From positions 85,877,958 to 85,941,957 of the forward strand of contig NC_068984.1 of assembly GCF_001194135.2 (NCBI RefSeq): a DNA stretch of 64,000 nucleotides. The letters are read 5' to 3'. This DNA is from Octopus bimaculoides. Its lineage: Eukaryota. A model generated the notes under the pieces. The model was not told the DNA's origin. It did not search any database and worked only from the letters and a program-made list of their open reading frames with translations. The position numbers and the translations under genes were made by a program. Of this stretch, positions 1-64,000 are shown in pieces; position 1 is the stretch's first letter; each line of letters opens with the position of its first letter.

Positions 1-659
1 TCCACCTTGGCAACTACCAAACCTCCTCTTGCCATTTTCCCCCACATCTTATTCTACAAAAATCACTTTGTTTAATACAAACACCCAAAAACTACAAACT
101 GCTAATACTCCCACTCATCTCATATACTTCCTACAGTTATCAACCTCAAGAAATCCAAGAGGAACACCAATGACATCAACCTCACAACAGTCCGAGAGGG
201 CCTATAAAGGAAATAGGAATTGGCTCCTCCCACCACTAAATAAAACATAAAAACACTCCTGACAAGGACAATCCTGAAAATAAACACATAAGTGTTCAGT
301 GTAAGTAAACATGCTAATCAGTTTCATACTATACATTCCCCTGAAAATTGTTAGCCACTGATACTATGCTATAAACTGAAGCAGCAAAATCATTATTTCA
401 ATGACATTAAGATTTGTGGTTATTCACCAACAATGATATAACTTAAAAGTTAACTTATTTTTGCCTTACTAGTACCTCTTCAATAACTGCATTTGGAGAA
501 GTCCCTGAGAAAATTAACAATTTATTTACCAAGAATATGACAGTGAATCCAAGATCTAGTTCTGTAATGCATGATTACAATAATAGTTATAAACTTAGTC
601 TGTAATGAATCTTTCAGTTTGTAAAGTGACTAATGATATTTTTGCTATATGTTGTAACA

Positions 660-745
660 ATTAACTTTCTGCAAATGACAGCTAGAATGCATTTGATCAT
701 ACATCTCATCAATCAGGACTGACCTAGGGCTAAACAACAACTACC
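660..745 (+). repeat. 3' end of interspersed repeat family E (CAA-tailed, SINE-like)
   Basis: GATCAGGACTGACCTAGGGCTAAACAACAA tail shared with other copies in the window. Confidence 0.55.
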
Positions 746-2401
746 GCCACAACCACCACCACCACATCACCATCCTCAAACTATCTCAGCTCACACACAA
801 CCTCGACTACCTCAACTCATCACACTCAACTAACCACCACCACCACCACAATAAACATAAAAATACTGGTTTAGCAGGTTTATATATGACATACAACAGA
901 ATATTTTTATCACAATAAACAGCAGAGACTGACTTCTGTATCACAAATTTTCTTGCCAATGATTTCACACTTCATTCAACCTGTAACTGTACCTTAGAAA
1001 CCCATTGTAATTCTGACTAACTTCACTGAAATGTAGGTCAGATTCTTCACAGCTTCTTTGATAAAATGTTTAATTTATTCATTTAATGTAATTGCAGTTA
1101 ATTAAGTCTCCTCTCTCTTAGATGCTTGCTCATCAAAAAGGACAACTCTAATGAGACGAGTGTGTGGTTCATACCCATGAACCAAACACTTGTCTACATT
1201 CAAGAGAGGACAGCTGCATTGTTTGAAGTATGAACAGCAATATATAAAGCTATATGTACAGTTATATATAAAGCAAGATCTGAAAACACCAACAAAAAGC
1301 TTATAACAAAGTCACTTGATCAAAAACTTCTATGATTGCATTAAAAGAATCATATCTCCTTCTATTAACACACTGGCACAAATGTTTGGCCTAGCTGAAT
1401 TGATAGAGTAGTAGATTACCAGACTAAGGATTCACAATTCATATCCAGTTACTGGTAATTAATTGTCAAAGGCCCAGTCCACCTAGTTGGAAATGAGAAC
1501 CATGGGTTTGACTATCATCGGCAGGATTACTGAACAACTGTCTTCTGCAGTGCTGAAAATGAATGGCTGACCTTGCCTCAAATATAGCAGCTTATTGAGT
1601 TGTACAAGTATCTATTCACACTTCTATAAGCCCGTTTCTTTAAAGAAGAGAGGTAGAGATTTGTAAAGGGACCCAAAACAGGCTTTATAATATTTAGTTT
1701 AGTATCTCAAACATTGTGGTTCAATTCCACTGAAAGTTGACTGTGTTTCATTCTTTCTAAAAAATAAGGATATCAACCAAATAAGGAGAGAAGTTGGGCA
1801 ATCAACTGCAGCTCATTCTTCATAAAAAAAAAGTGCATCAGAAAGTCACTCAACAGAGATCATTATTCAGATTGATTAGTTGAAGTAAGCAGGTTGCAAC
1901 CAGAGCATCGCATGCCAAGGATTGAACTCACTTTTGGACAAGTTTAACCTTCACACAAAAAAAAAACCCACTAAAATTTATAATTTTATAGATCTTCATT
2001 TCAGTTATAAAAAATATATATAGTTTTGTAGGTGTGCAAACCTGTTCGTATTTGCTTACATCGATGTGCATATGAAGGTGCATGTGTGTTTGTGCAAATA
2101 TATGTATGTCTATCTACTATATGTATGCATTTCTATGCACATCTATATCTATATATATTTGTATTATTGTATGTGCATGTATAAATACACACACGTTTCT
2201 GTATCTTTGCATATGTATGTGTTTCTATGTTCGTGTGTAGATAGAAAGACCAACAATACACATATGCACAGAAAGGGTGTTTAAATCTAAATTTGAACCT
2301 TTATTTACTCATAACACACACTTTCCTATTATGTTACTTGTGCAACAAGAGTGTAATGAATTATATCAGTTCATATTCAACACCTCTTACTATCGCCTAT
2401 C

Positions 2402-2633
2402 TCTTATTTCTTTATTGCCCACAAGGGGCTAAACAGAGGGGACAAACAAGGACAGGCAGAGGGATTAAGTCGATTACATCGACCCCAGTGCGTAACTGGT
2501 ACTTAATTTATCAACCCCGAAAGGATGAAAGGCAAAGTCGACCTCGGCGGAATTTGAACTCAGAACGTAACGGCAGACGAAATACCGCTAAGTATTTTGC
2601 CCGGCGTGCTAACGATTCTGCCAGCTCGTCGCC
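2402..2633 (-). mobile_element. SINE family B, young full-length copy
   Basis: Head GGCGACGAGCTGGCAGAATCGTTAGC, core GTTCTGAGTTCAAATTCCGCCGAGGTCGACTTTGCC and an AATAAAGAAATAAGA tail. CpGs are retained. A 13-bp direct repeat TCGCCTATCTCTT lies at 2393-2405 and 2629-2641 (TSD partly overlapping the head). Confidence 0.85.
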
Positions 2634-3359
2634 TATCTCTTGCTCACCATCTCTCACTTCTATTATTTGTTATTAAAATTTATCACTCTTAACACACACA
2701 CACACACTCTCTTTCTATCTCTCTCTCTACTAACCATCATATAGCTGTCTGTCATTTTCTCCCATGAAACCCTTGCTCCTATCACTCTGTTAATCACTTC
2801 TGTCACCCTATTGCACTGGTCCTCTCCTAAAATTCCCTCCTCAATTACCTTCCCTGTTATATTATTTCTATTCACTCTCCTTATTAACAACCATCATGTA
2901 GCACTCTCTCTCTCTCTCCTCCGTTACTTCCATATTCCTATCACTCTAAACCTATTATTCCTACACTCCTATTACCCTAGTCCTCTTCTTCCCATCCAGT
3001 TGTATGGAAAGAAAGGAATGGATATAACTCTAGAAACAAGGAACACTTTAGATTTGCCAGAGACAAAACAACCTCTCAGCTACAAATAGGTAAATGAAGA
3101 AAGACAGCATAAGGTAACAAGAACTACTCAGTTCCACTGAGAAGAACACAACGTCTCTAGAGCTGGTGGAACAATAAGATGCAAAGGACCAACCCACATT
3201 AAGTGCAAAGGACCAACCCACCAAAGAGGGAAATAAGAACAGACTAACACTGAAAACCCATTCAAATCAATCCAGCTGAAAAAAAACAGATGTAAAATGA
3301 TTATGTTGCAGGCATATTTCTGTAGTTCAGAAGTTTCCTTCCCAATTACATGATTTTTT

Positions 3360-3725
3360 GGCACCTTGACCAAGTATATTCTACTATAGTCACAAGCTGA
3401 CCAAAGGCTTGTGAGTGGATTTGATAGACAGAAACTGAAAGCTAGTCACACGCACATGTGTGTGTGTGTGTGTAAGTGCATATGTTAGTGTCTCCTTCTT
3501 TTGACATTGCATGATAGTTGTAAATGAACATACTATCAAACAAGTGGCAGTCCTTCTAATCTCCAGTGAAAAGATGTCTGGCTATGAGAAAATATTATCA
3601 TTATTTTACTTGCAAACCAGTGAGAGTTGACAACAGGAAGGGCATTCAGCTGTAGAATATCTGTCTCAACAAATTCTATCCAACTCATGCAAGCAGAGAA
3701 ATGTGGATATCAAAACAATGGTGGT
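3360..3725 (+). mobile_element. Old composite repeat: SINE A head fragment, (TG)n and an RTE-type 3' tail
   Basis: AAAGGCTTGTGAGTGGATTTGATAGACAGAAACTGAAAG matches SINE A; GGAAGGGCATTCAGCTGTAGAA...GATGGT matches the RTE tail. Confidence 0.55.
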
Positions 3726-4791
3726 GATGGTGTGTGCATGTATACACACACACACTGAATTGTGATGAACAGAGAGAAGAGTACTCAATACATGTAGATT
3801 ATCTATTGATATAATAATATGTACCCATCTACCTTTTGCATTAAGGAAAGTAGTTCAAATAGTAAAAAAAGTCTAGTTGCAGTGGTGGCATTGATAGAGG
3901 TGTTAATGATGATGACTGGAAACATACAGATGGACTAATGAGGTCATCAATTGAAACATAAGACAAGACCCCACTCAACTGAGTAGGGGTGGTGTAGTAT
4001 TGAGGGAACTGGGTAAGGGGCTAGAAATTAAAGTATGATAGAGGGACAGGAACAGGTATCTTCTTGGAGACAAATTACAGGACTACTCACATTTTAGGAA
4101 AGAGAGAGTGGAAGTAAACAGTGTGAAGTTGGAATGAGAAATAAAATGGTGATGATGTGGTGTCAGAGTGGGCCTTCAATGTAGGAAGTGAGCAGAATTG
4201 AGTAAGGATAGAAGAAAAGGGAATGCACAGGTGGGTAAAGGTTACAAGGGTGTATGTGAAGAGTGAGGAATGGTTAGAAGTGGAAAATGGGTGGGAGGGG
4301 TGAATATAATGAATGAGGAACAAGTGTTGAGGGATGGTAAGTATACATTGGAGGGAAGGTAGGGAAGAATAGGTGATGACTATCTAGATCCACCCATCAA
4401 TCCTATCTGATCTCTATAATGTCACTGTTCATACCTAAGTGAATGCTCAATGTCCAACCATTGAGCATTTGAGAAATCAGAGGAAATAGTACCTTACTGG
4501 AAAATAAGAGTTGGCAACAGAATAGGTCTCTGGCTACAGAAAAATTGCCTTGATAGACAATAAGTTTCAAGACGGTGATGATGATGGATGATGGTGTGTG
4601 TGTTTGTTTCCTATGGTCTTGCATGTGTTCCTATATATGTGCACATCTATGTCTGTATGCATATCAATGTTTGTGCACATGCACATATTTTATTTTCATC
4701 AATATCAAGACAGTGGTATGGGTTTGAAAAATCCAAACGAAATGAAAAAAAAAAAAAGAGAGAAAAGTAAAATAGTTTTAAGTCTACTTAC

Positions 4792-5491
4792 CTATATATA
4801 TCTGAACTCCAGGCTCTTTGGAATTATAAAGGTAAGATATAGCAATGGACATGTTGAAAAGTTTTGATTCAAACAGTCGTAATAACCACGAGTGTTTAGC
4901 TGGAGGTGGTTTAGTTTTGTGTTTTGACTTGCATAACTGCTTGGGAGTGGAATCTATAACATGTCCATTCTCTATGGGGTAACCATTTTGTTCTTCAGAA
5001 GGAGTACAGTTTAAATTCAAACTCAAACCCTTTGAATTCAACCGGCTGCTATACAGAGAGTTTATATTGTTGGCATTTTCAAGGTCCATGTGGTTAGTTT
5101 CAGAGGTAGTCACAGCATTGTCTTCATCCATAGCTTCAGGCGTCTGTCGAAGTTGAATAGATTCTTCGTCCATTGGGCAGTCCTCATGATCATCACCAGC
5201 ATTTTCATAATACTCACTGCAGCCTTCATCAATTGGCAATGTGTCGTAATCACCATTTACTAAGGCTGAATCCATTCCCTTTTCTTGTCTGTACAACTCC
5301 TGACTGTCAGTGATGCTCTCTTCCAAAATGCACAAATTGCGATTTAGAAGCTGCTGGCTGTAGGTATTTTTCATGCCCCCATTTATTTCCTGGTGTATTG
5401 TGGGGTAGTGGCCATGTATTTTTTCCCCTACTTCACTGGCCACATTGCTTACAAATGGATACTCTGCTTGAGAAATTTCCATATTGTACAT
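4792..5491 (-). CDS. PI4KB: Phosphatidylinositol 4-kinase III beta, first coding exon (acidic N-terminal region plus start of the helical domain); partial gene
   Basis: The ORF ends in [35 protein letters not shown], matching the PI4KB hallmark [35 protein letters not shown] donor G|GTAAGT follows immediately (intron starts at 4791, phase 1). The track start at 5533 is TTG; the first ATGs are at 5491 and 5482. No downstream exon (NRLF...DFYLPQL) was found in 1-4790. Confidence 0.93.
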
Positions 5492-6072
5492 ACTATATAA
5501 ATGTATTTCTTTACCGTTCAATATGAGTACCAATTATGTGAGAGGAGTGAGAACAGTGTATAGGAGTTTCTACATTGCAATAATATGTGGTTGGAATGTA
5601 AGCTGACTGATTTAGATTCTTTGCAGGACTTCCAGTGGAATCAGCAAATCGTACCATTATGGCATAACACGCATCAATGCACAGACTAAATGTAAACAGT
5701 AACAGGAGTGGAGAAAAACCAAGATAACAATAAGGAACCAAATGGGAAAGTACTGCTAAAAGGTAACAGAAAAAAAAAAATTTAGGATTCTGCAAGAAGA
5801 GGAAGATCTGAAATTATATTGAAATAACTCTTGCAGAAGGTTTAACATTTAATGCAGTGTTTTATCACAAATATTCAAGATTTTTATGAATAACTTATCA
5901 CAGATGGTCAGCTCAAAAGAATAAAGTCTGGTGGATAACAGATGATCCTTGGAAAAAAAAGAATAGGCCAGTTCTTGCTGTAGGTCTTTGTTTCTCAGGT
6001 AACAAAACCACCAGACCATTAAAGTTGGTTCACCGATATTGACTTGAACGTGTCAACCATCAAAAGAGCCAA

Positions 6073-6096
6073 CTGGAAAAGAAGAAATAAAACAGA
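6073..6096 (-). promoter_or_regulatory. Candidate 3' splice acceptor for the PI4KB ATG-containing exon
   Basis: Minus strand reads TCTGTTTTATTTCTTCTTTTCCAG|TTGG, giving an exon start at 6072. Alternative acceptors would give exon starts at 5807 and 5789. Confidence 0.45.
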
Positions 6097-9000
6097 TTAT
6101 TAATTTATGGTCACAATAAGAATACCTCATAATGAAAACATCAAGAAAACAAAAACTTAAAAAATGATTTTCTACATTGGCAAACAGTCAAAAAATTTTT
6201 AGAAAAGGGACACAGCCATCTAAAGTAATGCCATCATGCTTGATGCTTATCTTAGAAAGATGGAAGGTGACATCAGCCTCTGACAGGATTTCAACTCAGC
6301 ACGAAAGAGGACAAAACTACATACTACATGTCATTTAGTTCGGTACTTTATTTCAGACAACTAATAATGTTTAGTATGAATAACAAAAGTAGAGTAGAAA
6401 ATGTACTTTGTGTTTAAATCCCGCTAATGTTAACTTTGTCTTCCTTCATGTGTTGATAAAATAAAGTACCAGTCAAGTACTGCTGTTAATATACTCAACT
6501 AACTTCTACCCTTAAAACTTCTAACCTTTTGCTTTTATCTTAAAGTTTATTATTAATAATGAAACAAAAAAAAAATTAGTAAAACAAACTCTGGACAAAA
6601 TGACTTGTGATATTTAGTTAAACTATTTTGCATTCAGACATCAAATCCTGCTAAGGTAAATTTTACAGCCAAGTGCTGAAGTTGATTTAAACAATTATGC
6701 CCACCATAACTATAGTCTTGTCTCTAGGTTAGGGATCATTAAATAATAATGATTCTTAACGAATGCAGAAAACCTACAAATATTTGTGAGAGAAAGTATA
6801 GTTAGTCATTAAATTAATATCAATATTTGACTGGTATATATTTTATCAAACCATAAGTTTGAAAAATAAATTCTTATTGAGATTTAAACTTAAAACTTTG
6901 ATGATGATAATGATTTCTGACACTGGCATGAGACAACAAATTTGAGAGAAATATATATTCAAATAAATCAACCCCAGTATTTGATTGGTACTTTATTTTA
7001 TTGGCACCAGAACAATGAAAAGTCAATCTTGAGAAGATGTGAACTCAATGACAATATGTATTTCTTAACTAGTTAGCAACAGGCCAGTTTCGCATCTAAT
7101 ATATGGTACACCTTTTTTCATCCTTTCAGGGTCGATAAAATAAGAACCAGTTGAGCATTGGAGGTGATGTGATAGATTTACCCCTCTCCAAAATTGCTGG
7201 CCTTGTGCCAAAATTTGAAATCAATATGTGGTATGCCTATGTTCTACAAAAATAAATTTTTTTAAATTCATACTCTCTGGAAATTACAATTTGAACAGAG
7301 ACAATGAAACTTGTGGTGGTCTTTTATAGGTAAAAATTAGTGATATTTATGAGTTAAGATAAATTCATATGCCTTAAGAAGAGAGGAATCTGATGTCTCA
7401 GGGAAGCCTTTTCATTCAAAAGGAATATCTTATTGGCATTCTTTTTCCTTTTCTTTGATACAAAGGGTTAGGCCAAAAATATTAGGCTCCTCTTCACACT
7501 GCAGCATACAGTTTATTAGAACATGAACTATTTACTGAAAATTAGTTGCTTTCATATTCAGCTAGTGTTTAGAACAGTAGGCTCTAATATGATGGAGGGT
7601 TTTAATTGAGATGCGAACATTTTAAAACAAGCAATTTAGTATTAAAGGTAGTCTCAGGTTGGTAGATATTAAAAGAGTTATCATGAAACAATAAGATGCT
7701 TTCACATTATCTTAATCTCCACAGCTAAGGCTTTTAAATACATAATAGAATTATCTACATTATAAACGCCACAAGTATTATGCATTATGCTGTGTTCTAT
7801 ATAAATACATATATATATAGATATATATATATACAGATAAAGATGTATGCATTGTCACACATACTACCTTTGACTGTTCAGGTTCAACTATGGATTATGC
7901 TTTCCCATTTTGGGTGAACTCTATTGATGAAAATGATGATGATTATTAAGAACTGAAATTATGCCTTTCAATGTAATTGGCCTAAACCTCATTTGAAAAA
8001 GAATCTTGCAAAAGATAAAAGACATATATAGATAAAAGATCACTGACTTGGATTGTCTGTCAGTAAAAGGATAATACATTCAAACACAACCTTACATAAA
8101 ACTATGGGAGTTTTATTTGTTATACTGTTTCTGTTTTCCTCACTGTTTACACGAACGTTTTCTTTTCGGACAAAACCCTTTGTAACCTTCGTCCTGTCTT
8201 TGTCCTTACATGTTATTAATTTATATTAGCCCTTGTGGCCAATAAAACCAGAATTAATTATTATTATGCGGGGTGGATGTGTTGATAAAATAAAATGCTA
8301 GCTGATTACTAGGGCTCATGTAGTCAACAATTCCTTCTCACAAAAACTATATATGACCTCATGCCTATGTTAGAAAACAATTTACCCTAAGTTTCATGCA
8401 AGCTTTTACACCACAACTTTGTGTGCTTTTGTGCCCCAGTCTGAACACAACATAGACCTTTAGGAATGTAGAAAATTGTCTTAGATCTGCTTCCCTTTGT
8501 CAGAAGATGTGTTTTGTTTACTGGTGTTATTTCAATGTTTAATCTTCATATGATGTGTGCAGTAGGTGTGTGATTCTGTGCTAGGAAAGTTGTGTAATAT
8601 TGTGCTGTGTTGGGTGTAAATTATATGGAGTATATGTTATTTTATTGAATGGTGACTGTGTTACATATGTGCTGTGTTGTGTTGTTGTTACTGATATATG
8701 CATATTGAGTTTTCAAATTCTGGTTGAAATCATTTTACTTGTACTTATTAATGTCCCTTGAAGAAAAGGAAAAACACAACTTCCCATTTCCTCTCTCAGC
8801 CACATGAAAACATCACAACTCTCTCTCTCTCTCTCTCTCTCTAAACCACTCAAAATATTAAGTTTCATAGTTGTTTCTTTTACCATTAAACTTATTTTGT
8901 TTTCCTTTCTCTTCTATATTGCACCAAATCAAAATACCAACAGACTTAACCCTGTAGCATTTAAACTGGTTATATCCAGCCCAAATATTTTACCCACTTT

Positions 9001-9799
9001 TATGTCCAAAATGACCAGATCCAGCCTCTCACACCTGCCCTACAATGTCATTCTAAAATAACTTATCACATCATCGAAATCTCAATGCTATGAGATAATG
9101 TGAACAAATAAGCATTACATTTAGTAGGGTAACCTGAATGCTAAAAGGTTAAGCCACCGTAACCAGCCTCACAGATTACTCCACCATACCCCCTACCCAG
9201 TAGTTAATACAAGCAACAGAACCTCTCAATACAAAAGATAAACATTGTCAAACTTATGTAACATTTCATGGTGACAATACTGATGATGGTTAAACAAGTA
9301 CACTGAAAAACTTAATAGCAGGCATATCAATTAACAAAAATGGTGGGAGGAGTGAAGGTTGTCAATGATAATCAATGAAAAAGGCAACAAAAAATAAAAA
9401 TCAGTCAATGAACAAAAATATAACAAGACTCAAAGTTGAATATATGGGTTGTTCAGAGATAAGGAGTTAGATAAGAAATAAAAACATCAGTAGCATGACA
9501 ACTCCATACACAAGTACAAAACCTCATATTTGTAGAGAAAGTGAAATGACAGAGTGATACACATTGTTTTGAAATTCTCAGCAACACACATGAAGTTTAA
9601 TGACAACAACTAGAAATATGAAAAAACCAAATTCAGAGTATCTGTTTGCTTTGAGCTTACTTGTTGCTCTATGATACTCACCAGCCAGTTACTAGTATTA
9701 AAAATGATTTCTTAGAAATGCTCAAGACCGATTTTCAGGTGACAGATATATCTGGTATCTATTCTATAAATTACCAATAGATTAAACTAATAAGAGAAC

Positions 9800-10190
9800 C
9801 TCAATGTGGTGACTTGTGCTTGAAAAAATAGCAGTCAAAACTTCCCTCAAATTACACCCTACCATCTTAAAAGAGGAAGGAGATACATTAACTGGCGATA
9901 CATTAAATGTGAAAAGAAAAGAAGAAATGATCATAACACACTTCGATTGTAGTTCTGATCAGGGTTCATTTGGGATTAGACAGTGAAGAGTCAATACAAA
10001 GGCTACTAGAACAGTTAAAAATAACCAAATCACCTTCAAATTCCAACTTAGCATCTTAAAAAAAAAAAAGCAGGCATTGGAAAATATAGTCCTAGATATA
10101 CTCAGTCTATAAAAATATGTCAGAATGATCATGATTTTTATAATAGGACTGCAAGATCATGATTTACCAGATATAAACAAGAACAACTAC
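9800..10190 (+). repeat. Tandem pair of degenerate family E repeats
   Basis: Two successive copies of the AATAGCAG.CAAA..CCCTCAAAT.ACACCCTACC.TCTTAAAA motif. Confidence 0.55.
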
Positions 10191-13100
10191 AAAGAAATTA
10201 ACAGTATAGGAAGCAAAAACACATGAAACTAAATCTAAGTTATTTTGTCTAGGAATTTACTACTGTAACCAGCAAAGAAACCTCTACACAGTCATACAAC
10301 CACTTAGAGATTGAATCCTAGATTCTTTAAAAAAATAAAACACTAGCATCAATACACTATCTTAAAGACAGCATCTTGGCAGTGACATGGGTTTTGATAA
10401 AGAGAGATTATATTATTTAGTGAACATTTTTATATGAGCAAAGGTAAATGGCAAAACACATGAAAACAAGGAGGTTCAGAACAAGGGTTGAGAATCCCTG
10501 ATGTAAAGGATTTCACTTTTGAGATATAGACATAATTGTTATTTAGTCCCTGACTAGCTATAACTGAACATATGATCTTTCATCCTAAGTTCATACCCAA
10601 ACTTACAATAAAAGCCTTCCAGATGCAACTGTTCATCTTTTTTGTATATGTGGGACTTGATTCTCAAATGTATTTATCTACCTTTTTTTAATGGCATAGA
10701 TATGCATGTATGAAGAACAGGGTTGACTACAAATTTGTTCCTGAAAAATTACTCCTTAGAGTACATACCTTGTCAAGGTTTATGTAAGATAAGCAGGTAC
10801 CCATGCAGCAAGTCTATGTTCACACTACTGATGTCCAATGAAAAAGCAAGGCCAGTACAGCATGGCACCAGCATCATTGCAAACAAATTCAGAACATTAC
10901 AAACCCAAACAGATACACGACATCTCATCCAACACTCTAACAACCTCATTAATCATTGAGCACTTTTGTGAAAAATACTTTGTCTTGTGAAATTAAGACG
11001 TGCTTTTGAAATCCATGAAATCTGCTTAATTTACCATGCATGCACACACACCACAAAATTTACAAGGCATTTTGATTGGGTGTCTTTTACTACAGCCTTG
11101 GGTTAGCCCAAGCCTTGAGACTGAAAATGAGTAGATGGAATCTGTGTGGAAATCCAACAAGCAAACTGTAACTATAATTGAAGGAGCCAACCTTGAAATA
11201 TAGTGTATCAAGCTGATTATGCCTGAGGATTATGTTATTAGTACACATTACTGTGGAATACTCAGTTACTTATTCATTCAATGACCAGGTAGTTCAGGTG
11301 ATAAAATTTCAGAACTGTCAAAACCACATGAGATCCATTTATTTTTACTTTGAGAGAGAGAGAGAGTGTGTAATTATTAGATATGTGTTCATGCATGTGT
11401 ATATATGTATTTGTGGTAGCAGTTATCATTTATCAAAAATAGGAGTAAGCAACATTGGAACTGGAATTTTGCACAGGCAAATATTAATTTCTTTAATATA
11501 GAGAAGATATATTCATTTGATACTGAGGTTTTACTCTATACTTCCTTTGAATTGCCTATTACTATTACACATTCTCAAGCTGTCTTGAAAAATAGGTGAA
11601 AACTCAGAGTAGCCTCAGCTTCAAATAAATTACTAACTACTACATGTATTGAGTAATTTTACTTTTGCTTGTGCACCTAAATACAGATATATAATTGTAT
11701 AAAACCAGGCATGAATGGAGTGAGCATTGATACAGGAGGCTTTCTACTTAGAACATCTATTTTGAAAATATGAATGGTGAGTAATATGCAATAATAGCTG
11801 CTATTGTAACTACAATAACAACAGCATTAACTTGTTTTCTTAGGAACAACCCTGCACTCTTGTTTTGTAAGAAGGAGGATGTACGGTCTAAAGACTTGAC
11901 TTTAATGTATCCTAGTACTTATCAACACTCCTGCAAAGAAAGATAAGACTTACCTTCCAGAAATGTTTGAAATCAAAATATGAGGCATCAAAATAAGATA
12001 ACATAAAGCAATATAAAGATTCCTTACATTGGCAGAAAGCCATCAAGAAATTTATAGGGAGATGAGTATAATCAATACAACTGACAACTGGTATATTACT
12101 TGTACATATGTTGCAATCCTAGTACTTGATTCTTTATTTTATTGACCCCAGAAATATTAAGAAGTTGACCCTAGCATGAGTCAAACTCAGCATTAAAAGA
12201 GCTCTCACAAAATTTCATGAGACATTTTGTAAGACACTGATGATTCTTTCACAACACTATCCTTGATAATAAAAATTGACACAAGAGTGATAAAAGCCAA
12301 AGTCAAGCATGTTAGGATTTGAACTATTATTTTGTCAATCATTTCAATAACACTGATAATACTTTCTAATATTGACCAAGAGCGCATTTAGTGTTTAAGG
12401 TGCATAATTGATTATATTAACCCAGTACTTGGCTTGTACTTAATTTTACTGACCCAAGATAGATGAAAGGCTAAGTCAACCACAGTAGGATTTGAACTCA
12501 AAACAAAGAGAAGCAAAATGTTATAGCCACCACTCAATAATCATAATCATTTCTAACTTAGGTACAAGTGCACAAATTGTGGAACTGGCCAGAGCTGATT
12601 AACTGAAACCCAGCACATATTAGAAATAACATGGAAGAATGAAAGATAGTCAACCTAAAAAGGATTTTAATTCAGAACATAAAATAATGGAATTAAGTAG
12701 TAGAAGGTATCTAATTTTTCATTTCTGTTTTTTTTTTTTTCTTGTAATCATAAAGAATTCTTAGGAATAAGGCCAAAAATTTTCAGAAAGAAGGGTTAAT
12801 CAATTAAAGCAATCCCAAATACTTAGTACTTTTATTGACCCCAGAAATACGAAGAGCAAAGCTGGCCTAGGTATGATATAAAATCAGAACATAAAAGTCC
12901 ATAACAAAATGCCTTGTGGCATTTTGTTAGATACTCTAATGATACTGCCAATTCACCACGCTTAATAATTAATGATAATAATAACAATATATAACTTTTA
13001 TGTAGGAGTTCCCAGAGAGAAGAGGCAAAGGTGGAGAAACATGTTCTGCTATAAATAGTTAGCAAGTGCTTTTTAACTGCTTACATTACTAAATTCAAAT

Positions 13101-13216
13101 TTTCCCATGATAACAATACCTTGCAGAAGAATGTACTTCACCAAACGGTGACCCCAATAGTTTACAAAACTACATCATTCTATCACCATGATCACTAACA
13201 CAAGGATCCCCTATAT

Positions 13217-13491
13217 CAGAGGTTTTCAAACTTTTTGACTTGCGGACCCCTTTATATTTCAGGCTTTACCTTAGGGACCCCCTTATAAACGCTTGTGAAA
13301 TTTATACATAAATATTTGCTTAAAATAACATATATTTTTACATTTATTTATTTAACAGTATTTAACAAATAGGTTTATTGTCAATTAAAAGATTTCGATT
13401 AAAAAACATATATAAAATCAAATTGCCCATAAAAAGTATTTGCTGTCCACGGACCCCCTGTGGTCCGCGGACCACAGTTTGAAAACCCCTG
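13217..13491 (-). mobile_element. hAT (Charlie-like) MITE, 275 bp
   Basis: TIRs CAG(A/G)GGTTTTCAAACT / AGTTTGAAAACCCCTG; 8-bp TSD CCCTATAT / CCCTACAT. Near-identical copy in the opposite orientation at 27148-27422. Confidence 0.92.
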
Positions 13492-13599
13492 CCCTACATG
13501 GTCGCTCAAGGAACAGTGGCCAAACTTACAGCATCTCGTCCTAAATANNNNNNNNNNTTTTTTTTTTTTTTTTTTTTTTTTGTATAAACTAGAAGTTTC

Positions 13600-14504
13600 T
13601 GATCATAAGTCTACCATACCAGAGCTGACTGATGGTTAAATAATAAATACAGAGTTCGTATGATAGTGCAATGAGTTCTATGCGAGACATTGAGAGTCTG
13701 GGAAATTAATCACCCAAGACTTCCTAAACGATCAGTATTTCCCCATGGCAAATAGCAATATGAAACTAGTAACACGCATGACTCACGGGATAACAAACAC
13801 ACACACTGACACACATACATATACATGTATATACATGAGGAAGAGGAAAAGGAGACAGAGATCAGTACAAGTTATGTTGTTTTGTTATTAATACATATTT
13901 AGATGTATGCGAGAATATTAATGTTTCTGACACTAGAAGCCATACTCCAAATAGTATCACACACACACATGAATAAGGCAAGTGACACATTCCATACTTT
14001 CAGCAAATGACCGAAACTAAATGGCACTTTTCATACACTGGTGCACAATCATAAGGAACACTTAAGATAATATACTGCAACAGTGAACAGCTACGTTACT
14101 TTATATAATACTGCGGCTTGGGTTAAATTTGAAACACTTCACATTTGGCTGGCCAGAGAAGAAACGAAAAGTAAATTGCTGAAGAATGAAAACGAATCTA
14201 TTGACTACATATAAGACAGGATAAGGAAGGAAAGAAAGAACGAACATAAATACATGTGTGTGTATGTGTTTGGTGTGTGTGTGAGAGAGAGAGATGTAGA
14301 GTCGGCCCTAAAACATCAGACTCCTCTTCCCTCTTACAGCAAATGAACTTATCCGAATTCACGAAATATAGGGTATTCCCTTTAGCTGTTGACAGGATAT
14401 CACGATTTCGGCACACGTCTAGCAGTGCTGTGCAGAGCAGCACTGATGCTATTAAAGAATGTCCGGTTCTATAGCCCATACTGTAACACCATATTCTCTT
14501 TTTA

Positions 14505-14565
<61 letters not shown>

Positions 14566-16300
14566 CATATATATATTCTTACCCATACTTTAATTATATA
14601 ACTGTTATTAATTCATACATATATAAATTGATTATTACACTCGAGACTTACACAACTCACACTAAAAACTATTTTACGGCTGGATAACTGCCACCAAATA
14701 CAGTGGCAAACCGGATTAATAACCATTTAATTAACATAGCAGTTTTGTAAGTTATGGGGCCAGTAGGAAAAGAGACAGAGGGAGAGAGAGAGAGAGAGAA
14801 GGGAAAGAAAAGTTGCACTGGTGTTAGTGAAAAAAGGTTTGAATATGTATTCGTGATATAAGCCAAGAGCAACGGAGGAAAACACAGGAAGTTTTTAAAA
14901 AATTGCAAAATTTAGAAAACCAGAAACGGACTGAGCCGAATCGGACTGGTACTGACCTAGCCAAGATACAGCGAAGGTTCGTTCCGATCGCTTTTATAAC
15001 AACACAAATACAGTAAATATAAATAAGTAAAATCGACTGAATTCATCTGGGAATTCATTAAAACACAAATTGGTGGTAGTTGTCAAATTATAATAAAAAC
15101 AAAATATGTTGTTTATCATCACAGTGTGTGTGTGTATGAAATTAGTCTTATGTTTGCCGTATCTGTTTTAAATGTGAGAACTCTAAGCTGACAAGCTGTC
15201 TGGTTTACAGACTTCATATAAACTGATTAGTTAGTGAGAGGAAGAAAAACTGAAAGACAGGATTGCTTTTTAAATGTCTTTTCTCGCTAATCAGTTGTAG
15301 CATGAATACAGTATCTTCCATTCGGGAAATCTATGTATATCTGTTCGCTAAAGGAGGGCGGCTACCGCTAAGTTAGCTACAACACATAGCCGCAAACAGT
15401 AATAACATCATCATCACCACAGACACACTGAATAGTCTAGTCTTAGATACTCTATGCCAATAGGTAAAAAAAAAAAAAAAAATTAAGGACGAGATGGTAA
15501 GTACTGAAACGCTTTCAATCATTATAATTCTGCTCGATCTCAGGACTGGATTAGGAGGACTAGACAACAGCGTCACCAGTGGCCGACAGTATACAATAAT
15601 GCTGAACACCAACAAAAACATGGAAAACTATCCACAACATTTACACATAAATAAAATAAATAAATAAATGACAACATTACGAACAACAAGAGTAAAAATC
15701 AGCACCACTGAAGTGATCTACTTACTCTTTCTTCCATTCTTAACGTTAAATTGTGTCGGAGGCGAGAAGTAAGTAATATGTGCACATCGTCAACATATAT
15801 GTAAGTATACGTGCGTATGCAAACACGGTAACTTCCTGTTAAAAATAAAGGAATGAATGGTTGTTGTTTGGTGTGTCTTAGAGAGGAGATGGTCAACACC
15901 TTGTAACACGCCAATGGAACAGACTTAGTTCTCTCCCTTACTTAATCTCTCTCTCTCTCTCTCTCTCACTTCCTCTAACTCTTCCTCAATAGTCCTCCCG
16001 TTTTCTGTAGTCTTTCACAATTAATTCCAAGCACTCACTCTCCTTGAATTACCGAAGCCTCTTACTCCACCTCATCTAACACACACAAATATAAACATAT
16101 ACAAAAGCAGGCAGGCATTCACACTCACGCAAATAGATACACTTGGAAAAGAAGACAAACAACAACGACAGACGGGTCCAGGCCGATTAACAATTGATGT
16201 CGGTGTAGACAAGGATGAAAGAACGAGTCCACACACACAAGTCCAATGCATGAAGTTGTCGACCCTTGAGTCACTTAACTAACTTTACAGCTGAATAAAA
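13600..16300. promoter_or_regulatory. CpG-retaining, TE-poor region; probable PI4KB promoter and first (non-coding) exon zone
   Basis: CG dinucleotides are visibly more frequent than in the flanks. ETS-type ACAGGAAGT sites lie at ~14884 (+) and ~15830-15838 (-), and a minus-strand donor AAGA|GTAAGT has its intron start at 15725. It lies upstream of the PI4KB exon on the same strand. The TSS was not located. Confidence 0.45.
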
Positions 16301-16334
16301 ATATATACTTTTATTTATTGAGTGCTATCTACTC

Positions 16335-16354
16335 CTGTTTGTTCCTCCAGTAAG

Positions 16355-16430
<76 letters not shown>

Positions 16431-16547
16431 CACACACACATATAAATACATACATATATATATATATATACATACACATATACATACATATATATATACA
16501 CATATACATACACACATATACATATATATATATACATACACACACAC

Positions 16548-16598
<51 letters not shown>

Positions 16599-17015
16599 NN
16601 NNNNNNNNNNNNNNNNNNNNNNNNNNNNNNNNNNNNNNNNNNNNNNNNNNATATATATATATATATATATATATATAGGCGTAGGAGTGGCTATGTGGTA
16701 AGTAGCTTGCTTACCAACCACATGGTTCCAGGTTCAGTCCCACTGCGTGGCACCTTAGGAAAGTGTCTACTACTATAACCTCGGGCCGACCAAAGCCTTG
16801 TGAGTGGATTTGGTAGATGGAAACTATATATATATATTTGCATATGTTAGTGTGTTTGTCCCCCCAACATCGCTTGACAACCGATGCTGGTGTGTTTACG
16901 TCCCCGGCAAAAGAGACTGATAGAATAAGTACTAGGCTTACAAAGAATAAGTCCTGAGGTCGATTTGCTTGACTAAAGGTGGTGCTCCAGCAAATGACTG
17001 CAACAAGTAAAAGAG

Positions 17016-17053
<38 letters not shown>

Positions 17054-18330
17054 TCTTCATCCTGTCAGTGATATACAAGGATGAACAGACATTGGACGTG
17101 CCCCTAGAGTCCGAATGTATATATATATACACATACATATATGCATATAGATATATACATACAAATATATATATATATATACATATATCTATATACATAC
17201 ATATACATACATACAAATATATATATATATATATATATATANNNNNNNNNNNNNNNNNNNNNNNNNNNNNNNNNNNNNNNNNNNNNNNNNNNNNNNNNNN
17301 NNNNNNNNNNNNNNNNNNNNNNNNNNNNNNNNNNNNNNNNNNNNNNNNNNNNNNNNNNNNNNNNNNNNNNNNNNNNNNNNNNNNNNNNNNNNNNNNNNNN
17401 NNNNNNNNNNNNNNNNNNNNNNNNNNNNNNNNNNNNNNNNNNNNNNNNNNNNNNNNNNNNNNNNNNNNNNNNNNNNNNNNNNNNNNNNNNNNNNNNNNNN
17501 NNNNNNNNNNNNNNNNNNNNNNNNNNNNNNNNNNNNNNNNNNNNNNNNNNNNNNNNNNNNNNNNNNNNNNNNNNNNNNNNNNNNNNNNNNNNNNNNNNNN
17601 NNNNNNNNNNNNNNNNNNNNNNNNNNNNNNNNNNNNNNNNNNNNNNNNNNNNNNNNNNNNNNNNNNNNNNNNNNNNNNNNNNNNNNNNNNNNNNNNNNNN
17701 NNNNNNNNNNNNNNNNNNNNNNNNNNNNNNNNNNNNNNNNNNNNNNNNNNNNNNNNNNNNNNNNNNNNNNNNNNNNNNNNNNNNNNNNNNNNNNNNNNNN
17801 NNNNNNNNNNNNNNNNNNNNNNNNNNNNNNNNNNNNNNNNNNNNNNNNNNNNNNNNNNNNNNNNNNNNNNNNNNNNNNNNNNNNNNNNNNNNNNNNNNNN
17901 NNNNNNNNNNNNNNNNNNNNNNNNNNNNNNNNNNNNNNNNNNNNNNNNNNNNNNNNNNNNNNNNNNNNNNNNNNNNNNNNNNNNNNNNNNNNNNNNNNNN
18001 NNNNNNNNNNNNNNNNNNNNNNNNNNNNNNNNNNNNNNNNNNNNNNNNNNNNNNNNNNNNNNNNNNNNNNNNNNNNNNNNNNNNNNNNNNNNNNNNNNNN
18101 NNNNNNNNNNNNNNNNNNNNNNNNNNNNNNNNNTACATATATATATACATACATACATACATATATATATACATACACACATATAAATATACATATATAT
18201 ATACACATGTATATATACACACACACACACACATATATATATATACACACACACATATATACACACACATTCACACACACACATATATATATATACATAC
18301 ATATACACATATATATACACACACGCACAC
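16335..18330. repeat. (AT)n/(AC)n microsatellite complex with two N-gaps, interrupted by a SINE
   Basis: Direct reading; gaps at ~16599-16650 and ~17242-18133. Confidence 0.95.
16678..17018 (+). mobile_element. tRNA-derived SINE family A, full length, with an internal (AT)n
   Basis: A-box-like TGGCTATGTGG and B-box-like GGTTCAGTCCC, tail AAGTAAAAGAGTAA. Homologous to 55716-56115 and embedded in (AT)n. Confidence 0.88.
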
Positions 18331-18867
18331 AGGCAGATAATACAATAACTAAAACTGTGTCACATCTGATAACAGTGAGACCTTTGTGATCACGTGTCTG
18401 CAGCAAACACACGCCTACACACACATGCAGACTACAGCTTGTATTCAACTATTCCAATGAATAGCCTGGTTGAACTAATTCAAATTGTCACGAGTTTTAC
18501 ATCTTCATGCAAGCAAGTCCCTCTACAACATGGTGTATTAGTAGTTTATTGCCGAACTAAATGTTGTTTCCTTTCATAATTTGCCAAGCTCCAAATTGCT
18601 TTTTATTCCAAAGGGCGTAACAGAAAAGGGATCACTTCTCACTTCTACCAACCATATTTACTGTCCAAAATACAGTGGAGTATTTAGTTACATACCATTA
18701 CATTCTGAGTTCAAATTCTGTTGATGTCGGTATTATCTTTCTAGTTACATAAGTACAAGTCAAGAACTGGAATCATTTACATCAATTATGCCATTCCCCT
18801 GATTGTGACTTTGTATCTATCTATGTTAGGATCTTAACTGGAGTTGTTTCAGCTATACTCTTCTCCA

Positions 18868-19455
18868 TTGGCAAGTTGGCAGAATCATTAGCACACCAGA
18901 CGGCATTTCTTCCAGTTCTTAACATGCTGAGTTCAAATTCCATGGAGGTCAACTTTACCTTTCAATCCTTTCAGAGTTGACAAAGTAAGTACCAGTTGAG
19001 CACTGGTGTTGATGTAATCAACTAACAACATTCCCCTGCCCCAAATTTGCTGACCTTGTGCCAAGATTAAAAAGATTAATGGTGAGCTGACAGAATCATT
19101 AGCACACTGGACAAAATGCTTAGCAGCATTTCATTTGTCTTTACATTCTGAGTTCAAATTCTGCCTAGGTAATCTTCATCTTTCATCCTTTTGGGGTTGA
19201 TGAAGTAAGTACCAGTTGAGCACTGAAATTGATGTAATTGATTAGTCCCCACCCATAAAAATTTCAAGACTTGTGCCTATAATAGAAAGGAATGTTATTA
19301 TTATTTGTAGTAATAAGACAGTGAGCTGGAAAAATCACCAGGCAAAAAGTGCTTAGCAGAATTTCATCCATCTTTACAGTCTAAGTTCAAATGCCACTAG
19401 GATTTATCCTTTCAGGGTCAATAAAAAAAAGTACCAGTTGAACACGGGGGGGGGG
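18868..19455 (+). mobile_element. Three head-to-tail CpG-decayed SINE B copies
   Basis: CTGAGTTCAAATTC / AAGTACCAGTTG core repeated at ~18868, ~19080 and ~19316; the third copy runs into an N-gap. Confidence 0.8.
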
Positions 19456-19547
19456 NNNNNNNNNNATACAGAGCATTTTGTGAAAGAGTCCACAAAAAAT
19501 AATGTATCAAAAGATACTTTAGCCTATACAGAAAATTGTTAAGTACT

Positions 19548-19664
19548 TATTTTGGGATGGTCGTTTTTCTTTTCTTTTTGCCAAATAAACACACATGCTA
19601 TAGTGTGTGTGCATGTGTGTTTATTTGGTAAAGCAAGAAAAAAAAAAATTACCATCCCAAAATA
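19548..19664. repeat. Long inverted repeat (arms ~51-54 bp, 12-nt loop), probably MITE-derived
   Basis: TATTTTGGGATGGT...CCAAATAAACACACATGC (19548-19598) pairs with GCATGTGTGTTTATTTGG...ACCATCCCAAAATA (19611-19664). Confidence 0.85.
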
Positions 19665-22169
19665 TAACAATATCTGTTTCAACACATGATTTCACATCAG
19701 GAATCTTGCAAAACAAATACCTAAATGTATTAAGTACTTACTTATTCAATAAATGATGCACAGTTATCAACACTTTACATTTAGAATTTCACTTCGCTTT
19801 TTTTTTCAAATTTTCTAAATACAGTTTTATTATTTTCAGAAACACCTAACAACTCACACAGTAAAGCAATGTATGAGAAACACATCCATAAAAATGTCAG
19901 TGACAATATTCCAAATTCTGAGACTAGACCAACACAAAATCAAAGTGTAACACTTAAAAGAAACTCATCCAAACAACTCTTAAGTATGCATCTGAATAGT
20001 ACTTAACGAAGGAAGCAAACAAGAACAATGAAGAGGTTCTGGGACAGTAGACAAATTAGTCACTGTCTATCTATCAGCTTGCTTCTGGGCTTTTTAAACT
20101 CTGAACCAGTAATATATCAACTTCTACTTGGTCTGACACTAATCACCAATCTATTCATTATCTATACAAACATTTCAAAACAAAGACGAATAGGATGCTG
20201 ACACTGATGACAATGACTATGATAATTTTGACTAGTTATTTTAGCCAACATAGAACAAAGAACAACAAAAGCAATATGGATTGTGGATGATTTTAAAAAC
20301 ATTCCTTTGACGAAAATAGAAAATTGAATAAAATACAACAGGACAAAAGAAAAAAATATAAAGCAATGTGGAAACCAACAGAAAAAAAAACATAGGAAAC
20401 AACAAAACAATCAATGGAAATCCAATCTTATTTGAAATCACACCAGTTCAGCTCATAAAGTGTTTAGAGGACATGACAAAGTTACTAAACAGAAGCTTAA
20501 TGGATTCATTAAAATCAAATAGTGGAATGGAATGGTAAAGTGAGGTGGGAGAATGACATTAATGCAAATTTGCTTACAGCTGTAAGATAAAAAGATGAAA
20601 AAAAAATCTAACAATAGTAATAAAATAATTTACATGACATTAGGCTGTAATAACAGCCTTGAGGAATTCATCATCACCATCTCGTCATCATCATTAATCA
20701 CTTTACCAAGCTAGCAACACAGCTTCTACATAGTCATTCACTCAACCCACACTGACTATAACAACCAGTTTTCAACTAACTTCCAACAGTGCAAAATCTT
20801 TTCAAATGGGAAGGGGAAAAGCTCACTTTTTTTAGGTCCTGAATCCTAAATTATGAGTCAAGCAACCAACAACAGTGAGAGGAGAGCCATAGCTAAGAAC
20901 TCCACTCGAATACTTTATTAAATTGGCTGAGTGTGATCAGCTTGTTCTTGGAAAGTTGACCAGGGTCAGAAGATTCAGTAGAGTGAGAATAAAAATCCCT
21001 TGCAGTATTAAGTTAAACACCATCATTATCATCATCATTTCCACTATTCCACTCTGGTCAAGTTTATACTTATTTAAAAATACTACTTCTCCTAGATGGA
21101 TCAGAGATCATATCACACTTGTATTTTCAATTTGTAGCATGTTTTCTATAGTTGAATGTCTTACTGATCACCAACCACTATAGAGAGTGTAGTGAGTGCA
21201 TTCTATCATAGCACTAGCAAGAGAGAGATTGTCATGTCGTCAGCATTCTCTTCTACACTGTTTTGTTTCCATTCATTTACGAACCACTTTGCAGGAGAGT
21301 ACTGGGAGCATTTATTGTGGCTCCAGCACTAGACAAGTTGCCTAGTCTGTGCTACATAATCTCCAATCATTATCTCATTCAATCACCAGAATGTCGTCTC
21401 ATCCCTGACAGATGAAAGAGAACAAGAACATTCTGAGTTTCAAATCCTGCTTAGATCATATTTACTTTTCATCCTTCAAGGGTCAGTAAAATAAATACCA
21501 GATACATACTGGAATCAATCTAATTGATTATACCAACCCACAAAATGTCTGACCTTGTGTAAGAAATTATCATCTTCTTTGTTGGTTCATATTTAATAAT
21601 AGTTTTTAAATTGGGTACATATAAAACACTCACACACACACTTATTTACATTACATTAATACTAATTAAATTTCATAATCACACACTTAAAAATAAGATA
21701 TATATACACAGAAAACAACATACAAAGATACGTACACATATATATAAAGATATACACACACAAAGATATGTATGCATATTCACAACAATATGTACACACA
21801 GATAAATATACACACATATACACAAAGACATATACCATCAAGAGTATATTTTTGGCCACAAGAAATCCTTTTTAAAAAGCAGTAATACTTCCCAGGGGTA
21901 TACTTATAGATGGAAAGGGAATTATACAAAGCAGTAGAGAAAACATTCTTCACATTCTTCTGGAATCATCCACCCACAATGTCCACACACATACACACAC
22001 ACATGCCCAGTATGTAGACTAGATGGTTTTAAAATTCAATTAAAATACTGAATAAAAAGAAGTGTATACAGTTACAGCCATATTGAATCAGACACATATG
22101 CAAGCATAATCACAGATACACGTCTATACAATCACAGTTATTGTCACACACACAATAACATGGATATGT

Positions 22170-22213
<44 letters not shown>

Positions 22214-22864
22214 TGACAGTTACACATAAAGTCATCCAGTTCGACAAATACACACACACAGTGACACAGTCAGACATTAAACATACTCAGACACAGTCAC
22301 CCACACACAGAGTCAATCATGCATACTCACATATAGTGTGAAATATGTACACAAACACACAAGTTAGATATGCAGCATATACACACACATACACACACAC
22401 ACACACAAAACTCTGATGGGAAACTTATTCCCTGTTATACCTAAAAATGTTGTCAAAAGTTCTGGGTGCTAGATGAGAGAAAAGAATAGGGAGTCTATGG
22501 GTTCAGTTCTCCACACCCACCCTCAGTTGTTTTTTTATGAAGAGAAAGAGAGTGGGGGCATTGAAGTAGAGAGGGATAATAAAGGGAGGAGCCTACTAGG
22601 CTGGAAGAGAAGGGGAGGCAACAGAATCAGGGAAACTATTTGAACAGAATATGTTTGGGTTCCATAAGTTAATTTGTTGTGAGAAGTGCAGGAAGCTAAC
22701 ATTTCAAGCAATAACTCTCTGTGATGTGGAGTGTGAGATACTGTTACATTTCATTCAATTTCTCGTTCTTGCCATCTTGTGACCAGAGTGACAACATTTC
22801 TGTATATTCTCCTTCCTATGGAGGGTATATATAGCTAAGCAACTTAAACTCTATTATAACTCCT

Positions 22865-23150
22865 ATGGCTCAGTGGTTAGAGCACCGAGATCACAATCAT
22901 GAGGTAGTGAGCTTGATTCCCAGATTAGACTGTGTTGTGTTCTTGAGCAAGACACTTTATTTTGCATTGCTCCAGTTCACTCAGCTGTAGAAATGAGTTG
23001 TGATATCACTGGTGCCAAGCTGTATCAGCCTTTGCTTTTCTCTTGGATAACATCGATGGCATAGAGAGGGGAGGCTGATATGCATGGGCGACTGCTAGAC
23101 TTCCATAAAACAACCTGATTCAGACTTGTGCCTTGGAGGGGAACTTTCTC
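22865..23150 (+). mobile_element. tRNA-headed SINE (family F-like head and central domain)
   Basis: GGCTCAGTGGTTAGAGC head; central GTGTTCTTGAGCAAGACACTT...TGCTCCAGTTCACTCAGCTG domain shared with the copies at 34807 and 39295. Confidence 0.7.
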
Positions 23151-23169
23151 ACTCACAAACTCACTGCGT

Positions 23170-23420
23170 ACTAATAGAATCTTAAGTTTATTCACATCAA
23201 TCCGTTTAGGTAATTATTTGCTCTAACCTTAGGCTTGACAGGAAAATTCACCTTGGCACGCAAAAGCCTATGATCAGTCCAGCACTCTGCACCACGCATC
23301 ACTCATACAATAGCAAAGTCCCTAGTATCTCGTTTCTTGGTGAGGATGTAATCTATAAGATGCCATTTCTTAGAACCAGAGTGTATCCATGTCGTTTTAT
23401 ACTTATTCTTTCATGACACA
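23170..23420 (-). mobile_element. RTE-BovB-like LINE endonuclease fragment
   Basis: Minus translation KYKTTWIHSGSKKWHLIDYILTKKRD...MRGAECWTDHRLLRAK is the typical RTE APE motif (TWxHP..WHLIDY..SDH); contains a stop. Confidence 0.85.
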
Positions 23421-23469
23421 CAAATCCATCTCTATGCACATTTGTAACAGTAGTAAACCATTATTGTTG

Positions 23470-24428
23470 GAACTCCCAATCTCATGCTTTCCTAGGACAC
23501 TCCAAGTCTCCCAATCTGGTGACAAAGGGCCTCTCGCTCATGCATTTGTGTGAACTACCATGCTTCACGGCAGTGAAACATAGGCCATAACTGCGGAGGA
23601 CATGTGTAGGCTTGAAAGAAATGAAGGTAGCATGAGCCGCTAGATGTGTAATGTCAGTGTGCACACACAACAGAGTGTAAGTGACCTGAGAGAAATGTTG
23701 GACATAAGAAGCATCAGATGTGGCATGCAAAGAGAGACGTTTGAGCTGGTATGATCATGTACTATGGATGGATGAGGAGAGATGTGTGAAGAAGTGCCAC
23801 TCCCAAACAGTTAAAGGAATCCGGAGTAGCAGCAGACCCAGGAGGACATGGGATGAGGTGGTCAAACATGACCTTTGAACGTTGGGCCTCACAGAGGCAA
23901 TGACGAAAGACCAAGACCTCTGGAGATATTCTGTGACTACAAAGACCTGGCAAATAAAGTGAGTTCACGGCTGTATCCTACACCAGTTTCGCATAACCAG
24001 CTCCAGCCCATTCAAAAGTACCTTGGATTGTAGGGCGACCTGCTGTGCTTGAGAAGACCTATTGGATCAAGTACATCAACATCAAATGGAAATTGTAGTT
24101 GTGATACCCGTGCCGGTGGCATGGAAAAAGCACCATCCAAACATGGCCGATGTCAGCGCTGCCTTGAGTGGCTTCCATGCCAGTGGCACATAAAAAGCAC
24201 CAACTGATCATGGCCGTTGCCAGCCTCCTCTGGCCCCTGTGCCGGTGGCATGTAAAAAGCAGTCACCACACTCAGAGTGGCTGGCGTTAGGAGGGGCATC
24301 CAGCTGTAGAAACACTGCCAGATCAGACTGGAGTCTGGTGCACCCTCCTGGCTTCCCAGACCCCGGTCAAAGCGTCCAACCCATGCTAGCATGGAAAACG
24401 GACGTTAAAAGATGATGATGATGATGAT
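23470..24428 (+). mobile_element. 5'-truncated RTE LINE (ORF C-terminus, 3' UTR and (GAT)n tail)
   Basis: Degenerate MLHGSET.AITAEDMCRLERNE...RRL.WY.HV..MDEERCVKKC...RPRRTWDEVVKHDL..LGL, with frameshifts and stops; tail GGACGTTAAAAGATGATGAT. Confidence 0.88.
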
Positions 24429-24438
24429 ATACGCATAC

Positions 24439-24469
<31 letters not shown>

Positions 24470-24730
24470 TATATATACAGATATATATATATATACATAC
24501 ACATATATATACATATACACATACATATATATACATATACACATACATATATATACACATATATATATATATATACATACATACACATATATATATATAC
24601 ATATACATATACACATATATATACATATATATACATATACACACATATATATATACATATACACACATATATATACATATATATATACACACGAGAGAGA
24701 GAGACAGAGAAAGAGAGAGTGTGTGTGTGT
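24429..24730. repeat. Degenerate (AT)/(AC) microsatellite followed by (GA)n
   Basis: Direct reading. Confidence 0.9.
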
Positions 24731-24782
24731 GTCCGAGTGCATTAAGGAGAGAGTGAATGAAAAAGTGAAGAGAAAAAGTTAG

Positions 24783-24818
<36 letters not shown>

Positions 24819-25346
24819 AGAAGTGAAACAAAAAGCAATGAGAGAAAATAAGAAAAAGAATGGGGCACAGTGATAAGAGAGAAAGAAAGAGTATGAAAAT
24901 ACAGAAAGGGAGAGAACCATTAGTAATAGAGAGGAACATGTGGTGGTGTGAGGAGATAAAGGTGAGAAATTAGTAACATGAGTCACTAGAAGATCAGTGT
25001 CCCTGCTGCTGGCTCACACCTGATATCCCAGCACACACTGTAGGTGACTCACTCAGAACAAAAGCAAAAGGTTGTGGTGGATACAGTTCCCTGCCCAACT
25101 TGTATTCCCCACCTCACTTTCACACACACACACACACATTATATTCCCTTACTGGTTTTTATTTTTCTGCTAAGTGACTGCAACCTTGCTAAGGTACATT
25201 TTCCAAGGATCTAATTAATCATATCAATCAACTTCAGTACATATTTCAACTGGTACTTATTTTATTAAGCCAGGCATAAAGGGACACAACAGAAACAGTA
25301 ATAACAAAACGAACAGAAACATATATGCAAGCATAGATAATATGTG

Positions 25347-25399
<53 letters not shown>

Positions 25400-25429
25400 T
25401 ATACACCTACATNNNNNNNNNNATACACC

Positions 25430-25467
<38 letters not shown>

Positions 25468-25630
25468 GATACATATACATACATTCATAGATGCATATAC
25501 ATATATATACATTCATACATATACATGTATATACATACATGCATACATATACAAATATATATATATTTGGCATATATATACATATATATACTTGGCTTGC
25601 CAGGTCTCAAGCACACCTTTGGAAATATGC

Positions 25631-26278
25631 GTGCTTGAGCAAGACCCGGCAAACCAAGTGAGCCCATAACCCGTGGCCTATGCCAGTGGTGTAATCAGCC
25701 CACTTATGCGTACCTTTCTTTCATTGGACACTAAACTCTGCTTGTGAAAACATGTTGAGGCAAGTGAATTCAAAATCAAATTCACTGACGTGGCCGATGA
25801 CAGCACTGCCTGACTGGCATGGATGCTAGTGGAACATTAAAAGCATGATCCGAGCATGATCATTGCCAGGGCCGCTGACTGGCCCCCATGCTGGTGGCAC
25901 TTAAAAAGCACCATTCAAGCAGAGCATGATCTTTACCAGCATCGCCTCACTGGCACATGTGTCGGTGGCACATGAAAAACAACATTTGAGCGAGGTCATT
26001 GCCAGTGTTGCTGGACTGGCTCCTGTGCAACTGGCATGTAAAAAACACCATTTGAGCATGGCCATTGCCAGTACTGCCTGACTGGCCCCCGTGCTGGGGG
26101 CATGTAAAGGCACCCACTACACTCTTGGAATGGTTGGCATTAGGAAGGGCATCTAGCTGTAGAAACTCTGCTAGATCAGATTGGAGCCTGGTGCAGCCAT
26201 CTGGCTCGCCAATCCTCAGTCAAACCGTCCAACCCATGCCAGCATGGAAAGCAGACGTTAAACAATGATGATGATATA
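25631..26278 (+). mobile_element. RTE LINE 3' UTR fragment with five ~65-70-bp tandem units and a (GAT)n tail
   Basis: Shares tail and units with 24100-24428; units start at ~25788, 25853, 25923, 25989 and 26055. Confidence 0.8.
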
Positions 26279-26584
26279 TACATACATACATACATATACA
26301 TACATATAACGGTCAAGTATAAGATTCTTGTTCNNNNNNNNNNNNNNNNNNNNNNNNNNNNNNNNNNNNNNNNNNNNNNNNNNNNNNNNNNNNNNNNNNN
26401 NNNNNNNNNNNNNNNNNNNNNNNNNNNNNNNNNNNNNNNNNNNNNNNNNNNNNNNNNNNNNNNNNNNNNNNNNNNNNNNNNNNNNNNNNNNNNNNNNNNN
26501 NNNNNNNNNNAAGCAAAGAAAAAAAAAATCATGTGAGGGTGGGACAAAGAAGTTTTAATATTTCTGTACTGGTAAGTTCAGTAA

Positions 26585-26780
26585 GTTGGCTGAATCGCCA
26601 GCACAAGACAAAATACTTAATAGCATTTCTTCTGACTCATTATCTCCTGAGTTCAAATTCTGCCAATGCTGGTTTTGCCTTTTCATCCTTTCTGGGCCAA
26701 TAAAATAAGTACCAACTGAGCACTGGGATTGATGTAATCAACTAGTCCCCTTCCCCAAAATTTTAGGCCTTAGCAGAAAA
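26585..26780 (+). mobile_element. SINE B, CpG-decayed
   Basis: CTGAGTTCAAATTCTGCC...AAGTACCAACTGAGCACTGGG core. Confidence 0.75.
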
Positions 26781-27147
26781 ATAAAAATTGCTATAGTAGT
26801 TACAGCTGTTTCATAACTTACTCTGGATTATATCATTAACGTTTATGCATATATATATATATATATATATATGATTGTATTGTATAATGTGTGTGTCATC
26901 ATTATCATTTAACATCCCTCTTCCATGCATGCATATATGTATTCATATATGTATATAATATCTGACTGCATATATATATCTATATGCATGCATGGAAGAT
27001 GGATGTTAAACAATGATGATGATGACACGCACATTATACAATACAATCATATAATACAATGGGGCATGGAAGAGAGAAAACTCATCTTCAGATCGTATTC
27101 TGGATATATTGAAGAATATATCCAATATAGAGCCAGTATATCCAGAG

Positions 27148-27422
27148 CAGGGGTTTTCAAACTGTGGTCCGCGGACCACAGGGGGTCCGTGGACAGCAAA
27201 TACTTTTTATGGGCAATTTGATTTTATATATGTTTTTTAATCGAAATCTTTTTATTGACAATAAATTTATTTGTTAACTACTGTTAAATAAATAAATGTA
27301 AAAATATATGTTATTTTAAGCAAATATTTATGTGTAAATTTCATAAGCGTTTATAAGGGGGTCCATAAGGTAAAACCTGAAATATAAAGGGGTCCGCAAG
27401 TCAAAAAGTTTGAAAACCCCTG
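27148..27422 (+). mobile_element. hAT (Charlie-like) MITE, 275 bp
   Basis: Perfect 16-bp TIR CAGGGGTTTTCAAACT and perfect 8-bp TSD ATCCAGAG at 27140-27147 and 27423-27430. Confidence 0.95.
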
Positions 27423-27430
27423 ATCCAGAG

Positions 27431-27668
27431 CACGTGTCCTTAAGCAAAACATTGCTCCATTCACTCAGCTGGCAAAAAGGAGTTGTAACTTGTAAGTCAA
27501 AGGGCCAGCCTTGTCACATTCAGTGTGTCATACCAAATCTCCCTGAGAACTATATTAAGGGTGTGTATGTCCATGGAGTGCTCAGCCATTTGTACATTAA
27601 TTTCACAAGCAGGCTGTTCTGTTGATTAGATCAACTGCGACACTCAGAGTTGTAACTAATGGAGACCC
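27431..27668 (+). mobile_element. Old SINE C-related 3' half
   Basis: AAAGGGCCAGCCTTGTCACA...CCCTGAGAACTA...GGAGTGCTCAGCCA...TTAATTTCACAAGCAGGCTGTTC matches the body of 43474-43862. Confidence 0.7.
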
Positions 27669-30600
27669 AGGCCATATCCAGAATGGTCTAAATCTCTCAA
27701 TTCTTTCTTATCAACAGAATGCAAGCATACAAGGCTTTTAAATATGTTGATCGTATAAAACAGAGATCCACAAAAGAAAAAGACATGCAATATTAGGAAA
27801 TTCTTTAAATATTCTCTTGAAGAAATTTCATTTACAGATCAAACATTCATGTAAGAAAACTTGAGATAGCTTTCTGAATATTTTTTAATGTAAACTGTTT
27901 TTCTTGCATCTGAAAATGTTTTTTAAACTTAAAATCCTTTCTTTTGTTTTTGCCTATTTGCTTTCAGTGCAATTACCACCTAACAAACTTGTATTTGTTC
28001 TTGAACACACACAGCATAAGATTTAAATTTTGCATTTTGAAAATGCTATTTTTATTTTTTAAAACATTTTCCCCTCCTAAATTACATGCTGTATTTAGCA
28101 GCTAATGAAGTAGTATTTGTTATAACTGTATCTCTATTTCTCATTTACTATACCTGCTATATTTATATAATACTCTAAACATTTCCTAGACAATGGAAAC
28201 TTCATAGCATCTCAAATACCTGACATTATATGTAAGTTGATGGGAGTAAATGGGATAGAGCCAGAAAGAGAGATAAAGATGGTGATAACAAAGTGTCAGA
28301 ATATACCCTCAAGATAAAAGAGCATGGGCACAAATCAGAAAGGGTGGGTGAATAAAGGTCGCAAGAGCATGAGGAGAGAGAGAGAGAGACTGTTAGAAAA
28401 AAAAGGGGTAAGTGTAGTGAAGTGGTGGTGGGAGGGAAGAATGGCCAAATAGTAAATATGAATAAAGGACAGTGATAAGAAGAGGGATAAATGTTAATAG
28501 AAGTTGCTTAGGTGAGAGGAAGTGATACCCAACAGTAGAAAAAGGTGATAAACAGCAGGATAATACAGTAAATAAGGAAAGGATGAAAGGGTGAGATAGG
28601 GAGAAACAATGTGTACAAAATATATCAAAATATAAGAGTCTATACATATGTGTATATAAATATATATAGTGAGAAGTGGGTTGCATGTATGTATATCTGT
28701 GTCTATGCATCTGCATGTATTTATGTATATATTCATATGCATGTTTGTATTTACAAACAACAAGAGGAGCAGCAATATAAAATAAATAGTCATAGAATTT
28801 CCTATTAATATATGCATATACAAAAAATGGGCATTAAATTAAATGAAAATGCCCCAACACTCTTAAATGACTTTTGGATTGATACCAAAAACTTTACTTC
28901 TATAGTTCCATAGTCTGTGCCAAGAGTGAGTCAAAATGTCTTGAGTTCATTTCTCTTTAGGCTACAGTTAAAAATCACAAGAGTATAAGGAGTAAGTTAA
29001 TTGGTTTGGCAGAGAAGTGGTTAGATATTGCAAACTCAAATTGCCAGTAATATACCAGAGCACTTGTGCTCATCTTCATTACATTTACCTTGGTGTATAT
29101 AAGGATACTACACCACTGATATGGTGACAGTTGTAACTAAACAACTCACACACCAAATACACATACATAAGCACACTCTATTAAGAAAGGACATTACATG
29201 AAATTATGGTGGGAGTGGTGATTGATGATGGTAATGATGACCATGATGTTCAGTACTCAAAAGTTTACAAAATTCAGAAGATTTAGCAAAGCCAAATTCT
29301 TACTCCAGTGATAAAAATACCAGTTAATCATGCATCATGCAAATTAGTTCATCATATTCCTGGTCCTCAGGTATCTGTTTGTAAATGCAAAAATGTATTT
29401 AAATAGACACAAACACACACATGTGCAAGCATGATCATGATAATGCCAATAATGAACACGGTAACGATGAAATGATAAAGCTGCTCAGCTAACAAAACTA
29501 CTTTGTGAACTGGTCAGCTATATGGTATCTAAGGGAAACCACAACCTTTCTCATAAATAAACCAAAAGATTTTATTTCTGATGTAATACAAACAAGCAAT
29601 AAAACTCTCCAAGGTGCAATTCACACAAATCAAGGTTATCGAGACAGTTGAACGAGGACTTTCTAAATTTATCTTGCAAATCAGGATATAAGATAATGAA
29701 GGAATTGGTTTAAAGACTCTATATTGAAGTAAATGAAATTAAGACAATAAAAACATAAACTATCAAAATTGTCAAGATGGTAAAGACATGAATACAAATG
29801 GCACAGTTGGTTGTGTGCAGTAGCTTTTTAGTAATATTGAGGCCAGACCTGATATTTTTTTTTTTTTGTGATAAAGCAGTCATAGGTGATCATCCGGGTG
29901 AGGAAAGAGTTGTCACGGTTGACTAAATAAGGCAGAGGGATAAGTGAACCAAAACATTTCTGAGTAACCTGGATGGACTTGATTTCATCTATGTGCATTA
30001 TATGAGGTATAATGGCAGTCCACAGCTTGCATATCCATCCAGTAGTATACAGTTGGTTCATATGGTTCCTTTAAGTGAGCTCTTATATATAAAAATATCC
30101 CTCTGACTCCCACCATTCTATTTCCATTATTGGCAATACTTATAAGTAAGCAAAAATTAAACAAATTGTTATACAAAAGATTGTCAATGGCCTGAATTTG
30201 AAATATGTTGATATTTCTACTTCAACACAAGGATACAAATTTACTAGTGAAGGGGTCAAAATCCCTGTGCATAACAAGTACCTATTATATCCACTCCAGA
30301 AAGTTGGAAAGCAAAATCAATCCTGAAATTGAAACTCAGAACATAGTAATACAAAACTACATACTGCATAGCACTTTGCACAGCAATCTATAGTTTCTGC
30401 CACTCCTCAGCTTTAAAAATAAATAAATGTGTGTGTGTGTGAAGGTGGAGTTAAAATGAGGATGGTGTATATAAAAATCTATGTATTTATGCATAAAACA
30501 TGAGAAAATGAAAGGAAATTCCTAAATTTATCCTTGCGATAGAAAGAAATTGCCCACCACCACCACACACTCTATATGCAGTGAACACTTATCTACACTG

Positions 30601-31149
30601 CCCCCATTCCACATATACCAACCAACAACCCAATACCCAAATCAATCTTCAAAGAAACTAAGCCACTTTGATTAACCAATTTAAATTATCTCACAAGATC
30701 TTAATGATGTCACTGGATCCTCTGTTAGTTTCAGCTATGAACATTCCAGTAGTTCAATAAATTGAGCTGTCTACTCATTGAATTAAAATGTAAGTAGTTG
30801 AGTATTCCACAGACAATCTATATCCTTAATGTGATCATCAGGCAGAATCAGTATGATGCCAATGTGTGACATATCTGGAACCTTTGAACCACAGGTACAA
30901 TCCATCAGTTAACGTCTACCAGCTTTCATTTGCAAGGCTCTAGACAACTCAAGGCTTTAGTTATAGACATCTTGTCTAAGATGCCATGCAGTTGGATTGA
31001 AATGAAGACTTCATGATTGCAAAGTGAACTTCTTGATCACTTAATCATGCTTGCAATCATTAATAACCAGTTGATTGACAGAGAGAAACAGCAAGGAGAA
31101 AAGAGAGACAGAGATAGGAGAGAGAATTTGTTAGTTATTTGTCCCAAAA

Positions 31150-31960
31150 ATTTTTGGTTCCTGTGACCAATAAAAGAAATATTTTCCTGATTTTCAGAAA
31201 TAATGATAATGTCAGTAATATACACATGGAACAATTCATCGATATTCATGTGGATTCCCAGGTAACGCACCAACTCTGACATAAGGAGTGCAATACCCTT
31301 GGTCCTATGTATTCTGATTGCAATCTGTTTATGGGTCAACAGCAGGATGTTGTTTGCTTCAGCCCACTTATATATTGCATTCAGGTTTTTCTGTAGTTTT
31401 GAGTAAGCATCAGGGTCCTTGACTACTTGCGAAACCTTTGTATCATCAACATAGATACTGAGAATGGCTGACTGTATGACTGATGGCATGTCTGACAGAG
31501 CCGCAAACAATAGTGGTCTCAGTACAGTTCTCATGGAGACTCCATTTAATAGTGATGTCTTCTCAGAGTACCATTGGCAATGACAACCTGACTCCTATTT
31601 TTTTTTTAAAGTGATGCAGTTTCTGACATATCATCTCTTGATCAACTTAGTCGAAGGCCTTGTTGAAGTCAAGATACATCACATTCACATTTGGATGACA
31701 GAGTCCCTTAGTGGGCAGAAGCCATCCAGTACATTCACGAGCAAGCCATTTTCTTCAGGGAATGTGATCCATGACTTAGCTAAAATGTGAGGTCAGAGAG
31801 TTGGCTTGTAATTCTTAGCATCTGCTCTGTTTCCTCCTTTATGGGTAGGCCATATTATACCTGCATACCTGTTTTTTTTAATTTTGGAAAGTTTGTCACA
31901 TGTGCAGAAACTCTGAAAAAGTATCTGCAGTGGTTTTGCAAGAGCTTTCTTCTGTGTGTA
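31150..31960 (-). mobile_element. CR1/L2-clade LINE reverse transcriptase remnant
   Basis: LAKPLQILFQ...PTHKGGNRADAKNYKP and TVLRPLLF...IYVDDTK...LQKNLNAIYKWA...YLGI motifs; frameshifted. Confidence 0.85.
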
Positions 31961-32115
31961 TTTGTGTGTGTTATAAATTAATTTGTATAATTTAATCATG
32001 ATTTTTATGTCCATTTTTTCCATGTTCGCTTGGGTTGAACAGATCTTCTGTGCATGTATAAGTACTGTGCATGTATAAGTACTGTGCATGTATAAGTACT
32101 GTGCATGTATAAGTA

Positions 32116-32460
32116 CTGTTGTTGGCACTCCGTCGCTTACGACATTGAGGGTTCCAGTTGATCCGATCAACGGAACAGCCTGCTTGTGAAATTAACGTGC
32201 AAGTGGCTGAGCACTCCACAGACATGTGTACCCATAACGTAGTTCTCGGGGCTATTCAGTGTGACACAGTGTTACAAGGCTGACCCTTTGAATTACAGGC
32301 ACAACAGAAACAGGAAGTAAGAGTGAGAGAAAGTTGTGATGAAAGAGTACAGCAGGTGTTTTCGCTCAATAAACACTCACAACGCCCGGTCTGGGAATCG
32401 AAACCGCGATCCTATGACCGCGAGTTCGCTGCCCTAACCACTGGGCCATTGCGCCTCCAC
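32116..32460 (-). mobile_element. tRNA-derived SINE family C, young, with a ~40-bp internal deletion
   Basis: Head GTGGAGGCGCAATGGCCCAGTGGTTAGGGCAGCG, B-box GGTTTCGATTCC, tail GAGTGCCAACAACAG; nearly identical to 43474-43862. Confidence 0.9.
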
Positions 32461-32955
32461 ATGTATAAGGACATATAGGACATAAAGATGAAATTTAGAA
32501 TATAAAAAAAGGAAGAGGGCATGAAAGAACAAGCTGTACAAAGATGGGGCAATTAAAATTACAAAGCAGTAATGAGGATGAAATTTAGAGGAAATATTTT
32601 TTTAATATTCATCAATATCATGAACACAAAGACACACATACATACATGTATAACGCAGACACACATAAACAGACTAAAATGTGTCATTACACATGCACAT
32701 GTAAACATGCAATCACTCAAACAAATACGCAAACATGCATTCACATACAAACATACACTCACACACAACCACATATGAATGTGTTATTACATACACAATG
32801 TGCACTAATACACATTCTGTACACAGTCACTAGTGCACTCACCTTTACACAAACATGTCCTATATACAAGTATGCACACATACTTGAGACCATACTGATG
32901 CATACACACAAGTGCACCAAACACACACTTCAGATTTGCACATTCAAACACAGTA

Positions 32956-32999
<44 letters not shown>

Positions 33000-33828
33000 T
33001 ATTTTCTTGCTGACAGAGTGAATGAAAAAAGGGAAAAGAGTGGACAAGAGAGTAAAATGGGAGAAGGTAGGCAAACAAGAGAAAAATGATAAAAAGGGGA
33101 TGAGGAGAGGGTGGTAGAGGTAGGGAGATGAAAATGTACAGAAATAGAGAAAAGGGTGAGAGAAAGGGGAAGACAAGGAGAGGCAGAAGGAGGAAGTAAT
33201 AAAGAAAAAGGAGGAAAAATTGAGAGAGAGGGAAGAAAAGAAGTCAAGTTTAAATTAAAATTGTTGCAGAAATTTAACAAAATATAAAAAAGTTTCCTCC
33301 TCTTCAAGATTTATTTCTAAAACGAAAAAGAAGATCTAGAATACAGAAGCTTGTTAATGATCAATTATCAAAACTGGAAAATTGATTTCTTTGACTATGC
33401 AATAGGCCAGTGATGTTAAGAATCAGAGAATTACAGCTGCAAACCCAGTTATATTACAGTTATTTAGTGCATCAATCTGCTGAACAGATGAAGGGCAAAA
33501 CTCAACTCCAAATGGATTTGAATTCAGAACACTAAGCTCATTAAAAGAAAACAAAACAACAATGTGAATAAGATACAGTGAATGTGTGTGCATATGTACA
33601 TACATGTGCACCTGCTTACTGCAAGAGAAGGTAATCACGGAAGAGAGAAGGGGAGGGAAGAAAGGAAGGAGTGCAGTAAGGGAGAAAGGTACCTACAAAT
33701 AAGAGGGCAAGAGATCAAAGAATATCAGGGGTGAAGCATTTAGGACAGACCAATCCCCTCCAACTAGGATATTACATAAACATGAAACTAAAGGAGAGAT
33801 GATGTATTGCTGTTCTCATTACAGAAAA

Positions 33829-33854
33829 GTTGTTGTTGTTGTTGTTGTTGTTGT

Positions 33855-33918
<64 letters not shown>

Positions 33919-33980
33919 TAGTAGTAGTAGTTAGTAGTAGTAGTTAGTAGTAGTAGTTAGTAGTAGTAGTAGTAGTAGTG
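33829..33980. repeat. Compound trinucleotide repeat (GTT)n(GGT)n(AGT)n
   Basis: Direct reading. Confidence 0.95.
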
Positions 33981-33994
33981 CTGATGTTTCATAG

Positions 33995-34190
33995 ATCATC
34001 ATTTCGTCATTTAACATGTTTTCCTTGCTGGTATGGGTTGAACAGTTTGAGAGGAGCTGGCAAGCCAGAAGATTGCACCAAACTCTGTCTGCTTTGGCAT
34101 AGTTTTCCTGTAGCTGGATGCTCTTCCTAATGCCAACCACTTAACAGAATGTACAGTGTGCTTTTTATTGGTACCAGCACCAGTAAGTTC
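33995..34190 (-). mobile_element. RTE-type 3' tail fragment
   Basis: Reverse complement of TGGTTGGCATTAGGAAGAGCATCCAGCTACAGG...AACCCATACCAGC...TTAAATGAC. Confidence 0.75.
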
Positions 34191-34549
34191 ACCAAATAAC
34201 TTACAAGACAAGACCCTCTCAGCTGAGAAGGGATTAGTACTGAGGGAGATGATTCCTTGCCAGATAATGAGACAGAGTAGATATAACAGGTGCAGTATAT
34301 ATATTTACCTACTATTTAAGCACTATAAGTCATGCTCTTCATTTAGGAAAAGACTAAGGGCTATGGTGAAAGCAAGGGTATTGCCATTTTGAATTCTAAA
34401 TATATTTAAAATATTGTCAATTAATATAACAATCAACTTATAAACATTCATTAACCAAAACCACAAACATTTTACTTTATAATAAAATAAATAATGGGTA
34501 AATGTATAAGCTGCACTCAGCATATGTGTGCGTGTGTATACTGGGTGTG

Positions 34550-34588
<39 letters not shown>

Positions 34589-34771
34589 TTATTTAGTCAA
34601 TGCAATGCAGGTGTGGCTTATGGTTAATAAGTTTGTTACACACAACTACACAGTTTGGGATTCAATCCAACTGCCTGGCACTGACCAATGCTTTGTAAGT
34701 AAAATTTGATAGTGGAAAACTGTATGGACGGCCATCATATCTATATAGGGAGAAGGAGAGTGACAATGAGG

Positions 34772-34806
<35 letters not shown>

Positions 34807-34807
<1 letters not shown>

Positions 34808-35115
34808 GTGCATGGCCTAGTGGTTAGGGTGTTGCATTTACAATTGCAAGATTACGGTTTCAATTCCTGGGTCAGGAAGTGTATTGTGTTCTTGAGCAAA
34901 AACACTTCGTTACACACTGCTCCAGTCTGCTCAACTGTAAATGAGTAACCCTTTGATGAAACTGATGTCCCGTGTAAAAGGTGTTGTGATCACAGTTACT
35001 TATACACAATAGGCCTATCCACCTAACCAGTCGGGTGGCATCATTTGAAAGCTGTTGCAATAATGCGAGGAAAAACATTGTGACCAGCAGTAAAATAACA
35101 TTCTATAGTCTGATT
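34807..35115 (+). mobile_element. tRNA-headed SINE family F
   Basis: ATGGCCTAGTGGTTAGGG head, GGTTTCAATTCC B-box and TGTGTTCTTGAGCAAAAACACTT domain; homologous to 39295-39580. Confidence 0.75.
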
Positions 35116-35121
35116 GATACA

Positions 35122-35156
<35 letters not shown>

Positions 35157-35157
35157 C

Positions 35158-35290
35158 TTTTACATGTTTCGGTCATTTGACTGCAGCTGGACCACTGCCT
35201 TAAAAGGATTTAGCCAAAGAAATTGACCCCAGGATTTATTCTTTGTAAGCCTAGTATTTATTCCATCAGTCTTTTTTGCTGAACTGCTAA
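35158..35290 (-). mobile_element. SINE A 3' part (remainder lost in an N-gap)
   Basis: Reverse complement of TACTAGGCTTACAAAGAATAAATCCTGGGGTC...CAGTCAAATGACCGAAACATGTAAAAGAA. Confidence 0.75.
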
Positions 35291-35550
35291 NNNNNNNNNN
35301 NNNNNNNNNNNNNNNNNNNNNNNNNNNNNNNNNNNNNNNNNNNNNNNNNNNNNNNNNNNNNNNNNNNNNNNNNNNNNNNNNNNNNNNNNNNNNNNNNNNN
35401 NNNNNNNNNNNNNNNNNNNNNNNNNNNNNNNNNNNNNNNNNNNNNNNNNNNNNNNNNNNNNNNNNNNNNNNNNNNNNNNNNNNNNNNNNNNNNNNNNNNN
35501 NNNNNNNNNNNNNNNNNNNNNNNNNNNNNNNNNNNNNNNNNNNNNNNNNN

Positions 35551-35594
<44 letters not shown>

Positions 35595-35849
35595 GCACAT
35601 TTATATCTTACCCATTATCCAAAGTTTTCAGTTTTAATCCAGTGTTCATATTAACCTTTATCACTTAACCTTCCCCACCACAACAGTAATTCTACATACC
35701 TACCATTACAATGAGTAATTTATAGTTAACCAACCAGTGGGTGCAACATTTCATCAGGATTAGTGTCCACATAGATATTTAAATATGATAAACTTTTCTT
35801 TTGTCTGAGTTAGCAGGTTGGTCATAAAAAAATTGTGAATGCTTTAAAG

Positions 35850-36182
35850 CAATGGTTCTCAGCCAGGGTCCATAAAAGAATTGGTGGGGGGGGCATGCAA
35901 CAAAATAATAAATTGAGGATCCACAATAATATTTTAAGAGCCTCTGAAAAAATTTTGCTTTAGATGTATGTATTGGTATGTATTGCAAGAAACAGTCAGG
36001 TTTCTTTCTCTAACATGTTACATAGTTCAACCTACACAAGTTAATGTGGACGAAAATAAACAGGAATTTGGAAAGAATTATCTATAAAACTAGTTTTAAA
36101 CATCGAATGGGTATGGGGGGGGGCACCAGAATGAAATAGTAATCAAAGGAGTCCATAGATAAAAAATGGTTGAGGACCTTTG
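35850..36182. mobile_element. hAT MITE, second family, 333 bp
   Basis: Imperfect TIRs CAATGGTTCTCAGCC / GGTTGAGGACCTTTG; 8-bp TSD CTTTAAAG / CTTTAAAA. Confidence 0.8.
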
Positions 36183-36759
36183 CTTTAAAAGAAGAATAAA
36201 TAAAATATGTTAGAGGTTAGTAGGGAGGGATGGGGTTAAACAGATAGGGTAGACAGGGGTGAGTTGGTGGGTGGGTGGTGGTGTAAGGAGCCTAATCAGA
36301 TGGTGGTAGTGTCTGAAAACTTAGAGTGTGGTGAAAAATGCTGTAGTATTTTCAGCTAACAGTACTGATACAGCATCAATAAAAGACAAGAACAACAGAA
36401 GACAAGAACCCTAACAACAAAAGAGAGCAGTTGAATACAAATATTTCCCTATCTTTAATTTATTTTTGATAGAAAAATTTTATTTTTCCTGCTGCTTGTT
36501 TGAATAGGAAGAAAATGAAGGCTGAATAATGAGAAAAAAAAAAAAAACTAACTGCAATAATAGTAAACTGTATGCACCTACACTGCACACTCGACCCCAC
36601 ATATACACACAATACCAGTGTACTTACGTTACACCCACACAAACTGTATATACACTAACCACAGTACACCTACACCAAGGGAATCGCTACAGTCCTCAGG
36701 CTCGACAGAAAATGCAGTTTAAAATCTTTAAACTACACTGTTAGCTTTAAAAAAATGGA

Positions 36760-37265
36760 CACATTAAATATGATTCTAGATATGGATTATATCAGAGATC
36801 ATATCCATGTTAGGATCTTAACTTACACTGTCCATGAAAAACAAAAACAAAAAAAAAAAAATGATTGGATAGTCAAGGCTAGAATGGCTTTTGATCACAG
36901 GGCCGATTGACCAGAACTGATCTGAAGCTAAGCCACTGTACACATAATGCTGTATCTACAATATCCACACACAAATATCATATGCACTGACACAAAGTTA
37001 TATCAATGTCTTCACATTACACTTACAAGGGAGCCAAGTCATTTGCCAATATAGAAAATGCAGTCAAATTTTTCTCAAACCACAAACTACAGTCTCAAAG
37101 GAAAAAAAAAATTAAGTAAAATAAAATAAAATAAAATGAAAGGGATAATAAAGTTTTAGATGCATATCACCCTGAAAATAGGATGCAGTAGTCATGGCTG
37201 GAATACCTTTGATCACATAATTCTGTTCAATCAGAGCTGACTTAGAGCTAACTAATCAACAACGC
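36760..37265 (+). repeat. Two degenerate family E repeats
   Basis: GTCA(T/A)GGCT(A/G)GAAT..CTTTTGATCAC...GA.CTGA.CT..AGCTAA tail occurs twice. Confidence 0.6.
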
Positions 37266-38436
37266 CCACACTCCACACAAATCAGGTGCTACATCACACT
37301 ACACGTACATTATCCTCACAAAAACAAACTTCTATCAACCAGTCTATACATTACCTACACACAACCAGTTTATACAATACCAAAACACAATATCAAACCA
37401 TACACACACACATGCCCATCCTTAACCAATCTACACAGGTATTGACTGTCTTAACCTGACTTCACACAGTAGTCACTGTTTTGTACACCTGATTAGACAC
37501 AGCAACATACTATACCTACGTAGCATCTGCTAATACATTACATTATGCATAGCATCAAGCTACACCTACAATAACATGTAACCCACCTAATTGTCAACAC
37601 ACAGTAGTGGGTTTTCAGTCATGATATAAAGTATGAAATTTTATGATGTAAAAAGAAATTTTTTAAATAAAAAAAAAACATATATCTAAGTTCCATGACC
37701 CTACCCTACATACGCTGCAACCCTTCATAACTCCCACCAAATCCAAGTTTTCATCTTTTTCCCCTCCCAAACTCTTTATCTGCGATTTTTCAAACTGAAA
37801 GTTAACCATGCTCATCCCATGCATTTATCCCTAGAGACTTAGTCTAAAGCAGCCTTAAAATAGACCACAAGCACTGCACCGTGTCTGTCTACCCATGAGA
37901 TAAATGAATGAAAAGATAAACACCCACGTAGGTGGGGAGAACCTATCTTACTTTGATGTTGAGTAAACTGTGAATCAAGTAGGTGAGTTTTGTAGTAGCA
38001 CAAATGTATCAAATTAATTATTTCCAATGACTAACCTAAATATTTTTAACCTCACTGAAACCTTATAGTTTAGTTATGTTTTCTTTTGGGCTTGACCTTC
38101 CCATGTACATATGATGGTAAATATATTCCTGGTAAGCTAATTAGTCTACAACATTTTTCTTGACTCTTTGGTGGGGGAGTTAATTGCTTTCTTAAGGGAG
38201 GAAGGCAGCTTCCATAACTGTTTTCAGGGCTGCTAAGCCAAGACTAGTAGCAAGAAGTCATTCCCAGACTGGGGACCCAACACCAATGATTTCAGCCTGT
38301 AGTCATTAAATGTTAACTTTTGTGCATGTGTGTATGCAGGTTTTGTTATATACTCAAATGATATATAATTTGTCTCAACAAGTTGTGAAATAGTTCTGTG
38401 CCACACAAGCATACAAAAGTAAATATTAAAAGGATG

Positions 38437-38468
<32 letters not shown>

Positions 38469-39294
38469 ATGCATGCATGTGCACATGTGTGTGTGTGTGT
38501 ATCATTATGTTTACTTATATATGCTTGTGTGGCACACAAGTATCTCACAACTTGTTGGGGCAAATTTTCTATAGATGGATGCTCTTCCTGTCACCAACTT
38601 CTTGTCATCCAAGCAAGGTAACATTTCCCTTAGTCCTTTGAACAACAAACAGTTGAATGACCAAACATGTTTTCACTGAAAATTGTTAACAAATAACACC
38701 ATTTATATGAATGGTGGTTTTGTTTACAATTAATCTGCAAATATCAAGAGAAGGGTAATATACACACATATACATTCTCACACACCCACATATATATTAA
38801 TATATGATGGCCTTCATACAGTTTCCAGCTATCATTTCATTCACAAGTCATTGGTTGAGACAGGATGAGAGTAAAAGACTAAGATGATGAGCAATGGAAC
38901 TGAATCCAAAACGACATCACTACAAAGCAACTGCTTAACCACACTGCCATGTCCATAGATATATATCATAACATCTATGCAAACATAAAATATGTTAAAA
39001 AGTAAGATACAGGTAATTAGCTTGTATATATAGATAGAGCTAAGCTGTCAGCAGATATGTGAGGTTAGTTGATTAGGTGTACTCTCTCAAATACCTTATT
39101 ACCTTCAATGAATCTTAATTACAGTTGTGGCAGATAACTGACAATCTTCATTCAAGTATTAACTTTTAAAATACTATACTTTATCATCAAACTCCTTTAG
39201 CTTGTGTCTATATATGTAAATATGTTTATACATATGTGTATGCATGTATACATACATGTTTATTTGTGTATGTGTGTGTGTGTGTGTCTCATTG

Positions 39295-39580
39295 TATCAC
39301 TATATCAATCTGGCCCATCAGATGTGGTTACATACTGCTGGTTACAATGTACTTTTTCACTGTCAGATAATGCCACTCTGCTAATTAGGCAAGCAGGTTA
39401 ATATTCCTTCTGACCAGGACACCAGTCCATTGCAGGGTTACCCATTTACAGCTGAGTGGATTGAAACAACATAGAATAAAGTGTTTTGCTCAAGAATACA
39501 ATGCACCATGTGTATGGTAATTGAAGCCACGATCTTCCAATCATGAGTGCAATACCCTAACCACTAGGCCATAAGCCTTC
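39295..39580 (-). mobile_element. SINE family F
   Basis: Reverse-complement homolog of 34807-35115. Confidence 0.7.
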
Positions 39581-39697
39581 ACATACATATACATATACAT
39601 ACACATATGCAGCTATGTATGTGACATGTTTTAGTATTCCTACAGCTTAACAGAACCAAAAACCTGGCAGGCTTTATATATATATATATATATATAT

Positions 39698-39850
39698 ATC
39701 ATCATTTAACATCTGTTTTCCATGTTAGCATGGACTGGATGGTTTGACTGAAATCTGGAGAGCCAGCGGCTGCACCAGGTTCCAATCTGATCTGGCAATG
39801 TTTCTAAAGCTGGATGCATTTCCTAACACCAACCACTCCGAGAGTGTAGA
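39698..39850 (-). mobile_element. RTE-type 3' tail fragment
   Basis: ATCATCATTTAACATCTGTTTTCCATGTTAGCATGG...CCTAACACCAACCACTCCGAGAGTGTAG. Confidence 0.8.
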
Positions 39851-39947
39851 GGGGAAGTTACAATTTTAGTATATATACCACCAAAAATAGTACTATCTTC
39901 AGTAGTATGTCTATATGCATGTATGTATAAGTGTGTGTGCATATGTA

Positions 39948-40005
<58 letters not shown>

Positions 40006-40008
<3 letters not shown>

Positions 40009-40224
40009 TAATCCCTCAACTATCATGGGTGTTATATTCCAAAACCCCGGCCCACAATAGGTGAAAATCCGCAATGTAGAAACAGTACTGTACTGTATAT
40101 TTTTTTTAATTATTTTTATAATTTGTATATATTTATTTTATTACAAATGCAAAACAACACCATGGAAGAATCGATGTAAGCTTAAATAATAAATTGCGAT
40201 AGGTGAACTGCAATGTGGCAAGGG

Positions 40225-40231
<7 letters not shown>
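40006..40231. mobile_element. Tigger/pogo-like MITE, 226 bp
   Basis: TIRs CAGTAATCCCT / AGGGATTACTG; flanked by (AC)n and (GT)n and then (TA)n. Confidence 0.78.
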
Positions 40232-40289
<58 letters not shown>

Positions 40290-40753
40290 GAAGAAGTGGA
40301 CATACATGTATCTGAATAGCCACACATGTATGCATGTGTATACACATATATGCATGTGTATACACATATATGCATACACACACATCCATATTTATATACA
40401 CACTGAAACTCACACTCAACACATTAAAAGATAAACATTAAGGAGTATTTCCTTTTTGACAACTGTTTCCTCCTCTCTCTTTCACCTAATTACTCATACT
40501 TCTACCATCAGCTTAGCTCTATCTTATACATAAGCCAATATCAGTGTATCTTACACATCCACACATTATGTTTGCATAATTTGAAGGATAGATAATCTTT
40601 TAATCCAGTTCATATGGAGATTTGAGAAAGAGACAAACTGGAAGTGAGCAATAGAAAGAGGGAAAATGAGGGGGCGAGGCAGAGAAAAAATGAGGAGAGG
40701 AGAGATGAAAAGAAAGAAAGAGGGTGCAAAAGTGCTATAGAAAATGAAACTAA

Positions 40754-40789
<36 letters not shown>

Positions 40790-41099
40790 TGTGAAGGATT
40801 TAACACTGTTTTAAGAAAATATCAAATCTGTTAAATAATATTTATTGACTTTTATTACTATTTTGTATTATGTGTTTTGGTATTATTAATGTTTGCTTTG
40901 TTTTTAAATTGATTTACAAAGGTCTGAGATATTTTCAGTAACTACAAAGTAGGTTTATTAGAGTGGAAGAGGAGAAGTAGCTAAATATAGGGGGTTCCTT
41001 GCTGTTTAGTGGCTGCTATTAATCTATTTAGGAAAGAACAGAGACAGAGGAATATACACAGGCTTGAATGGTACCATGGTACATACATATGCATAGACA

Positions 41100-41374
41100 C
41101 AAGGAAATCATAAAAAGACAGACAGACCCCCTTTGACAGTTAGACAGACACAGACGGCAAACAGATACACATACATACACACACAAGATGGTAGACAAAT
41201 AAACACACTCGTGCAATGGTAGACAGACATACATGCCCAAATAGGTGATGGTAAACATACACACATACACACACATAGAGGATAGTACAAATACACACAT
41301 ATACAGGATGGTATGTAGAGACACTCAGAGATGCAGGCCACCCAGTTTGTAGGCAGAGATGAAAACACACAGGA

Positions 41375-41406
<32 letters not shown>

Positions 41407-41650
41407 TATGATAGACAGGCAGATAGACAGGCAGATAGACTGACATATACAAACAGGATAACACATACACAGGATGATAGACAGAAAATAGACAGACACA
41501 CAGATAGGGTGACAGACAGACAGACAGACACTGACAGGATAGACAAACAAATAGACATACACAAACAGGATGATAGATAGATATACACAGTGATAGACAG
41601 ACAGATACAGACAGGATGACAGACAAGGCAAATTCAGACAGGATGATAGG
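41100..41650. repeat. Degenerate (AGAC)/(AGAT) tetranucleotide-derived low-complexity tract
   Basis: Direct reading; it explains the CLSV- and TDRQ-rich ORFs. Confidence 0.85.
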
Positions 41651-41961
41651 CAGAAAAACAAGGAGAAAAAAATCAATAAAACCTAAGTAAAATGTGATTG
41701 TAGAAATGGTAGTTTAAGAAAGAAAAAAAACTTTTTGAACTGTCTTGTTACTGATTAGTAGTAGTAGTTAGTAGTAGTAGTAGTGGTGGTGGTGGTGGTG
41801 GTTCATTATTGTAAAAATAATAGTTGTGATGATGGAGATGGTAGCAATATTTAGTTGAAGTGGAGCCAGTACACTGCAGACAAGGTGGTAGTAGTACTGC
41901 TAACGGTAGTGATAGTAGTAGTAGTAGTAGTAGGGTGATGATACTTGTATTACTACAAGTA

Positions 41962-42290
41962 CAGGGTGGTCACTGAAAAACTGAAGGGTTTGAAAAAGTC
42001 ATAACTTGTTTGTTTTCAATCTTTTTTACTTTTGTTGTTTTTTACAGGTTACAGAGCATCTCTTGGAGATTAAAATGGCTATGTATGATGTCCAGCAACA
42101 AGTAAAACTTATTGAGTTTTTCTATTCCAGTGAAAAATACCCAGAGAAAATACCAGCAACATTTTACTGTCAGAATATCTGACAGTCGAGATGCCTTAAG
42201 AAACCCAGACATGCTTTCACAGTGCACTGAAAGCAAAGGACACTGTGTGTGGAACAGTGAGACTTTTGTTTACAATAAGCAAGTATGTGT
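41962..42290 (+). mobile_element. Tc1/mariner 5' remnant (DUF4817-like HTH N-terminus)
   Basis: TA|CAGGGTGGTCACTG terminus; QQQVKLIEFFYSSE and QRKYQQHFTVR.SDSRDAL resemble the N-terminus of this transposase group; frameshifted. Confidence 0.65.
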
Positions 42291-42464
42291 GAACAGAAAA
42301 GGAAATACAAACTCACTCAAATACACATACATGTAGATATATATATATATANNNNNNNNNNNNNNNNNNNNNNNNNNNNNNNNNNNNNNNNNNNNNNNNN
42401 NNNNNNNNNNNNNNNNNNNNNNNNNNNNNNNNNNNNNNNNNNNNNNNNNNNNNNNNNNNNNNNN

Positions 42465-42517
<53 letters not shown>

Positions 42518-43473
42518 TTTCTTCAGCTTCCATCTACCAGTATTACACACAAGATATTGGGTAACCTGTGGCTACTGTACAGGACACAAGTGGACAATAT
42601 CCATGCAGTGCGATCAAGCAAAGCCTTAACTACATGTTTTCAAAATGAACTTCTAAACCATACCACAATGCCTGCACTTACAACCATGTGCAACACAAAT
42701 TACAGGTCAAAATCTCAAGGGTTCAAATCCCCTGAGGAACTAAAGAACATTTTTTAGTAGGGTATTGACTGTGTATGTTTCTGTATCACTGAGTATGAAA
42801 TAAGTACATATATATGTGCATGTATGTTTTCATGAGTTTAATGGGTGCTATTAAGTGTATAAATTCATAAATTTTCAGAAGTGTATGTATGTGTACATGT
42901 GTATGTGCGTCTATGAAATGTATACACATGAATGAGTGCAATATATGAAAGCTTGGGTCATATGATGAAAGTCAGTCTACAGAGTCGGGGAAAGAACAAA
43001 AACATACTTCTCTGTGCTATAAATAAACCTGTCTGTAAGTGTGTGTGTATGCATGTGTTTATGCAGAAGTGCTAGATATCAGTGCATTGCCCTTGTCAAC
43101 AATGTAATGAGGATGGCATATCTAGAACACTCAAACTAAAAATAAAATGAATACTCATCCACTCTAACTGCAAAATGGATTGGGGTTAAGACTGGAACTG
43201 AGGTTGAGGTAAGATCAGGAGTAAGCTTACAAGCCAAAGAGAATAACAGGATATAGAAACAGAGGATGATAAGGGCTAAGACAAGATAGATAGATAGTAG
43301 TAGAGAGTAAGACTGAGATAGAGATGGAGAGACTAAGCAAGCAGTAGTAGGGACTAAAAAGGAGAGGGAGTGAAATAAAGAGTGAGGTCAAATTATTTTC
43401 AATTTATCCATGTGTGCTTTATTTTTTTCCAGTCTTTCCTCCATATTCAGTACCCATGTTTTACTATCATACA

Positions 43474-43862
43474 TTGTTGTTGTTGGCACTTCGTCGCTTA
43501 CGACGTCGAGGGTTCCAGTTGATCCGATCAACGGAACAGCTTGCTCGTGAAATTAACGTGCGAGTGGCTGAGCACTCCACAGACACGTGTACCCTTAACG
43601 TAGTTCTCAGGGATATTCAGCGAGACACAGTGTGACAAGGCTGACCCTTTGAATTACAGGCACAACAGAAACAGGAAGTAAGAGTGAGAGAAAGTTGTGA
43701 TGAAAGAGTACAGCAGGGTTCGCCACTATCCCCTGCCGGAGCCTCGTAGAGCTTTAGGTGTTTTCGCTCAATTAACACTCACAACGCCCGGTCTAGGAAT
43801 CGAAACCGCAATCCTATGACCACGAGCCCGCTGCCCTAACCACTGGGCCATTGCGCCTCCAC
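43474..43862 (-). mobile_element. tRNA-derived SINE family C, full length, flanked by a 142-bp direct repeat
   Basis: Head GTGGAGGCGCAATGGCCCAGTGG at 43862 and (CAA)n tail at 43474; flanks 43332-43473 and 43861-44002 are duplicates. Confidence 0.92.
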
Positions 43863-43949
43863 TAAGCAAGCAGTAGTAGGGACTAAAAAGGAGAGGGAGT
43901 GAAATAAAGAGTGAGGTCGAATTATTTTCAATTTATCCAAGTATGCTTT

Positions 43950-45900
43950 ATTTTTTTCCAGCCTTTCATCCATATTCAGTACCCATGTTTTACTATCATA
44001 CAACACTGTACCCAATACACAAGCATGTTACAAATCTGCCATTCATTTGGAGAGAGATTACTTATGCTACCAGCAGATATAATAAACTACCTGAGCTTTT
44101 TCCAATCCATTCTTATGCTCACTATTATGCATTCACACCTCCTCCCTCCACAGCTAATTAGGTCACCAAAGTAACTGAAAATATAAATTACTTCTGAAGA
44201 ATTTTCAAACATTAAAAAGAATATATTTCATGGGTGCTCTTACTGCTCACTACCTACTCCTGCACATTTGTTACATAATCTTTCTTCTCTTTCAGCCTAC
44301 CTATGACAGTACAGCAATTCTTTGGGTATTCCAAAGGATTTCTTACCTAATATTTTTCTGCATACATAACCACCTCTTTCATGTCATTAGATTTTTTATT
44401 TTCTTTCCCGCTAGCTAAGGCTTTCTTCTTTGCTAGGTTTCCTTTGAAGCCTCTCAATTCATGACTTTCCTTTCACATTTGGAATTTCTTCTCCAAATCT
44501 TTTGGCAGATTCAACATACAGTTCTCATGGACAACCAGTCTTAAACTCTACTTTTATGGCTTGGAATATAATAATAAACAGGAGGGGTTGAGAAACAAGC
44601 CTCTGATGGATACTAAATTTCTTGCTGAACTCACTGCTAACTCATCTTGCTTCTCAGCACGATTTGCGTATCTCTCACAAACCATTCTTCTACACCTAGT
44701 TTTCTTGGCAACCATCAAATTACAGAACATGATACCCAGTCAAAGGGCTTCTGTAAGAAGGCCAGGTGTAGTGATATGCTCTTAGCCAAGAACATCTCCT
44801 GCAGTTGTCACACTCTCTAAGAGACATCAGTAGTATACCATCTTATTCTCATCATCCTTTAATGTTCATTTTCCATGCTGGCAAGCTGGAGAGCTGCACT
44901 AAATTCATTTGATTTGGTATGGTTTTTACAGCTGGATGCCCTTACTAATGCCAACCACTTTACAGAGTGTCCTGTCAACTTTTACATGGTACCACATGAG
45001 CACTTTTACATGATACCAGCAGAGGACTCTTGTAAGTCAATCCTCTTCACCATGGGGAGTGGCCTTAACACTTCTGCAGTGGAGTACAGGTCTTCTTGAG
45101 CACATCAAAGCACCAGGTATTTCAGTCCTTTGTCATCTCATCTGAAAGTTTCAGTGTCCTGAGGTCATCCTTCAGTACTGTCCTATGTCTTCTTAGGTCT
45201 CCCTCTTCCAAGTATTCCATCTACTTATATCTCATCCAAACTGGTGCTCTACCTTATTAGTTGTGATATAAACTTCATCAGATGTCTTTGTGATTCTTCT
45301 TTCAAAAGCATCACTTTTACTCTTGTAGTTGAAGATACTACTATGCTCATCAGAGTGTATTTTATTATCTTTTAGTCAGGAGAGCAGTACCCGTGGCCAT
45401 TTACAAGGCCTCCAAGACTGATAGGAACAAGGGAAGAAGGCATCTCCCAAATTGGCCACATGCCCAAATGCTTACAACAGAATGTTCATTGTTAAAGGCA
45501 TCCAAAATATCAAGTGGTGGGGGAGGTTAAACTTGATTAAGCTTACCACCTCTCTGTACTATCTGATTGACTATGTAAGGCAAGCCCTGTTTTGCCAAAT
45601 ATTTTCAACATTTTGACAACAATCTCCGATGCTGCTCCTGCCTTCATATTTTTATCATACTTTCAACCATATAACTGTCAACATCAATAACTAGTTCTCC
45701 TGTAGAGTTTGCTTGCAGTAGGACCTCTTTCTTCTACACATTATCCACTTTCAGCAATCTCTCATAGCATTTCTATGTCTCCTACATTTCAACATCAGAG
45801 AGGATAAGTATACCACTATTATTCTGCATACTCTTTTCCTACAAAGCTTGATTAAACTTGATATACTGCTTTGCAATCTAGAATACTTCATGTATCTGAC
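43950..45900 (-). mobile_element. Old, fragmented RTE LINE RT remnant with an inserted RTE tail at ~44850-45110
   Basis: Minus translations include HQRLVSQPLLFIIIFQA..EFKTGCP*ELY (cf. GVHQGSVLSPLLF...GCPWELLYADD) and GAASEIVVKMLK. Confidence 0.65.
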
Positions 45901-46531
45901 TCTCATATCACAGAACAATGACTAATCTTTTACTGTTAGCTTCTCACCAAACTATGTATAAATGATTAACCCTCCTTTGTGTGCTGAAGGAAGAGTACAC
46001 TGTGAATGATCCCCTGAAACCCTCTGAGGGAGGGAGAAAAGAATGAACACCAGTATTTGACTTCTGCTTTATCGACTTTCAACAGAAGGAAGGCAAAGTT
46101 GACTGTAGCAGGATTTGAACTCTGATCACAAAGAGTAAGAACAACACATTGCATTTATTAGATGTTATGTTCTAACAACTGTACCAAGTAATTGCCTGAG
46201 AGAGAGAGATAGTTGTATGTTTATATGAGTGAAATAGTGTGAAGTGGCATAGGATGTTAATAACAAAGAGGAAGTAAAACAAATTTGTCAAAAAAAAAAC
46301 AGGCCAAATGAGACTAAATCATGACTAATGCTTTGTAAACTACTCGTTCATCTTTTCTGTTCCTCTATCCTATTGTATCATTCATATTCACCTTTGTACC
46401 TCATGTTTCTCTCTATTTCCAAATGAACAAACCATGTACTCACTTCTTCAACAAGATACCTGTTCCTCCATCTTACTTTCTTATCCCTCAATACTATACC
46501 TCACTCAGATGATGGGCTCCTGTCTTGCATA

Positions 46532-47343
46532 TACTTGATGACCTCACCAATGCTAGTATCTCAAAAAAGCACCCAGTATACATAGTGAAGTGCATGGCAT
46601 TTGGAAAGGCATCCAGCTATAGAAACCATGCCAAGGCAGACATTGCAGCTCAATGCAGCCATCTGGCTCTCTGTTCAAGTCAAATTATCCAATACCATCC
46701 AACCCATGCCAGTATGCAAAAAGGGATTTTGTGTATACAGCCTCTATATACAGGATACTTTTGGATCTGCAAATCATGTCAGTATGTAGCCATTTCTGCC
46801 AGTTTTGATTCTTTAAATCAGAGATTGTAAGTGGGTGCATATATTGTATGTGTACACACAGACATGCATGTGTGTGTGTACATACATAAATATTAAGGAA
46901 CAAATCCATAAGGTCACATTAACAAGTACATATTATAGCAATATATATATATTATATTACAAAAATCGCAGGTACTTGATGACCTCACCAATGCTAGTGT
47001 CTCAAAAAAGCACCCAGTATACATAGTGAAGTGCATGGCATTAGGAAAAGCATCCAGCTATAGAAACCATGCCAAGACAGACATTGCAGCTCAATGCAGT
47101 CACCTGGCTCTCTGTTTAAGTCAAATCTTGCTCCCCTTTTTCCTTTCCAGTCTTGCAAGTTACTTGGCAACCCCACTAGTGCTGATGGCAATTTAAAAAA
47201 ATCAAATACACACAGTAAAATGGTTGGCGTTAAAAAAACATGCCAAAGCTGACATGGAGCACGACGCAGCTCTGTGACACACTGGATCCTGTCAAACCGC
47301 CGAACCTATGCCAGCATGGAAAACAGACGTTAAATGATGATGG
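46532..47343 (+). mobile_element. Cluster of three RTE-tail fragments; the first two share a ~155-bp duplication
   Basis: 46532-46686 and 46973-47126 are nearly identical; the third tail ends GGAAAACAGACGTTAAATGATGATG at ~47343. Confidence 0.8.
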
Positions 47344-47399
47344 CACATACATAACTTTAATTCACAACAGAATATATGAGCACGAAGCAACAAGGCGCC

Positions 47400-47908
47400 C
47401 CCTCTACGTGATCTCCAGATTTACTAGAAATAGCAGCTAAATTTTCTTCAAATTGTACTGTCTTAAAAATGGGATGTATACACTGGATGTCTTCCAATAT
47501 ACACGAAACCTAAAAAGACGAGGTTATAACGATTGAAAAAGTATGTGAAGTTTATGAGCGCGTAGACATTTCTATCCAGCCATATGTATGACAAGCTAAA
47601 AAAAAAAAAACTGCGGACGCTGATGGACAGCCGTTACCGGAATCTTGTTCAAGAGCTCTATGAAGAGATACAGCTAAACACCAGCCCTGCTTCTTGCACA
47701 TAACGAAAACGGAAGGAAGAAAGAACACAAAAAAATAGCTATATTCATATATTTTTTATCAAGTGTTTATCCGTTACAAGCAAGCCATTCCATCAGGCGA
47801 CAAAAACAAGTTGAATTTTTATTTATTTTATGCCTGAAAGTTCGCATGTAGCGATAAACGAATAGCGAAGGCGAAATCACACACAGACATACACATATTT
47901 ATATACCA

Positions 47909-47943
<35 letters not shown>

Positions 47944-48496
47944 TCGTGTGTGTGTGTGTGTGTGTGTTATAAAGTAACACATTTTGTCTTTGGGGTTATT
48001 TATTTGGCATTTTACTGTCTGCCTTAGTTCCAAAGGTCTACTAAAAATTAGACTTGAGATTACTACGAATTTGATCCTACGCATGACAGAAACTACCTCC
48101 TACCTATACAACATAAGTAGAGAGAGGGGGAGAAACGACATTTTTCATCGTCTCTAACGATGGTAACAGTAGATGACTGTGCGTGATGTGACATTTATAC
48201 GTTTGTGAGTTAAAACGTGAGACAAGAAAATATTGTGCATAGGTGACACGATCTCAAGCAATGTGACATGGGAAAGAAATAGCATGGATGTGTGTATGAC
48301 TCCACAGCGTGTAGGATAGACAGTGGGGGTCACAACAGTGTATATATGTGTCGTTTTGATATCTCATAATGTGACACGAAAAAGCGAGAGTGTATACGAC
48401 TTGCCGGTGTGTAAATTAGAGACAGGCATAACAGTGTGTTTTGACCGATGTAACATGGGGAAAAGAGATAGTGAGAGTATGTATATAAACTATAAT

Positions 48497-48548
<52 letters not shown>

Positions 48549-49100
48549 GGGAGGGAGAGAGAGAGAGAAAGGGAGGGAGAGAGAGAAAGGGAGGGAGGGA
48601 GAGAGANNNNNNNNNNNNNNNNNNNNNNNNNNNNNNNNNNNNNNNNNNNNNNNNNNNNNNNNNNNNNNNNNNNNNNNNNNNNNNNNNNNNNNNNNNNNNN
48701 NNNNNNNNNNNNNNNNNNNNNNNNNNNNNNNNNNNNNAGAGAGAGAGAAAGGGAGGGAGGGAGAGAGAGAGAAAGGGAGGGAGGGAGAGAGAGAGAAAGG
48801 GAGGGAAAGATGCATGACAGTAATTTGTTAAAGATGTGACTTGAGAAAAAAATAGCAAGTGGGTGAATATGTGTGTGTGTGTAAAATACGAACGGCAGAG
48901 GAATGTAAAGATCGCTCGCTCACTCTCTGACAATGTGATGTGACAGTAGAACAAAAGAAAAGAAAGACAAGGGAGCGATGATATTCAAACAGAAAACTTA
49001 GGAGAAATGAAAAGAACGTGTAATATGTGTACGGAGGAGGGTCTATAAATCGGCACACATATACTTATGATGGCATTAATGAGAGACAAGGGCTGAACGA
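47400..49100. promoter_or_regulatory. CpG-retaining, promoter-like unique sequence at the methylation-footprint boundary
   Basis: CG dinucleotides rise abruptly from ~47.3 kb; few TEs; GTGAC motif cluster; candidate minus-strand donor CCG|GTAACG near 47635. No TSS identified. Confidence 0.3.
48500..48810. repeat. (GA)n / GAGAGAGAAAGGGAGG purine tract with an N-gap
   Basis: Direct reading. Confidence 0.92.
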
Positions 49101-50349
49101 ACAATAGTCTGTCTCAACCACTCAACAGTCTCTCCATGATTTATAGAGTTGTGTGTGTGTGTGTGTGCCAGAGGAATCGTGAAGCATTGCGGTACAAATA
49201 ATAACAATAATAATTGTTTCTAATTTAGGCACTAAGCTAGCAATTCTGGGGAGAGGACTTGTTAACATCGACCCCACCGATCCCGAAAAGGATGAAAAGC
49301 AAAGTTCACCGCGAATAATAATCTTTTGTGTCATCATAAAAATATTACAATTGATATGAAGAAGAATAAATAGTACTGTGATATTCGTGCCTTCACCAAA
49401 AGTCAGCGAACCGGTTCCAACAGATAATACAATACACGAACATTAAAACTGAATAATATACATTTGTAGGCGCGTATATACGCACGCACAGTCACAAACA
49501 CGCCAAAGCTTTATATTATTGCAACCACTCTTATCTTTTAAGCATTCTCTTGTCAAATGCAGATGGTGGGGTGCACATTTTGAGACCCATGCAACAAAAG
49601 ACTAGCCCCTTTCCTCCATCCCAGGCTTGCATAAGATACCCCTACTCCCATTCCTGCATTATTTGTTATTAAGTTTCGGTTAAATCATACAGGCAACTGA
49701 ATTCACGACCTCAGTGCCACCCCATCACTATTTTATCAATTCTCAAAAAGTAGAGAACTGAGAATTATGCAGTCGAGTAAATTAGAACTCCAGAACATCG
49801 AGATATGAAACTAAGTTAGTGTAAAACCATTTGACAAAATTTGTGTACAAAGACGTAGGTTTCGGATTCGATCCGTCTTCGCGGCATCTTAGGCAAGTGT
49901 GTTCTACGGTAAAAACGACATGCCCAGATGCGTATTCGTTAAGTAAAACGTAACCGTTCGGTAGAGATTAATAAAATACAGTACCAGATTGAAACAAATA
50001 CAGGGAGTTCAGGTGAATGACTAAAACACTTGAAGGCAATGGTGCCCCAGCATGACCAGACTAATGAGTGAAACCAGTAAAAGAATGTAAAGATGTAGGT
50101 TGAATATGTTGCTTGTTTAACGTTTACTGACAGTCTGGTACGTACATGTATATACACATATCCCTGTCATGTATACATGTCTATGTATGTTATCACTGTC
50201 ACGGGTGCGTTTCTTCAGTTATGTCTCACAGTCATGTGTCTCTGACATAATATGGCAACTCAGCTTCTTCATCTTCCAGCTATCATTTATTTTGAATCAT
50301 CTTCATCGTTTCTCTAAGCTCTTCACACGACATGACATTCACAACAGGA

Positions 50350-50785
50350 AAACTTTCTATGCAATCGATGAAGAGACCCCTCAAACTAGAAATCGTCCCT
50401 CTCCACCAAATCACATAGTACCGCTATTAATAATAAAAATAAATTAAATAATGTTGTCCTACACACGAGATGGTCACGACTGGCATCTTTTTAGATAATG
50501 ATCTTGCTTGATCAGGATTAACCTAGTAGTACTAAAAAAAAACTACAACAGTGAAACTAACAACACGAAAACGACGGAGCCTCTACACGGTCGCTCCACC
50601 GGTTAGAAATGGTAGCCAAATCTCACTCAAATCAGACCTCACTCTCTTAAATAGAGAATTTATTGGATAATATAGTCACCGATATAAAATAAAATAAGAA
50701 AGATATGAGATGATCCCGGGGCGAACGCCTTTCACTAGAAATGTGTTCGATGAGGGCTAACCTGGAACTAATATCAACAAAAAAG
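50350..50785 (+). repeat. Tandem pair of family E repeats
   Basis: TAGAAAT.G...CCAAATC.CA...GA(G)ATGGTC...TGATC/GATGAGGGCTAACCTGGAACTAA motifs occur twice. Confidence 0.6.
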
Positions 50786-50825
50786 GTATAGGTATGTCTG
50801 TATTTTCTTTAGACATCAGACTAAA

Positions 50826-50874
<49 letters not shown>

Positions 50875-50959
50875 NNNNNNNNNNNNNNNNNNNNNNNNNN
50901 NNNNNNNNNNNNNNNNNNNNNNNNNNNNNNNNNNNNNNNNNNNNNNNNNNNNNNNNNNN

Positions 50960-50998
<39 letters not shown>

Positions 50999-51156
50999 AT
51001 GGATGTATAACAGAGTCATAACTTGATAACTTGTCTGAAGACCCCATGCATCCACAGGCGAAACACTCAGAGTAACACGAGATTGACTCGGCCAAAATAT
51101 TAACCTCAACTATGGTATTGAGTACATTTCTCTGACAGTCAGCACTAAACACGTAC

Positions 51157-51193
<37 letters not shown>

Positions 51194-51343
51194 TGTGTGT
51201 CGTCACAACATACAAAATAATTCATGTTGGTTATTTCAATACATAATAATAATATAATATACATAAAATATTGTGTATGCGTATATGTATGTATATATCA
51301 TGTAGACAGATAACAACAGCGAGTTACGAGAAAATAGGATGGC

Positions 51344-51403
<60 letters not shown>

Positions 51404-52202
51404 GTATGTATCTATGTCAGTGAGATACCGACAAAAGACATGGGTAGCTTGGTGTAGGAAAGACAAGATATACGAAATAGATCTTCATGTTGTTCATTGC
51501 CATGACTGTCATTATTATTCTTGTAACTATTTGCTGCCAGTTCTCTTTGTAACATATTTTGTACTGTCATATTTCCGTTTCCATAAACAATTTATGATGT
51601 ACATGTATATCTATTAGATATGTCTATGTTTTCGTATGCAATAGTTTGTTTCAAGACAAGAGCGCTTACCTTCGTCGCAACTTTGCCATGGTGGTAACAG
51701 CCTCGTTTTCATTTACACCTCCACACTTCACCTTTGACCCCAATTTCCTTCAGCAGCATTTCAGAAACAGACGTCTTTATTTTATGATTCCTATTTGATT
51801 TTCTTTCCTGTTTTCAGCTCGAAGCGATCTTGGTGATTTAGGAGTATGTACATATAAAACCATTAATGAAAGCAAAAGAATCCGGGAAAATACAAAAATA
51901 ACTTGGGTTTCCCTAGTAAACGAAACGAATACGTAAATTCCTAAAAGTTGTTTAAGGCATCACATGTAAATACATCAGTTTAACATTGTCTTTGATAAAA
52001 TCTTTTCAAATTTATTTTTATAACATTTTACAGATGTTTCCAGTTACATTATAATGATAATAATAATTATTATTATTGTTCTTCTTTTTGTTTTTGTCGT
52101 TCTGAGGTTAGTTTATTTTTCTGCTAATCTTTTCTGATAAAACTGTTTACAACTCAACCTGTAAGGAATTAATACAGTACGATTATTATTTTACTAGCAT
52201 GA

Positions 52203-52400
52203 GGCGGTGAGCTGGCAGAATCGTTTGCACGCCGATCAAAATGCTTAGCGGCATTTCGTCCATTCTTAGTTCTGAGTTGAAATTCCGCCGAGATTGACTT
52301 TGCTTTTCATCTTTTCGAAGTCGATAAAATAAGTATCGGTTAAACACGGGGACGATATAATCGACTTATCATCCCCTCTCCCGAAATTACTGACCTTGTG
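52203..52400 (+). mobile_element. SINE B, CpG-retaining
   Basis: GGCGGTGAGCTGGCAGAATCGTTTGCACGCCG...AAATTCCGCCGAG...GTCGATAAAATAAGTATCGG. Confidence 0.85.
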
Positions 52401-52589
52401 AAATCATTATTTTACTAGCATACCCATGTCATCAAAAACGCCGACAGTTTTATTAATGATAGATAATGACATATCAAAACAATAGGAGAAACCATTGTTA
52501 AATGTCAGCAATCGAGTAAATATATGTATATACACAGAAATGAAGCACTTGAAAAATTAGATACGATCATAACGTCTCGGTTGAAAATA

Positions 52590-53355
52590 TAACTGTTCAG
52601 GGAGCTATTACCTCTGTTAGTAACGAAGAGCCTCTCCCTCAGAGTGAAATGCAGATTGTATGGTACCTGTGAACGAACATCTATGCTACATGCTAGTGAA
52701 TCATGGGTTGTGACTGCTGAGGAAAGGCAAAGACTTGAAAGAAATGAAGCCAATATGCTCTGCTGAATGGGTAATGTCAGTGTGCATAGACAACAGTGTT
52801 AGTAATTTGAGAGAAAAACGGGTATAAGGGGCATCAGATGTAGTTTGTAAGACAGACGACTGTGCTGGTATGGTCATGTAATGTGTATGAATGAAGACAG
52901 TTGCATCAAGAAGTCCTGAGCTCTAATTATGGGGAGAATATGTGGAAGGGGTAGTCCCAGGAAGAAGTGGGAATAAGTAGTGAGAAAGGACCTTCAGATG
53001 TTGGGCCTTGCTGAGGGGATGACGGGACCAGTTTGCTATGCTTAAGAAAACACATCAAGTTAAGTAAAATACATGGTCGTCCTTGCATAAAGCATACCCC
53101 CTACATCCCTCTTCAGTTGAGCATTCCTACTTTTGCAGGCGCCATATAAAAAGCACCTGTGTCAGTGCCACATAATAGCACCCATGCTGGTACTGCATGA
53201 AGGCACCTAGTACACTCTATAAAGTGGTTAGCATTAGGAAGGGCATCCAGCCATAGAAACCATGCCAAAACAGACATGGAGCCCAGGCAGCTCTCCAACT
53301 GTCAATCCATCCCACCTATGCCAGCAAGGAAAACAGATGTTAAATCATGATGATG
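52590..53355 (+). mobile_element. 5'-truncated RTE LINE (ORF C-terminus plus 3' tail)
   Basis: LFRELLPLLVTKSLSLRVKCRLYGTCERTSMLHASESWVVTAEERQRLERNEANML; tail GGAAAACAGATGTTAAATCATGATGAT. Confidence 0.88.
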
Positions 53356-53743
53356 ATTCATTCATTCATACATTCATTCACTTATACACACACACACGTG
53401 CATGCATGCGCACATACATGCATACATACATATAGTCTTTTTAGAACACAACACACAGCCTGGTCTGAGAATTGAACTCTCTACCTCATGATTTGAGCCC
53501 AATGCTCTAACCACCGAGTTATATGCTTATTAATAATACATATAGTAATAAGAAAGAAGTGAGAGTAATTTCTAGTAATAAAGAAGTGATGATGTTAAGG
53601 TAGAACTGAATATGGACAAAACCAATATGATGGTATTCTTCATAACACAGATAGGGATAGTAGAGAGGTTCATTGATAGGAAAATATGTGAGTGATAGAG
53701 GAGAGAGTAATAAAGAATGAGAGTGATCTTTGGATCTTTAATA

Positions 53744-53890
53744 GGTGCAGGTGTGGTAAGAAGACTGTTTCCCAACCACATGGTTCCAGGTTCAGTCCCA
53801 CTGCATAACACTTTGGGTGAGTGTTTTCTGCTATAGCTTCAAACCAACCCAAGCCTTGTGAGTGGATTTGGTAGATGAAAAGAAGACCAT
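53744..53890 (+). mobile_element. SINE A head (5' half only)
   Basis: GTGTGGTAAG...CCAACCACATGGTTCCAGGTTCAGTCCCACTGC...AAGCCTTGTGAGTGGATTTGGTAGA. Confidence 0.8.
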
Positions 53891-54247
53891 CATATATATA
53901 TGTGATAGATCGCTAATCACTACACATTCTTTATTTTCTCTCCTTTTTTCTTTCTGTGTTCTTTTCTGTCAAAGAGTATAGGCTCAAAACGTTAAAGACT
54001 TTTTCACTTCCCAAGCGTTAAACTAATACATCTGTTTGTTGTCTACACCACCTGTCTTCGTCTTTTGTTTTGTTTTTTTGTGAATTCTCCCTCTCTCTCT
54101 CTATATATATATATGTACGTATGTATATCTATGAGTGTGTGTCTTCCTGTCTGTGTTTGTGTGTCCCCCCACCACTACTTGATGACTCGTGTGGATGTGT
54201 TTGCATTCCTGTAACTTAGCAGTTCAGTAAATGTGACTGATAGTATA

Positions 54248-54800
54248 CGTGGTCTTATAAATAAATATCTGGACTGTTGCTATAGTAACAAAGCTAAAGC
54301 ACACAGTGTAACGCCACTTGACACAGATTAACCTTGAACTCTACTGTGCATGCACACTAAGTTTTAATGTTCTAGCTCACTTTTGCTGTTTACAGCAATA
54401 CTTGGAAGGAAGGTGTGTAACGTGTGATTGTTGCACTAATGATGACAGAGATAGTTGAGCAGAGATTCTGCGTCAAATTTTGCCAAAAGCTTGGTGATAC
54501 CTGCTCAGAGGCCTATGCAAAGTTTTCAAAAAGTTTCATTGTTCTTGACACAATCAAGATTTTGTGTAACTGAAACCCAAGTGTCTTTTTGGTCAGCTGA
54601 AAGCAGTTTTGGCACAAACTTGGCAGACACACATCTACCGAAATCTTCAGTGATAATGAACTGAACTGAACTGTAACTAATCAGCACATCCTCTGATAAC
54701 TCACAGATGGTGAGTCGATGATTTCCCCTCACAGCTGCACACACATCTGTGATATTTTTCTCAGTACTGTTTTTACCCTTTTCAAAACCTGCACCTTAGC
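54248..54800. mobile_element. Mariner relic with an internal inversion
   Basis: TA|CGTGGTC terminus; plus strand MTEIVEQRFCVKFCQKLGDTCSEAYAK; minus strand VRGNHRLTICELSED...VSAKFVPKLLSADQK. Confidence 0.82.
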
Positions 54801-55585
54801 CATAACAAAGAGTCATGGTGAAATTGTATACTCCATTACAATGTCTGTCTCTAGTGCTTGCAAGTTGTCCATGAATTTCTTGGTGATAAATAACATGAAT
54901 ATTGAACCAAAGTAGCACATTAAAAATTATTTTGTACATCCCAGCAGGAAAAGATTACATGAGCACAAATACATATGAATTTGCCAAGTCAAGTCATATG
55001 TCACATCAATGTAGAAAAATAGCGCCCTAGAATTTCCAGACAGTCTTGGGTGCAGTCATATGGGATAAATTTCGTTCTGATTGATTTACGCATAGCAACG
55101 AATACTCATGATCCAACATATACATATGTATATATACAAAACATCACCATCAAGATACAAGGTCAGATACTGCAACAGCTTGGGTTTCAAGGATCCACAC
55201 AGCTCTTTCAATATCCTCCTCTTCCAAAAAGTCTGAAAGACCTAAATGGTGGAGATGTAGGTATCTTCAAAACAAACCTGGATCTTCACTTGTCATAAGT
55301 TCCAAATAAACCTACCTTACAGCAAGAAATGCAAATTAGGGGAACAACATCAATTCCCCTTTTCACCAGATGCCACATAGAAGGAGATTTACAAGTGATG
55401 AAAGTGTAACAAAACTAATGGCAGTGCCCTAGCATGACTGCAGCTCTCAAGCTTCAACTAATAAAAGAATAAAAGAATACTACATACATATACATATGAT
55501 ATATGTATATATATGTGAATTAAAGTTCGTCTACACTTACAATTTTTCCTTTCCTTATACTTTATTTTATATATATATATAGATG

Positions 55586-55704
55586 GCTTACGGCCATATC
55601 ATGTTGAGAGCACCGGTTCTCGTCTGATCACCGAAGTCAAGCAACGTCGAGCCTAGTGAGTACTTACATGGGTGACCACTTGGGAAACCTAGGTGCTGTA
55701 ACCT
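55586..55704 (+). rRNA. 5S rRNA-like copy, 119 nt, probably a pseudogene
   Basis: GCTTACGGCCATA...CACCGGTTCTCGTCTGATCACCGAAGTCAAGC...AGTACTTACATGGGTGACC...GGTGCTGTAACC. Full 5S length, but box C reads TTACATGG instead of TTGGATGG, terminal helix I has a mismatch, there is no T-run terminator and the copy is solitary. Confidence 0.9.
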
Positions 55705-55715
55705 TCATACACTTA

Positions 55716-55878
55716 GGCGCAGGAGTGGTTGTGTGGTAAGTAGCTTGCTTACCAACCACATGGTTCTGGGTTCAGTCCTACTGCGTTGCACCTTGGGCAA
55801 GTGTTTTCTACTATAGCCTCGGGCTGACCAAAGCCTTGTGAGTGGATTTGGTAGACGGAAACTGAAAGAAGCTCGTCG

Positions 55879-55925
<47 letters not shown>

Positions 55926-56112
55926 ATGTTTGTGTGTTTGTGTTTGTCCCCCCAATATCGCTTGACAACCGATGGTGTGTTTACATCCCCGTCACTTAGC
56001 GGTTTGGCAGGAGGGACCGATAGAATAAGTACTGGGCTTACAAAGAATAAGTCCTGGGGTCGATTTGCTCGACTAAAGGATGGCCACAGTCAAATGACTG
56101 GAACAAATAAAA

Positions 56113-56115
<3 letters not shown>
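55716..56115 (+). mobile_element. tRNA-derived SINE family A, full length
   Basis: GGCGCAGGAGTGGTTGTGTGGTAAG head, GGTTCAGTCC B-box, internal (AT)n and tail CAAATAAAAGAA. Confidence 0.9.
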
Positions 56116-56151
<36 letters not shown>

Positions 56152-56309
56152 CATATATAAAGTGAAGACCCTGAAGCAGCTGCACCAGTATTATAGTAGG
56201 GTTACTAGTCAATGAAGTAGAAACATGAGTAGGTCTATTTGAAGTTGTATATATAAAAAGGAATTAACGGCAATGCTAATGTTACTGCGAAATAATCATT
56301 ATTATTATT

Positions 56310-57245
56310 ATTATTTCCATCCAAATGATTTTGAAGATTGCGGAAGAAATGATAATCAGATGGGGCAATGTCCGGCAAAAATGGTGGGCGGGGCATTGCT
56401 TCCCATTCAAACTACTCCACCCTTTGGAATGTCAGCCTCACTGTATTGGCCAAGCATTATCCTGATGGAAGAGCACCTTTTGTCTTGAAACCAAAGATAG
56501 TCGTTTTTCTTCTTGTGCTGACTTAAGCTGCTCGAGCTGCTTGCAGTAGATCTCCTTTGTTATCGTTTGATTTGGGTATAAAAGTTCGAAGTGGACTAAA
56601 CCTTTCATATCCCACCAAACAGATAACAACATCTTATGTGAGTGAAGACCTTCTTTAGCCTGAGGTGCTGGTATTTCTCCTTTCCCTACTAATTGTCTTG
56701 ACATTTTTACAGAGAACCCATTTCTCATCACCAGTCACTATTCAGTCCAAAAAAGGTTCATTCATGAGATGTGACAGCAAAGAAGAGCACATGATTAGAC
56801 TTGGAAAGTTTGTGAGGCACCCATTGACCCAATTTTCTGACTTTTTCGATGGTACGTAGAAGTTGATGAATGGTTGAATGACGAAATCCAAGTTTCTCTG
56901 CTAGTTCCTCAACAGTTACAATGAGATTTTGTTCTACCAGGGTTTGCAGAATGTAGTCATCAAGCTCTACAGATCTTAAAGGATGAGGCTTGTCTTCTCG
57001 GCTGAAGTTTGCAGCTCAGAATTTCTGGAACCACCATTGACACTGGCTTACACTTATTGTCTGATCCCCATATACTGTATTAATATTCCTCACACTTTCC
57101 ATTGAGTTGTTACCTTTATTTAACTCATAAAGCAAAGTATGTTGAATATGCTCCTTTGTCACTTCCATTATAGCTTTGTCTCATCCCTGCCAACTTTTAG
57201 TTCATGCAATTGAAAAAAACCCGCATTATTTATGGAATGACCCAA
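56310..57245 (-). pseudogene. Near-complete mariner (DD34D-type) transposase pseudogene with the 5' TIR
   Basis: ATG at 57168 (MEVTKEHIQHTLLYE...), HKMLLSVWWDMKGLVHFELL, LFHQDNA and PPFLPDIAPSDYHFFRNLQNHL (YSPDLAP-like motif); TA|TTGGGTCATTCCATAAATAATGCG terminus; stops and frameshifts. Confidence 0.9.
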
Positions 57246-57820
57246 TACGTGGCGACCTCAATAATGTTGGTGGCACTGAACAAAACACTCAGTACATACT
57301 GTAAAATAGTTGACCAAAGCCTTGAGAGTGGATTTAGCAGACGAAAACTGAAAGAAATCTCACACACACACACACATACACACTAGCTTGAAAGACTACA
57401 AATCCCAAGATCTGGAATTTTTCAAGATTTTTGTGTGCATATGTATGCATGTATGTATGTATCAATGAATCTATGCATCTATGTATGTATGTATGCATTA
57501 TGTATTATTGAAGTTGATTCACAAGTTAGAAAAAAGATCACACCCAATATAAAGTCACAGAGTGGGTATCATTTTAAAACGTTTTAAATTAAGATCAACT
57601 CTCAATCAAGATTATTTACCTGACAATTTCATATGAAATCATGTTCTTCTAAGCAGAAAGTTTACTAAACACAGACACGCACGCACACACACACAGTTTT
57701 TCTTTTTCTTTTTGCCCACATTCAGTTCACTGCAGAACGAAGCCCTCGGCATGTTCTCTCCACCAAGCATGGTCCAATGTGTAGGTCATGAATTTGAGCC
57801 TGAGATCATAATGGTTTCAG

Positions 57821-57975
57821 GGCGGCAAACTGGTAGAATTGTTACCACGTCGGGGGAAATGCTTAGTATTTCGTTTGTCCTAACGTTCTGAGGTCGACTT
57901 TGCCTTTCATCCTTCCAGAGTCGATAAAATAAGTAACAGTTGAGTACTGAGGTCGATGTAATGGACTTAACTACT
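57821..57975 (+). mobile_element. SINE B
   Basis: GGCGGCAAACTGGTAGAATTGTTA...GGTCGACTTTGCCTTTCATCC...GGTCGATGTAATGGACTTAA. Confidence 0.8.
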
Positions 57976-58081
57976 CCTGGATATGAGTATAAAAACTGCA
58001 CGCCTCTGCCAAGCCATGTCGCGCCAGTGTGACAAAGTAAGGTCACCAAACCGAACCAATATGCATATATGTATATGCATA

Positions 58082-58217
58082 TTGGTGTTAGGAAGGGCAT
58101 CCAACCGTAGAATCCATATCAAAACAAATAGGAGCCTGAACAGCCCTTTAGCTAGTCAGCTCCTGTCAGTCGAGCCAACCCATCCCAGCATAGAAAATGG
58201 ACGTTGATGATGATGAC
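58082..58217 (+). mobile_element. RTE-type 3' tail fragment
   Basis: TTGGTGTTAGGAAGGGCATCCAACCGTAGAA...AACCCATCCCAGCATAGAAAATGGACGTTGATGATGAT. Confidence 0.8.
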
Positions 58218-58371
58218 ACGTGTGTGTGTGTGTTTGGGAACGTGATAAAGAAGAATGATTATAAGATATTATTAATCTCTTGATGCCTTAATCCTCATCA
58301 AGATTATCAATGTATAATACACCGCCTCCATAACCAATAAGTGCCCCTGACTGAATAACACCTATACATTA

Positions 58372-58444
<73 letters not shown>

Positions 58445-59007
58445 GTGAATTACTGACGAATTACTCTTTATAACACCTTAACGCTAATTGATCAGAAATA
58501 GCGAAATAGTAAGGGGGGTAACTCTAACTGTACTGACACGGAAGTGCAAGGCGTACGTATGCTCGGGCTATTAGAAACAGCAGTTAAATCTCCTTCAGCC
58601 ACTACTTATGTTCTTTAAAACAGCAACATTGTGGTTCTAACAAACCGTGCGTGAAAAAATATCGGATGGTCAGTATTGAAATATCTTAAATTATAGGTCT
58701 ATTCGATCTTGTCTGACCTAAGATAAATAACAATTAAGAGGCTGTGAAACAAAATCCTTCAGTGTATTTTTAAGTTTTCAGCTATCGACTTTGATTCTAT
58801 CTTTCCTGGATTGACAAAATAGATATCAACTATGAACAGAGGTTGATTATTAAAATGTATTCTAAATTTTAAGGAAACTATAACAGATAGAAAAGAAGAC
58901 TTTGCATTGCATTCTTCCGAAAATAAGAACCAGTCAGGTATTTAGATTTATAGGAAAGTCGGTTATACATCTTTAGATTGTATACCTGACTTTCCTACTA
59001 TAAAATT

Positions 59008-59310
59008 ATAGAATATAACGGAACGCTGAACTCCAGACCATCAACTTAAACAACATTTATTCAGGTGGTAAGCATACATATCTTTAGTTCTTGTTGTTAC
59101 AGCTTCTGTGTGTATGAGTATAGTTGTTGGGACGTTGTTCTGTAGTTGTGAGCGAGCTGTCGAGTGTAAGTCCGAAAGATGTAGAGAGACAGCTTAAATA
59201 CGTCCATACTCAATCGCTGGCCAGCGAGAAAGAGAATGAATTGAGCGGGAACGCTTGGTTGTTTAATTCTACGCATGCGTAAGACTACGCATGCGCACGG
59301 CGTTACTACA
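59008..59310 (-). mobile_element. Probable solo LTR
   Basis: The minus strand begins TGTAGTAACG and contains TATTTAAG (TATA-like) followed by AATAAA in U3-R-U5 order. The 3' end is degenerate and no TSD was confirmed. Confidence 0.5.
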
Positions 59311-60014
59311 GATTGAATAAATATACTATAAATGCTAAATTGTAGTTATATGCTTAAATAGACTTTTGACACAGGTAGAAGATCTCAAATTAGGGCTGCA
59401 ATAATTTTTAAAAACAATTTCGTGCCATACTACAACTCGGCATCCTTTTTTCTTTTTTCCTTTCCTTTTCTTTTTTTTTTTCTTCCTTGGACGATTGCTA
59501 ACTCTTCCATTTCTTGGAGGAAATGGGTACAATGAATGGTTCTCCACAATTCTGAGAGTGAAGAAACGACTCTTATAATTGAATAGTTCTTTATTATAAA
59601 GCATCCGAAGAAGGTCGGAAGATACAACGACCGAAATGTCTGGTCTGAATATATCTGTGTATCATAATGCTGACGGCTCAATTTGCATTTCTAATGATTG
59701 ATGAATGAGGTTCGGTATCTCAATATTAGACAGTTGGGGAGATTCAGAATCAGCCACCGTTCATTTGACTCAACTTTTCCCTTACAATTGTTCTCTATGC
59801 ACAAAATGAGGTACTTATATTAGTGAGCAAGCAAGCTAAAAACAAAGCACTTTGTGAATTGAATTTTGAGCATGATTTCTGTTCTTCATATAAGCAAATT
59901 CACTTCTGCACCTATGAAAGGAATGAACTTTGTGTTCAGACGCAGTGTTTCTAGAACTACCTTATCTGTTGTGTTATCCGTCCGTAAGACAGTAGAGTGT
60001 GATAGAAATGTAGG

Positions 60015-61780
60015 GAGTCGAACCCCAACCGCAAGACATTCAAATAGGTATCACAAGTAAGCCACCACAGTTTCACGTGATTGATTTATAAATCGACCAA
60101 TCGGTGTGAGGTTGTGGCATGATATCCGACTACACAACAATGGTCTTCTAGAATATAACACACACTACCAAGCAAGAACCACAACAATGGTGAACAATCA
60201 CCCACGCAACATTGGTGATCAAGCATCTTCACGAAAACGGTAATGCCTGACACAAGAAAAGCTATAAAAAACCAGCGACAATTGTGACCCGACTCATGAA
60301 GACCAACTCTCCGGCGTAGTAATAGATACTAATCAGAAGGTAAGCATCTGTAGTAAATTCAAAGGGCCAGATGCCGAAAGCTCATAACTTTTGCTACTAC
60401 AGCCCCCCCCCCCCNNNNNNNNNNCCACAATCTCCTTTTGATCTACAACGTTGATATCTTAATACCATGTCTCTTAACGTGTTAGATATGTATTTTTCAC
60501 TCACGAATTTCTCGTCCGCGTGACATAACAATTAAAACCAACTTTTCAATGCCAAGGAACGTTTCGTCTATCTTCGAATGCATGATTTCGAAGCGAATTT
60601 TATCTAGAACCTTCTCGAGTTTGCAGTAACAACCGAACTTAATCTTTTCATATCTTTTCGTTTGAGTGATTCCAAACAACCTGCGCTAACGTATGGCAAC
60701 TTCACCTGTCCCGTTGCTTCCTTCTGAGTATGAAAGCGGAAATTTTGAGAACTTCTACGTCCAAACTAAAAACGTTTTTACCAACTTCTTTGCAAGGACG
60801 TCTTGGATGGTAAGAAGCCTTTCCAACTGTTGAGAAGTATGAAGAGTCGATGTTGTGACAACTTTTTTTCTACACGCTGCCAGCTAGATCACACGATGAT
60901 GGTCTCCACTACATCCATCACAATCAAACAATCTTCTCCGATATTTGTGAAGAAGCATCATCACGAGAATGGTGAACAAACACTCTTCACAACAGAGGCA
61001 AATTTGGCTGCTATTTCTTGCAGGTGGAACAACCAAGCAAACGTACAAGCCATTTTAACACCTGTAAGAAAGCAGAGCTCTACCGCAGATATTATGGATA
61101 TTTCTTCTCCCAATACTTCTAACACAGAAGCTCTTCCTCTTCCATCGCAACATTGTTGACCAAGCATCTTCACTCTACATCCATTTCTTCTATTTCGTCT
61201 GAACTGGTGACATTTCATAAGACAACTAAAGTCAAAATTCATGCTCTGACAGACAGATTCGTACAATTGTAATCACCTCGATATTCTGCCCGTTCGAAAT
61301 CTCATAGTTGAAAGATTTTAATAAATTGATCATTCAGTCTTTGTGAGAGACCTACGATATTCTGTTGGTATCACAAGCACTTTGGTGCTAATGCACACAG
61401 ATGCACCCAAAAATTTTCTTTTAAATTAACCACTCAACCGCTGAAAAACGGCAGCACCAGGAATTAAGCGCGACTACAGTTCTAGGCGCTCTTGGCGTGT
61501 CTTCAGTAAGTCGTGTCTACGATACAATTTCCGTATATATGCTCCTGGTAGACACAGGAGCAGTTTACTTGTCAGAAAAGCACTTTCGCCATTTCTTGGA
61601 AGGAAGAACCTTCACCATTTATACTGATGATAAACCATTAACCTACGCATTACTATCCAAAGCAGATAAATATTCCCCAAGAGACATTAGACACCTTGAC
61701 TATATTTCACAGTTTACTGTGGCTATATGTCATATGAAGGGTGCTGAAAATTTTGTAACAAACCTACTATTTTAACCGGA
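60015..61780 (+). mobile_element. Heavily deleted Gypsy LTR retrotransposon (LTR-like piece, gag, protease start, RNase H)
   Basis: gag motifs LDGKKPFQLLRSM (cf. LGDRKPSQLL) and FCWYHKHFGANAHRC at ~61360-61405; protease LLVDTGA; RNase H KHFRHFLEGRTFTIYTDDKPL...KYSPRDIRHLDYISQF. Confidence 0.85.
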
Positions 61781-61788
61781 AAAAATCA

Positions 61789-61823
<35 letters not shown>

Positions 61824-62034
61824 GCAGTCGTTAAAAAAGAAAAGAAAGAAAAAGAACTGTTTGCAAGTCATACAAACTTATTGCTTAATCATTGTTACAT
61901 GCATTTATTCTGTATTCAATACGGTTTTTTTGTTTGTTTTGTTTGCATTTGTGTTGCATATTGTATGTATTTTCGTTATTGTGATAATTCGTCTTTCCGT
62001 TTACACCGCAAATCACTGGAAGAAGACCCTTGCA

Positions 62035-62620
62035 GAGATTCAAACCCCAACCGCAAGATATTCAGATAAGCATCACGATTGAGCCACCACAATTCCACGT
62101 GATTAATCTATAAATCCACCAATTAGCGTGACGCTGTAGCGTGATATGGTTCCTCAGATGATCTAAAATTCATCCCCTTTTCACCTTCTAAAAACCGTTT
62201 GGCGCCTAAATCAAACATACGGCCTCGGCGTACCGCTATGGGCCCTTTCAGAAAGCAAACCGCAAAAACCAGATCACCTCAGGTACTCGGACAGACTACC
62301 TTGAGCAAGAAACGATTTTAGCCATTCATTCACGATGTACCATCTCACCTTCTACAAGACACAGTGCAGTTCTTTCCTCCCAGTCGGCGGTTATATTATC
62401 AGCAACTTTCGTCCAGCAATAATTATATTAAAAGTTAAGTTTGTAAATTTGCTTCATTTATTATACACGCGATGAAGGTCTCCACCACATCCATCACAAT
62501 CAAACAATCTCCCACATGATATTTGTGAAGAAGCATCATCGCGGGAATGGTGAACAAACACTCTTCACAACAGAGGCAAGTTTGGCTGCTATTTCTTGCA
62601 GATGGAGCAACCAAGCAGAG
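62035..62620 (+). mobile_element. Second, differently deleted copy of the same Gypsy-derived unit
   Basis: 62035-62146 matches 60015-60124, and 62465-62617 matches 60891-61039. Confidence 0.75.
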
Positions 62621-62884
62621 ACTTTCTCGTGGGCTCATTAGAACTAGCCCTTATAATATGCTTTTTACAATCTTGTTAAATTTCTACCACTCATTTTTTC
62701 ACCTGAATATTTTCCAAAGATGTACATAACTTTAAATTTGTGTAACTTCTTTATTATTGATATTTGGAAGAGAAAAAAAAGTTAATAGTATTTTCGTAAT
62801 CAGCCATCAAAATTACATTAGTGTAGAAAATGCGGAAACAATCAGGTGAGAAATTGAAATTCTTCTAGTGGCTGGAAAAAATTT

Positions 62885-63075
62885 AATAAGATCCGGCCTG
62901 AAATTTTCTGGCAAGTGGTTAATCGATTACAACGAGCCCATTGCCCAATTGGTAGTTATTTTTACTGACCCTGAAAGGATGAAAGGCAAAGTCGACTTCG
63001 ACTGAATTTGAACTCAACCTGGAAGATGTGCCGCTAAGCATTTTGTCCGACGTACTAATTATTCAGCTAGCTCAC
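62885..63075 (-). mobile_element. SINE B
   Basis: CCCTGAAAGGATGAAAGGCAAAGTCGAC...AATTTGAACTCA...CCGCTAAGCATTTTGTCCG on the plus strand. Confidence 0.8.
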
Positions 63076-63268
63076 ATCTTACTAGCATTTGTCATACCAA
63101 TTTGAATTCAACTTCGGATGTTCCGTCTACTTAACCACTACTACTTTCTCTATACCCATGCCAAATACTAACCACGAAGGATTCGACCTCAATATATTAC
63201 TGAGAATTGGTATATCAATTTCCTTATATTAAAGGATAACTTTGACGGCATCGGAACACGCACACGCA

Positions 63269-63432
63269 TACGACGGGCTTCTTTCAATTTCCGTCTACCA
63301 GATCCACACTCAAAGCTTCAGTCAGCCGGGCACCAGAGTGGACAACACTTGCTCAAGGTGTTGCGCAGTAGAACTGAATCCAAGCCACATGGTTGAGAAG
63401 CAAGCTTCTTACCACACAGCTACGCCTGCACC
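63269..63432 (-). mobile_element. SINE A head
   Basis: Reverse complement of GGTGCAGGCGTAGCTGTGTGGTAAG...GTGGATCTGGTAGACGGAAATTGAAAGAAGCCCGTCGTA. Confidence 0.82.
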
Positions 63433-63527
63433 TATAGATGGTGTGTGTGTGTGCGCCACAGACAGACTGATAGATAGATAGATAGATAGATAGTCATCTG
63501 AGAATTCATACTGGTTAATATTATATA

Positions 63528-64000
63528 CGAGGGGGTAACCGGAAACACTCTCTGTGGGGCAAGCCTGTTGTAGTTCAGGCTCCCGCCGCTAAAAGCCACT
63601 TGAGGCGACCCTCAGACATCAGTCTGCCGACCGGCGTTGTACAGTGGAATCACACTGCCACATGGTGAGTCTTTGTTTTGCAGTGCTTCTCCCCTGTTCG
63701 TCAATTTTTGCGATGGCGGAAACGAAGGAATAGCGTGCTTCCGTGAAATTGTTTTCTGAAGGGGAAAATGGCAGCCGAAACAATTGTCATACTTCAAACA
63801 GCCTACAGGACCGTTGCCATGAGCAAAACAGAAGTCTACGAGTGGTTTACACGCTTCAGAAATGATCACTTCTGCTTGAGGACCAACCTCGTACAGGGCG
63901 ACCATCGACCTCTCGAACGAATGAAAACATCATGGAAATTCATGAAGTGATCTTGGATGACCGTTACCGAACAATTGACGAACTTGTTTATATGACTAGT
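63528..64000 (+). mobile_element. Mariner element 5' part (runs off the window), disrupted transposase N-terminus
   Basis: TA|CGAGGGG terminus; ATG at 63713, MAETKE*RASVK...AETIVILQTAYRTVAMSKTEVYEWFTRFR...EDQPRTGRPSTSRTNEN...ILDDRYRTIDEL. Confidence 0.88.

What the first reader, a model, noticed from the sequence alone, without database searches (positions are those of the whole stretch)
43332..44002. SINE flanked by a 142-bp direct duplication: possible giant target-site duplication
Seen: 43332-43473 and 43861-44002 are 142-bp copies with 5 substitutions, and they abut the two ends of a full-length tRNA-SINE. Ordinary TPRT duplications are about 5-20 bp. Known: C. elegans Rte-1 (RTE clade) was described with ~200-bp target duplications, and RTE is the most common LINE clade in this window. 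Inference: this SINE may have been inserted by an RTE enzyme with widely staggered nicks, which would also copy flanking host sequence such as splice or regulatory sites.
Basis: partly seen in the sequence, partly recalled or inferred. Interest (0 to 1): 0.72.

Follow-up and report, generated by a model that had tools for sequence, protein, structure and literature searches.

The report
SINE with 142-bp target-site duplication
A short retrotransposon (SINE) in this octopus-like genome sits exactly between two copies of the same 142 bases, probably because the DNA was cut about ten times further apart than usual when it inserted; this is rare but already known for related elements, and here it is a single case in a draft assembly.

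Summary
Window 43332-43473 and 43861-44002 are gap-free 142-nt direct copies with 5 substitutions. They enclose a 387-nt SINE on the minus strand (43474-43860). The SINE's ends are fixed independently by a second copy at 32116-32458, and they meet the repeats to within 0-2 nt.

The 142-mer occurs nowhere else in the window. Its two copies have diverged 2.8% outside CpG sites, matching the two SINE copies (2.9%). The duplication is therefore about as old as the insertion.

The best reading (about 0.7) is one target-primed insertion whose second-strand break fell 140-142 nt from the first.

- The other copy of the same SINE has an ordinary 10-13-nt duplication.
- No RTE element could be linked to the SINE.
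- The only reverse-transcriptase remnant found does not carry RTE-type motifs as I remember them.

Duplications over 100 bp are already documented for L1, R9 and Dualen elements. A second local duplication of about 154 nt lies 3 kb away and is not a target-site duplication, and the assembly is a gapped draft, so artefact and unrelated duplication remain minor rivals. The decisive empty-site test could not be run with the data available.

The parts
43332..43473 (.). Left copy of the 142-nt duplication. It is the 3'-side target-site duplication in the SINE's own (minus-strand) orientation. Its last base, 43473, is the inferred primer end for first-strand cDNA synthesis.
   Evidence: 142 nt, 96.5% identical to 43861-44002, with abrupt loss of identity outside.
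43474..43860 (-). Full-length 387-nt SINE with a tRNA-like head, a body and a 3' module ending in a (CAA)n tail.
   Evidence: same 5' and 3' ends as the copy at 32116-32458 (94% identity). The 3' module has distant relatives at 27489-27668(+), 30732-30900(-) and 11168-11302(+).
43840..43850 (-). Pol III A box, TGGCCCAGTGG (SINE positions 11-21).
   Evidence: for coordinates. It fits the TRGCNNAGTGG consensus (established knowledge). No tRNA model match.
43796..43807 (-). Pol III B-box-like motif, GGTTTCGATTCC (SINE positions 54-65). It has one extra T relative to GGTTCGANNCC.
   Evidence: for coordinates. The consensus is from established knowledge.
43474..43485 (-). (CAA)4 simple-repeat tail of the SINE.
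   Evidence: A (CAA)n tail is common in animal RTE elements and RTE-dependent SINEs (PMC6007223, Table 2), but it is not diagnostic.
43492..43537 (-). Two predicted 3' stem-loops upstream of the tail: GTTCCGTTGATC/GATCAACTGGAAC and CGTCG/CGACG.
   Evidence: They appear in the MFE structure, but the fold is no better than shuffles (z = -1.0), so they are only suggestive.
43861..44002 (.). Right copy of the 142-nt duplication. It is the 5'-side target-site duplication in the SINE's orientation. Bases 43861-43862 ('AC') may instead be the SINE's first two bases.

Best explanation
One retroposition event produced both the SINE and the duplication.

The inferred steps are these. The SINE RNA was copied into the genome by target-primed reverse transcription, using a LINE-encoded enzyme of undetermined clade. 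The window's + strand was nicked just after the base now at 43473 (= 44002), and that 3'-OH primed cDNA synthesis from the (CAA)n tail. The opposite strand was broken not about 10 nt away but 140-142 nt away, at the position now between 43331 and 43332. [quoted passage not shown]

Shown: the structure [142][tail-SINE-head][142] with exact junctions, the uniqueness of the 142-mer, and the equal age of repeat and insert.

Inferred: the nick positions, and the idea that the distant second break was an occasional accident (a pre-existing nick or gap, or late or misplaced second-strand cleavage) rather than a property of the enzyme. The other copy of this SINE has a normal 10-13-nt duplication.
For: (1) Both inner ends of the repeat coincide, within 0-2 nt, with SINE termini defined independently from the copy at 32116-32458. 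For an unrelated duplication this double coincidence would be expected at roughly 1e-4 or less (my estimate).
(2) There is no filler DNA and no deletion at either junction.
(3) The 142-mer has no other copy in the 64 kb and is absent from the flanks of SINE copy 2, so it is target DNA and not part of the element.
(4) Divergence matches. The repeat pair differs at 5/142 sites (1 CpG transition, 4 others = 2.8%). The two SINE copies differ at 19/344 sites (9 CpG transitions, 10 others = 2.9%).
(5) The junctions lie inside a 6.1-kb gap-free contig stretch (42465-48606), with no N at or near them.
(6) There is precedent. L1 duplications over 100 bp occur in under 10% of HeLa events and in 57-91% of events in NER-deficient cells, and are attributed to a distal second nick (PMC5223499). 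R9 makes a 126-bp duplication and Dualen longer ones (PMC9977147).
Against: This is a single case in a short-read draft assembly with 11 gaps, and no reads or second individual could be examined. The empty site could not be retrieved from any relative.

A second local duplication of similar size and age lies 3 kb away (46532-46685 and 46973-47126; 154 nt, 95.5%, spacing 441). It cannot be a target-site duplication, so some other process or artefact makes duplications of about 150 nt here.

The 142-nt length is about ten times the usual size for RTE, L1 or L2-type insertions (PMC6007223, PMC4245944).
Confidence: 0.7

Rival explanations
1. Assembly artefact. The SINE, or an indel, is heterozygous, and the assembler or scaffolder strung pieces of the two haplotypes in series (L-A1-SINE-A2-R). 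The second 142-mer would then be the other allele rather than a real duplicate.
For: The window is a draft with 11 N-gaps, the nearest at 42352-42464. A second duplication with similar size, identity and spacing lies 3 kb away (154 nt, 95.5%, spacing 441). It would fit the same artefact with a 287-bp heterozygous indel.
Against: The SINE-head/142-mer junction has no N and falls exactly at the canonical SINE 5' end, so such a junction needs reads that span it. The artefact would require 3.5-4.5% 'allelic' divergence. It would also leave the real insertion with a duplication of 3 nt or less, unlike copy 2. There are no adjacent (spacerless) haplotype duplications anywhere in the window.
Confidence: 0.12
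2. A DNA-level local duplication unrelated to the insertion (template switching, unequal exchange or templated repair). This could be a pre-existing tandem pair into whose junction the SINE landed, or a later copy of the 142-mer placed beyond the SINE.
For: Such duplications exist here. The pair 46532-46685 and 46973-47126 is a partial copy of a dispersed repeat whose spacer continues that repeat's consensus, so it is not an insertion-flanking duplication.
Against: It requires both inner boundaries to coincide with the SINE termini to within 2 nt. It also requires the SINE to have made no duplication of its own. It needs two or more rare events where one suffices. The equal age of repeat and SINE would be a coincidence.
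Confidence: 0.1
3. The two 142-mers are overlapping ends of two separate copies of an older dispersed repeat (possibly a decayed LINE) that happen to flank the SINE.
For: On the minus strand the 142-mer and its right flank translate to ...HACVLGTVLYDSKTWVLNMDERLEKNKAYLDKLKII. This loosely resembles the '...VLLYGSETW...' region that follows the RT domain in many LINEs (from my memory).
Against: There is no other copy of the 142-mer in 64 kb. Pfam gives no hit for the peptide. A 3'-truncated copy ending at the SINE head and a 5'-truncated copy starting at the SINE tail are both required. The 96.5% identity with zero indels would also be unusual for an old family.
Confidence: 0.05

Closest known systems
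L1 insertions with target-site duplications over 100 bp (HeLa assays; frequent in NER-deficient cells): Gilbert 2002/2005 and Symer 2002, as summarised in PMC5223499
   Same: A non-LTR retroposon sits exactly between long direct copies of target DNA. The explanation is a second-strand break far from the endonuclease nick. These are rare outliers against a short modal length.
   Different: L1 has a poly(A) tail and a TT/AAAA target, and the events were recovered in cultured human cells. Here the element is a tRNA-like SINE with a (CAA)n tail, fixed in (or at least assembled from) a cephalopod germline genome. The enzyme is unknown.
R9 rDNA-specific LINEs of bdelloid rotifers (126-bp duplication; Gladyshev & Arkhipova 2009, cited in PMC9977147)
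   Same: The target-site duplication is of nearly the same size (126 vs 140-142 bp) and flanks a non-LTR element.
   Different: R9 is site-specific, has a restriction-like endonuclease, and makes the same long duplication at every insertion. Here the other copy of the same SINE has a 10-13-nt duplication, so length is not a fixed property.
Dualen LINEs of Chlamydomonas (PMC9977147)
   Same: Very long, variable duplications flank de novo non-LTR insertions.
   Different: They are attributed to two endonuclease domains in one element. There is no evidence for such an enzyme here.
RTE-clade LINEs and their SINEs (PMC6007223, PMC1291365, PMC2887409)
   Same: There is a simple-repeat tail; (CAA)n is listed for horse, elephant and hyrax RTEs and their SINEs. 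The duplication of copy 2 falls in the RTE modal range of 10-12 bp.
   Different: The defining shared LINE/SINE 3' end was not found. The 142-nt duplication is far outside the published 7-15 bp range. The T-stretch about 10 nt upstream of the duplication is not evident at either copy (n=2).
C. elegans Rte-1 (Youngman et al. 1996)
   Different: This could not be verified because the paper is not held. PMC6007223 found duplications in its 10-49-bp search range for 30 of 53 C. elegans RTE-1 copies, so long ones are not the rule even there.

Membership tests
tRNA-derived SINE | Internal pol III A and B boxes in the 5' head | tested here: met
   The A box TGGCCCAGTGG (43840-43850) fits TRGCNNAGTGG. 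The B box GGTTTCGATTCC (43796-43807) fits GGTTCGANNCC with one extra T (the consensus sequences are from established knowledge).
tRNA-derived SINE | Head recognisable as a tRNA by tRNA models | tested here: not met
   ARAGORN finds no tRNA in the window. Rfam gives no match at E<=1 over 43300-44050.
tRNA-derived SINE | Dispersed copies sharing the same 5' and 3' termini and ending in a simple repeat | tested here: met
   A second copy at 32116-32458 has identical termini and a CAACAACA tail. SINE-derived stretches also occur in two O. bimaculoides UniRef proteins.
Target-site duplication of a TPRT insertion | Direct repeats abut both element termini with no intervening bases | tested here: met
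   The junctions are exact to 0-2 nt.
Target-site duplication of a TPRT insertion | The repeated sequence is host target and not part of the element | tested here: met
   The 142-mer is absent from the flanks of copy 2 and from the rest of the window.
Target-site duplication of a TPRT insertion | The repeat copies are as old as the insert | tested here: met
   Non-CpG divergence is 2.8% for the repeat pair and 2.9% for the SINE pair. With n=2 SINE copies this is only a rough check.
Target-site duplication of a TPRT insertion | The empty site (other allele or related species) has one copy and no element | not testable with these tools
   No called gene exists at the locus in the public collection. 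A related octopod run (SRR11869391) is visible only at the PI4KB exon. Scans of the metagenome and genome collections found nothing real.
Target-site duplication of a TPRT insertion | Length within the usual range (about 5-20 bp) | tested here: not met
   The length is 140-142 nt. This is the anomaly under study.
RTE-mobilised SINE | The 3' end is homologous to the 3' end of an RTE-clade LINE | tested here: inconclusive
   The 3' module has distant relatives at 27.5, 30.8 and 11.2 kb. These look like other SINE-like elements and share a non-coding upstream extension. No RTE element was identified.
RTE-mobilised SINE | A partner RT of RTE type is present | tested here: not met
   The only RT remnant (31.0-31.7 kb, minus strand) scores RVT_1 E=7.8e-6. 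Its motifs are YLDFNKAFD and YVDDTK. As I recall them, RTE has NWRGI / DFxKAFDS / FADD[IL]. This is an assignment from memory, not a phylogeny.
RTE-mobilised SINE | Microsatellite-like tail | tested here: met
   A (CAA)4 tail. (CAA)n is listed for several animal RTEs and their SINEs (PMC6007223, Table 2). It is not diagnostic.
RTE-mobilised SINE | Insertion signature of a T stretch about 10 nt upstream of the duplication start (PMC6007223) | tested here: not met
   Upstream of the 5' duplication, copy 1 reads ...gtgtattgggtacagtgt|T and copy 2 reads ...atctttatgtcctatatgtc|C. Neither has a T run at -10. With n=2 the test is weak.

The most novel reading that the evidence does not exclude
The LINE machinery that moves this octopus SINE might place its second-strand break roughly one nucleosome length (about 140-150 nt) from the first at an appreciable frequency. 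Retroposition would then be a regular source of local duplications of about 150 bp in cephalopod genomes. Published surveys would have missed them because they cap duplication length at 30-49 bp and require perfect matches (PMC2912911, PMC6007223). The nearby 154-nt duplication might even be a by-product of the same process.
Probability: 0.1. Interest if true: 0.6.

Novelty: new member of a known kind. Interest (0 to 1): 0.3.

Why it matters
If real, this is a natural germline example of a SINE insertion that duplicated 142 bp of host DNA. Events of this kind are well documented only for L1 in cultured cells and for a few specialised LINEs. Standard genome-wide surveys exclude them by design, because they set upper length limits of 30-49 bp and require perfect matches.

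Such events can duplicate small functional elements, and they create substrates for later deletion of the insert by recombination. As a single case it does not change what is known about TPRT. Its value lies in prompting a genome-wide count in octopus, where SINEs are very abundant.

Tried and rejected
(1) Finding the orthologous or allelic locus.
- A query of eight concatenated ORF translations from 42.5-44.8 kb found no protein in the 5.8-billion collection.
- The PI4KB exon at 4787-5533 found a 94%-identical Logan protein. Its 2.1-kb contig (SRR11869391) is 91% identical to window 4603-6558, but it lies 38 kb from the locus.
- A six-frame SINE query hit only two O. bimaculoides UniRef proteins that have no contigs on record.
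- An ENA contig carrying a 41%-identical exon has no copy of the SINE.

(2) Exact-pattern scans for SINE 22-26-mers. The metagenome collection gave one chance match in an unrelated contig, and the genome collection gave none.

(3) Looking for the partner LINE. BLAST, nhmmer and a motif scan found one decayed RT and three distant relatives of the 3' module, with no demonstrable link between them.

(4) Something special about the target DNA. It has no notable single-strand structure (z = +0.46) and no other copies.

(5) The SINE 3' hairpins. They are predicted but not better than shuffles.

(6) Verifying the Rte-1 claim of about 200 bp. The paper is not held, and the citing papers I read do not repeat the figure.

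(7) Rejected: unequal crossing-over between flanking SINEs, because there are no SINEs outside the repeats. Also rejected: a tandem array, because TRF finds no long-period repeat.

Full report
WHAT IS THERE

The window is AT-rich, repeat-rich animal DNA from a gapped draft assembly with 11 runs of N. It carries a PI4KB-like exon at 4787-5533 on the minus strand. That exon's closest public relative is a Logan contig from run SRR11869391, 91% identical in DNA including non-coding flanks. A SINE-derived peptide query hits two Octopus bimaculoides proteins. The source is therefore an octopod, but the exact species was not established.

At the finding, 43332-43473 and 43861-44002 are 142-nt direct copies. 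They have no gaps and 5 substitutions. Similarity ends abruptly on both outer sides. The 142-mer has no third copy in the 64 kb.

The 387 nt between the copies are a SINE on the minus strand:
- The head is GGAGGCGCAATGGCCCAGTGG... at 43860.
- It has an A box (43840-43850) and a near-consensus B box (43796-43807).
- It has a 3' module with two predicted hairpins.
- It ends in a (CAA)4 tail at 43474-43485.

Neither ARAGORN nor Rfam recognises a tRNA there. 'tRNA-derived' therefore rests on the pol III boxes alone.

ARE THE REPEATS REALLY AT THE SINE'S ENDS?

A second copy of the same SINE lies at 32116-32458, also on the minus strand. It is 94% identical and has a 41-nt internal deletion. In the pairwise alignment, homology begins at (GT)GGAGGCG and ends at GCCAACAACA in both copies. 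This fixes the termini independently of the repeats.

In the copy under study the 142-mer starts 0-2 nt from the head and ends 0 nt from the tail. The 2-nt uncertainty is the 'GT' that precedes GGAGG in both copies, which may belong to the SINE. There is no filler DNA at either junction.

Copy 2 has an ordinary duplication. CTTATACATG (10 nt) occurs on both sides, or 13 nt with one mismatch. On its tail side a perfect 17-mer containing that duplication is repeated 4.2 times.

AGE

The two SINE copies differ at 19 of 344 aligned sites. Nine are CpG transitions and ten are other changes (2.9%). The two 142-mers differ at 5 sites, one a CpG transition and four others (2.8%).

If the two SINE copies are of similar age, this is what is expected when the duplication arose with the insertion. 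With only two SINE copies, the argument shows consistency and is not a proof.

BEST EXPLANATION

A single target-primed reverse-transcription event fits best. The + strand was nicked after the base now at 43473/44002, and that end primed cDNA synthesis on the (CAA)n tail. The other strand was broken 140-142 nt away, at the site now between 43331 and 43332. Fill-in synthesis then duplicated the intervening DNA.

The structure is shown. The nick positions and the cause of the long stagger are inferred.

The sister copy has a short duplication, and published RTE, L1 and L2-type duplications are 5-20 bp (PMC6007223; PMC4245944; PMC2912911). I therefore take the long stagger to be an occasional accident of second-strand breakage and not an enzyme property.

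Exactly this has been described for L1. Duplications over 100 bp occur in under 10% of HeLa events and in 57-91% of events in NER-deficient cells, some exceeding 1 kb. The authors propose use of a distant unrelated nick (PMC5223499). R9 (126 bp) and Dualen elements show that non-LTR insertions can carry duplications of this size (PMC9977147).

The target itself shows nothing special. It has no unusual single-strand structure and no T-run signature.

WHAT IS NOT SUPPORTED

The attribution to an RTE enzyme is untested. The (CAA)n tail and the 10-13-nt duplication of copy 2 are compatible with RTE (PMC6007223), but neither is diagnostic.

The SINE's 3' module has distant relatives at 27489-27668, 30732-30900 and 11168-11302. 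Two of these share a further non-coding upstream stretch and look like other SINE-type elements rather than a LINE 3' end.

Only one reverse-transcriptase remnant could be found, at 31.0-31.7 kb on the minus strand. It scores RVT_1 E=7.8e-6 after the frames are joined. Its motifs (NY.P, YLDFNKAFD, YVDDTK) are, from my memory of LINE clades, of the CR1/L2/Jockey type and not the RTE type.

The statement that RTE is the commonest LINE clade in the window could not be reproduced. The Rte-1 figure of about 200 bp could not be checked. One survey found duplications in its 10-49-bp search range for 30 of 53 C. elegans RTE-1 copies (PMC6007223).

RIVALS

(a) Assembly artefact from a heterozygous insertion. 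This is a draft assembly. A second pair of similar size, identity and spacing lies 3 kb away (46532-46685 and 46973-47126; 154 nt, 95.5%).

That second pair cannot be a target-site duplication. Its spacer begins with the continuation of the dispersed repeat to which the left copy belongs. It shows that something else, biological or technical, makes duplications of about 150 nt here.

Against an artefact at the SINE:
- The junctions are N-free and fall exactly at the canonical SINE ends.
- 3.5% allelic divergence would be needed.
- The true insertion would be left with almost no duplication.

(b) An unrelated DNA-level duplication. This needs a double coincidence of boundaries and at least two events.

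(c) Two overlapping copies of an old repeat. The 142-mer translates to a peptide that loosely recalls a LINE region. However, it has no Pfam hit and no other copy.

A self-comparison of the whole window found only three local direct repeats longer than 100 nt. They are this one, the 154-nt pair, and two copies of an LTR-type element at 60894 and 62470.

WHAT COULD NOT BE DONE

The decisive empty-site comparison could not be run. The public protein-indexed collections hold no called gene at this locus. The related octopod run is reachable only at the PI4KB exon 38 kb away. Pattern scans of the metagenome and prokaryote collections found only a chance hit. The window supplies only two copies of the family, so no length distribution can be drawn.

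VERDICT

Reading it as a giant target-site duplication is the most likely explanation (about 0.7). The RTE-specific mechanism and any family-wide tendency are unsupported.

It is a new instance of a known, rare outcome of non-LTR retroposition. It is of modest interest unless a genome-wide survey shows such events are common in octopus.

Noticed in passing
window 46532-46685 and 46973-47126: A second local direct duplication: 154 nt, 95.5% identical, 441 nt start to start. Both copies belong to a dispersed SINE-like family with other members at 53179-53352, 26120-26308, 24267-24455, 34086-34247(-) and 44850-44960(-), but they are far closer to each other (95%) than to those members (about 79%). 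The spacer starts with the continuation of the family consensus, so this is not a target-site duplication. Its size, age and spacing resemble the finding.
   Followed up: partly
window 32048-32119: A perfect 17-mer (CTGTGCATGTATAAGTA) is repeated 4.2 times directly against the tail of the second SINE copy. The unit contains that copy's 10-nt target-site duplication plus adjacent target bases. This could be amplification of the target site at the 3' junction or a later minisatellite expansion.
   Followed up: partly
window 55586-55704 (+): A full-length 5S rRNA match (101 bits, E=5.6e-21) embedded among SINE-like repeats; related flanks lie at 53751-53881, 55731-55861 and 57311-57356. It may be a 5S gene, a pseudogene or a 5S-derived SINE.
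   Followed up: no
window 4787-5533 (-): A long exon encoding the N-terminal region of a PI4KB-like kinase (...[35 protein letters not shown]). The best public match is 94% identical (Logan run SRR11869391), so the window's own species appears not to be in the protein collection.
   Followed up: partly
window 31040-31700 (-): A decayed, frameshifted reverse-transcriptase remnant (RVT_1 E=7.8e-6) with motifs YLDFNKAFD and YVDDTK. It is the only recognisable LINE RT in the window, and by motif (from my memory) it does not look like RTE.
   Followed up: partly
window 43880-44060 (-): The duplicated 142-mer and its right flank translate on the minus strand to HACVLGTVLYDSKTWVLNMDERLEKNKAYLDKLKII. 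This faintly resembles the conserved stretch after the RT domain of many LINEs, so the SINE may have landed in an old LINE fragment. Pfam gives no hit.
   Followed up: partly
window 60009-62650: Two partial copies of an LTR-retrotransposon-like sequence lie about 1.5-2 kb apart (60894-61039 vs 62470-62617 at 92%; 60009-60125 vs 62031-62147 at 80%). They lie around an RNase H/pol-like ORF at 61425-61772.
   Followed up: no
window 54529-54795 (-) and 56441-57015 (-): ORF fragments that look like a mariner/Tc1-type transposase (e.g. ...SVWWDMKGLVHFELL...). This was judged by eye only.
   Followed up: no
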